Assembly (NCBI GenBank): GCA_038087875.1
Contig: JAXLNO010002078.1
Span: 62,001-126,000 of the forward strand
Direction: 5' to 3'
From: Malacoraja senta
Taxonomy: Eukaryota
DNA: 64,000 bases
Shown: piece after piece, positions 1 to 64,000 of the stretch
Numbering within the stretch: the stretch's first letter is position 1
How the letters are laid out: every line of letters begins with the position of its first letter
Position numbers and translations under genes: made by a program
The notes under the pieces: generated by a model
What the model was told of the DNA's origin: nothing
The model's database searches: none
What the model saw: only the letters and a program-made list of their open reading frames with translations

Positions 1-3
1 TAA

Positions 4-621
4 ATGAAAGAAGAAATTACAAACTCTGTTCATGAAGTGTTGGAAGCCTGGAAGATAACAATGGAAGAAAATCTTACTCTACAGATCGAAGAGGTAAATG
101 TTAAAATAAATTCGATGGAATCCAGCTTTAATTCTAAGTTGGATACCATCATCCAGACATTAAATCAACAAAATACAGCTATAACTCAATTAGAGGATAT
201 TGCTGAGACAGTTGCCGAAACTACAAAAAAGCTTCTCTCCGAGAACAAGAGTTTATCAGACTCATTGAGTAAAATAACTGAAAAATGTATTGACTTGGAG
301 GGACGTCAGAGACGACAAAATTTAAGAATTGTGGGCGTCCAGGAAGGCAGAGAGGGGAGCCGTGACCTCCGTGAATTTTCTGCAGACTTATTACAAAAAG
401 TCTTAAATCTTGATCAAAAACCCCTACTAAGTCGGGCACACAGAGCACTGGGACGCCGCCCAAGGGCGGACGCCACCCCAAGACAACTGATAGTGAAGGT
501 GCAATATCGCCATGTTTTGGATAATATGATGAAGAAAATCGTTCGCAACAGAGATCTCCTATTTGAAGGAGACAAGATCAGTATATTTAGAGATTATCCT
601 GTGGAGGTCACCAGGAAGTGA
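4..621 (+). pseudogene. L1 ORF1p (coiled coil + RRM), premature stop
   Basis: LEGRQRRQNLRIVGVQEG, RAHRALG and ISIFRDYP motifs; ORF1-like sequence continues past TGA 619-621 with a frameshift. Confidence 0.9.
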
Positions 622-799
622 GCGCTGTTTACAGAGACAAGAAGAATACTTAAGAATATACAAGATCTGAGATTATGGACTGATGTATCCCGCAACACTG
701 AGTTACCTACAAGAGGAAGGAATATTTCTTCACTGACCACAAGGAAGCACTTGATTTTGCCCTGGACATTGAGAATAACACCGATGATTGAACAATACT

Positions 800-1158
800 T
801 GTGAGATTCAAAATCACAAACGCTTTTAGAGACAATGTCGGCAAAGAAGCTTTTTATTCAAATCATATTCTGCAGAATAGGTGCCTCTCCTCTGATGTCC
901 CCTAGAGGCACACCGAGGATCGGGATGTCTTCTATCTTTATACATTTCATGGGTATCATTGTCACACCCTCATCCCTCCCCATTGTGCTTCTTCCAATCA
1001 TAACATAAAGCCCACATTCCCACGAGAACGTCCTGGAACGTCCACCCGACGTCAAAGACACCTCCCATATCATGCATCGCATGTGCATTTAAATGGGACA
1101 TCTTGTCATAGTGGGTTCTTGTCTAAATCAACTTATACCTATTAACCCCTTCCTCACA
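800..1158 (-). repeat. ERV 3' LTR (internally deleted by ~171 bp)
   Basis: Direct repeat of 6114-6655; preceded on the minus strand by purine-rich AAAAGTAAAAGTGTGGAT (PPT-like). Confidence 0.9.
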
Positions 1159-1273
1159 ATCCACACTTTTACTTTTGCTACTGCAATCTTTGATTTAGAC
1201 TATCTGCCCCTTCTCTAATGCTAGCAGCAGAATCTTCGCCTCCTTATCTTCCTCTCGCTGGTCATACTTTGTT

Positions 1274-1790
1274 TTAAATAGGCACAGCAACCCCATCATA
1301 ACTACCACTGATGTTAGGGCTGATGTAAAGATGTGCTTCCATTTCCCAAACCAGGAGTCTAGCGGTCCAGGAGGTGTCTACTCCGGAGATCTCGGGCAAT
1401 TCGATAGACAGGGAGGTGAGACCTGCTAGGGCTCTCGATACTGACCCATCAGGAGCAGTGTTGTTGGGGATGAAGGTGCAACATTGTTCCCCAAACATTA
1501 CACACACCCCTCCCTTCTCAGCCAGTGGCATGTCTAAGGCCATGCGATTTTGCCAGGCCATTAGGCTGGTATCTGTCAGTTGTTCCGCTAATCCTTCAAC
1601 CGCATCTCGAGTGTAATTTATAAAGCGTTGTTGATTGTAGTATAGGTAGTTGATCCAGTCCACATTTTTATTAAGTGTGGACCACCAGAAGAGTATGGAC
1701 TCAAAGCCCGCAGCTATCTGGTTTCTGGCTTTGAATTCATCGGGTACCCCTCTTGGCACCCCTATCGCATCTATATATATGTGTGTGTTG
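1274..1790 (-). pseudogene. env: ERV env TM subunit
   Basis: IGVPRGVPDEFKARNQIAAGFES, immunosuppressive domain WQNRMALDMPLAEKGG, CX6CC (CVMFGEQCC); the membrane anchor is in a shifted frame. Confidence 0.9.
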
Positions 1791-2124
1791 AAGTGTCTGT
1801 CCTTCGGCCCTTTGTATTGTTGTTGCTAGCCGGGAATAGGTAATGATAACTCTGGCAGGTCGCATCCTTTGGTAGGATGGAATTCGTGAATAGCTGTAGT
1901 ATACATGACATAGCCCCAGGTGTCCTATCCCAATTCAAGGGAAATGGTTCTGGAACCAGCTGAGGCTTAGCTCCGGCACAGGCGTAGCAATTGGTGTGTT
2001 GCATACTCCTGGCCGTGTACATCATCCAGGCAAGCCAGGTGTTGGCTCCCTTCCCTCCTGTAGGTATTCCCTCCTCATATAATTGCCTTAATTCTGTTTC
2101 TCCTGCTACTATCATTATCTTCAA
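1771..2124 (-). pseudogene. env: ERV env SU N-terminal fragment
   Basis: NTWLAWMMYTA..NCYACA (CxxC) segment typical of fish ERV env; most of SU is deleted. Confidence 0.75.
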
Positions 2125-2252
2125 ATCCTTAGGCTCATTCTCCCTGTTCTATCTGCACATATCCAATACCTACCACTTTCCTGCATTTGAACACTCTGTA
2201 TGCTTACATAGTTGGGTAACCACCCAACACACGACCCACCAACACGAAATCT

Positions 2253-2501
2253 TCATTTTTCCCGCGGGTTCTTGTTAAATATTAAAGTCAATGGTTCCTC
2301 TCCTTTGCGCACAGTCCACGGGCTGATATTGTTTGGTGGGGCCTCCACAGGTCCCTTAAATCGGCTTGCGTGTGTCCACCCTTTTTCTTTTGTTCGTACT
2401 GCTGTCTCGGTGATTAGTAACACCAGGTAGGGTCCAGTCCACTTAGGTTGCAGCTTTTCTTCCTTCCATGATGTTACAAGATCCCAGTCCCCCGCTTTCA
2501 C
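2253..2501 (-). pseudogene. pol: ERV integrase C-terminal domain
   Basis: KLQPKWTGPYLVLLITETAVR..WTHASR motif. Confidence 0.85.
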
Positions 2502-2649
2502 AGAATGGTTGGAAAGTCGAGATGGGGACTCTGTGCCAGCAGCCCCTTGGTTCTTAATTCTGTAATAGAACGAGATACTGCCAGTAAATAGTTCCTTAGG
2601 AATACATCATCCCCTTGTATTTGTTGGGACCCCTTCTATCTTTCCTAAA

Positions 2650-3601
2650 TAATAAAGACCTAACTTGTTCAACCTTTCTCTGTGTCTTAGTTGCTGAAAC
2701 CCAGTCAACATTCTAATTGATCTCCTCTGTACTCTCTCTATTTTGTTGACATCCTTCCTATAATTATGCCTACCAAAATTATACACCATACTCCACAATT
2801 GACCTCACCAATACCTTGTACAATTTAACATTACAACCCAACTTCTATACACAATGCTCTGATTTATAAAGGCCAACACACCAAAATCTTTCTTTACCAT
2901 CCTATCTTCATGAAATCCCACCTTCAGGGAACTATGTACAGTTATTCCTAGATCCCTCTATTCAACTTCATTCCTCAATTCACAATCATTTACCATGTAC
3001 ATTCAATTTTGATTTGTCCTGCCAAGATGTATCATCTCACACTTATCAACATTAAACCTATCTGTCATGTTTCAACCCATTCTTCCAAATGATCTAAATC
3101 TCTCTGTACACTTTTAAAATCTACTTCATTATTCACAACACCACCTATCTTAGTATCATCTACATACTTATTAATCTATTTTACCACACCAACATCCAGA
3201 TTATTGATTCACATGACAAACAACAGTGGACCCAACAAACATCCCCGAGGTACCCTTCTAGTCACTGACCTCCAACCTGACAAACATCCATCCACTATTG
3301 CTCTCTGACATCTCCCATACAGCCACTTTTTAATCCATCTTGCTATTCCTTACTAACCCTTCTTAACCAACCTTATTTCCTTATTGAACCTTGTCAAAGG
3401 CCTTACTGAAGTTCATCTAGACAACATCCATCACTTTACCCTCATCAATTTCCCTAATAACCTTTTCAAAAAATTCAAGATTAGTCAAACATCACAATCA
3501 CAAATCCATGCTAATTCTTCCTAATCCTACCCTATTTATCCAAATTCTTATATGTTGTCTTAAGTATCCTTTCCATTATTTTGCCCACCACTGATGTCAA
3601 A
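2650..3601 (-). mobile_element. CR1 RT fragment embedded in ERV pol
   Basis: Collinear with the CR1 at ~25320-26300 (NYRKDVNKIERVQRR..RERLNKLGL) but heavily substituted. Confidence 0.88.
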
Positions 3602-3875
3602 CAACGTTCTTGTTCAAACTCTACTCTTTTCTCACATCTTTGTCCTCCTGTTCACTTACCTCAGGGCTATTATCTATTCGTACCTGCGGGACAGCCCTCA
3701 GGTATTATTGAAATGGTACCAGGTATATCAACATCGGTCGGTAGTTTAGAAAACTCATACATACACCTTGTCTTCAGGTTTAAAGGGTCCTTCCTCCTGG
3801 TCCACCTCCAACAGCTTTTACTTTTCCTGTTCATAAATAGACTTGTATATCATAATTAACTGTTTCATATACTTT

Positions 3876-4190
3876 TTAAATTCTATCTTTAACTGTTCCA
3901 AACTCGGTCTCTTGTAGGGACCTCTCCATTGTGCCACCTGCTCGGTTAGTTTGCATGCAACATCTCTTCAGTGCCAATGGCAGGGCATCGATCCAATTCA
4001 ACTTTGTAATTAAACAAATCTTATTTATATTAACCTTCAATGTTCCATTTATTCTTACATACCCAAATGTGTATTTTACTCTAAGGGTCTCTATCGCCAA
4101 CTTAGCTACTCCCTAAATGAAAACAATCCGTTGTCAAAGCTGATTTCTGTAGGTCTACCAAACCTCTAAATTACCTTATTCATCATAAAC
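3876..4190 (-). pseudogene. pol: ERV integrase core fragment
   Basis: RFGRPTEISFDNG..RINGTLK..WIDALPLAL. Confidence 0.8.
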
Positions 4191-4649
4191 GACACTACAG
4201 GGCTTATACCAAATCTAGTCTGAACTATATCCTGCCTTTAAATCCCTTTCTCTCTTGGGGACCCCAGTCCTGTTAGGGCTTATATCCAGATTAATTTCAC
4301 TCCTGATAGGACCTTTTGAGGAAACGTACCCCAAAGACATTCATTATTGGCATGTAATTCTCTGGCCCTGCTTGGTTCCGTCATAGGACTCACTTAGGTC
4401 CATTGTTTATTGACAACTCCTCCTCCTGCTGGTTTGCAAGTCTTTTTCCTATCTTTGCGATATTTCTCGACCGCAGAGACCAACTGTTCGCTGAATCTGC
4501 TTGACTTTAAGAAGAATGACATCCACCACAGTAGTTCATAATATAATGTTCATCAATCAACTCTCCACCTTTTCAGCTGGTTTTCCAGATAGGCTATTTG
4601 CCTTTCCTTCTTGTGTATCTCCCCTTTGTTCCTTGGGGTTCCTCTTAAG

Positions 4650-5200
4650 TGGGTAACATTGTCTGAGGGTCTGCCATACCCTCTGCCTGACTGTGTCAAA
4701 CAGTATGCCATTGCTTGTTACATTGTTCGCATCAGTTTATACCATCCATCTTCAGTAGTTCTGTCACTTTAGTGGTTCCTATCACTTTTACCAACAGTGC
4801 CTTCAAATCTTCCATGATCAATAATCGTCCCACGTTCTCCTCCTCCAAAGCCCTAATCCATTTCCTCCCCCATCAGGGATATAGGGTGAGGTATTTTTTA
4901 GCCCTTTCAGTTTATGGGTGCCCCAAGGGATAATCCGTGTCTGTCCTTCTCTTTTCTCTTTAAAGCAGTCTCATCACTTTATCCCAATGCTTCCAACTTT
5001 AATCCTTTCTGGTATGCCTTCTTTCTAATTCTAAACTCAATTTCTTGCTTCTCAAATATTCTAGCCTCCTTGCAAAAATCTTCCACTGACTCCTCCTGCT
5101 TTATTACTTTCACGCCTGTTGTTTTCCTACTTCTGTTATCTTCTAACTGCCTCTCTCTCCTTTCTTTCTAAACTTGAATGTTTACCAATTAACTTATTTC
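4650..5200 (-). pseudogene. gag: ERV gag remnant
   Basis: Degraded frame reading WIRALEEENVGRLLIMEDLKALLVKVIG, resembling fish ERV capsid; many stops. Confidence 0.55.
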
Positions 5201-6090
5201 CAATTATTTCAATCCATATTCACCACAATTTTAAATGTCCAATTCCTAGCACTAGTAACAATTTTCCAAATTATCTTTACTGACTAGAAATCTAAAAGAA
5301 CATCAGAAAAACCAAAAGCTGGTTTCACAACTTCCCCTTCTAGGTTAAGGCCAACAAACAATTAATCGTTATCTTACAGCTGTTCGTCGCCTTTCACCAT
5401 GACCTGATTTATTTAAAGGAACATGCACCTACCTACAGTGAACATTTTTGATTTTAATAAAACTTACTTACTTACTCTTACAATGTGGTCTACAAATACA
5501 ATAAACAAAATAATTATCACATATATAAACTTCCTCCTTCATTCCCAACCGGTTTTTACACACAAATCACATTCGTTCCATTCTTACTTCAAATAAATGC
5601 AACATCTTTTACATGTATTAAAACTCAATATAACAGAATCAAATCATTTTTGTCTTCTATAATCCCTGGGTATTTCTCTGCCCCCAGAGGCTCAGCATTC
5701 GCCCCAACGGACTATCAGGCAGAATGCGGGGTCGGGCTTACTGCCCTTCCCCTCCCTTTTGGGCTCTCCGTTTTCATTGCCCATCCTCCCGATCGGAATT
5801 TCCCCCCGATCTTCCTCCCGATCGGAATTTCCCCCCGATCTATTTGCCCCCGATCTATTTAATCGCCCGAGTAGTACTTAATAGTCAGTTTTCTTACCCG
5901 GGTCTTGTGCACAAGAATCACTCGATTTGGCTCCTTCACGATTTCCAACTACTCCCACTTCTTTGCTGAGTCTCTGTTCAGGGATACCACTCGCCCAAAC
6001 CGCTGACGACAATCTAGGGGTCTGGGACCGCTGAAATCAACGGGGTGCACCGTCCCTTCTTCCGTATACCGTCGTCAGCCGGAGTGGGGG

Positions 6091-6108
6091 TCCCGAGACA
6101 AGCCCCCA
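6091..6108 (-). promoter_or_regulatory. Primer-binding site, tRNA-Pro-like
   Basis: TGGGGGCTTGTCTCGGGA just 3' of the 5' LTR; close to the tRNA-Pro PBS TGGGGGCTCGTCCGGGAT. Confidence 0.8.
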
Positions 6109-6113
6109 AAAAT

Positions 6114-6655
6114 TGTGAGATTCAAAATCACAAACGCTTTTAGAGACAAAGTTGGCAAAGAAGCTTTTTATTCAAATAATATTCTGCAGAACAGGTGCCT
6201 CTCCTCTGATGTCCCCTAGAGGCACACCGAGGATCGGGATGTCTTCTATCTTTATACATTTCATGGGTATCATTGTCACACCCTCATCCCTCCCCATTGT
6301 GCTTCTTCCAATCATAACATAAAGCCCACATTCCCACGAGAACGTCCTGGAACGTCCACCCGACGTCAAAGACACCTCCCATATCATGCATCGCATGTGC
6401 ATTTAAATGAGACATCTTGTCATAGTGGGTGTGTGTACATATTCATGTAAGTTCATTGACCATGCGCACAGAGTGTTTCTTATGACCCTTACCCTAGTTC
6501 TATCCTGGACGGTCTCCTTATCTTCTCTGTTCTCATCCTTGAAAAAGTCACCATCTGTACTCGTTCTTCACTCCCCCTATCCTCCCTACTATACTCCCTA
6601 CTATACAAAGGGTTCTTGTCCAAATCAACTTATACCTATTAACCCCTTCCTCACA
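6114..6655 (-). repeat. ERV 5' LTR (542 bp)
   Basis: TG...CA ends with inverted TGTGAG/CTCACA; adjacent PBS and TSD. Confidence 0.92.
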
Positions 6656-6854
6656 ATACTCAACACCCACCTGACGTTACCGGACGGACATCGTTACCTC
6701 ACAGAGAACAAATGGAACTTTAAATTGTTTTACTTAAGGACTAATGAAAGCTGATAATGATAGTCGAGCAAGTTTTTTTTATTGCTATTGATATATAACA
6801 TTTATATTTTAGTACTAATTACTACTAATTATGATTACTAATTATTGCTAATTA

Positions 6855-7637
6855 TAGCAATGTTACAAAATTTTGAGATTTAAAAAATAAAGTCTGCAAT
6901 TTATCCCATCAGATAAAGCATAAAAAGAAGTTTAATTTGACACTTAATTCACTTTCATATCTTCAGTATTAAAAAAGTTATGGCCATTATCATACTCAGA
7001 AATTAGCATCTAGTTCCCTATTGCTTTTCCATTGACTTAACACAAAAGCTGTGATCGAGGACAGTTAAAAGCCCATAACTTTCTTAAAAATTATGGTAAC
7101 TGAAAGAAATTTTCAGGTATTATAGATTGAAGCATTCTGAAACAAATATGAAACAATCTTACTTCGAAGACATGAAAGTAAAGCATATAATTAGTTAGTT
7201 ACCTAATTGTAGCTAATTACAAAATTCAATTACTAGATCTAAACATCTATCAATTTCTTAAGAATAGATTAACATTTTTAAATAGCCTAAGTGTCCAAAT
7301 AACATTCACACAATAATTCACAATATAACATAATTTTTAAATCTAATTTTCATGAATTTACAGGCCAAATGGAAGGAATTGAATGTTTAATACCTGTAAA
7401 TTAATGGGGATTTAATTCATCTTGCGAGTGAGAATTTCTGGAACGCGATCTTTTGGAACGTTCATTTGCGGTGAATTTAACCCCGTATTGGCATGAAAAA
7501 TACTGCCGTTAATTCGGGGAATAAAATCACCGTGTCGCATGACAAAATGTGAATTAAAGGCTTCTTAAGAAGCACTTTTATACATTTAAAGAAAGCACTT
7601 TTGTTTACCTGTCCATTGTGTGAAATCCGTCCCCGTT
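6855..7637 (+). mobile_element. Truncated non-autonomous DNA transposon (same family as 44688-45728)
   Basis: Starts TAGCAATGTTACAAAA; near-identical to the reverse complement of ~44945-45728; absent from copy B. Confidence 0.85.
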
Positions 7638-8286
7638 ATTTTTTTATACTGTTGACCAATTATCGATTCATATTTTTTTAATATGAGACTAATATTTTAT
7701 CTTGAGAATAATAACTTTTTCACTAACAGATTATAAATATTTTGGACCTAAAAATGTCTTCCCCCTTCCCTACAAATTGTTATTATTGAAACTTTTTTTA
7801 AAGAAAAGCATGGAGCTGGTATTATTATTTTTTTTCCAAAGGCTACGGAAGTCCTTAGAAGCCACATTAGTGTGGCTATCACTAACTACACCAACTATAG
7901 ATGTAGTTTTTTCTCTTCTTTTACACTTTATTAACCATTTATTCTTTCACCTTTTTATATTTAAATCTTTTTATTTGAATTTCACGGCAATTTACAAACA
8001 TACAATAATAACAGACAGTAACAATCAAGGCATAATTGTACAACAGTATGTAAGCGATCCTCAAAACCCTTACCCTTACCCACCTTCAACCCACCCAAGT
8101 CAGGTCGGAGCCAAACGGGGACAAACAACACTCACATACGTACACATCCACACACAAATGGTGGAATAACAAAATGTGCTATATAAAAATTTAAAAATAT
8201 ATATATATATCTAAATAAACAATTGCAGGGAGGGGGGGATTAAGGGAAAAGCAGCTGCAGTAGAACAAAACGATGATGGAGAACAC

Positions 8287-11200
8287 TCAGTCCTCTTCCG
8301 AGTCCGGGGACAAGGTAAGAGAGTTAACCAGTTCAAAGAAAGGGTTCCATGTATCTAGGAATGTCTTGGTAGAGCCTTTGAGAGAGAACCTAAGTTTTTC
8401 AAGTTTCAGATTGTAAATCACCTCCTTAATCCAACGGGCGTGTGTCGGGGGACAGGTAAGCCTCCAACTAAGCAAGATCAGTCTCCGGGGCTAACAAGGT
8501 TGTAAAAGCTAGGACCCGTTTCACCGCAACAGAGAGGTTAGTATTGGGAGGGGTACCGAAAATAGCTGACATTGGATTTGGAAGAATAGTCTGGTCGTAA
8601 GCTCTGCTTATCAATTCAAAAGCACTCCTCCAAAAGGCTGCTAGCTTAGGGCAAGACCAAAACATGTGGCTATGGTTGGCAGGAGATTGACTACATCTGT
8701 TACAGGTGTCATTAACAGCTGGGTACATTCTAGCTAATCTTGCATTTGTGTAGTGGACTTTGTAAAGGAATTTGCATTGGATTAGGCCATGACGAGCGCA
8801 TATGGAAGAAGAGTGGATCAAATCCAAGGCAGAGTCCCATTGCTGGTCTGTTAATTTCGTATTCAGCTCTCCCTCCCACGCAGCTTTTAATGAGGTATGA
8901 GGTTTCAATAAAACCGACCCTAGCAAATTATACAAAATAGAGATGCATTTCTTCCGATTGGGGTCTAAAGCTAAGATGATATCAGTCAGGGTTTCAGGAG
9001 GGCGATTTGGGAAGTAGGGAAATGTCTTCTTCACAAAATCCCTAATCTGGAAAAACCGAAAAAGGTGGTAGTTTGGGAGGTTGTAGTTAGACCAGAGCTC
9101 CACGAAAGATGAGAAGATGCCATCCTTATATAGGTTTTTAATACTACTGATGCCTTTGCTATGCCAGGTTTTAAATGCGTGGTCTATACTTGAAGGTTTA
9201 AAAATGTGATTTTTAAGCAGTGGGGTCAAGATGGAAGGACCCTGTAAACCGAGGTTTTTCCTAAATTGACTCCATATCTTGAGCGAAAGGGACACAATTG
9301 GGCCTGCACCCACAGATGTTATAGAAAGGGGGAGTTGGGAGCATAGGACAGACCGCAACGGGAGACGTGAACTCGCCTTTTCCATATAAAGCCAGATCGG
9401 TGGGTGCTCGCAATCATCATTCATCCAATACAGGAGTTTTTGCAAGTTAGCTGCCCAGTAGTATTGCCTAAAATCAGGGAGGGCCAAACCGCCATCACTC
9501 TTAGGCGACTGCAGTATCGCCTTTCGGATTCTGACCGGTTTGCTACCCCATAAGAATTTAGATATTGTCCTTTCTAAGTTGTCAAAAAAAGATTTGGTGA
9601 TAAGTATGGGGACATGCTGGAAAAGATACAGGAATTTGGGTAGGACAACCATCTTAACCAGATTTATCCGGCCCACGAGGGATAGCGGTAAGACTGACCA
9701 GCGATCAAAATCTTTTTCGGCTTTCTCAACCAGAGGCAAAAAGTTTGTGCGGAACATATCAGATAAGGGTATTGTGATAAAAACGGCGAGATAGCGAAAC
9801 CCATCCTCTGCCCTTTTGAATGAGGTTAAAGAGCGAGGGAGCTGCTTAGCCGGTAAGTTAATCGGTAATAGCTCACTCTTTTGGTAGTTAAGTTTATAAC
9901 CAGAATATGCACCAAACCGTTCTAAAATATTCATAATCACAGGGAGAGAACTGACTGGGTTCGAGCAGGTCATCCGCATACAATGAGACTTTATGAGTTG
10001 TGTCAAACCGTGTAATACCTTTAAAGCCCTTCTCTGCGCGTAACCAGACCGCCAGGGGTTCTATCGCGACATTAAACAAGAGTGGAGATAGTGGTACCTG
10101 TCTGGTACCTCTCTGAAGTGTGAAGTGGGGCGACAGTATGTCGTTTGTTTGTACTGAGGCCACCGGGACGAATATAATAGGCTCACCCAGAGAATAAAAC
10201 TGTTTCCGAGGCCAAACCTATCCATCGCCTCATATAGGTACCTCCACTCGACCCTGTCGAAGGCCTTTTCGGCATCGAGGGAGACCACCATCTCCGGGGT
10301 CTCATTACTCGAAGAGTGAATGATGTTAAGGAGACGCCTAGTATTATGGGAAGACTGTCGGCCAGGTACAAACCCTGTTTGATCCAACGAGATAATAGAG
10401 GGCATCACTCGTTGAAGACGAAGCGCAAGGGCTTTAGAAAGGATTTTGAGGTCCACATTCAGTAGTGAGATTGGTCTATAGCTACTACAAAGCAGGGGAT
10501 CTTTCTCCTTTTTAAGAATTAGGGAGATGGTAGCCCACGACAAGGTGGGCGGTAGGCGACGATGTAAAAACGCCTCATTGTACATATCTCTCAGGACTGG
10601 TGCGAGGAGGTCAGAGAAAGCTTTGTAATATTCTACAGAGAAGCCGTCAGGGCCGGGTGACTTTCCGCTTTGCAACGATGTGATGGCTGCTTGGACCTCA
10701 GCTACAGTTATGGGACCACCCAAGTCTCTCATGGCTTCTTCGTCAATTCGGGGAAGCGTCATACTGCTGAACATGTCACCTGCAGTGGGCGGACAGTCGG
10801 AAGTGTATAGTTCAGTGTAGAATTTAGCAAATGCTTCATTAATTCTGCGAGGATCAGTATGAGTCTCCCCTGAGCTGGATCTAATGGCTGGAATTAGCCG
10901 TGAAGTCGCCTCTGTTCTGTCCTGATGGGCCAAAAGCTTTCCAGCTTTATCCCCAGATTCAAAAAAGTGTTGCCTAGATTTAAGCAGTCGTAGATTGGCT
11001 TTATTAATGGATATGAGGTCAAAGTCTGTTTGTAGCCTAAGGCGTTCTCTATAGAGATTAGGGTTTGGGTCAGATGCATATTTGTCATCAATGTCCTTTA
11101 TTTTTTGTAACAGATCTGCCGTTTGGAACGTCTCGGTTCTTTTCAGGTTGGAGATAAAGGAAATGAGTTAGCCCCTAATATAGGCTTTTGAAGCTTCCCA

Positions 11201-12052
11201 AAGTATACCTCTTTCTATGTCCGGCGAGTCATTCAGCTCAAAATATAGGGTGATTTGGGAGTGCAAGAATTGCATGTATTGAGCCTCTGCTAATAATGAG
11301 GAGTTGAACCTCCACTTAAAGGGGTTAGTTCGTTTACGAAAATGAAGATCAAGGGAGGTCGCAGCATGATCTGATATAACGATGCTATGGTACTCACTAG
11401 ATTTGATTTTGGAAAGCAATCTATTATCTAAGAGAAAGAAGTCTATACGGGTAAACGTACGATGTACGTGGGAGAAAAATGAAAATAATTTAGTCGTGGG
11501 GAATATAAATCTCCATGGATCTGTAAGCCCCAGTTGTTTGGCAAGAACATGCACAGTCTTACCGGATTTAGTTAAAGTAGAGGCTTTATTCGAAGATCTA
11601 TCCAGTATAGGATCTTGGACCAGATTAAAGTCTCCACCCACAATGACATGGTGATTTTCAATATTTGGGAGAGATGTAAAAAATTTAGTTATAAATGAGC
11701 TGTCATCCCAGTTGGGTCCATAAATGCTTGCCAATATGACAGGTGTGTCTTGCAATTTGCCCGACACCATGACAAAGCGACCAGCAGGGTCTTCCACAGT
11801 TTTCTGTGGTTCGAACTTAATGTTCTTATGAATCAGGATAGCCCTATTATTACATTTCGAGTGAAATAGTTGACTAATCCAGCCTCTCTTAAGCCGTGTT
11901 ACCTCTCTGTTGCGAAGGTGGGTCTCTTGGATGAAGAATATATCACCTTTCAGCTGTTGCAAATGGGCCAAGATCCTATCAGTTTTGGTAGGACTTCCCG
12001 TCCCTCTCACATTCCACGAGACAAATCTAAGAGTATCGTTTGTGTTGGCCAT
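8287..12052 (-). pseudogene. L1 ORF2 (APE endonuclease, RT, C-terminal CCHC), with a few stops/frameshifts
   Basis: SWNVRG, GGDFN, SRIDFF-like and SDH EN motifs (11168-12052); PGPDGF, YRPISLLN, LDAEKAFDRV (10061-10933); LYADD; CNRC..HMFWSC (8468-10006). Confidence 0.92.
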
Positions 12053-12131
12053 ATTTAGCTATATGGGTAATGCGCTGTAGTTCTGCAAAACGAGACGGAA
12101 GAGCGCATCGAAGCCAGCTGCCGAGAGGGGG

Positions 12132-12380
12132 NNNNNNNNNNNNNNNNNNNNNNNNNNNNNNNNNNNNNNNNNNNNNNNNNNNNNNNNNNNNNNNNNNNNN
12201 NNNNNNNNNNNNNNNNNNNNNNNNNNNNNNNNNNNNNNNNNNNNNNNNNNNNNNNNNNNNNNNNNNNNNNNNNNNNNNNNNNNNNNNNNNNNNNNNNNNN
12301 NNNNNNNNNNNNNNNNNNNNNNNNNNNNNNNNNNNNNNNNNNNNNNNNNNNNNNNNNNNNNNNNNNNNNNNNNNNNNNNN
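12132..12380. other. Assembly gap (249 N)
   Basis: Run of n, bordered by a G run and CACACACA. Confidence 0.99.
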
Positions 12381-13299
12381 CACACACAGCAAACAAGTGG
12401 AACACATATGATTTAACCATCTTTCAAACCTGAGACTCCAGACCTGAGATCCCCCATGACTCAACTGAACCTTAAGTGCCCATTGCACCAAGGTGCGTTG
12501 TCCTCGCTTCCGCATGGAGATATCCAATCTTAACTCCTTATATCACCGCTTCCCAAAGCGACGGTCACTCAGTGTCGATAAGATAACATGAAGTAAAATA
12601 AGTATAGTAATAGTAATAATGACGATGATGATAAAAATTTGAAAAATAGAGAGTAGGAATAAAGTAAGATAAACATACATTGATAAATGCAAAGTTAAAA
12701 TAATAACCATAATGGTTGCACTGCCAGTACCATTGCTAACACTAATAGTAATAATAGCAATGATGATAGTCACAATAAGACAAAGCATATTAACAAAATG
12801 GTGATAGTAAATAAACCGGCTAACGTGTAAGTGGATCCGGAATAACTTCCTTTGGTGTTACATAGTATGTCTTAAAATCGATAAAGTATAAAGAGAGAGT
12901 TGGCGTTGGAAAGGTTAGCAAATTACAAACTGGGCTGTTGGATTAAAGCACAGCGCTAAAGGCATCAATTATGTTTTGTTAAACAAAAAAGGTATAAGAT
13001 AAGATTTATATAACACCGCCCTGGCTGTAATGAGCTCTTATCAGCCCCAGACAGTTCGTTATGAAGATTAGTATAAGCAAACTAGCCAGGTGTTGACAGC
13101 GTTAGCGGGCAGCTGTGAAGAACAGGAAGGCAGAGACCAAATCACAAACCACAAAGTGGGTCCTTTGAGCCCAGTTTTATAGCATATGCTGGTGAGGGAC
13201 CCCTCAAGTATGATTACACATAGACAATATAAGAAAAAGTTAGTATAAAATATTCGCAAATCCTGGTGATTTCTTACCAGCCACATACATTTTGAAACC

Positions 13300-14052
13300 G
13301 GGGTCTAGTATAATCAGCAATGCTGAACGCTAACCATAGCTAGTTATTGGGAACAGTCAAGCTAAAGTTAGTCCATGTAACCATAGATTAACCGGGCCCC
13401 TGTGCCACTCGAATATAGACGTACTGAACGAAGTCAGTCATCTGTGGGTCCCGGTCTGCGTCGATGGTAAGATGAGATGAAATCCTGAGCGTCCTCAGGA
13501 GATGTTAGTCATCGCCTCTTTCCCTCCCCGGACACTATGGACGCAGATCACAACTGCTCTGGGTTTTTCACCAGGGCTTGGCTTGGCTGTTAGCGTACGG
13601 TGGGCTCGGTCTAGCTCCGGGGCTGATTCCAGTATGTGTTTGCCAAGAGTCTCGAGCAGAAGTTGAGAGAAAAACGCTGTTGTTTGGGAGCCCTCGATAT
13701 TCTCGGGAAGACCCACTATCCTTATGTTGTTTCGGCGACTCCTGACTTCCAGGCCGATAAGCTTAGCCTTTAGCTTGGCGTTCTCTTCGGTCACCGTAGT
13801 TAACATTAACGTTATAGCTCGTGATAGCGGCAAGAGACTCTAATGACGAGAGACGGTGTTGGTGGTCTAACATAGTGGTCTGGATATTGTCCAGCTTCGT
13901 TTCCAATTTGGTAACGCAGTGTTGAATTCTGCCAGTAACGATACCTTATGTTCTGTTATCATGGCTGCTAGCGTGGCCGTCGGGTCTTCTGTCTTTTGCT
14001 CCGCTTTCTTTCCTTTGTTTGGCATCTTTACAATGTAGAGAGGTACTGACAA
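13300..14052 (-). pseudogene. L1 ORF1 of the inner L1, frameshifted
   Basis: LEVRSRRNNIRIVGLPENIEG..LDRAHR. Confidence 0.85.
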
Positions 14053-14259
14053 TGATGTTTAAATGTTTGTGGGTGGTTAAAAAACTTAGACTGAGCTGTA
14101 ATAAAAGTTGGAGGTGAAAAGGTCGGGAGCGTGGAAAAGTGCGACTACTCCAACATGTCGCCCCCACCGGAAGTCTCTTTCACCTTTTTTACTTTATACC
14201 ATATTATAATTTTAATTTTGAACGGAATTATAAGCTTACAGACACTGTATATGTATGCT

Positions 14260-14911
14260 TTTACTCAACAGAAACTGCCAGAAACTTTAAACGAATCTAC
14301 AATAACACTTATACCAAAAACAGATAAGGACCTTGAAGGCATAGGTTCATATAGAGCAATAGCTCTCTTAAATACTGATCAGAAAATATTAACTAAAATT
14401 CTAGCACATAGATTAAGTTTAGTGATTAATAAATTAGTACACCCCGACCAAACAGGTTTTATTCCAAAACGATACTCATCTTATAATTTGAGACGATTAT
14501 TCAATATTATATATTCAAATAGAATTGCTAATGTAGACCTAGTAATCATTTCGTTAGATGCTGAAAAAGCATTTGATCAGGTGGAATGGCCCTATCTATT
14601 TTCGGTGATGGAAAATTTTCAACTGGGCGAGAAGTACTGCACACTCTTATATACTAACCCAACAGCTAGAAAATTAACAAACCAAATGGTATCAACTAAA
14701 TTTAACTTATCTAGAGGTTGTAGACAAGGATGCCCGCTATCTCCGTTATTATTCGCTCTCGCTATTGAACCATTAGCAGAAAGTGTTAGAGCCCATCCAG
14801 AAATATACGGGTATAATACCAAAGACACAGTGAATAAAATGTCTTTATATGCAGATGATGTATTAATATACATTAGAAACCCAGAAACTAGCATTCCAAA
14901 CCTATCCAAAC
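14260..14911 (+). pseudogene. Outer L1 ORF2 RT fragment (endonuclease region apparently deleted)
   Basis: SYRAIALLNTDQKIL, SLDAEKAFDQVEW, GCRQGCPLSPLLF, LYADD. Confidence 0.88.
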
Positions 14912-14938
14912 AGGGCAGTTTACTGTTCTGGATGTCAG

Positions 14939-15825
14939 ATGTGGGAAGTCATGGAGTCTGATAGCCCTCCAGACGTCCACATCTGCGCCAGGTGTATCGA
15001 GATGGGGCTCCTAATGGACCGTATTAGGAACCTGGAGCAGCAGCTCGATGACCTCCGTCTGGTCAGGGAGAGCGAGGAAGTCATTGAGAGGAGTTACAGG
15101 GATGTGGTCACTCCAACACCACAGGAGGCAGGCAAGTGGATCACGGTTGGGAGAGGCAAGGGGCACAGGCAGGGACTAGAGCTGTACACCTTGACAATAA
15201 GTACTCCTGTTTGAGCACTGTTGGGGTGGACAGCCTACGTGGGGGTAGCGACAGCGGCCGGGCCTCCGGTATAGAGACCGGTCCTGTTGCTCAGAAGGGT
15301 AAGGAAAAGAAGAGGAGGGCAATATTAATAGGGGACTCTATAGTTAGGGGGTCAGACAGGCGATTCTGTGGACGCAGTCGGGAGACCCGGATGGTAGTTT
15401 GCCTCCCTGGTGCCAGGGTCTGTGATGTGTCTCAACGTGTCCAAGACATCCTGAAAGGGCAGGGAGAGGAGCCCGAGGTCGTGATACATATAGGTACCAA
15501 TGACATAGGTAAAAAAAGAGAAGAGGTCCTGAAAGGAGAATTTAGGGAGTTAGGAGGGGAGTTAAAGAGAAGGACAGCAAAGGTAACAATCTCGGGATTA
15601 CTGCCTGTGCCACGCGACAGTGAGAGTAGGAATGGAGCGAGGTGGAGGATAAATGCGTGGCTGAAGGACTGGTGCAGAAGGCAGGGATTCAAATTTCTGG
15701 ATCATTGGGACCTCTTTTGTGGAAGGTTCGACCTGTACAAAAAGGATGGGTTGCACTTGAACCTGAGGGGGACTGATATCCTGGCAGGGAGATCTGCAAA
15801 GGCTACTGGGGAGACTTTAAACTAG
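14939..15825 (+). pseudogene. CR1 ORF1: zinc finger, leucine zipper and SGNH esterase
   Basis: CSGCQMW..HICARC; LIGDSIVR, VVIHIGTND, DGLHLN; one frameshift near 15180. Confidence 0.88.
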
Positions 15826-16129
15826 AATGGTTGGGGGGGAGGGACTCAAATAGAGAATGCTATTAGACAGTGTGTGAGGCAGGAGGCAGAGAAGGAAAGC
15901 ACTCAGACCCAACATGTAGGGGGGGAAGAAGAAAACAATAATAAACAGAGAATAAGAGGTGGTGGGGTTCTTAAATGGGTGAGCAGAGAAACAGAGGGGT
16001 GTAAAATGCGGGCGGAAGCAATAGGTAGCAAGGTGAAAAGTAAAAGTGGCAGGCAGACAAATCCAGGGCAAAAATCAAAAAGAGCCACTTTTCAACATAA
16101 TTGTATAAGGGGTAAGAGCGTTGTAAAAA

Positions 16130-18943
16130 CAAGCCTGAAGGCTTTGTGTCTCAATGCAAGGAGCATTCGTAATAAGGTGGATGAGTTGAACGTGCAGATA
16201 GCAATTAATGATTATGATATAGTTGGGATCACGGAGACATGGCTCCAGGGTGACCAAGGCTGTGAGCTGAACATGCAGGGATATTCAATATTCAGGAGGG
16301 ATAGAGAGAAAGGAAAAGGAGGTGGGGTAGCGTTGCTGGTTAGAGAGGAGATTAACGCAGTGGAAAGGAAGGACATTAGCTTGGAGGATGTGGAATCGGT
16401 ATGGGTAGAGCTGCGAAACACTAAGGGGCAGAAAACGCTGGTGGGTGTTGTGTACAGGCCACCTAGCAGTAGTAGTGAAGTTGGGGATGGCATCAAACAG
16501 GAAATTAGAAATGCGTGCAACAAAGGCAAAACAGTTATAATGGGTGACTTCAATCTACATATAGATTGGGTGAATCAAATTGGCAGGGGTGCTGAGGAAG
16601 AGGATTTCTTGGAATGTATGAGGGATAGTTATCTAAACCAACATGTAGAGGAACCAATGAGAGAGCAGGCTATTCTAGACTGGGTATTGAGTAATGAGGA
16701 AGGGTTAGTTAGCAGACTTGTTGTGCGTGCCCCCTTGGGCAAGAGTGACCATAATATGGTTGAGTTCTTCATTAGGATGGAGAGTGACATTGTTAATTCA
16801 GAAACAACGGTTCTGAACTTAAAGAAAGGTAACTTTGAGGGTATGAGACGTGAATTGGCCAAGATTGACTGGCAATTAGTTCTAAAAGGGTTGACGGTGG
16901 ATATGCAATGGAAGGCATTTAAAGACTGCATGGATGAACTACAAAAATTGTTCATCCCAGTTTGGCAAAAGAATAAATCAGGGAAGGTAGTGCATCCGTG
17001 GATAACAAGGGAAATCAGGGATAGTATCAAAGCAAAAGATGATGCGTACAAATTAGCCAGAAAAAGCAGCATACCAGAGGACTGGGAGAAATTCAGAGAC
17101 CAGCAGAGGAGGACAAAGGGCTTAATTAGGAAAGGGAAAATAGATTATGAAAGGAAACTGGCAGGGAACATAAAAACTGACTGCAAAAGTTTTTATAGAT
17201 ATGTGAAGAGAAAGAGATTAGTTAAAACAAATGTAGGTCCCTTGCAGTCAGAAACAGGTGAATTGATCATGGGGAACAAGGATATGGCGGACCAATTGAA
17301 TTAACTACTTTGGTTCCGTCTTCACTAAGGAAGACATAAATAATCTGCCGGAAATAGCAGGGGGCCGCAGGTCAAAGGAGATGGAGGAACTGAGTGAAAT
17401 CCAGGTTAGTCGGGAAGTGGTGTTGGGTAAATTGAATGGATTAAAGGCCGATAAATCACCAGGGCCAGATAGGCTGCATCCCAGAGTACTTAAGGAAGTA
17501 GCTCCAGAAATAGTGGATGCATTAGTGCTAATTTTTCAAAACTCTTTAGATTCTGGAGTAGTTCCTGAGGATTGGAGGGTAGCAAACGTAACCCCACTTT
17601 TTAAGAAGGGAGGGAGAGAGAAAACGGGGAATTACAGACCAGTTAGTCTAACATCGGTAGTGGGGAAACTGCTAGAGTCAGTTATTAAAGATGGGATAGC
17701 AGCACATTTGGAAAGTGGTGAAATCATTGGACAAAGTCAGCATGGATTTACGAAAGGTAAATCGTGTCTGATGAATCTTATAGAATTTTTCGAGGATGTA
17801 ACTAGTAGAGTGGATAGGGGAGAACCAGTGGATGTGTTGTATCTGGACTTTCAGAAGGCTTTCGACAAGGTACCACATAAGAGATTAGGATACAAACTTA
17901 AATCACACGGTATTGGGGGTTCAGTATTGATGTGGATAGAGAACTGGCTGGCAAACAGGAAGCAAAGAGTAGGAGTAAACGGGTCCTTTTCACAATGGCA
18001 GGCAGTGACTAGTGGGGTACCGCAAGGCTCAGTGCTGGGACCCCAGCTATTTACAATTTATATTAATGATCTGGACGAGGGAATTGAAAGCAACATCTCC
18101 AAGTTTGCGGATGACACTAAGCTGGGGGGCAGTGTTAGCTGTGAGGAGGATGCTAGGAGACTGCAAGGTGACTTGGATAGGCTGGGTGAGTGGGCAAATG
18201 TTTGGCAGATGCAGTATAATGTGGATAAATGTGAGGTTATCTACTTTGGTGGCAAGAACGGGAAGGCAGACTATTATCTAAATGGTGGCCGATTAGGAAA
18301 TGGGGAGATGCAGCGAGACCTGGGTGTCATGGTACACCAGTCATTGAAAGTAGGCATGCAGGTGCAGCAGGCAGTGAAGAAAGCAAATGGTATGTTGGCC
18401 TTCATAGCAAGAGGATTTGAGTATAGGAGCAGGGAGGTTCTACTGCAGTTGTACAGGGTCTTGGTGAGACCACACCTGGAGTATTGCGTACAGTTTTGGT
18501 CTCCAAATCTGAGGAAGGACATTATAGCCATAGAGGGAGTGCAGAGAAGGTTCACCAGACTGATTCCTGGGATGTCAGGACTTTCATATGAAGAAAGACT
18601 GGATAGACTTGGCTTATACTCTCTAGAATTTAGGAGATTGAGAGGGGATCTTATAGAAACGTACAAAATTCTTATGGGGTTGGACAGGCTAGATGCAGGA
18701 AGATTGTTCACGATGTTGGGGAAGTCCAGGACAAGGGGTCACAGCTTAAGGATAAGGGGGAAATCCTTTAAGACCGAGATGAGGAAAAACGTTTTCACAC
18801 AGAGAGTGGTGAATCTCTGGAACTCTCTGCCACAGAGGGTAGTTGAGGCCAGTTCATTGGCTATATTTAAGAGGGAGTTAGATGTGGCCCTTGTGGCTAA
18901 GGGGATCAGGGGGTATGGAGAGAAGGCCGGTACGGGATACTGA
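16130..18943 (+). pseudogene. CR1 ORF2 (APE + RT), one frameshift near 17300
   Basis: LNARSIRNK, ITETW, GGGVA, GDFN, SDHN; KSPGPD, YLDFQKAFDKVPH, GVPQGSVLGP, FADD. Confidence 0.93.
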
Positions 18944-20598
18944 GTTGGATGATCAGCCATGATCATATTGAATGGCGGTGCAGGCTCGAAGGGCCGAATG
19001 GGCTACTCCTGCACCTATTTTCTATGTATCTATGTATCTACTAACTCAATTTTGTTTGTTCTCGGGATATAGAATTAAATGGAATAAAAGCGAAATCATG
19101 CCAATAACGGATCACAATTTACATACATTGCAACAATCCCCCTTTAAAATAGTCCATAAAAAATTTAAATATCTAGGAATTTATCTAACTAAGACATATA
19201 CTTCTTTATTTAAATTAAACTTCCCACCCTTACTGAATAAACTACATAAGAATATTCAGTATTAGAAACATAGAAAATAGGTGCAGGAGTAGGCCATTCG
19301 GCCCTTCGAGCCTGCACCGCCATTCAATATGATCATAGCTGATCATCCAACTCAGTATCCTGTACCTGCTTTCTCTCCATACCCCCTGATCCATTTAGCC
19401 ACAAGGGCCACATCTAACTCCCTCTTAAATATAGCCAATGAACTGGCCTCAACTACATTCTGTGGCAGAGAATTCCAGAGATTCTCCACTCTCTGAGTAA
19501 AAAATGTTTTTCCCATCTCAGTCCTAAAAGACTTCCCCTTTATCCTTAAACTGTGACCCCTTGTTCTGGACTTCCCCAACATCGGGAACAATCTTCCTGC
19601 ATCTAGCCTGTCCAACCCCTTAAGAATTTTGTAAGTTTCTATAAGATCCCCCCTCAATCTTCTAAATTCTAGCGAGTACAAGCCGAGTCTATCCAGTCTT
19701 TCTTCATATGAAAGTCCTGACATCCCAGGAATCAGTCTGGTGAACCTTCTCTGTACTCCCTCTATGGCAGATTGGGAGACCAAAACTGTACGCAATACTC
19801 CAGGTGTGGTCTCACCAAGACCCTGTACAACTGCAGTAGAACCTCCCTGCTCCTATACTCAAATCCTTTTGCTATGAATGCTAACATACCATTCGCCTTC
19901 TTCACTGCCTGCTGCACCTGCATGCCTACTTTCAATGACTGGTGTACCATGACACCCAGGTCTCGTTGCATCTCTCCTTTTCCTAATCGGCCACCATTCA
20001 GGTAATAGTCTACTTTCCTGTTTTTGCCACCAAAGTGGATACCCTCACATTTATCCACATTATACTGCATCTGCCATGCATTTTCCCACTCACCCAGCCT
20101 ATCAAAGTCATCTTGCAGCCTCCTTGCATCCTCCTCACAACTAACACTGCCCCCCAGCTTCGTGTCATCCGCAAACTTGAAGATGTTGCATTCAATTCCC
20201 TCGTCCAAATCATTAATATATATTGTAAATAGCTGGGATCCCAGCACTGAGCCTTGCGGTACCCCACTAGTTACTGCCTGCCATTCTGAAAAGGACCCGT
20301 TAACTCCTACTCTTTGCTCCCTGTCTGAATTTCTCCCAGTCCTCTAGGCTGCTTTTTTCTGGCTAATTTGTATGCTTCATCTTTTGTTTTGATACTATCC
20401 CTGATTTCCCTTGCTATCCACGGATGCACTACCTTCCCTGATTTATTCTTTTGCCAAACTGGGATGAACAATTGTTGCAGTTCATCCATGCAGCCTTTAA
20501 TGCCTTCCATTGCATATCCACCGTCAACCCATTAAGAATCAATTGTCAGTCTATCTTGGCCAATTCACGTCTCATACCCTCAAAGTTACCTTTCTTTA

Positions 20599-20713
20599 AT
20601 CAGTCTGAAGAAGGGACATCAGTCTGAAGAAGGGTTTCGGCCCAAAACTTTGCCTATTTCCTTCGTTGCATAGATGCTGCTGCACCCGCTGAGTTTCTCC
20701 AGCATTTTTGTGT
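20599..20713 (+). mobile_element. Penelope-derived short repeat with hammerhead-like head
   Basis: CTGAAGAAGGGTTTCGGCCC(A)AAAC...; 11-bp TSD ACCTTTCTTTA (20588-20598, 20714-20724). Confidence 0.75.
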
Positions 20714-20838
20714 ACCTTTCTTTAAGTTCAGAACCCTTGTTTCTGAATTAATTATGTCACTCTCCATCCTAATGAAGAACTCAACCATATTATGGTCACT
20801 CTTGCCCAAGAGGCCACGCACAACAAGACTGCTAACTA

Positions 20839-20926
20839 AGAAGGGTTTCGGCCCGAAACGTTGCCTATTTCCTTCGCTCCATAGATGCTGCTGCACCCGC
20901 TGAGTTTCTCCAGCATTTTTGTGTAC
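20839..20926 (+). mobile_element. Penelope-derived short repeat with hammerhead-like head
   Basis: AGAAGGGTTTCGGCCCGAAACGTT; 10-bp TSD CTGCTAACTA (20829-20838, 20927-20936). Confidence 0.78.
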
Positions 20927-21317
20927 CTGCTAACTAACCCTCATTACTCAATACCCAGTCTAGAATAGCCTGTTCTCTCGTTGGTTCATCTACATGTTGG
21001 TTTAGAAAACTATCCCGCATACATTCCAAGAAATCCTCTTCCTCAGCACCCCTGCCGATTTGATTCACGCCATCTATATGTAGATTGAAGTCACCCATTA
21101 TAAATGTTTTACCTTTGTTGCACGCATTTTTAATTTCCTGTTTGATGCCATCCCCAACTCCACTACTACTGTTAGGTGGCCTGTACACAACTCCCACTAG
21201 CGTTTTCTGCCCCTTAGTGTTTTGCAGCTCTACCCATATTGATTCCACATCCTCCAAGCTAATGTCCTTCCTTTCTATTGCGTTAATCTCCTCCCTAACC
21301 AGCAACGCTACCCCACC

Positions 21318-22249
21318 TATTGGAAAACACTCCCTATTTCAATGTTTGGTAGAATTAATGCTATTAAAATGAGTTTTCTACCGCAATTATTGTACCTCTT
21401 TCAATCAATATATCTCCCGCCCCCCCAATTTTTTTTAAAAAGTTGATTCCATTGTCACAAGCTTTATTTGGGATTATAAGAATCATAGAATAAGCAAAAA
21501 ACATTTATGTAAATCAAAGACAAATGGAGGTTTAGCTTTACCAAATTTTTTGTTTTATTTCTGGGCAATCAATATTAAAAATATGAACTTCTGGTTGGAA
21601 GAAATGGATCAGTAACCAGACTGGTTGAAGATGGAAAATGAAGACTGCTTACCTTTGGTTTAATTTTTTTTGCTCCACAAAATTGAACAAAAAAACCTAT
21701 AGTGAAAACCCTATAATATATAGTGGTTTACGAATTTGGAAACAATTAAAAAAGACTTTAAAATTGGATAACTTATCACTATTACTTCCCATTGTAAATA
21801 ATCCTTTATTCAACCCCTCTGTGTTGGATAAAGGTTTTATACAATGGAAAAATCATGGAATTAAAAAGATGGGACATCTCTATAGGAAAGGCACTTTTCT
21901 TTCATTTCAGGAGTTACAACAGATTCATGGACTACACTCAAATAACTTTTTCAGATTATAGAACTAGAGAACCAGAAACTCTTGATGAATGTTTGAATAA
22001 ACATCCTAATACAGAAAAATTAATATCTCATTTATAATACCCTCTTAGACAGTGAGGTCCCGCCAACGGAATTATATAGACAAACATGGGAAAATGAATT
22101 AGGCCAACCTATAACGAAAGATATTTGGGACGAAAGTCTACAACATATACATCAATGCTCGTTAAATGCCAGACACTCTTTAATACAATTTAAAGCATTA
22201 CATAGACTACATTACTCTAAAACAAAATTAAATAGAATCTTCCCACATA
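21318..22249 (+). pseudogene. Outer L1 ORF2 continuation
   Basis: WKTLPISMFGRINAIKM..GGLALPNF; resumes at 24492-24895 (SPICDKC..HTFVNC). Confidence 0.8.
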
Positions 22250-22882
22250 CAGGGCTCGAAATTAGCAGTTGCCCGGGTGCCATTGATCACTCAAAGCACC
22301 GACGGGCAACCTAAACATAGAGTCATTTTGCCCGGCTTGGCAACCAGATACTGGTTTGTACCGAAGATAGACACAAAAAACTGGAGTAACTCCGCGGGTC
22401 AGGCAGCATCTCTGGAGAAAAGGAACGCGACGTTTCGTGTCAGCGGCGGCTGTGCGGGGCAAATATACTAGGTGCGGGGTGAGGAAGGGTCGGAGCGAAT
22501 GACGGGCCCCGAACAGCGGCAGCAGCGGCCGCGACAGCGGCTCCATCTCCTCCTCCTCCTGCCCCCCGCCCGTCCTGATAAGGGCCTCTGCTTGTAAATC
22601 AGAGGCCCTTATCAGGGGGGGCGGGGGCGGGAGGAGGAGGAGGAGTAGATGGAGCCGCTGCTGCTGCCGCTGTGCGGGGCCCGTCATTCGCTCCGACACG
22701 TCTGAAGCAGCTGCACCAAAGATCTTATAGCTATAGGATCTCTGAGCTGCATCGCCCAGCCCCGCACCTTGCTGTTGGCTGGCGGAGGAGGGAGGCGGTG
22801 GCGAGGAGTTCCCAACGGCCAAGGCAGCGGGGTGATGTTGTCCAAGGAGCGCTGACCTTCCTTCCTCCCCACCTCGCCCCCC

Positions 22883-22919
<37 letters not shown>

Positions 22920-24491
22920 TCTCTTGTACGCCCCCTCCACCCCCCCCTATCCTGGGACCCCTCCACTCCATCCTGCACTGATCCCCATTCCCGCCTCTAT
23001 TCAACCCTCACTGACATCCACTGTGCTCCCCTCCCCATCTACCCCCCCCCATCTATTCATCCTGCGCTGATCACCCTATCCACCTCGCATTGATTCTCCT
23101 GCCACCCCCCCCATCCATCCTACATTGGTTCCCCAATTCATCCTGTACTTACCCCTTTGCCGTCCATCCTGTACTTCTCCTCCATCCATCCTGTACTGAT
23201 CCCCATCCATCCTGTACTAATCCACGCATTCATCCCGTACTGACCCACCCTCCATTTACCCTGCACCTTCCCCTCTTCCCCTCATTCATCCTGTAGTGAT
23301 CCCCCATTCATCTTGCACAGACCCTCCGATCCACACTGTACTGACCCCCCCATTCATCCTGCGCTGAAACCCCCCCATCCATCCTGTACTGATCCTCCCA
23401 TTCAAGAAGAATGGGGGGAACAGTCTGAAGAAGGGTCTCGACCCGAAATGTTGCCTATTTCCTTCGCTCCATAGATGCTGCCTCACCCACTGAGTTTCTC
23501 CAGCACTTTTGTCTACCCTCATCCATCCCGTACTGAACCCCCCCATTCAACACCACTGACATCCCTGGTTCTCCCTCACAATTTTACCTACTCCAACCAA
23601 CACGTACTAATTCACCTGCCTCAATCCATCCATTCTGCACCAACTGCCTTCTAACCCCCCCCCCCCCCACCCCAGCCATCTATCCACCCCGCACTGATTC
23701 ACACACACACCCCTCCCTGACCCTATTGTGCTGGAAATGTCTTCAGAGCGAACATTGACTATGTTTGATAACGGAATGCAATCAAATGTGTTTTAATTCC
23801 CAGTGTTATTATTTGTTTTAATCCATAAAGATGGATTAATTAAATTGTGAACACGTGAAACATTAAAACCACAGTGTTCGATTGTCACTGCTGCCGTTGA
23901 CACGTTATTACAGAATTCATTTTAACGGCAAATTAATGCTCTTAATGTTCGGCACGGACTTGAAGGGCCGAGATGGCCTGTTTCCGTGCTGTTATGGTTA
24001 TATGGTTAATATGGAGTATCAGTACTGTAGTTATTTAATGAGCAACATTCACAACTATACGCACGCATTTATGTTACCATGGTCCAGGATTTATTGACTC
24101 AGGTTGGTCATACGATGAATAATCCAACCACATTTTTGTTTGGAAGTGGAAAGAACTAATAGAAATTGCATTAATTGCAATGTGTAAAAAGAGTTGAGAT
24201 AGAAAGAGTTGTGAAAAAGAGCCTTATAATTTTGCTGCGTGTCATTGTGGGATGTATCATGTCTTGATTGGTGAATATGTTTAGTTTGTGACTTTATTTG
24301 AAGCAGAAATAATATGTGAATGCTTCATTGAGTATAATTCCAACTGGTAACTATGCACTTCGTCTGAGCACATTATCGCACGCGTCATGCAAGCCGTCTT
24401 AAATGACCACCTAAACTGTCATTTGGCAACCTATAAAGCTGCCAAGGTTGCCCGGCTGGCAACAGGGGGAAAAAGTTAAGCGAGAGCCCTG
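22250..24491. mobile_element. Non-autonomous hAT-like DNA transposon with 5-bp TSD (hAT5-type), copy 1
   Basis: TIRs CAGGGCTCG...CGAGAGCCCTG; flanks ACATA/ATATA; homologous to 52055-54210. Confidence 0.8.
23421..23517 (+). mobile_element. Penelope-derived hammerhead-like repeat inside the hAT element
   Basis: CTGAAGAAGGGTCTCGACCCGAAATGTT; same position as 52628-52724 in copy 2. Confidence 0.75.
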
Positions 24492-24899
24492 ATATATGTC
24501 TCCTATTTGTGATAAATGTCAGCATTTAAAGGCTAACTTAACTCATACCTTTGTGAACTGTATAAAAATCAAAAATTTCTGGACGGATATTTTTAGAATA
24601 ATTTCTGAAGTTGCCAATACCCAATTGGATCCCGACTCAAAACTAATAATATTAGGAATATCGGAACAAAGCCTAAGACTTACAACAAGCCAAAGAAACT
24701 TTCTTGATTATAGTATAATAACTGGGTAAAATTAATATTAAAATTTTGGAAAGGTCCTTTAACCCCCAAAATTAAAATGTGGATTATGGAAATGTCGGAG
24801 ACCTTACATTTGGAAACAACTAGCCTTGTCTTAATTGACAAACAAGAATTAATTGTTCGAATATGGTCTCCATTTATTGAATTTTTGAAAGGGTAAATT

Positions 24900-27800
24900 G
24901 GTCCAGCAAGGGAATCTGACTGAAGCTCGAACGATATAACAATTACAGCACGGAAACAGGCCATCTCGACCCTTCTACACGGGCCGAACACGTATTCTCC
25001 CCTAGTCCCATATACCTGCGCTCAGACCATAACCCTCCATTCCTTTCCCGTCCATATAACTATCCAATTTATTTTTAAATGATAAAAACGAACCTGCCTC
25101 CACCACCTTCACTGGAAGCTCATTCCACACAGCCACCACTCTCTGGGTAAAGAAGTTCCCCCACATGTTACCCCTAAACTTCTGTCCCTTAATTCTCAAG
25201 TCATGTCCCCTTGTTTGAATCTTCCCTACTCTCAGTGGGAAAAGCTTATCCACGTCAACTCTGTCTATCCCTCTCATCATTTTAAAGACCTCTATCAAGT
25301 CCCCCCTTAACCTTCTGCGCTCCAAAGAATAAAGCCCTAACTTGTTCAACCTTTCTCTGTAACTTAGTTGCTGAAACCCAGGCAACATTCTAGTAAATCT
25401 CGTCTGTACTCTCTCTATTTTATTGACATCCTTCCTATAATTAGGCGACCAAAATTGTACACCATACTCCAGAATTGGCCTCACCAATGCCTTGTACAAT
25501 TTTAACATTACATCCCAACTTCTATACTCAATGCTCTGATTTATAAAAGCCAGCACACTAAAAGCTTTCTTTACCACCCTATCTACATGAGATTCCACTT
25601 TCAGGGAACTGTGCACAGTTATTCCAAGATCCCTCTGTTCACCTGCATTCTTCAATTCCCTACCATTTACCATGTAGGTCCTATTTTGATTTGTCCTGCC
25701 AAGATGTAGCACCTCACACTTATCAGCATTAAACTCCATCTGCCATCTTTCAGCCCACTCTTCCAACCGGCATAAATCTCTCTGTAGACTTTGAAAATCT
25801 ACTTCATTATCCACAGCCCCACCTATCTTAGTATCATCTGCATACTTACTAATCCAATTTACCACACCATCATCCAGATCATTGATGTACATGACAAACA
25901 ACAGTGGACCCAACACAGATCCCTGTGGCACCCCACTAGTCACTGGCCTCCAACCTGACAAACAACCATCCACCATTACTCTCTGGCATCTCCCATTCAG
26001 CCACTGTTGAATCCATCTTGCTACTCCACCATTAATACCCAACCATTGAACCTTCTTAACCAACCTTCCGTGAGGAACCTTGTCAAAGGCCTTACTGAAG
26101 TCCATATATAAAACATCCACGGCTTTACCCTCATCAATTTCCCGAGTAACCTCTTCAAAAAATTCAAGAAGTTTAGTCAAACATGACCTTCCAGGCACAA
26201 ATCCATGTTGATTGTTCCTAATCAGCCCCTGTTTATCCAGATGCTTATATATATTATCTCTAAGTATCCTTTCCATTAATTTGCCCACCACTGACGTCAA
26301 ACTAACAGGTCTATAATTGCTAGGTTTACTCTTAGACCCCTTTTTAAACAATGGAACAACATGCGCAGTACGCCAATCCTCCGGCACTATTGCCGTTTCC
26401 AATGACATTTGAAATATTTCTGTCATAGCCCCTGCTATTTCTACACTAACTTCCCTCAATATCCTAGGGAATATCCTGGAGACTTATCCACTTTTATATT
26501 TCTCAAAAGTGTCAGTACTTCCTCTTCTTTGAATCTCATAGTTTCCATAGCTACTCTACTTGTTTCCCTTACCTCACATAATTCAATATCCTTCTCCTTG
26601 GTGAATACCGAAGAAAATAAATTGTTCAGTATCTCCCCCATCTCTTTTGGCTCTGCAGATAGCTGTCCACTCTGCATCTCTAATGGACCAATTTTATCCC
26701 TCGTTATCCTTTTGCTATTAATATAGCTGTAGAAACCGTTTGGATTTACTTTCACCTTACTTGCCAAAGCAACCTCATATCTTCTTTTAGCTTTTCTAAT
26801 TTCTTTCTTAAGACACTTTTTACATTTTTTATACTCCTCAAGCACCTCATTTACTCCATGCTGCCTATAATTATTGTAGATCTCTCTCTTTTTCCGAACT
26901 AAGTGTCCAATTTCCCTTGAAAACCATGGCTCTTTCCAATTTTTACTATTTCCTTTCAACCGAACAGGGACATAATGATTCTGTACTCTTAAAATTTCAC
27001 CTTTAAATGTCCTCCATTTCTCTTCCACATCTTTCCCATAAAACAAACTGTCCCAATTTACTCCTTTTAAATCCTTTCGCATCTCCTCAAAGTTAGCCTT
27101 TCTCCAATCAAAAATCTCAACCCTAGGTCCAGTTCTGACCCTCTCCATAATTATATTGAAACTAATGGTATTGTGATCACTGGTCCCGAACTGTTCCCCA
27201 ACGCATACCTCTGCCACCTGACCCGTCTCATTTCCTAACAGGAGGTCCAGCACCGCCCCTTCTCTAGTAGGTACTTCTATGTATTGCTGCAAAAAACTAT
27301 CCTGCACACATTTTACAAACTCCAACCCATCCAGCCCATTTACAGAATGTGTTTCCCAGTCTATGTGTGGAAAATTGAAATCTCCCACAATCACTACATT
27401 GTGCTTACTACTAATATCTGCAATCTCCTTACATATTTGGTCCTCCAATTCTCGCTCCCCATTTGGCGGTCTATAATACACCCCTATGAGTGTTGCTACC
27501 CCTTTCCCATTTCTCAGTTCCACCCAAATAGTCTCCCTAGAAGAGCCCTCTAATCTATCCTGCCAAAGCACTGCTGTAATATCTTCCCTGATAAGCAATG
27601 CAACACCTCCACCTCTTGCCCCTCCAATTCTATCACACCTGCAGCAACGAAATCCTGGAATATTTAGTTTCCAATCACAGCCCTCCTGCAACCATGTTTC
27701 ACTGATCGCCACAACATCATACTTCCAGGTGTCAATCCAGGCTTTAAGTTCATCCACCTTTCTTACAATGCTCCTAGCATTAAAATATACACATTTAAGA

Positions 27801-28720
27801 GACCCACCCTCTCTTATTCTCTGTTTATTGTCTTTTTCTTCTCTCTCCCCTACATTTTGGGTCAGAGTGCTTCCATTCTCTGCCTCCTGCCTCACACACT
27901 GACTGCTAGCTTTCCCAATTTGAGTCCCTCCCCCCAACCATACTAGTTTAAAGTCTCCCCAGTAGCCTTTGCAAATCTACCCGCCAGGATATTGGTCCCC
28001 CTCGAGTTCAAGTGCAACCCATCCTTTCTGTACAGGTCGCACCTTCCCCAAAAGAGGTCCCAATGATACAGAAACTTGAATCCATACCCACTGCACCAGT
28101 CCCTCATCCACTCATTTATCCCCCACCTCGCTCCATTCCTACTCTCACTGTCGCGTGGCACAGGCAGTAATCCTGAGATTGTTACCTTTGCAGTCCTTCT
28201 CCTTAACTCTCTACCTAACTCCCTAAATTCTTCTTTCAGCCATGATCATATTGAATGGCGGTGCAGGCTCGAAGGGCCGAATGGCCTACTCCTGCACCTA
28301 TTTTCTATGTATCTATGTAGGACCTCTTCTCTTTTTTTACCTATGTCGTTGGTACCTATATGTACCACAACCTCAGGCTCCTCTCCCTCCCATTTCAGGA
28401 TTTCTTCGACACGTTCAGACACATCCCTGACCCTGGCACCAGGGAGGCAAACTACCATCCGGGTCTCCTGTCTGCGTCCGTTCGACCAATCAGAGGCTTC
28501 CCCCACACTCCTTCTCTGGAACGTTGCAGCTGCAGATGGAACGTTGCAGATTTGGGTTCCAACGGCTCCAGGTAACTCCTCCTCGCTCCAACGGCTCCCC
28601 GGGCCTCTGTAGAAGCAAGCCCCGCGCTGTTTTTCTACTCACAGCTCCAGGTAACTCCTCCTCGCTCCAACGGCTCCCCGGGCCTCTGTAGAAGCAAGCC
28701 CCGCGCTGTTTTTCTACTCA
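24900..28720 (-). mobile_element. Near-full-length CR1 LINE, second family
   Basis: RT 25002-26459 (YMDFSKAFDKVPH, YADD), EN 26456-27937, esterase 27943-28520; tail GAGATGGCCTGTTTCCGTGCTGT. Confidence 0.92.
28565..28720. repeat. 79-bp tandem duplication at the CR1 5' end
   Basis: GCTCCAGGTAACTCC...TTTTTCTACTCA repeated at 28565 and 28644. Confidence 0.9.
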
Positions 28721-28723
28721 AAC

Positions 28724-28809
28724 GAAGGGTCTCGACCCGAAATGTCACCTGTTCCTTCGCTCCATATATGCTGCTTCACCTGCTGAGTTTTCCCAGCATT
28801 TTTGTCTAC
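28724..28809 (+). mobile_element. Penelope-derived short repeat
   Basis: GAAGGGTCTCGACCCGAAATGTCACC...TTTTGTCTAC. Confidence 0.72.
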
Positions 28810-29102
28810 TCAGGATTAGATGAATAGTTATGCTTTATAACTTACGGACCTATCTCCAAAGTTGTATGGACTCCAAAGGTAAATGACTCCATTCTTATTT
28901 ATCATGCCTTTTTTTTTCTCACTTAATATCTATAAAAAAACAACTAAATAGAAGCAGAGTTAATATACAACTGATAAAGGAGGACCACTATTATTTTGAT
29001 AGCTGGATTCCCATCTATTAGCAATGTATGATTGATAGAAATGTTTGTATTTTGATATGCACATGCTTCTAATAAAAATATTATATATTAAAAAAAAGAG
29101 TA

Positions 29103-29262
29103 TTGTTTAAGAAAGAACTGAAAAAATGCTAGAAAAATCTAAGGTAGACAAAAATGCTGGAAAAGCTCAGCACGGGAGGCAGCATCTATGGAGCGAAGGA
29201 GTAGGTGCCGTTTTGCGTCGAGACCCTTCTTCAGTCTAAAGAAGGGTCTCGACCCGAAATGT
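29103..29262 (-). mobile_element. Penelope-derived repeat with fold-back (inverted) head
   Basis: Reverse unit followed by GAGACCCTTCTTCAGTCTAAAGAAGGGTCTC, an imperfect palindrome. Confidence 0.75.
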
Positions 29263-29425
29263 AAAAGCATTGGAAACGTGATGTTAAAACTCTCTCTAAA
29301 TGATTTTACATTTACTGATTATGCCGGGTTCTATCTAGTGCCCCTTGACCAAAATATTTAGAAAAAAACATCATTTTGCCTCTTGTTGACATAGCTTGCA
29401 TCGTACTAATCATGTTTTTTATTTA

Positions 29426-30080
29426 GAGCTCAAAATTCCAACCCGTGATCTGGGAATTTCAATTTTATTAATAAATGCATTCTGACGTAAAACGCTTCCG
29501 TTGGTGGTGACGCATGTCGATAGTTCACTGCTGCACTTCACGGAAGGGAATGTGTCATATCTGTTCTGGCCAGTACGCAACTACATACCTGTAGAAAAAT
29601 GGCTCCAGACTAGTGTCAGTTTAGTTTGACTGTGCTCCAGTGAAGACTTTGAGGCGTTTCAGTAATTGATAGAAACTATCTGAAATAAATTAGTGGCTGA
29701 CTCTCCAGCGACAGCAGAGCAAATCATAAATGGTTAGAAGTATCAAGGTCCCCCTCCTGCTGCAGATTGGGATGAAATTCTGCATTAGATGTATTTTCCC
29801 GTTTCACTTCAGAATCATTGGGGGAGGAAGAGAATGATTCATTCATTCATTGCCACTGACTGACCTGCACTGCCACTTGTCTTCTGAAGCAGCATCATGA
29901 GTCTAGTTCCACTCAGCTCACTCTCGTGTGCGCACTGTTTACACACTCAGTCACTTGGGCCACATGAGCTGATTTTGCTTTCAAACACTTATTGTGGAGG
30001 GTGATAACGTTTGTGTCAGAATTGAAACTATCAGCGCCCGGAGATCAAAGTCTTCAACTGCGTAGAAAGCAGAGTCATAA
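29426..30080. repeat. Left arm of inverted duplication
   Basis: Reverse complement of 36534-37143, with an extra ~48-bp segment near 29758-29805. Confidence 0.92.
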
Positions 30081-30203
30081 GAAGGGTCTCAACCCGAAAC
30101 GTCGCCTATTCCTTCGCTCCATAGATGCTGCCTCACCTGCTGAGTTTCTCCAGCATTTTTGTCTACCTTCGATTTTGCAGCATCTGCAGTTCCTTCTTAA
30201 ACA
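30079..30203 (+). mobile_element. Penelope-derived repeat, long form
   Basis: AAGAAGGGTCTCAACCCGAAACGTC...CATCTGCAGTTCCTTCTTAAACA. Confidence 0.75.
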
Positions 30204-31129
30204 AGAATCATACACACTGTGTATATCTGACAGGAGACATAACATTTGTCAATGTAAGATGTTGTCTATTTCACAGCCCCTCCTTCTTTAAGCAAAATGG
30301 CAACCAAATTCCTTTTAGAAATAGTTATGTGCATGGTATTAGTGTGGATGACAGTTGCTGCAGTGTCATCAGAAATTTGTAAGCCTAGTTTAACAGTGTA
30401 CATTGTTCTTGCTTTGTGAATCTTGTTTTAATCAGCAATGTGATATTGTTAAACATGCGTGTTTGCAAGATGCTCAATCCCATCCCATATCAGTGACAGT
30501 CGTGTACTTCCACAATCGCGGTGTCGGGGGGAAATCACCTCATACGAAACCTGGCAGAATATGGATGCTCTCCATGCTGTAAAATATTGGTATCTTCCAC
30601 AAGAGACATTTTGTATTGCTCATCCTTGGATGATTATAACCAAACACGTCCATTCCTTGCAACATTCCTTGCATTCTCTGAATTTCTCCTTTGGACTGAG
30701 GTCTGGGTTAATAAATCTGTGGTGGTGGGTTAATAAATCTGTGGCAATTTGTGCTAACCACGGTTTTCACCCAAAGACAGTATAGGACAGGAGACCGGTT
30801 AGAGCCCTGGATCTTGCCTCACCAGTTTGCCTTTATTAGAGGGTCACCCCACTTTGACTTCGAACTGACTGGGTTTGAGCAGGTCATCCGCATACAATGA
30901 GACTTTATGAGTTGTGTCAAACCGTGTAATACCTTTAAAGCCCTTCTCTGCGCGTAGATTGGATGGGGATATGGACGGGAAAGGAATGGAGGGTTATGGT
31001 CTGAGTGCAGGTACTGTAGATGGGACTAGGGGGAAGACAGAAGGAAAAAAAAATGTTCGGCACGGACTTGAAGGGCCGAGATGGCCTGTTTCCGTGCTGT
31101 AACGGTTATATGGTTATAATGCCGTCAGA

Positions 31130-31770
31130 TGTTGGAAAGAACACATTATAGTGGCGCCTACTGGCGCACACAGGTATCGAACCCGGCGTTCGGAAGCCGC
31201 GGTCACGTGACTCGGGAGGGGCTGCTTGTTTTCGCGCGGTTTTGCTCTCGCGCGCTAGTTCAGCACTGACCACCGATGTGGCCAGACATGTCCAGAGAAC
31301 CTGTTTACTGAAAAGTTAATTTTGTTCAGTTGTCGTTCTTGGTAACCCCGACCTGTCTACCCGTCGTTAGACAAGAGAATTATGCAGGAAGACAACGTTC
31401 CCGCAGAATCAGGGCTCACTGTCTTTCAAATTGCCAGCGTTTTGGCCTGACCAACCTCAGGTGTGGTTCGCCCACGTTGAGGGACAGTTTCAACTCCATC
31501 GCATCGTAGCGGACGACACAATGTATTTCCATGTGGTGGGGGCTTCGCCGCAGGACTGTGCCTCGAGGTTGTTGCCCTACATCAGGGACCCGCCGTCCAT
31601 CGCCAAATACGAAGGGCTGACGGCCCTGCTGCTCCACGCTTATGGTCTCAGCCACAGAGACAGGGCAGCGAAGCTGCTGCACATGGACAGTGTCGGCGAC
31701 CGGCGGACATCCACCATCATGGCGAAGATGTTAGCCCTGATGGACGGGCACCGCCCATGTCTGCTTTTCT
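31130..31770 (+). mobile_element. Ty3/Gypsy LTR retrotransposon 5' fragment (LTR, PBS-like site, gag start)
   Basis: TGTTGG start; TGGTAACCCCGAC PBS-like; gag KLPAFWPDQPQVWFAHVEGQF..GDRRTS. Confidence 0.8.
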
Positions 31771-32955
31771 GGAGCAGATGCCAGAGGATTGGGAAACTTT
31801 CATAGGACAACAGAAGGAAACAAAACGGGCAATACGGGCTGAAAAGATGAAGTACGAAGGGAAGCTGGCCAGGAATGTAAAGAAGGACAGTAAAAGCTTC
31901 TTTAAATATGTTAAGGGAAAAAGAGTTGCAAAGTCAAATGTGGGTCCCTTGAAGGCAGACACAGGTGAAATTATTATGGGCAACAAGGAAATGGCAGAAG
32001 AGTTGAATAGGTACTTCGGATCTGTCTTCACTAAGGAAGAGACAAACAGATGTACTGAAGGACAGAGAATCTAAGGGGGTAGAGGAACTGAAAGAATTTT
32101 TCATTAGGCGAGAAATAGTATTGGGTAGGCTAATGGGACTGAAGGATGATAAATCCCCTGGGCCTGATGGTCTGCATCCCAGGGTCCTCAGGGAGGTGGC
32201 TCTAGAAATAGTGGATGCATTGGTGATCATTTTCCAATGTTTAATAGATTCAGGATCAGTTGCTGTGGATTGGAGGATAGCTAATGTTATCCCACTTTTC
32301 AAGAAAGGAGTGAGAGAGAAAACGGGGAATTACAGACCAATTAGCCTGACTTCGGTGGTGACATTTGGATAGCAGTAAAAGGATTAGTCCAAGTCAACAA
32401 GGATTTATGAAAGGGAAATCATGCTTGACTAATCTTCTGGAGTTTTTTGAGGATGTGACAAGTAAAATGGATGAAGGGGTGCCAGTGGATGTAGTGTATC
32501 TAGACTTTCAGAAAGCCTTTAATAAGGTCCCGCACGAGAGACTGGTGACTCAAATTAGAGCACATGGTGTTGGGGGTAGGGTGTTGACATGGATAGAAAA
32601 TTGGTTGGCAGACCGGAAGCACAGAGTAGGAGTGAACAGGTAGCGTATTGGTAGCGTATTGAGGAATGTAGTTGAACATAGGGATCTAGGAATAACTGTG
32701 CATAGTTCCCTGAAGGTGGAATCTCATATAGATAGGGTGGTAAAGAAAGCTTTTGGTGTGCTGACCTTTATAAATCAGAGCATTGAGTATAGAAGTTGGG
32801 ATGTAATGTTAAAATTGTACAAGGCATTGGTGAGGCCAATTCTGGAGTATGGTGTACAATTTTGTTCGCCAAATTATAGGAAAGATGTCAACAAAATAGA
32901 GAGAGTATAGAGGAGATTTACTAGAATGTTGCCTGGGTTTCAGCAACTAAGTTAC
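31771..32955 (+). mobile_element. Fused CR1 ORF2 fragments (two families)
   Basis: KSPGPDGLHPRVL, YLDFQKAF, then DLGITVHSSLKV..NYRKDV. Confidence 0.85.
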
Positions 32956-34625
32956 AGAGAAACATAGAAAATAGGTGCAGGAGTAGGCCATTCGGCCCTT
33001 CGAGCCTGCACCGCCATTCAATATTATCATGGCTCAGTATCCAACTCAGTATCCTGTACCTGCCTTCTCTCCATACCCCCTGATCCCTTTAGCCACAAGG
33101 GCCACATCTAACTCCCTCTTAAATATAGCCTATGAACTGGCCTCAACTACCTTCTGTGGCAGAGAATTCCACAGATTCACCACTCTGTGTGAAAAATGTT
33201 TTCTCATCTCGGTCACAAAAGACTTCCCCCTTATCCTTAAACTGTGACCCGTTGTTCTGGACTTCCCCAACATCGGGAACAATCTTCCTGCATCTAGCCT
33301 GTCCAATCCCTTAAGAATTTTGTAAGTTTCTATAAGATCCCCCCTCAATCTTCTAAATTCTAGCGAGTACAAGCCGAGTCTATCCAGTCTTTCTTCATAT
33401 CAAAGTCCTGCCATCCCAGGAATCAGGCTGGTGAACCTTCTCTGTACTCCCTCTTTGGCAAGAATGTCTTTCCTCAGATTAGGCGACCAAAACTGTACGC
33501 AATACTCCAGGTGTGGTCTCACCAAGACCCTGTACAACTGCAGTAGAACCTCCCTGCTCTTATACTCAAATTATTTTGCTATGAATGCTAACATACCATT
33601 TGCTTTCTTCACTGCCTGCTGCACCTGCATACCTACTTTCAATGACTGGTGTACCATGACACCGAGGTCTCGTTGCATCTCCCCTTTTCCTAATCGGCCA
33701 CCATTCAGATAATAGTCTACTTTCCTGTTTTGGCCACTAAAGTGGATAACCTCACATTTATCCACATTATACTGCATCTGCCATGCATTTGCCCACTCAC
33801 CCAACCTATCCAATTCACCTTTCAGCCTCCTAGCATCCTCCTCACAGCTAACACTGCCCCCCAGCTTCGTGTCATCCGCAAACTTGGAGATGTTGCATTC
33901 AATTCCCTCATCCAGATCATTAATATATATTGTAAATAGCTGGGGTCCCAGCACACAGCACCTCACTAGTCACTGAAGAAGGGTTTCGGCCCGAAACGTT
34001 ACCTATTTCCATCGCTCCATAGATGCTGCTGCACCCGCTGAGTTTCTCCAGCATTTTTGTGTACCTCACTAGTCACTGCCTGCCATTCTGAAAAGGACCC
34101 GTTTCCTCCTACTCTTTGCTTCCTGTCTGCCAGCCAGTTCTCTATCCACATCAATACTGAACACCCAATACCATGTGCTTTAAGTTAGCATACTAATCTC
34201 TTATGTGCAACCTTATCGAATGCCTTCTGAAAGTCCAGATATAACACATCCACTGGTTCTCCCTGATCCACTCTACTAGTTGCATCCTCGAAAAATTCTA
34301 TAAGATTCGTCAGACATGATTTACCTTTCATAAATCCATGCTGACTTTGTCCAATGATTTCACCACTTTTCAAATGTGCTGCTATCCCATCTTTAATAAC
34401 TGACTCTAGCAGTTTCCCCACTAACTGGTCTGTAATTCCCCGTTTTCTCTCTCCCTCCCTTTTTAAAAAGTGGGGTTACATTAGCTACCCTCCAATCCTC
34501 AGGAACTACTCCAGAATCTAAAGAGTTTTGAAAAATTATCACTAATGCATCCACTATTTCTGGGGCTACTTCCTTAAGTACTCTGGGATGCAGCCTATCT
34601 GGCCCTGGGGATTTATCGGCCTCTC
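32956..34625 (-). mobile_element. CR1 (HER1-like) 3' half with deletions
   Basis: Tail, LEFRRLRGDL, FADD, KSPGPD; similar to 17400-19030. Confidence 0.9.
33973..34062 (+). ncRNA. Penelope-derived repeat with intact minimal hammerhead-like core
   Basis: CTGAAGA-A-GGGT(TTCG)GCCC-GAAA-CG-TT; 16-bp TSD ACCTCACTAGTCACTG (33960-33975, 34063-34078). Confidence 0.65.
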
Positions 34626-35870
34626 CTCCCCTCTCCATCCTTACTTCTCTCCTTTACATACCTCTCCTCTTTCCCATCCTCCCTTCACCTCTCCACACAT
34701 CCTCTCCTCCCCTCCCCTCTCGTCTCTTCTAAACTCCCCTCATCCACTCTCCTCTTCCCTCCCATCTCCCCTCCTCTCTCCTTCCATCATCCCCTCCTCT
34801 CCTCTCCACACCACCTCTCTTCTCCCCTCCTCCACTCCTCACATCTCCCCTCTTCACTCTCCTCTCACCTCCACTACCCTCCTCCCCTCCATTCTCCCCT
34901 CCTCGCCTATATTCTCCCCTACTCTCCTCTCCTCTACCCCTACACTCCCTCTCCCTGTCGCCTCTCTCCCCCTCTCCTGCCACTCTCTCCTCTCCTCTAC
35001 CCTCTCCTCTACCCTGTCCTCTCTTCTACCCTCTCCTCCCCCTCCCCCCCATCTTCTCTCCTCCCTCTTCTCTCCTCTCCCTCCTACCTTCTACTCTCCT
35101 CCTTTCTCTTCTCCCCTCTCCCCCCTTCTCCTCCTCTCTCCTCTGCCCTACTCTGCCTCCCTCACCTCCCTTCTCTCCTCTGACCCCACCCCCCTCCACT
35201 CCTATACTTTCCACTCTTCTATCCCCTCCCCTACTCATCACCCCCTCCTCTCAACTCTCCTCTCCTCCCCATCCTTATTTCTCCTCTCCTTTACTTTCCT
35301 CTTCTCTCTCCCCTCCCCTCCTCTGCCCTCTTCACTCCTCCCCTCACCCCTTCTCCCCTCTCTGCTTCTCTCTCCCCCTCCCTTCAAATCCAGCACCAAA
35401 GATAATATAGTGGAGGTGAGAGATTGTTCTCTACTCTCCTCTTCCCTCTCTCTCCTCTCCTGCCCTCCCCTCTCCCCTCGTCCCCACATCTCCTCTCTTT
35501 TCTTCCCCTCTCCTCCCCTGCTCTCTGCTACCTCCCTCTCTCCTCTCCTTTCTCCCCCTCTCCCCTCTCCTCACCTCTCCTCTTGCCCCTCCCCTCCCCT
35601 CCCCTCTGCTCTTCTCTCCCCTCCCCTCTCCTCTCTCCTCCTACCCGCTCCTCTGCACCCCTTCTCCCCTTATCTCTCATCCCCTCTCTCTCCCCTCAAA
35701 ACCAGCACCAAAAATAATTGCAATATGGACTAGGTGAGAGATTGTCTCCTCTGCTCTCCCCTCCTCTCCCCTCCTCTCCCCTCTCTTCACCCTTCCCCTC
35801 TCCTCTCCCTCCCCTTCACTCCCCTCTTCCCTCCCCTCCATTCCTCTCCTCTTCTCTCCTCTTTTTCTTT
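34621..35870. repeat. Polypyrimidine/polypurine (CTC-rich) low-complexity tract
   Basis: Almost G-free on the + strand; recurring core AAATCCAGCACCAAAGATAAT..GGTGAGA near 35387, 35698 and 36491. Confidence 0.95.
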
Positions 35871-36447
35871 CCTTTTCAAAAACTTTATTAAGCACAAACA
35901 CATGATACATCAAAAACACAATCAGAAGTTACAATGTATCAAATAATCATTATAGTACAATGATGCATTCATTATTTACGATACTCTCAACCCCATGTGG
36001 TGACCAGCGCCCACGGAAGGCATCCAGAGTCCCCAAGGACACCACGTGTTCCCTCTCCAGGGACCCGCGAGCACGTATGTAGGCCCCGAAGAGGGGTAGA
36101 CAGCCGACTCTAGCATGACCATCGACCGCCCACTGCCTGGACCCACGAATGGCCATCTTGGCCAGGCCCAGGAGCAAACCGACAGGGAGGTCCCACCCCC
36201 CGATCGGCTCTCCTCACTCCCTGCCTTGTGTCCAAACACTAGAATCATGGGACTAAAATGCAACCAGAACTTGAGGAACAACCCCTTCAGATATTGGTGC
36301 AGGGGCAGTAACCTCTCACACTCCATATACGCGTGGAACACGGTTTCCTCCTCACCACAGAAAATACAGGCGGCCGACGAGCCCGTGATCCGACTCAAAA
36401 GTTCATTACACGCCACCACACTCTCCATCCCAGGTCCCCAATGTAAA
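35871..36447 (-). mobile_element. Tx1-clade L1 3' fragment
   Basis: CIFCGEEETVFHAYMEC zinc knuckle, LFLKFWLHFSP, short 3' UTR with AATAAA. Confidence 0.8.
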
Positions 36448-36533
36448 GGGGCTCCCCTCTCCTCCCTGCTTCTCTCTCTCCTCTCCCATCAAATCCAGCA
36501 CCAAAGATAATTGTAATAGTGGAGGTGAGAATA

Positions 36534-37143
36534 TTATGACTGCTTCCTACGCAGTTGAAGACTTTGATCTCCGGGCTCTGATAGTTTCAATTCTGACACA
36601 AACGTTATCACCCTCCACAATAAGTGTTTGAAAGCAAAATCAGCTCATGTGGCCCAAGTAACTGAGTGTGTAAACAGTGCGCACACGAGAGTGAGCTGAG
36701 TGGAACTAGACTCATGATGCTGCTTCAGAAGACAAGTGGCAGTGCAGGTCAGTCAGTGGCAATGAATGAATGAATCATTCTCTTCCTCCCCCAATGATTC
36801 TGAAGTGAGGAGGGGGACCTTGATACTTCTAACCATTTATGATTTGCTCTGCTGTCGCTGGAGAGTCAGCCACTAATTTATTTCAGATAGTTTCTATCAA
36901 TTACTGAAACGCCTCAAAGTCTTCACTGGAGCACAGTCACACCAAACTGACACTAGTCTGTAGCCATTTTGCTACAGGTATGTAGTTGCGTACTGGCTAG
37001 AACAGATATGATGACACATTCCCTTCCATGAAGTGCAGCAGTGAACTATCGACATGCGTCACCACCAACGGAAGCATTTTACGTCAGAATGCATTTATTA
37101 ATAAAATTGAAATTCCCAGATCATGGGTTGGAATTTTGAGCTC
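36534..37143. repeat. Right arm of inverted duplication
   Basis: Reverse complement of 29426-30080. Confidence 0.92.
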
Positions 37144-38139
37144 ATGTCGATGCGGGGGATGAATCTGCTGAGTCTGCTTTGGTGCTTGTGAGCAACACTG
37201 CAACGTGACACAGCAAGTGGTACAAAGGTGAAAGGAGTGCAGGCTTATGTGCCCAGAGTTGGAAGAATGACACCTTTACAGAAGGTTGTGTTTGTGGTAA
37301 AGGTTTCAGAGATGGTGAGACACATGGTCAGAGTAAGACTGCGATATCAGCATGTGACATTCTTAAACCGAGGGAATCCCAGGCTTGGCCTACAAGGAGA
37401 AAAGTAGCGTTTCTCATTCATGTTGCTCAGTATTACTAATCGATGCTGCAGGGGTTCCAAGCAAAGCACATATCAAATTGTGCCCCTGTAATGTACCAGC
37501 TGATCATGGTGATGGGAAAGAGAGTCAAATCCCAGTTGACGGCTCCTTTGTTCTGGGTTTTTTTCAGTCAAAGCACCCAACCTGCTATTTAACACGAGTG
37601 TTTCTGCTATTCTGTTTTCAATAATCTAGCCAGTGTATAGTTTGATCTGCCATTGGTCAGTCTTTTGCAATAAATCTAGCCAGTGTATAGTTTGATCTGC
37701 CATTGATCAGTCTTTTATGTGATGACATAAACATCTTAAAGTTCTTTTATAAGACACCTGTTTGGATTTCTACCCTGGCTTTCCATAAAGAGCCTGTCCC
37801 AATTCCGCAATTTTGATACAATGATACAATTTATTTGTTGTCATTTGAACCTAAGTTCAAACGAAATTTGGTTTCTGCAGTCATGCAAACAAGTACAAAG
37901 AACCAAGACACAACACAATTTACACACAAACATCCATCACAGTGAATCTCCTCCTCACTGTGATGGAAGGCAAAGTCTTGTCTCTCCCCTGCTCTCCTCA
38001 TTCTCCTCCCGATGTCAAAGTCAAAGCCCCCAGCGGGCGATGGTAAGTCCCACGGTCTTGATGTTGGAGCCCTTGGCGGGCGCTAGCAAGTCCCCGCAAC
38101 TCGGGCGGGAGAAGTTGCCGTTGCGGGAGCTCCGAAATT

Positions 38140-38424
38140 TTTTTCTGCAACTACCGGCACCCGTCATAGTCGGGTAAAATTTTCAACATGTTGAAAATCC
38201 AACGGTGACCAGAAGACTCTACGACTCTTTGGGAGACTGAGGAGACTACTCATGACCATACTGGCGACATGTCGCGGGGTGAAGCCTGTATGGTCGTGAG
38301 TAGTTGCCAAAAGAGTCGTACCTTGTTCTGGATTTTCAACATGTTGAACATTTTCGGCCACCTGTAACGACCAATGACGGATGCTGGCAGTCGTTGAAAT
38401 AGTTGCGTAAGTGGGACAGGCCCT
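38140..38424. mobile_element. PIF/Harbinger-like MITE, one end
   Basis: Terminal AAGTGGGACAGGCCCT; internal inverted TTTTCAACATGTTGAA motifs. Confidence 0.6.
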
Positions 38425-38466
38425 TGAGGAAGAGGGTCTCACATCTACTTTGCTCCTCTGTTCCAG

Positions 38467-38784
38467 TTGAAACAAAAAGACTCAAGGTCAGCCTGCTGCC
38501 TCCAGCTCATCAAGAGACCACACGTAGCCACACAGCCACCCTCGAATGTGTGCTCTCTGGTTTCTACCCGGACCTCATAAACGTCACTTGGGAGAAAGAC
38601 GGAGCCCCGATCTCCTCCACCACCAACGCTACACTGACTGCTCTGGAGCAGGGGGGGACTTTCAGTGCTTGCCACTTCCTGACTGTGAGTTCAGAGGATT
38701 GGAAGAAAGGCTCAGTCTTCGGCTGTACAGTGTCTCATCCCCCCTCGAACACCAGTATCAGTCGGGAAGTGAAAAGCTTTCAAG
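38467..38784 (+). CDS. Immunoglobulin heavy-chain constant (C1-set) exon, IgNAR/IgW-like
   Basis: Acceptor ctctgttccag|, donor CAAG|gtacgg, phase 1-1, 318 nt, open; VSLLPP, ATLECVLSGFYPD, VTW, TALEQ, TFS, DW, CTVSHPPS motifs. Confidence 0.9.
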
Positions 38785-38929
38785 GTACGGTGCTGGGATT
38801 CACTTTAATGAACACATCTTTTACCCCGTCACAAAATAGGGCCAGGCAAGTTTAGCACTGAAGGACAGGTGTTGCAGTGTGTGAGTGAGTGAGTGATAAC
38901 CAAGAGGCCTAGACTAGGGTCAAGAAGAG

Positions 38930-39360
38930 TGAAGAGTGTTTTATTGTCATATGCCCCAGACAGGACAATGCATTTCATGCTTGCTGCAGCACAACAGAAT
39001 ATGTGAATATGTAAACATAGTACATAACGGGGGAAGAGAAAAATAGAAAAAGATCAATAAATAACAAATAGTGCAAATAACAAATAATAATATAATCTTT
39101 TGCAGTTCAGAGCTCAGAGCTTATTCGTTGTGTTTAATAGCCTGATGGCTGCAGGGAAGTAGCTGTTCCTGTACCTGGACATTACAGTTTTCAGGCTCCT
39201 GTAACTGCTTCCTGATGGCAATGGTGAGATGAGTGTGTGGCCAGGATGGTGAGATCCCTTCGACGGTCAAAGCCGGCGATGAACTGGGCAGTAGTCACAA
39301 CTTTTGTAGTCTTTTTCGCTCCTGGACGTTCAAGTTGCCGAACCAGGCCACGATGCAACC
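38930..39360 (-). mobile_element. Rex1/Babar-like LINE 3' fragment
   Basis: Mirrors 40620-41100 (CIVAWFGNLNVQER, LPSGSSYR-like, GACAATAAAA tail). Confidence 0.7.
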
Positions 39361-39669
39361 AGAACTAGGGCACAATGCTAAATATCTCTGTACTTTTACA
39401 TCTTCAGTTTATTCTAAAACTGCTCAGTAGCCAGGACACTGAGAAGACCAAGCCTGCTGTTCTTCAAAATTAGTGTCACAGGGTCAGTCCACTCATTGTT
39501 GTCGGCCCTCTGTGTGTGGCATCTCAGTCTAGTTGGCTTGCTGCTAATTTGAAGAGTGGAGTTGAGTATTTGTACTTGTACAATTGTTTGTCGACACTGG
39601 AAAAGAGGTCCATCAGAAAGTCCATTGAGTGGATGGAGCTGGGTACAAGCGTGTTGGCATTGGAGTGAT

Positions 39670-40330
39670 CATGGAGTCATAGATTTATACAGCACGGTAA
39701 CAGGCCCTTCGGCTCAGCTTGCCTTTGCCAACCAAGTGCCCGATCTACACTAGTCCCGTCTCCCCGTGTTTGGCCTAAATCACTGATCATCTCATGTTCA
39801 TGTGATAGGAGCAGAATTAGGCCATTCAGCCCATCAAGTCTACTCTGCCATTCAATCATGGCTGATCTATCTCGCCTTCCTAACCCCATTCTCTTGCCTT
39901 CTCCCCTTGACACCAATACTAATCAAGAATCAATCTATCTCTGCTTTAAAAATACCCATTGAGTGGGCCTCCACAGCCTTCTGTGGCAATGACTTCCTCA
40001 GATTCACTACCCTGTGACAAAACAAATTCCTCCTCATCTTCCTAGAGGAACCTCCTTTAATTCTGAGGCTATGGTCCTCGACTCTCCCACCAGTGGAATC
40101 ATCCTCTTTACATCCGCTCAGTCCAGGCCTTTCACTATTCGTCCTATCCATGTACCTGTCCAAATAACTTTAAAACATTGTCATAGTTTCTGCGTCAACT
40201 ACCTCCTCCTGCAGCACATTCCATGTACCCAGTGCCCTCTGTGTGAAAAGGTTGCCCCTCAGATTCCCATTAAATCTGTCCCCCCTCACTTTAAACCCAT
40301 GCCCTGGTTCTTGATTGCAGTACTCTGGGT
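39670..40330 (-). mobile_element. Cluster of CR1 3'-end fragments
   Basis: GHSLRIKG, NLWNSLPQ-like remnants and tail stem-loops. Confidence 0.65.
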
Positions 40331-40619
40331 GAAGGAGCCTGGTTGTACATACGTGTGTCTAACCATCTCCTGCACTCTGTCAAATGTGGTTATCTCCTCT
40401 TGTGATATTGTGCCGATAGTAACAAGACCAGGCTGTGGTTAGTTGAGCAGTTGCTACTCTTGAGGAAAGGGAATGTCTCTCCAGAAAGTCACTGCTATGC
40501 AGTGTCTTGTGCAGACTGGTGTTCCAGGGTTCACATTACTCAGCCAGGGAGAGAACGTCAACTGAGAATGAAAATGGATTCCAGACCAAATTCATATCAA
40601 ACAGCATTTTTTGGTTAAA

Positions 40620-41100
40620 CATAACTGGTTGCATCATGGCTTGGTTCGGCAACTTGAACGTCCAGGAGCGGAAAAGAATGCAGAAAGTTGTGACCACTGC
40701 CCAGTCCATCATCGACTCTGACCTCCCTACCATCGAAGGGATCTATCGCACTCGCTGCCTCAAAAAGGCTGCCAACATCATCAAAGATCCACACCATCCT
40801 GGCCACTCACTCATCTCTCCGTTGCCATCAGGAAGAAGATACAGGAGCTTGAAATCTGGAACATCGAGGTTCAGGAACAGCTACTTCCCCACAGCCATCA
40901 AACAAACTCTGAACAATAACAGCCTATTGCACTTTATCTGTTTATTTATTGTGTATATATATGTATATATATATGGTCTATAGACACACTGAACTTTTAT
41001 CTCCTGTTCTGTATTATGTTTACATATTCTGTTGTGCTGCAGCAAGCAAGAATTTCATTGTCCTATCTGGGACACATGACAATAAAACTCTCTTGACTCT
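40620..41100 (+). mobile_element. Rex1/Babar-like LINE 3' fragment
   Basis: CIMAWFG..IIKDPHHPGHSLISPLPSGRRYRS..RFRNSYFP. Confidence 0.82.
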
Positions 41101-41408
41101 TGAAATATCAATTACCAAAGTTTCAGAGAACTTGCAGTTACTATGATAACATCTTTGTGTCAGGTCTGATCCTGCATGAAACCTGCAGAGACCCCACAAG
41201 AGGCTACATGTGTGTTTGTGTCAATGTAACCTATCAATGTTCAATAAAGAATATACATGTAGTGTTGGTGTTCCCTGTTGGTGCGTTTTGGGACGTGTTG
41301 CCAAGTTGGTGGGGAACAGGTGACCTGGATCTAAGATTGCACATTGTCTTTCTACAGATTATGTAAATATACATGTATTAGTCTCCTCCGTCCAAAGAAT
41401 AGAACATT

Positions 41409-41528
41409 CTGAAGGAGGGTCTTGACCCGAAATGTCACCCATTCCTTCTATCCAGAGATGCTGCATGTCCTACAGAGTTTTGTGTCTATCTTTGGTGTAA
41501 ACCAGCATCTGCAGTTCCTTCCCACACA
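41409..41528 (+). mobile_element. Penelope-derived repeat (degenerate)
   Basis: CTGAAGGAGGGTCTTGACCCGAAATGTCACC. Confidence 0.7.
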
Positions 41529-42249
41529 TTCGTGATGAACCTTTCTGGTCTTTAAAATATTCAAAGCTAATGAACAGGGAAAGGAGTTTTGATCATCTTT
41601 GTGAATGCATTTGATAAACTCATTCAGAAAGTGGAAAGTTACAGAAGGAAGGGCCAGTGATGAGCTTTGCCTGTGGCAAGGTGTTCAGGGCTGAAGCTAT
41701 TCACTATATTTATTGATAGTTGAGATGTCGGATAGAAAGCCACACGACCAAGTTTGCCGCTCACACAAGGCAAGCAGAAGTGTCAACAGAGCATCTGGAT
41801 GGTATCCTTGCTGAGATAAGGATAAATGAAGTGAATGGGCAAATCTGTGGCAAGAACCAGCTCTTTAAATGTGTGTGGACCACACCCAAATACACAATAG
41901 ACAATAGGTGCAGGAGTAGGCCATATGGCCCTTCGATCCAGCACCGCCATTCAATGTGATCATGGCTGATCATCCCCAATCAGTACCCTGTTCCTGCCTT
42001 CTCCCCATATCCCCTGACTCCGCTATCTTTAAGAGCCCTGTCTAGCTCTCTCTTGAAAGTGTCCAGAGAACCAGCCTCGACCGCCCTCTGAGGCAGAGAA
42101 GTCCACAGACTCACAACACTCTGTGAAAAAAGTGTTTCCTTGTCTCCGTTCTAAATGGAGGGGGGGAGGGAGGGAGGGAGAGCGGGAGGGAGGGAAGGGG
42201 GAGGGAGACGGGGGGAGGGGGGAGGGAGGGAGGTCAACATTACCACAAG

Positions 42250-42404
42250 TCGCGTTTGGCATCAGCAAATGGCGGCCGTGACGTGACAACGTGACTACGT
42301 CAGACGATTGGTCCATCTTGCTCCTCTAGTAACTTTGGGCGGGATCGACTACATTTCCCGGCGCGCTTTGCGGCACAGCGGCCATCTACAGTGGAAGCGG
42401 GAAG
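42250..42404 (+). promoter_or_regulatory. CpG-island-type Pol II promoter
   Basis: YY1-like CAAATGGCGGCC (42266) and GCGGCCATCT (42378), CRE-like GTGACGT (42278), CCAAT (GATTGG 42306), GC box (42337), ZNF143-like ACTACATTTCCC (42349), ETS GGAAG x2. Confidence 0.7.
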
Positions 42405-42485
42405 ATGTCGTCGTCGGGGAGACTGCAGAAGGACGACATCGGCACCAATATCGGCCGCCTGGCTCGTCGTGTGGAGGAACTCGAG
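42405..42485 (+). CDS. Candidate first coding exon of an unidentified gene
   Basis: AAGATGT start context; MSSSGRLQKDDIGTNIGRLARRVEELE; donor GAG|gtgaaa (alternative AG|gtgagg at 42544). Confidence 0.5.
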
Positions 42486-42542
42486 GTGAAAACAAGAAAG
42501 GCCGTGGTGGAGACAGAGGGGGAGAGACGAGTGGCGAGGGGG

Positions 42543-42720
42543 AGGTGAGGGGTAGGGGGAGGTGAGGGGTAGGGGGAGGTGAGGGGTAGGGGGAGGTGAG
42601 GGGTAGGGGGGGTGAGGGGTAGGGGGAGGTGAGGGGTAGGGGCGAGAAGGAGAGAGGGAATGGGGAAGGAGTGGAGGGGAGGAAGAGGTGAGGGGTAGGG
42701 GAGAGGAGGGACTGGGGAAG
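42543..42720 (+). repeat. G-rich 17-bp minisatellite
   Basis: About 6 copies of AGGTGAGGGGTAGGGGG, then degenerate copies. Confidence 0.9.
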
Positions 42721-42769
42721 GAGTGGAGGGGAGAGTGGGGATCATGGTTGGATTCAAATTGAGTTTATT

Positions 42770-44310
42770 GACATGCACAAGTATGGATAAAACAAGATAT
42801 TAGTACAACAGATATTGAGGAAAAAAGAATGTCTACTTATGCAATATAATAATAATAATATACCTTTAATTGTCATTCAAATATACACATAGACACAGTG
42901 CACATTCATTGAACGAAATTTCGTTGCATTGACTCTTCCAAGTAGCAGCAGAATATACCATTTATATCAGGCGATCAGTAAAAATGCTTAGTGTGTCCAT
43001 AAAAAGTGCTTTATGTGCATAGTTAAAAAAGGAACGTTTTTAAAAAGTGGCAATGTATAAGACAGTTTTTTGCATCGGTTTGATTGTGAGTTCAATAATC
43101 TTATGGCCTGGGGGTTGCAGAACCTGGTTGACTGGCCCTTCATGCTGCAGTACCTCCTCCCAGAGTTCAGCAGTGTAAACAGTCCATATTGTGGGTGTGT
43201 GGGGGCTCTGGTAATGCCCTTAGCTCTTGACAGACAGCGTTTGTAACCAATGTCCATGATGGAGGGAAGAGAAGTCCCAATGATTTTTTCCGCTGTCCTC
43301 ACCACTCTCTGAAGGCACTTCCAGTCCGCAGCTGTACAGCCGCCGCACCACACAGAGATGCAGCTGGTCATGACTGATTCAATGGTGCTTCTGTAGAATG
43401 TGGTGAGGATGGGAGGGTGGAGGTGTGATCTTCTCATCCTGCGGAGGAAGTACAAACGCTGCTGTGCCCGTTTTACCAGAGATGTGATGTTAGTAGCCCA
43501 AGTTAAGGTATCCGTTATATGCACACCCAGGAACTTGATGCTTTTCACCTGCTCCACTGCTAAGTTGTTAATGCACAGCGGAGTGTGACTGGGCTGATTT
43601 TTCTTTCTGAAATCGACGCCAATCTCCTTGGTTTTGTCCACATTTAGGAGAAGGTTGTTCCTGCTGCACCAGCTGCTCCACCTCCTCTCTGTATGCCTGG
43701 TTGTCGTTGTTGCGGATGAGGCCCACTACTGTTGTGTCAATAGCGTATTTGATGATATGGTTAGTAGTGGACTTGGCGACACAGTCATGTGTCATCAATG
43801 TGAAGAGCAGCGGACTCAGGACACAGCCCTGAGGGGAGCCGGTGCTCAGTGTGATGACCGAGGAGGTGTTCTTTCCCACCCGCACAGACTGGGGTCTTTC
43901 AGAAAGGAAATCCAGGATCTAGTTGCATAGTGTGGTATTGAATCCTAGGGGTGCCAGTTTGCTCACCAGATGCTGGGGGATTATCGTATTGAATGCTGAG
44001 CTGAAGTCAACAAACAGCATCCGCACGTTGGTGTTCTTCACCTCCAGGTGTTGTAGGCTCAGGTGGACTGCAGAGGAGATAGCATCCTCTGTGGAGCGGT
44101 TCGGGCGATAAGCAAACTGGAATGGGTCAAAACTGGGGGGTAGTTTAGAGACCATGTGCTGCTTAATAAGCCTCTCAAAGAACTTCATTATTATTGGTGT
44201 GAGTGCTACGGGGCGGTAATCATTCAGGCAGGTTATTGTAGACTTTTTGGGAACTGGTATGATGGTGGCTGTCTTGAAACATGATGGAACAATGGCCTGG
44301 TTCAGGGAGG
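42770..44310 (-). mobile_element. Rex1/Babar-like LINE RT region
   Basis: [47 protein letters not shown]. Confidence 0.9.
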
Positions 44311-44326
44311 TGGCCCATAGTGTAAT

Positions 44327-44545
44327 GGCCCTGTCTCACGGTGCGAGTTGACCCACGAGGTACCCCGAGTGAAAGACTCGTGGTTGTGTACGAGATTCCA
44401 AGTGTATGATCAAGAATTTAACCGAGTTCCCACGGGTATGACTACGTTTGCCGTTAACTTGTCATTTTTGCGATGTTCCAAGTTCGTGTCCCGAGTTACC
44501 AAGTTCCTCTCCCGAGTTACTCTTGAGCCAAACGTGAGTGAAGGT
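44327..44545 (+). mobile_element. Harbinger-like MITE left end
   Basis: GGCCCTGTCTCACGGTGCGAGTTGACCCACGAGGTACCCC; inverted counterpart at 50930-50964. Confidence 0.6.
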
Positions 44546-44569
44546 CTGTTTTAATAAGCAACAGTGTTA

Positions 44570-44664
44570 CTGAAGAAGGGTTTCGACCCGAAACGTCGCA
44601 TATCTCTTCTCTCCGTAGGTGCTGCCTCACCCGCTGAGTTTCTCCAACATTTTTTGTTTGCCTT
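44570..44664 (+). ncRNA. Penelope-derived repeat with intact minimal hammerhead-like core
   Basis: CTGAAGA-A-GGGT(TTCG)ACCC-GAAA-CG-TC. Confidence 0.62.
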
Positions 44665-44687
44665 TGCATATTTACAAGCCTTGTTAT

Positions 44688-45728
44688 AGGTATGTTACAA
44701 AACTTACCTTCAGTCGCGCTGTAATTCTGCCACTGGCCGTGTGCGCGATTTTGGCGCCTTTAAGGGGGGGGGCGGGGTTAAAACGCGGTTTCTCCTCCCT
44801 TGTCCTGGAAATATTTTGTTGGAGTACAAACCTTCGCTGACAAAATCGTTCCTACCGGCTTTTTGTGATTTTTTTTTATTTATTAAATCGTCAATGTCAG
44901 CGCTACAGTAGTTTTAAAAGCAGCTCCTGAAGCGTCAACGCCAATAACGGGGACGGATTTCACACAATGGACAGGTAAACGAAAGTGCTTTCTTTAAATG
45001 TATAAAAGTGCTTCTTAAGAAGCCTTTAATTCACATTTTGTCATGCGACACGGTGATTTTATTCCCCGAATTAACGGCAGTATTTTTCATGCCAATACGG
45101 GGTTAAATTCACCGCAAATGAACGTTCCAAAAGATCGCGTTCCAGAAATTCTCACTCGCAAGATGAATTAAATGCCCATTAATTTACAGGTATTAAACAT
45201 TCAATTCCTTCCATTTGGCCTGTAAATTCATGAAAATTAGATTTAAAAATTATGTTATATTGTGAATTATTGTGTGAATGTTATTTGGACACTTAGGCTA
45301 TTTAAAAATGTTAATCTATTCTTAAGAAATTGATAGATGTTTAGATCTAGTAATTGAATTTTGTAATTAGCTACAATTAGGTAACTAACTAATTATATGC
45401 TTTACTTTCATGTCTTCGAAGTAAGATTGTTTCATATTTGTTTCAGAATGCTTCAATCTATAATACCTGAAAATTTCTTTCAGTTACCATAATTTTTAAG
45501 AAAGTTATGGGCTTTTAACTGTCCTCGATCACAGCTTTTGTGTTAAGTCAATGGAAAAGCAATAGGGAACTAGATGCTAATTTCTGAGTATGATAATGGC
45601 CATAACTTCTTTAATACTGAAGATATGAAAGTGAATTAAGTGTCAAATTAAACTTCTTTTTATGCTTTATCTGATGGGATAAATTGCAGACTTTATTTTT
45701 TAAATCTCAAAATTTTGTAACATTGCTA
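44688..45728 (-). mobile_element. Complete non-autonomous DNA transposon with 8-bp TSD (Zisupton- or hAT-like)
   Basis: TSD CTTGTTAT (44680-44687, 45729-45736); subterminal inverted repeat ATGTTACAAAA; asymmetric ends AGGT and TAGCA. Confidence 0.85.
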
Positions 45729-46639
45729 CTTGTTATCACCATTTTTAAACAAAACAATATTCATGCTCAACATTATGTTTATCGAAGTACGTTCACTGTA
45801 CTTCCTTTACTGTAATAGACGTTGGAACCTCCTGAGTTTGTGATGGGCGCTATTTAAATACAGGGATGTCTCTCCATTGCTGGACGTTTTTCCCTGTAAC
45901 ATATTTAATAGAATTTAAACTTTATAATTAAACTATTCGCATCCGCATATAAAATCTGAATTAAGCCGAATTACTCATTGAACTGGCAATCGTGACATGA
46001 AAGCCATAAAGACGGAAATGGCAGACACAGACGCAGAATATTTGTATCTGCATTGCATTTACGTGCAGTTCATTTGGACCACAGTCTATGGCCCTTCCGC
46101 TGCAGGATATTGAAATGGGGACACCCGTCAGACAAGGGTAGGGATATCACCCTAAGGGGCACATAGCGACAAGAGAGTTTTGTTTAAATATAGATGGAAA
46201 CACTCCTAAGTATGACACTATTGAATGTATAGACACTGATAATGCATTGCACTGTTTTTGTTTTATGCACATTTCTTATTCTGAGTAAAGTTTATTTTAG
46301 AAAAATATCGAAGGCATTAACCACTGAGAATCTATGAAAAGATTTCACACGGTTTTTGTTTTATACATATTTTTATTCAGGAGAAACATTATTTTTGAAA
46401 TTACACATGGCATTGGTGTATTGCATATCCTGCACATCTTTTTATGAATAAAGTTAAAAAATAAAAAAAAATCCACTGAAGGCACTGTTGTGTTTTTAAA
46501 TTGATCTCAGTAACTGCAGGAGCATTTGTTAATGAAACAACATTCTCAAGTATCTTAATAATAAACCACGGTTTAAGTTTTCGCAAAAGCCTTTAGGAAT
46601 GGCAATAACCTTTCAAATACTGACCGTTAATGAGGACGT

Positions 46640-47090
46640 AATAAATTTAAGCTGGAGTAAGCAATCCTTGGGTCTTCTCCGCCGTCCAGGTAGATCACGG
46701 CTGATCTAGTTTCTTCTTCATAGTGTGTGGAGCTCCGTCCGGTGCGGTCTGTTGGCTTGGAAGCCACGGTCTTCGGTGGGAAGGTGGTCGTTCCTGGAAC
46801 CCCAAGCCGCTGGGGGTTCTCCCGACGCCGGAGCACCATCACCCGGCGAGAACATCGGGCGCTGTGGCGGCGACTGTGGAGGCCTCAGTGGGCTCGACTC
46901 TGGGTGGACAAGAGGATGGGGACTGGACTTTGTGCCTTCCCCCACAGTGGTTCCCACTGTGGAGGGATGTTTTGGTGTTGAACTTATTTTTAATACTGTG
47001 TTGTATTTTATTAGTGTGCTGCAAGGACATCTGAATTTCCCCTGAATAAGGGGATTAATAATGTCTAATTCAATTCAATTCAATTCAATA
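46640..47090 (+). mobile_element. GC-rich short retroposon with Rex/L2-like tail
   Basis: Ends GAATTTCCCCT..GGGGATTAATAA plus (TCAAT)n. Confidence 0.45.
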
Positions 47091-47833
47091 TGATATCCTA
47101 TGAATTGATAATGAGTTTTCCAGGCGAAGCAGAACTTTTGCAATATCCGTTGCAGAAACAGGGGGTGCGCAGTTTAATATTACCTGCACCCTATAATCAG
47201 TGACTGGATTATAGGGTGTCAAAATAAGAAAGCACCACGTTAATTCACGAGAAAGTACATTGCAAAGCTCGATTCTACAAATATAGCAAACTCTCAAAAT
47301 ATTGTTCCTTTGTCTACAGTTTATAGTCTTTAACTATTTATTTTTTTAACTGTGGTCTAATGTATTAAACTATTGGTAAAAAAACAACCAAAGGAAATAT
47401 GCAGGATTATGTCACTTTTTAACATCTGCTGGCAGAAAATATATTTACTACTATACATATATTTATCAAAAAAAAGAAGTGTACTCTACTATATGTAGAG
47501 TAGTAAATATATTGTAAATATTTTATAAATGTCACTTGCTGTAGAATTTTGTTCAGAAATAATTAAAATAGCAAGTGAAATGTAGTTATATTGCCAGGGA
47601 ACGGCTTAAAATTGCTTGCTAAATTTAGGTTAGCAATAAAACACAGCAACGATTCAAATAAATTATTTCATTATTGTCACGTGTAAAAGCTTTGTTTTGC
47701 ATACTATCTTATCAGATGGATAGCATCGGTTTGGAAGGATATGGGCCATACGCTGGCATGTGGGGCGCCATGTTCGGCATGGAGAAATTGGACCAAATAA
47801 GCTGTTTCCGTGTTGTATGACTGACTCGATGAG

Positions 47834-50570
47834 TAGCAATGTTACAACATTTTGAGATTTAAAAAATCAAGTCTGTAATTTATCCCGTCAGATAAAGCAT
47901 AAAAAGACGTTTAATTTGACACCTAATTCACTTTCATATCTTCAGTATTAAAAAAGCTATGGCCATTTTCATACTCGGAAATTAGCATCTTGTTCCCTAT
48001 TGCTTTTCCATTGACTTAACACAAAAGCTGTGATCGAGGACAGTCAAAAGCCCATAACTTTCTTAAAAATTAAGAGAACTGAAAGAAATTTTCAGTTATT
48101 ATAGATTGAAGTATTCTGAAACAAATATAATAATAATAATAATAATATCTTTTATTGTCATTGCACGTCAGTGCAACGAGATTTAGTATGCAGCTCCACC
48201 GATGTACAAGAAAAGTAAAATAAATAAACCATGTGAGGTCCTCTGAAATGTGAGTGCCCAGAAACTTAAAGCTGGACACTCTCTCCACACTTTCCCCGTA
48301 AATGGAGATTGGGGCGTATTCTCCATTATGGGACCTCCTGAAGTCAATAATCAGCTCCTTGGTCTTGGAGGTGTTTAGTGACAAGTTGTTATGAGCGCAC
48401 CAGTCTGCCAGGTTCTGCACCTCCGCTCTGTATTTTGTTTCATCACTGTTGGTGATCACCGTTGGTGTCGTCTGCAAACTTCACGATGGTGTTGGTGTCG
48501 AATGCAGGGACACAGTCGTGAGTGAAGAGGGAGTAGAGCATGGGGCTTAGTACACAGCCCTGTGGTGCTCAGGGTGATAGTGGAGGACAGGTGCGGGCCC
48601 AGTCTCACTGCCTGCGGTCGCTCCGTCAGAAAGTTCAAGATCCAATCGCATATCGAGTTTGGTGGTGAGCTTGGGTATTGATGACCGTATTGAACGCAGA
48701 GCTATAGTCAATGAAGAGCTTCCTCACATACGTGCCCTGTCTGTCCAGGTGAGTCAGGACAGTGTGAAGAGCCAGAGAGATGGCATCCCCTGTATGCAAA
48801 TTGATGGGAGTCCAGTGAGGCAGGGATGCTGGATTTGATATGGGAGAGGACCAGCCTTTCGAAGCACTTCATCGGGGTTGGAGTTAGGGCAACCGGGCGG
48901 TAGTCGTTCAGGTTGGTGACTTTGGACTTTTTCGGCACCGGCACTATGGTGGCTGTTTTCAGGCACTTGGGGACCGTTGCCAGAGATAGAGACAGATTGA
49001 AGATTCTCGTGAATACCTCCGCCAGCTGTACAGCACAGTCCTTTAGTACCCTTCCCTGGACTCCATCCGGGCCTGCAGCCTTGCGTGGATTAATCCTACG
49101 CAGAGCGCACTGTACCTCCTGGGTGCTCAGTGTTAAGGCCTGTCCCTCCGCCATGGCCGGGGTTATTCCACTCATGGTGGTGTTGCCAGTTTCGAACCGG
49201 GCAAAGAAGGTGTTTAGTTCGTTGGCCAGTGTGATATCACCGTGGGGGCAGGCGGGGCTGCTCTTGTAGTCGGTGATGTCCCTGACACCCTGCCACATGC
49301 TTCTGGTGTCCGCGGTGTTGAAGTGGTCTTCTACCCTTTGCCTGTGGATGTCTTTGGCCTTTTTTGTGCCTCTGTTCAGGTTCGACCTGGCCGCACTGTA
49401 AGCAGATGTGTCCCTGGATTTAAAGGTATTGTTGCGTGCCTTTAGCATATCCTGAACCTCCTTGTTCATCCAGGGTTTCCGGTTTGGGAACATCTTTATT
49501 TGCTTGTCCACTGTGACAGTCTCCGCACAGCAATTGATGTAGGAGAGCACAGTGGAAGTGTACTCCTCCAAGTCTACCTCTGTACCACTGGTAGCCTGTT
49601 GTGCAAACAGGTCCCAGTTGGTGCGATCAAAGCAGTCCTGGAGTTGTAGGGTGGTGTTCTCGGGCCATATTTTGACCGTCCTTATTGCAGGTTTGGTCTT
49701 GCGGATGAGGGGTTTGTATGCAGGCAGTATAAACAGTGAGAGGTGATTGGATTGTCCCAGGGATGGGCGGGGGAGAGCTCTGTATGCGTCCTTGATGTTG
49801 GTGTACACTTTATCCAACGTGTTTGAGCCCCTGGTAGGGCACTGCACATGCTGGTGGAATTTGCGGACAATCTTACTTAGATGACATGAAATTAAAGCAT
49901 ATAATTAGTTAGTACCTAATTGTAGCTAATTACAAAATTCAATTACTAGATCTAAACATCTTATCAATTTCTTAAGAATAGATTAACATTTTTAAATAGC
50001 CTAAGTGTCCAAATAACATTCACACAAGAATTCACAATATAACATCATTTTTAAATCTCATTATCATGGATTTATAGGCCAAATGGAACGAATACCTGTA
50101 ATGTTTAATACCTGTAAATTAATGGGCATTTAAATCATCTTGCGAGTGGGTTTTTCTGGAACGCGATCATTTGGAACGTTGATTTGCGGTGAATTTAACC
50201 CCGTATCGGCATGAAAAATACTGCCATTAGTTCGGGGAAAAGAATCACCTTTTCGCAAATTAAAATGTGAATTAAAGGCCTCTTAAGGAGCACCTTTATA
50301 CTTAAAATAAACTGCTTTCGTTTACCTGTCCCGTGCGTGAAATCCGTCCCCGTTGTCGGCGTTGACGGCTTCAGAAGCTGATTTTAAAATGACTCCAGCG
50401 CTGAACTTGTCGGGAGATTTTTAAAACAAAATACACATAACGCCCATCGGAACGATTCTTCAGCTAAAGCTGGCACTCCAACGAAATATAATTCAGGACA
50501 AGGTAGGAGAAACCCGCGTTTTAACCCCGCCCCCCCTTCAAAGGCGGCAAAATAGCGCACACAGCTAGAG
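47834..50570 (+). mobile_element. Third copy of the TAGCAATG DNA element, split by a Rex1 insertion
   Basis: 47834-48127 and 49866-50570 are collinear with the reverse complement of 44688-45728. Confidence 0.85.
48128..49865 (-). mobile_element. Rex1/Babar-like LINE (EN end + RT), with internal deletions
   Basis: [32 protein letters not shown]; (TAA)n tail at 48128. Confidence 0.9.
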
Positions 50571-50599
50571 GCAAAAGTGGATGTAGTGTATCTAGACTG

Positions 50600-50964
50600 A
50601 TGTCAAAATACCGTGGCTGGATTTATTAATTAAACGGAGCTCTGATGAAAGATCGCACTCGAAACGTTAATCCAACACGGTAGACTCAAGAGTCACTAAG
50701 TTTAACTCAAGGGCCACCAAGTTCTTACAAATGTTTCAATGTTTAACCTCAAGGGTAAATTTTACTCGTGGAAAACTTTAAACATGTTTGAACTTTTTCA
50801 ACAGTTAACAAGTTTCACGGGTACCTGCCGTTAGCGCCACGAGTCGCTAAGTTGCGTCCACGAGTTCCGACATTCCCACTACGTTAATTGTAAGTGATTA
50901 CCACGAGTTAAATTTGTTTTAAGCACGGGGTACCTCGTGGGTCAGCTCGCACCGTGAGACGGGT
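50600..50964 (-). mobile_element. Harbinger-like MITE end
   Basis: GGGTACCTCGTGGGTCAGCTCGCACCGTGAGACGGG. Confidence 0.6.
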
Positions 50965-52627
50965 TTAACTGTGTTTAATTGAGAGGGAGGGGGAGAGAGG
51001 GAGGGGTAGAGGGGGAGAGGGGTGCCTTCAGATGAAATTTAGCATTGTTGGTAGGTGTTGTAGGGAATTTTGAAAATGTTAAGTAAGATAAGTAGGAACT
51101 CGCATACTGGGAAGCATGGTGTGGACAATGGCCAAGAATGTAGTCAGAATAGCAAAGCTGAATCATTTTGCTGAAAAGCAGACTGGAGGACAGAGGATCT
51201 AAGGGGGTAGAGGAACTGAAATAAATTTTCATTAGGCGAGAAATAGTATTGGGTTGGCTAATGGGACTGAAGGATGATAAATCCCCTGGGCCTGATGGTC
51301 TGCATCCCAGGGTTCTCAGGGAGGTGGCTCTAGAAATAGTGGACGCATTGGTGATCATTTTCCAATGTTGAATAGATTCAGGACCAGTTGCTGTGGATTG
51401 GAGGACAGCTAATGTTATCCCACTTTTCAATAAAGGAGCGAGAGAAAAAATGGGGAATTACAGACCAGTTAGCCGGGAGGAGGGAGGGAGAGGGAGGCCT
51501 CCCAGTTAGAATTACAGACCAGTTAGGTGGGAAAGATGCTGGAGTCAATTATTAAAGAGGTAATAATGGGGCATTTGGATAGCAGTAAAAGCATTAGTCC
51601 AAGTCAACATGGATTTATGAAAGGGAAATCATGCTTGACTAATCTTCTGGAATTTTTTGAGGATGTGACAAGTAAAATGGATGAAGGGGTGCCAGTGGAT
51701 GTAGTGTATCTAGACTTTCAGAAAACCTTTGATAAGGTCCCGCACGGGAGACTGGTGACTAAAATTAGAGCACGGTATTAGAGGTAGGGTGTTGACATGG
51801 ATAGAAAATTGGTTGGCAGACCGGAAGCAAAGAGTAGGAGTGAACAGGTCCTTTTCAGAATGGGATGCAGTGGCGAGTGGAGTTGGGGACGCAACTGTTT
51901 ACCATATAAATTAATGATTTGGAAGAGGGAATTAGGAGCAACACTAGCAAGTTTGCGGATGACACAAAGCTGCGTGGCAGTGTGAACTGTGAAGAGGAGG
52001 TTGCAGGGTGACCTGGACAGGTTGAGTGAGTGGGCAGATGCGTGGCAGATGCAGCAGGGCTGGAAATTAGCGGTTGCCTGGGCCCCATTGACCACAGAAA
52101 GTGCCCCCGGGCAACCTAAACGGCGACTCATTTTGCCCGGCTTGGCACCCAAATACTGGTTTATACCGGTAGACGCAAAAAACTGGAGTAACTCATGCAG
52201 CATCTCCAGCGAATAGGAACTGACGTTTCGGGTCGGCGGCTGATTGATTCTTCTGCCACCCCCCCCCCCCCCCTATCCATCCTACACTGGTCCCCCAATT
52301 CATCCTGTACTGATCCCCCTTCCCATCCATCCTGCACTTCTCCCCCCCCCCATTCATACTGCACTGATCCTCCCATTCATCCCGTACTGACCCACCCTCC
52401 ATTTACCCTGCACCAAGCCCCCCATCCATCCTGTAGTGATCTCCGCATTCATCTTTTACTGATCCCCCATTCATCCTGTACTGATCCCCTCATTCATCCT
52501 GTAGTGATCTCCCATTTATCCTGCATAGACCCTCCGATCCACACTGCTCTGACCCCCCCATTCATCCTGTACTGATCCCCCCCATTCATCCTGTGCTGAT
52601 CCCCCCATTCAAAAAGAATGGGGGGAA

Positions 52628-52724
52628 CAGTCTGAAGAAGGGTCTCGACCCGAAACGTTGCTTATTTCCTTAGCTCCATAGATGCTGCCTCACCCGCTGA
52701 ATTTCTCCAGCCTTTTTGTCTACC
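52628..52724 (+). ncRNA. Penelope-derived repeat with intact minimal hammerhead-like core
   Basis: AGT-CTGAAGA-A-GGGT(CTCG)ACCC-GAAA-CG-TT-GCT; a 3-bp stem I (AGU/GCU) is possible. Confidence 0.65.
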
Positions 52725-53885
52725 CCCATTCGTCCTGTACTGAACCCCCATTCATCCTATACTGATTCCCCCCATCCATCCCATATTGATCCCCCCACAT
52801 TCAACACCACTGACATCCCCCGTGCTCTCCTCTCACAATTTTACATACTCCAACCAACACGTACTAATCACCTGCCGCAATCCATACATTCCGCACCGAT
52901 TGCCTTCTCAACCCCCCCCCCCACCCCCGCCATCTATCCACCCCGCACTGATTCACACACCCCCTGACCCTATTGTGCTTCATGGTCTTCAGAGCGAACA
53001 TTGATTATGTTTGATAACTGAATGTAATCAAATGTGTTTTAATTCCCAATGTTATTATTTGTTTTTGACACCTTTAAACATATTACCAAAAGAACATTTG
53101 CTGCAGTTATGTCCTTTGGCCATCTCTTGTCAGTTAGTGTAATGTTTAACCTGTCAGATGGGTATACATAGATACATAGAAAATAGGTGCAGGAGTAGGC
53201 CATTCGGCCCTTCGAGCCTGCACTGCCATTCAATATGATCATGGCTGATCATCCAACTCAGTATCCCGTACCTGCCTTCTCTCCATACCCCCTGATCCCT
53301 TTAGCCACAAGGGCCACATCTAACTCCCTCTTAAATATAGCCAATGAGCTGGCCTCAACTACCCTCTGTGGCAGAGAGTTCCAGGGATTCACCACTCTCT
53401 GTGTGAAAAAGTTTTTTCTCATCTCGGTCTTAAAGGATTTCCCCCTTATCCTTAAGCTGTGACCCCTTGTCCTGGACTTCCCCAACATCGGGAACAATCT
53501 TCCTGCATCTAGCCTGTCCAACCCCATAAGAATGTTGTAAGTTTCTATAGGATCCCCTCTCAATCTCCTAAATTCTAGCGAGTATAAGCCAAGTCTATCC
53601 AGTCTTTCTTCATATGAAAGTCCTGACATCCCAGGAATCAGTCTGGTATAGTCGGTACAGTCAGGAATAGTCGGTATTAACAGCTATTATCATAAAATGC
53701 CTTTAGAAATTTCCTTGCAACCTGTATATTTTGTTATGGATAAATTATGTGGGAAGCCAGAGTGTTTCTGTGCCAATAGCAATAACGACCCATGCTATGG
53801 ACATGTCATGGTAATTTTCGGTCCTTCACAGAAAACATGGTTGCATCAATTTGTAGTGTGTATGGTTAAGCATATGCTGATGGGT

Positions 53886-54027
53886 TTCACCCTTCTTCAG
53901 ACTGATGGGTTTCGGCCTGAAATGTTGCTTATTTCCTTCGCTCCATAGATGCTGCTGCACTCGCTGAGTTTCTCCAGCACTTTTGTCTACCTTTGATTTT
54001 CCAGCATCTGCAGTTCCTTCTTGAACA
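53886..54027 (+). mobile_element. Penelope-derived repeat with fold-back head
   Basis: CCCTTCTTCAGACTGATGGGTTTCGGCCTGAAATGTT...TTCTTGAACA. Confidence 0.72.
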
Positions 54028-56750
54028 TAATATGTGAATGCTTCATTGAGCATAATTCCGAATGGTACCTACGCACTTCGTCCGAGCACATTATCGCACG
54101 GGTCATGCAAACCGTCTTCAATGACCACCTAAACTGTCATTTGGCAACCTAAAAAGCTGTCAAGGTTGCCCGGCTGGCAACAGGGGGAAAAAAGTTAAGT
54201 GAGAGCCCTGTGCAGTATAATATAGATAATTGTGAGGTTATCCACTTTGGCGGCAAAAACAAGGGAGCAGATTATTATCTCAATGGGGTTAGGTTAGGTA
54301 AGGGGGAGGTACAGCGAGACCTGGGTGTCCTTGTACACTGAAAGTTGGCGTGCAGGTACAGCAGGCAGTGAAGAAAGCTAATGGAATGTTGGCCTTCATA
54401 ACAAGAGGATTTCAGTACAGGAGTAAAAAGGTTCTTCTGCAGTTGTATAGGGCTCTGGTGAGACCACATCTGGAGTATTGTGTACAGTTTTGGTCTCCTA
54501 ATTTGAGGAAGGACATCCTTGTGATTGAGGCAGTGCAGCGTAGGTTCACGAGATTGATCCCTGGGATGGCGGGACTATCATATGAGGAAAGATTGAAAAG
54601 ACTAGGCTTGTATTCACTGGACTTCAGAAGGATGAGGGGGTTCTTATAGAAACATAAAATTATAAAAGGACTGGACAAGCTAGATGCAGGAAAAATGTTC
54701 CCAATGTTGGGCGAGTCCAGAACCAGGGGCCACAGTCTTAGAATAAAGCGGAGGTCATTTAAGACTGAGGTGAGAAAAAAACGTTTTCACCCAGAGAGTT
54801 GTGAATTTATGGAATTCCCTGCCACAGAGAGCAGTGGAGGCCAAATCATTGGATGGATTTAAGAGAGAGTTAGATAGAGCTCTAGGGGCTAGTGGAGTCA
54901 AGGGATATGGGGAGAAGGCAGGCACGGGTTATTGATGGGGGACGATCAACCATGATCACAATGAATGGTGGTGCTGGCTTGAAGGGCCGAATGGCCTCCT
55001 CCTGCACCTATTTTCTATGTCTATGTTTCTATGTCTACGTGTCTATGTTTCTTATCAGTCGGAGGGAAGGATAGTCCTTCACAGTTGTGTCTGGGTTCTT
55101 ATCTGTTGCAATCTTGCATTACAGCTGCTCTTGGTCATTATGTTTAGCAGCCAGGTCTCGCAAAGGTTAACAAATTGCCACTTTTACAAGGGGATTCCAT
55201 TTGGTGGGGGAATCTGGCCATTTATGGCATCCACAGGTGAGATAAGTGGGTGGGAGAATTCCAAACAACAAGAAAGGCAAGTTTTAAGTCGAGTTTGGGG
55301 AGACGTTGATTAATGATTGTTTATTTCAACTCCACAAGTAACCATTGTGTCATGAGGGTATAAGAATCCTACAATTATTGTAGGATTTTGAAGTAGTTTG
55401 AGTTTGCTCACACTGCTTCCCGATGTATTTTGCTGAGGCCTTTATTAAACTGACATGCTAGATAGACTCGCCACTGATCTATGAGTTTTTTCAATTTGTG
55501 TCTGTGCCTATCTGAGTAAAGTCAGATATAGACTATGGGTAAAGTACAAAATGCCCTCTAACAGAAGGTCTTTGTATCCTCAGCATCCTTCATAGTTTGT
55601 TATAGTGGAAGGCGTGTTTATAGCTTTTTATATCTATTTTACCGGTATCATTGGATTTGTTCTGCAAATTAATACTAGTTATTTTTTAATGCATTCAAAC
55701 CAAATATACTTTAATATTCCTTAATCAACTCAAATTATACCCATTATTATCATAAGCAATGACAGACATCCAGCATTAGGTGCTTTGCTGAATATTGCAC
55801 AAAATAGCATGACTAAATCTGTATTTTGTCTAATAGTTTAAATGTAAGCTGTAAGCTTTCATGTTTGTTTATATTTCCTGCAATAATATTGTCTGTGGGG
55901 AACAAAAGCTTTAAATATTGGCTTATATTCTTATTTCAAAAACTGCTCTTTCACAAAGTTGCATTTTATTATTCTCTTGAATAATAGAATATTGCACTAA
56001 CTAACTGGATTTATCATTTTTTTAAGATGACAAGATGAAGCTTGTATTTTTCAGTTTGAAGCCTCTGCTTGTTTTTGGTTATGTTGAGCTTTTAGAGGAT
56101 TAAGTTGCTCCTGACATAATTTTACTGGCGTGCTGCAAGTCATACTGAGCTCGGGCATTGTGGAAGAGCACATGGATGCTTGTACAGAACTGTAATATTG
56201 CTAAGTTTTAATGTTTGACAGCAGGAAGTGGCCTGCATCAGTCAGAGTATTGAGTATAGTTGGGAGGTCATGTTGCAGTTATATAAGATGTTGGTGAGGC
56301 TGCCTTTAGAGTATAGACTTCCGGTGGCGCTATGGAGGAATAGAGGTCCGCGCCAGCTAGCTCCACGCAAAATTGTTTGAAAACGGGGAGAAAAGAACGG
56401 GACTGACCCGCTGATAACACTCTGGCTGCTTGCAACGAGTGAGTGACGTCATCAGGCGAGCGACTCCGGCGGTATGTCTGTCTAACATACCCCCCCACCC
56501 CCAAGACGAAAAGCCCAACCGTGAAGCCCAAGGACTGAAGTCTCAGTCGGACTAGGCCCGACTGAAGCCTCGGGCTCAGTTTTAGCGTCGTCCCAGGAAG
56601 ATGTTTCAAAGAAGACAAAAGTCGAAAAAAACAGAAATAGAGGAACTTCGAAGTTTTCTCTCACAAGAAATTGCAAGTATAAAGGAACAATTGAAAAGTT
56701 TTAAAGAAAAACTGAACTTTAAAGAAGAACTGCAATCCTTTAAAGAATAA

Positions 56751-57368
56751 ATGAAAGAAGAAATTACAAACTCTGTTCATGAAGTGTTGGAAGCCTGGAA
56801 GATAACAATGGAAGAAAATCTTACTCTACAGATCGAAGAGGTAAATGTTAAAATAAATCCGATGGAATCCAGCTTTAATTCTAAGTTGGATACCATCATC
56901 CAGACATTAAATCAACAAAATACAGCTATAACTCAATTAGAGGATATTGCTGAGACAGGTGCCGAAACTACAAAAAAGCTTCTCTCCGAGAACAAGCGTT
57001 TATCAGACTCATTGAGTAAAATAACTGAAAAATGTATTGACTTGGAGGGACGTCAGAGACGACAAAATTTAAGAATTGTGGGCGTCCAGGAAGGCAGAGA
57101 GGGGAGCCGTGACCTCCGTGAATTTTCTGCAGACTTATTACAAAAAGTCTTAAATCTTGATCAAAAACCCCTACTAAGTCGGGCACACAGAGCACTGGGA
57201 CGCCGCCCAAGGGCGGACGCCCCCCCAAGACAACTGATAGTGAAGGTGCAATATGGCCATGTTTTGGATAATATGATGAAGAAAATCGTTCGCAACAGAG
57301 ATCTCCTATTTGAAGGAGACAAGATCAGTATATTTAGAGATTATCCTGTGGAGGTCACCAGGAAGTGA
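56751..57368 (+). pseudogene. L1 ORF1p copy B
   Basis: Same length and same premature stop as copy A. Confidence 0.9.
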
Positions 57369-57546
57369 GCGCTGTTTACAGAGACAAGAAGAATACTTAA
57401 GAATATACAAGATCTGAGATTATGGACTGATGTATCCCGCAACACTGAGTTACCTACAAGAGGAAGGAATATTTCTTCACTGACCACAAGGAAGCACTTG
57501 ATTTCGCCCTGGACATTGAGAATAAGACCGATGATTGAACAATACT

Positions 57547-60500
57547 TGTGAGATTCAAAATCACAAACGCTTTTAGAGACAAAGTCGGCAAAGAAGCTTT
57601 TTATTCAAATCATATTCTGCAGAATAGGTGCCTCTCCTCTGATGTCCCCTAGAGGCACACCGAGGATCGGGATGTCTTCTATCTTTATACATTTCATGGG
57701 TATCATTGTCACACCCTCATCCCTCCCCATTGTGCTTCTTCCAATCATAACATAAAGCCCACATTCCCACGAGAACGTCCTGGAACGTCCACCCGACGTC
57801 AAAGACACCTCCCATATCATGCATCGCATGTGCATTTAAATGGGACATCTTGTCATAGTGGGTGTGTGTACATATTCATGTAAGTACATTGCCCATGCGC
57901 ACAGAGTGTTTCTTATGACCCTTACCCTAGTTCTATCCTGGACGGTCTCCTTATCTTCTCTGTTCTCATCCTTGAAAAAGTCACCATCTGTGCTCGTTCT
58001 TCACTCCCCCTATCCTCCCTACTATACAAAGGGTTATTGTCTAAATCAACTTATACCTATTAACCCCTTCCTCACAATCCACACTTTTACTTTTGCTACT
58101 GCAATCTTTGATTTAGACTATCTGCCCCTTCTCTAATGCTAGCAGCAGAATCTTCGCCTCCTTATCTTCCTCTCGCTGGTCATACTTTGTTTTAAATAGG
58201 CACAGCAACCCCATCATAACTACCACTGATGTTAGGGCTGATGTAAAGATGTGCTTCCATTTCCCAAACCAGGAGTCTAGCGGTCCAGGAGGTGTCTACT
58301 CCGGAGTTCTCGGGCAATTCGATAGACAGGGAGGTGAGACCTGCTAGGGCTCTCGATACTGACCCATCAGGAGCAGTGTTGTTGGGGATGAAGGTGCAAC
58401 ATTGTTCCCCAAACATTACACACACCCCTCCCTTCTCAGCCAGTGGCATGTCTAAGGCCATGCAATTTTGCCAGGCCATTAGGCTGGTATCTGTCAGTTG
58501 TTCCGCTAATCCTTCAACCGCATCTCGAGTGTAATTTATAAAGCGTTGTTGATTGTATTATAGGTAGTTGATCCAGTCCACATTTTTATTAAGTGTGGAC
58601 CACCAGAAGAGTATGGACTCAAAGCCCGCAGCTATCTGGTTTCTGGCTTTGAATTCATCGGGTATCCCTCTTGGCACCCCTATCGCATCTATATATATGT
58701 GTGTGTTGAAGTGTCTGTCCTTCGGCCCTTTGTATTGTTGTTGCTAGCCGGGAATAGGTAATGATAACTCTGGCAGGTCGCATCCTTTGGTAGGATGGGA
58801 TTCGTGAATAGCTGTAGTATACATGACATAGCCCCAGGTGTCCTATCCCAATTCAAGGGAAATGGTTCTGGAACCAGCTGAGGCTTAGCTCCGGCACAGG
58901 CGTAGCAATTGGTGTGTTGCATACTCCTGGCCGTGTACATCATCCAGGCAAGCCAGGTGTTGGCTCCCTTCCCTCCTGTAGGTATTCCCTCCTCATATAA
59001 TTGCCTTAATTCTGTTTCTCCTGCTACTATCATTATCTTCAAATCCTTAGGCTCATTCTCCCTGTTCTATCTGCACATATCCAATACCTACCACTTTCCT
59101 GCATTTGAACACTCTGTATGCTTACATAGTTGGGTAACCACCCAACACACGACCCACCAACACGAAATCTTCATTTTTCCCGCGGGTTCTTGTTAAATAT
59201 TAAAGTCAATGGTTCCTCTCCTTTGCGCACAGTCCACGGGCTGATATTGTTTGGTGGGGCCTCCACAGGTCCCTTAAATCGGCTTGCGTGTGTCCACCTT
59301 TTTTCTTTTGTTCGTACTGCTGTCTCGGTGATTAGTAACACCAGGTAGGGTCCAATCCATTTAGGTTGCAGCTTTTCTTCCTTCCATGATGTTACAAGAT
59401 CCCAGTCCCCCGCTTTCACAGAATGGTTGGAAAGTCGAGATGGGGACTCTGTGCCAGCAGCCCCTTGGTTCTTAATTCTGTAATAGAACGAGATACTGCC
59501 AGTAAATAGTTCCTTAGGAATACATCATCCCCTTGTATTTGTTGGGACCCCTTCTATCTTTCCTAAATAATAAAGACCTAACTTGTTCAACCTTTCTCTG
59601 TGTCTTAGTTGCTGAAACCCAGTCAACATTCTAATTGATCTCCTCTGTACTCTCTCTATTTTGTTGACATCCTTCCTATAATTATGCCTACCAAAATTAT
59701 ACATCATACTCCACAATTGACCTCACCAATACCTTGTACAATTTAACATTACAACCCAACTTCTATACACAATGCTCTGATTTATAAAGGCCAACACACC
59801 AAAATCTTTCTTTACCATCCTATCTTCATGAAATTCCACCTTCAGGGAACTATGTACAGTTATTCCTAGATCCCTCTATTCAACTTCATTCCTCAATTCA
59901 CAATCATTTACCATGTACATTCAATTTTGATTTGTCCTGCCAAGATGTATCATCTCACACTTATCAACATTAAACCTATCTGTCATGTTTCAACCCATTC
60001 TTCCAAATGATCTAAATCTCTCTGTACACTTTTAAAATCTACTTCATTATTCACAACACCACCTATCTTAGTATCATCTACATACTTATTAATCTATTTT
60101 ACCACACCAACATCCAGATTATTGATTCACATGACAAACAACAGTGGACCCAACAAACATCCCCGAGGTACCCTTCTAGTCACTGACCTCCAACCTGACA
60201 AACATCCATCCACTATTGCTCTCTGACATCTCCCATACAGCCACTTTTTAATCCATCTTGCTATTCCTTACTAACCCTTCTTAACCAACCTTATTTCCTT
60301 ATTGAACCTTGTCAAAGGCCTTACTGAAGTTCATCTAGACAACATCCATCACTTTACCCTCATCAATTTCCCTAATAACCTTTTCAAAAAATTCAAGATT
60401 AGTCAAACATCACAATCACAAATCCATGCTAATTCTTCCTAATCCTACCCTATTTATCCAAATTCTTATATGTTGTCTTAAGTATCCTTTCCATTATTTT

Positions 60501-63500
60501 GCCCACCACTGATGTCAAACAACGTTCTTGTTCAAACTCTACTCTTTTCTCACATCTTTGTCCTCCTGTTCACTTACCTCAGGGCTATTATCTATTCGTA
60601 CCTGCGGGACAGCCCTCAGGTATTATTGAAATGGTACCAGGTATATCAACATCGGTCGGTAGTTTAGAAAACCCATACATACACCTTGTCTTCAGGTTTA
60701 AAGGGTCCTTCCTCCTGGTCCACCTCCAACAGCTTTTACTTTTCCTGTTCATAAATAGACTTGTATATCATAATTAACTGTTTCATATACTTTTTAAATT
60801 CTATCTTTAACTGTTCCAAACTCGGTCTCTTGTAGGGACCTCTCCATTGTGCCACCTGCTCGGTTAGTTTGCATGCAACATCTCTTCAGTGCCAATGGCA
60901 GGGCATCGATCCAATTCAACTTTGTAATTAAACAAATCTTATTTATATTAACCTTCAATGTTCCATTTATTCTTACATACCCAAATGTGTATTTTACTCT
61001 AAGGGTCTCTATCGCCAACTTAGCTACTCCCTAAATGAAAACAATCCGTTGTCAAAGCTGATTTCTGTAGGTCTACCAAACCTCTTAATTACCTTATTCA
61101 TCATAAACGACACTACAGGGCTTATACCAAATCTAGTCTGAACTATATCCTGCCTTTAAATCCCTTTCTCTCTTGCGGACCCCAGTCCTGTTAGGGCTTA
61201 TATCCAGATTAATTTCACTCCTGATAGGACCTTTTGAGGAAACGTACCCCAAAGACATTCATTATTGGCATGTAATTCTCTGGCCCTGCTTGGTTCCGTC
61301 ATAGGACTCACTTAGGTCCATTGTTTATTGACAACTCCTCCTCCTGCTGGTTTGCAAGTCTTTTTCCTATCTTTGCGATATTTCTCGACCGCAGAGACCA
61401 ACTGTTCGCTGAATCTGCTTGACTTTAAGAAGAATGACATCCACCACAGTAGTTCATAATATAATGTTCATCAATCAACTCTCCACCTTTTCAGCTGGTT
61501 TTCCAGATAGGCTATTTGCCTTTCCTTCTTGTGTATCTCCCCTTTGTTCCTTGGGGTTCCTCTTAAGTGGGTAACATTGTCTGAGGGTCTGCCATACCCT
61601 CTGCCTGACTGTGTCAAACAGTATGCCATTGCTTGTTACATTGTTCGCATCAGTTTATACCATCCATCTTCAGTAGTTCTGTCACTTTAGTGGTTCCTAT
61701 CACTTTTGCCAACAGTGCCTTCAAATCTTCCATGATCAATAATCGTCCCACGTTCTCCTCCTCCAAAGCCCTAATCCATTTCCTCCCCCATCAGGGATAT
61801 AGGGTGAGGTATTTTTTAGCCCTTTCAGTTTATGGGTGCCCCAAGGGATAATCCGTGTCTGTCCTTCTCTTTTCTCTTTAAAGCAGTCTCATCACTTTAT
61901 CCCAATGCTTCCAACTTTAATCCTTTCTGGTATGCCTTCTTTCTAATTCTAAACTCAATTTCTTGCTTCTCAAATATTCTAGCCTCCTTGCAAAAATCTT
62001 CCACTGACTCCTCCTGCTTTATTACTTTCACGCCTGTTGTTTTTCTACTTCTGTTATCTTCTAACTGCCTCTCTCTCCTTTCTTTCTAAACTTGAATGTT
62101 TACCAATTAACTTATTTCCAATTATTTCAATCCATATTCACCACTATTTTAAATGTCCAATTCCTAGCACTAGTAACAATTTTCCAAATTATCTTTACTG
62201 ACTAGAAATCTAAAAGAACATCAGAAAAACCAAAAGCTGGTTTCACAACTTCCCCTTCTAGGTTAAGGCCAACAAACAATTAATCGTTATCTTACAGCTG
62301 TTCGTCGCCTTTCACCATGACCTGATTTATTTAAAGGAACATGCACCTACCTACAGTGAACATTTTTGATTTTAATAAAACTTACTTACTTACTCTTACA
62401 ATGTGGTCTACAAATACAATAAACAAAATAATTATCACATATATAAACTTCCTCTTTCATTCCCAACCGGTTTTTACACACAAATCACATTCGTTCCATT
62501 CTTACTTCAAATAAATGCAACATCTTTTACATGTATTAAAACTCAATATAACAGAATCAAATCATTTTTGTCTTCTTCAATCCCTGGGTATTTCTCTGCC
62601 CCCAGAGGCTCAGCATTCGCCCCAACGGACTATCAGGCAGAATGCGGGGTCGGGCTTACTGCCCTTCCCCTCCCTTTTGGGCTCTCCGTTTTCATTGCCC
62701 ATCCTCCCGATCGGAATTTCCCCCCGATCTTCCTCCCGATCGGAATTTCCCCCCGATCTATTTGCCCCCGATCTATTTAATCGCCCGAGTAGTACTTAAT
62801 AGTCAGTTTTCTTACCCGGGTCTTGTGCACAAGAATCACTCGATTTGGCTCCTTCACGATTTCCAACTACTCCCACTTCTTTGCTGAGTCTCTGTTCAGG
62901 GATACCACTCGCCCAAACCGCTGACGACAATCTAGGGGTCTGGGACCGCTGAAATCAACGGGGTGCACCGTCCCTTCTTCCATATACCGTCGTCAGCCGG
63001 AGTGGGGGTCCCGAGACAAGCCCCCAAAAATTGTGAGATTCAAAATCACAAACGCTTTTAGAGACAAAGTCGGCAAAGAAGCTTTTTATTCAAATAATAT
63101 TCTGCAGAATAGGTGCCTCTCCTCTGATGTCCCCTAGAGGCACACCGAGGATCGGGATGTCTTCTATCTTTATACATTTCATGGGTATCATTGTCACACC
63201 CTCATCCCTCCCCATTGTGCTTCTTCCAATCATAACATAAAGCCCACATTCCCACGAGAACGTCCTGGAACGTCCACCCGACGTCAAAGACACCTCCCAT
63301 ATCATGCATCGCATGTGCATTTAAATGAGACATCTTGTCATAGTGGGTGTGTGTACATATTCATGTAAGTTCATTGACCATGCGCACAGAGTGTTTCTTA
63401 TGACCCTTACCCTAGTTCTATCCTGGACGGTCTCCTTATCTTCTCTGTTCTCATCCTTGAAAAAGTCACCATCTGTACTCGTTCTTCACTCCCCCTATCC

Positions 63501-63573
63501 TCCCTACTATACTCCCTACTATACAAAGGGTTCTTGTCTAAATCAACTTATACCTATTAACCCCTTCCTCACA
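57547..63573 (-). mobile_element. Defective ERV copy B
   Basis: LTRs 57547-58076 and 63032-63573; TSD ATACT; same CR1 passenger; extra stop in env TM. Confidence 0.92.
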
Positions 63574-64000
63574 ATACTGAACACCCACCTGACGTTACCG
63601 GACGGACATCGTTACCTCACAGAGAACAAATGGAACTTTAAATTGTTTTACTTAAGGACTAATGAAAGCTGATAATGATAGTCGAGCAAGTTTTTTTTAT
63701 TGCTATTGATATATAACATTTATATTTTAGTACTAATTACTACTAATTATGATTACTAATTATTACTAATTATTATTAATTGGAGCCACTTAGAATTAGT
63801 TCAAAATATGAATTATAAGTAAGGTTTGATTCAGGCAATTTATTAATAATTTTTTAATTATTTTTTTTATACTGTTGACCAATTATCGATTCATATTTTT
63901 TTAATATGAGACTAATATTTTATCTTGAGAATAATAACTTTTTCACTAACAGATTATAAATATTTTGGACCTAAAAATGTCTTCCCCCTTCCCTACAAAT

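Follow-up and report, generated by a model that had tools for sequence, protein, structure and literature searches.

Going by the accessible portions of the published accounts, three described systems come closest to the element examined here. Recombination between retroviruses of unlike age is known from recKoRV, the KoRV-PhER recombinants in which a defective provirus joins a younger retrovirus to an older, degraded one (PMC6112702). In LTR elements edited by APOBEC enzymes, G>A changes on the sense strand are clustered and are transitions only, and C>T, which is more than tenfold rarer, serves as the negative control (PMC4866542). Non-LTR elements show family-specific strand bias that mutation of the resident copies does not explain (PMC7140322; PMC9099904), and one of these studies states that the cause of strand bias in transposable elements (TEs) is open, that resident copies mutate symmetrically, that reverse transcriptase (RT) error is unlikely and that selection is favoured (PMC9099904).

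The window analysed here, a stretch of 64,000 nucleotides from Malacoraja senta, contains on its minus strand an endogenous retrovirus (ERV; 800-6655) that carries a piece of a CR1 element as a passenger. The paired LTRs (800-1159 and 6114-6655) have TG...CA ends, and the target site duplication (TSD) ATACT is present on both sides. The ERV is a defective three-part recombinant, consisting of a decayed retrovirus (part A), a piece of CR1 RT, and the integrase tail and env of another retrovirus (part B), and very probably belongs to a multiplied, non-autonomous hybrid whose cytosine loss arose in its source lineage. The features needed below are:

795-799 (left) and 6656-6660 (right), no strand: TSD ATACT
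800-1159, minus strand: 3' LTR (TG...CA), with about 180 nt missing relative to the 5' LTR
1162-1177, minus strand: degenerate stretch like a polypurine tract (PPT), a candidate by its position
1274-2207, minus strand: part B env, internally deleted, with a TM remnant (1274-1825) and an SU remnant
2253-2646, minus strand: part B integrase, second half, frameshifted (MLVIN_C, E 1e-8)
2647-3602, minus strand: CR1 ORF2 (RT-domain) piece in ERV sense orientation, without the CR1 3' end
3603-4375, minus strand: part A integrase, broken, of a different ERV lineage, extending to its own tail
4376-5810, minus strand: part A upstream region, heavily decayed and C-poor, gag-like by position only
5811-6108, minus strand: leader (C 21%), with a stretch like a primer binding site (PBS) at 6090-6108
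6114-6655, minus strand: 5' LTR
25002-27976, minus strand: near-intact free CR1 ORF2, the reference copy, open across the compared stretch
32649-32962, plus strand: second free CR1 copy, used for assigning changes to branches
57547-63573, minus strand: duplicate of the ERV insertion, with identical TSD and flanks and 20 differences in 4946 interior bases

Read in three frames, the CR1 piece is flanked upstream by an integrase with its own tail and downstream by a second, unlike integrase tail followed by the deleted env. The integrase-tail region is therefore present twice with unlike sequence, and the parts come from two different retroviruses; none of the top eight A-type homologues matched part B at E<1e-3. 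The nearest homologue of the part A integrase is a stingray protein (P0126; 54-65% identity), and protein homologue searches found none closer than about 55-65% over long stretches. This nearest homologue and the types of repeat present suggest a cartilaginous fish as the host. Pfam gave no meaningful match for part A translated with X at stops, and no match for 4376-5810. The TM remnant of part B matches TLV_coat (E 2e-6) and is at most 84% identical to a database env. Both the PBS candidate, which may be tRNA-Pro-like, and the PPT candidate are in the expected place and degenerate. Searching the ERV by tblastn with two pol-bearing homologues (E<0.5) found no retroviral protease, RT or RNase H, bearing out the claim of the initial annotation that the interior lacks protease and RT; usable protease, RT, RNase H and integrase are all absent, the last being present as broken pieces only. 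The CR1 piece contains nine stops and several indels, and since its alignment ends about 320 bases short of the ORF2 stop and the CR1 tail is missing, it is not an intact LINE insertion.

The second ERV copy, at about 57.5 kb, shares its TSD and flanks with the first, which rules out a second transposition; having been duplicated with its flanks, it leaves a single insertion event in the window. The segmental duplicate itself spans 1-7777 and 56748-64000 at 99.3-99.5% identity and includes the ERV together with the L1 ORF1 remnant that the ERV interrupts. An immunoglobulin C1-set exon is encoded at 38403-38855 (plus strand; Pfam E 1e-19), and the 57-kb duplication may be a duplication of an immunoglobulin cluster. 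The LTR pair differs at 6 of 359 sites in copy 1, whose 3' LTR has the deletion of about 180 nt, and at 6 of 530 in copy 2. The LTRs are thus few substitutions apart, as had been claimed, but the integration is "recent" only in relative terms, as 1.1% divergence would translate into about 25 My if the rate that the accessible part of PMC4422223 assumes for sharks is applied. The joint of the LTR deletion in copy 1 lies at 1113-1116 with a four-base overlap, and the copy 2 LTR retains the roughly 180 bases. A 786-base element of very high depth occurs at 6855-7640, in copy 1 only, and as a 99.6% identical inverted copy 37 kb away (44943-45728); it is a very young insertion. Also present in the window are nine copies (20627-53992) of a 91-base SINE-tail-like repeat (family D5), a long low-complexity tract of pyrimidines only that adjoins a CR1 piece (34620-35860), and a run of N at about 12130-12380 that appears as X in the ORF at 12027-12542.

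Aligned to the free copy at 25324-26302, the CR1 piece (2647-3602) shows 85% identity, and changes were counted in element-sense orientation from the free copy to the ERV copy. Changes had occurred at 46 of 106 sense C, compared with 31 of 283 G, 16 of 287 A and 21 of 275 T (Fisher, C vs. G, p=1.2e-11). This upholds the strand-directional change claimed in the initial annotation, and the three 10-mers that it had quoted as examples were found, letter for letter, where it had placed them. The changes at C comprised 22 C>T, 15 C>A and 9 C>G, each above its complement (p 9e-4, 1e-4 and 5e-5, respectively), with 46 C lost and 9 gained, while changes at A/T sites were symmetric (A>G 7/287 vs. T>C 7/275). 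The asymmetry persisted when columns near gaps were removed (C 44/102 vs. G 30/265), and the loss was even along the piece, with between 8 and 11 C changes per 200-base bin (five bins). CpG decay is ruled out as the cause, as C>T was found at none of the seven CpG cytosines. The direction is opposite to the G-to-A signature of APOBEC3, as had been pointed out previously (G>A 22/283 vs. C>T 22/106), and APOBEC G>A editing is ruled out by these counts, by the 24 transversions among the 46 C changes and by the even spread. Synonymous changes numbered 26 against 25.5 expected under neutrality, and codon positions were hit 38, 39 and 34 times; the differences, with nine stops, thus ignore the reading frame and arose after coding constraint had ended.

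Use of a third CR1 copy (about 290 sites) assigned the loss to the ERV branch, where C had changed at 10 of 31 sites and G at 2 of 84 (p 3e-5), against 2/31 and 1/31 C on the two free branches. Changes at sites other than C numbered 10/259 on the ERV branch and 7/259 and 4/259 on the free branches. Loss on the ERV branch is therefore C-specific, with non-C change at most about twice that of the free branches and C change five to ten times, and the description of the passenger as far more diverged than its free relatives needs the qualification that the excess is mostly C loss. Seven free branches, pooled at non-CpG sites and omitting an eighth from a distant subfamily, were symmetric (C 23/602 vs. 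G 39/1344, p 0.33), and the 20 changes since the duplication follow base content, 7 involving C at about 740 C sites and 10 involving G at about 1330 G sites. Counting substitution types against free CR1, as the initial annotation had proposed, hence gave an asymmetric spectrum for the ERV-borne piece and a symmetric one on the free branches, and both data sets agree with its premise that resident copies show no such strand bias. The C loss belongs to the source lineage and not to resident copies. Public contigs show that, of 13 listed sites, the free reference copy agrees with the family letter at 12, and at the thirteenth (2982) the family letter differs from the reference, giving one additional sense-C loss. 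In six comparisons between free CR1 copies or subfamilies, changes were concentrated at third codon positions. Subfamily mismatch is ruled out as the cause by this third-position bias between free copies, by the codon-position neutrality and nine stops of the passenger, and by the reference carrying the family letter at 12 of 13 sites. Two of the seven comparisons among free copies had more C out than in, namely 39805-40039 and family 2 against the 25 kb family.

The C loss extends into the upstream retroviral part and is absent downstream, which, like the three-part structure itself, the initial annotation had missed. Scoring covered the residues P, T, Q and H, whose codons must have C at the first or second position; relative to P0126, part A has lost 15 and gained 3 (p 0.008). 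The same loss was seen against all eight top homologues (11-20 out, 2-7 in), with G-coded residues balanced, and the direction was the same for all of the 12 further listed homologues, although part A homologues are not mutually independent. The P/T/Q/H share of part A (0.125) is below that of all 18 control homologues (0.149-0.247), and 3 of 18 homologue-homologue controls reached an imbalance of twofold or more. Part B shows no such loss (14 out, 23 in vs. P0002). Sense C is 21% in part B (21.6% in its integrase at 2253-2646, with a GC skew of 0.08), 13% in part A (13.4% over 3603-5810) and 7% in the CR1 piece (7.2%, with a GC skew of 0.60); GC skew is 0.45 in free CR1, 0.32 in part A and 0.08-0.11 in part B. 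C loss is thus seen in the parts whose sense strand is rich in G and poor in C (CR1 and part A), and not in part B, whose sense strand is balanced. Because part A and CR1 share the loss and part B does not, the process acted on an A-CR1 ancestor, and mostly before the last recombination and the amplification; most likely, part B joined after the C loss.

The window also holds two near-intact CR1 families (15088-18943, plus strand; 25002-27976, minus strand), and in one of them ORF1 encodes a GDSL esterase. Each family has a C-poor sense strand, the depletion being greater in the 25 kb family (122 C out and 70 in), and C occupies 7-12% of fourfold sites in the four CR1 ORF2 halves. L1-like and Rex-like ORFs, named from their translations alone (8468-12058, minus; 14095-14961, plus; 42988-43725, minus; 48708-49904, minus), lack this depletion of sense C; no skew is seen in the L1 and Rex-like ORFs, and five of six have 26-38% C at fourfold sites.

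Contigs from 6 of 24 runs, none of the 24 being of RNA, which carries no information about expression, were compared with the window (X1-X5 and X7; five organisms, five studies), the best-matching run possibly being the window's own source. Summed contig depth is not copy number, as overlapping short contigs inflate it. Depth over the ERV interior outside CR1 was 25,000-133,000 in X1, 2,300-18,500 in X2 and 3,600-112,000 in X4, compared with a locus level (site 7726) of 203, 56 and 122, respectively. Contigs across the LTR-flank junction had a depth of 325 (X1) and 48 (X2); with both these and site 7726 at low depth, amplification together with the surrounding segment is unlikely. A likeness of 95% excludes the free CR1 copy for contigs of at least 50 bases, and at this likeness the depth at two ERV-specific indel sites was 40,777 (X1), 17,746 (X4), 194 (X5) and 25,478 (X7) for 3358, and 38,864, 23,690, 1,708 and 9,594 for 3380. 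Depth of ERV-type CR1 was close to that of the flanking ERV bins in X1, X4 and X7, cover in X5 being patchy; it occurs in contigs of four organisms, about 100-fold above locus level where measured. The A-CR1 junction is bridged by one X7 contig (3560-3635), and the CR1-B junction by none among the contigs listed. In X2, which was read fully, window-type letters stood at 137-188 times locus level at 9 of 12 tabulated CR1 sites (one of them 74), and at the other three the window letter was at about a tenth of family depth (two sites) or at locus level (one), the remainder at tabulated sites possibly including third letters. At least four sites with another letter are listed at 95% likeness; as that table misses the nearly private site 2917, it is not taken as proof of fixation. 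X3 is shallow, with no cover in 4 of 30 bins, and one of its contigs runs from part A, at the CR1 junction (3595), into 255 bases that do not resemble the window; this contig may represent a copy that lacks the passenger or carries a different insertion.

With depth read as an order of magnitude, and no second flank or TSD seen, these data point to tens to hundreds of copies, most of which include the passenger; the organisms concerned number at least three, and probably four. The ERV is likely a high-copy non-autonomous family in which most C loss predates the spread, as judged from depth rather than from other insertion sites directly seen. An ordinary CR1 insertion decaying within one provirus is rejected, as the CR1 3' end is missing, the decay is asymmetric and the derived letters stand at family depth. 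The suggestion of a non-autonomous, multiplied ERV with a CR1 passenger is therefore supported by depth. We found neither a symmetric spectrum, nor a junction confined to this locus (other sites again being represented by depth), nor gene conversion of the LTRs.

As to the cause, we tentatively favour damage to cytosines of the sense strand while it was displaced during transcription of the source copies, at a probability we place somewhat below even. A 5'-truncated CR1 would have inserted into ERV-A directly behind the integrase, and the A-CR1 lineage would then have lost C from a sense strand that was under no coding constraint and already rich in G and poor in C, a composition that favours R-loops. 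Deamination, uracil removal and error-prone bypass could yield C>T, C>A and C>G, since uracil excision followed by error-prone bypass gives rise to transversions; plain deamination gives mostly C>T, yet 24 of the 46 C changes are transversions. The exposed non-template strand is known to undergo deamination, and GC skew has been linked to R-loops (accessible portion of PMC10030826). The skew of part A may itself be a result of the loss and not its cause. A template switch onto ERV-B RNA, close to where CR1 ORF2 ends, would have removed the CR1 tail and added the 3' half of B. The breakpoint and microhomology were read from motifs only, because the parent of B was not found, and likeness across both junctions of the CR1 piece is imperfect. 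The hybrid would then have multiplied, presumably mobilised by the proteins of a helper virus, and this copy would have integrated and later been duplicated with its surroundings. Among the 12 listed family-variable ERV sites outside CR1 (from 40 of 243 entries), a single one is a candidate sense-C loss; this suggests that the process has ended or is now weak, as would equally be expected after a burst. Two C losses inside CR1 (2796 and 2960) still vary among family members.

An origin at the RNA or RT stage over many cycles, by damaged or edited C in packaged RNA or by misinsertion opposite C during minus-strand synthesis (e.g., at low dGTP) and fixed in each round, agrees with the specificity for strand and lineage, with all three outcomes of C in little context, and with the losses at 2796 and 2960 that are still variable. 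However, thousands of cycles should probably have left more non-C changes on the ERV branch than are seen (10/259, against 7/259 and 4/259 on free branches), C loss is absent from part B, and L1 and Rex-like elements also pass through RNA yet are not C-poor; we regard this origin as unlikely, though its probability is not negligible. That there are hardly any extra non-C changes is better explained by a lesion process specific to C than by the repeated RT cycles or editing to which the initial annotation had attributed the pattern. Selection on the RNA, in which C-poor, weakly pairing genomes are better exported, packaged or tolerated and any base other than C is favoured among co-packaged defective copies, would explain why any base replaces C (22:15:9) and why both CR1 families in the window are C-poor at fourfold sites, and the available text of two studies argues that selection rather than mutation governs TE composition (PMC9099904; PMC7140322). 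It would, however, need about 35 separate sweeps of small effect, evenly spaced within 960 bases, and part B has spread within the same RNA with normal C, which makes it improbable.

A deaminase of the AID type might have struck the sense strand of a single ancestral copy in one or a few bursts, transversions being made by repair as in antibody hypermutation; this would account for derived letters that mostly appear family-wide and for the little continuing bias outside CR1. The deaminase-motif context that had been suggested for examination gave a mixed answer: C>T occurred more often at cytosines that follow a purine (18/62 vs. 4/44, uncorrected p 0.015) and ranged from 11/36 at WRC down to 1/21 at SYC, but WRC was not enriched over all C changes (p 0.21) and the other strand has a mild purine-C preference too. 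Tandem substitutions are a feature of shark antibody hypermutation, and the CR1 piece shows no clustering and no tandem excess (15 adjacent pairs vs. 13.6). Such a burst is likewise improbable, if anything slightly more so than selection on the RNA. If the ancestor had long been resident in the antisense direction within a host transcription unit, or at a site replicated in one fixed orientation, repair of G lesions on the host template strand would be expected to act in the same direction; the effect is, however, four- to fivefold without any A>G/T>C asymmetry (7/287 vs. 7/275), and decay is symmetric in free copies of both orientations and at the present locus, so that this origin is very unlikely. 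Least probable of all is that the CR1 enzyme, engaging the former CR1 tail, copied the A-CR1 transcript with a CR1-specific error bias. The direction is that of CR1's own fourfold sites and differs from L1, Rex-like elements and part B, but depth equal to ERV depth leaves no large free pool with derived letters, and LINE-type copying of an LTR element drops the LTR promoter after one round.

It is possible, at a probability a little lower than that given to the displaced-strand lesion itself, that active retroelement lineages of this host group undergo an undescribed mutational process, the reverse of APOBEC editing, in which sense-strand C is replaced by any other base, that this process made the CR1 families C-poor, and that the hybrid ERV family, spread over several species, is its dated, neutral recorder. 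In that case the ERV-CR1 passenger would be a neutral record of how mobile elements gain strand bias. The passenger has a known start, no coding role, many copies and several hosts, so that substitution in the source lineage can be measured per branch, and such measurement would separate mutation from selection. No prior description of such an element or signature was found by title or abstract in the literature, the scope excluding subscription papers, Repbase/Dfam and supplements, and the ERV-CR1 family may already be in a repeat library.

Compared with known systems, the ERV resembles recKoRV in its defective join of young and old retroviruses, its TSDs and its probably many copies, and breakpoints of recKoRV can sit at microhomologies (PMC6112702). 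It differs in that a LINE piece bridges the breakpoint, showing that such a piece can bridge ERV-ERV recombination, in the unrelated viruses and host, and in its presence in several organisms rather than as a polymorphism among individuals, as far as seen. Strand-biased C loss is likewise not reported for recKoRV in the accessible text of PMC6112702. Of the recKoRV feature of younger sequence at both ends, the 3' side fits; the leader has a B-like C content (21%), and no 5' breakpoint was located. The nearest proteins are from fish and elasmobranch ERVs, with no KoRV or PhER sequence, so the ERV works alike but is not a member. Among these proteins no named ERV family was matched, and the TM of part B env is 77-84% identical to the env of P0002, P0003 and P0004. 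With APOBEC-edited elements it shares a strand-specific excess of substitutions in an ERV lineage, but here sense C is lost, evenly and about half by transversion; sense-strand C>T, the negative control in ERV-editing screens, can therefore be a real lineage signal. In strand-biased non-LTR elements the end state is seen in coding elements and its cause is open, whereas here the change has been caught in a non-coding passenger with a known start.
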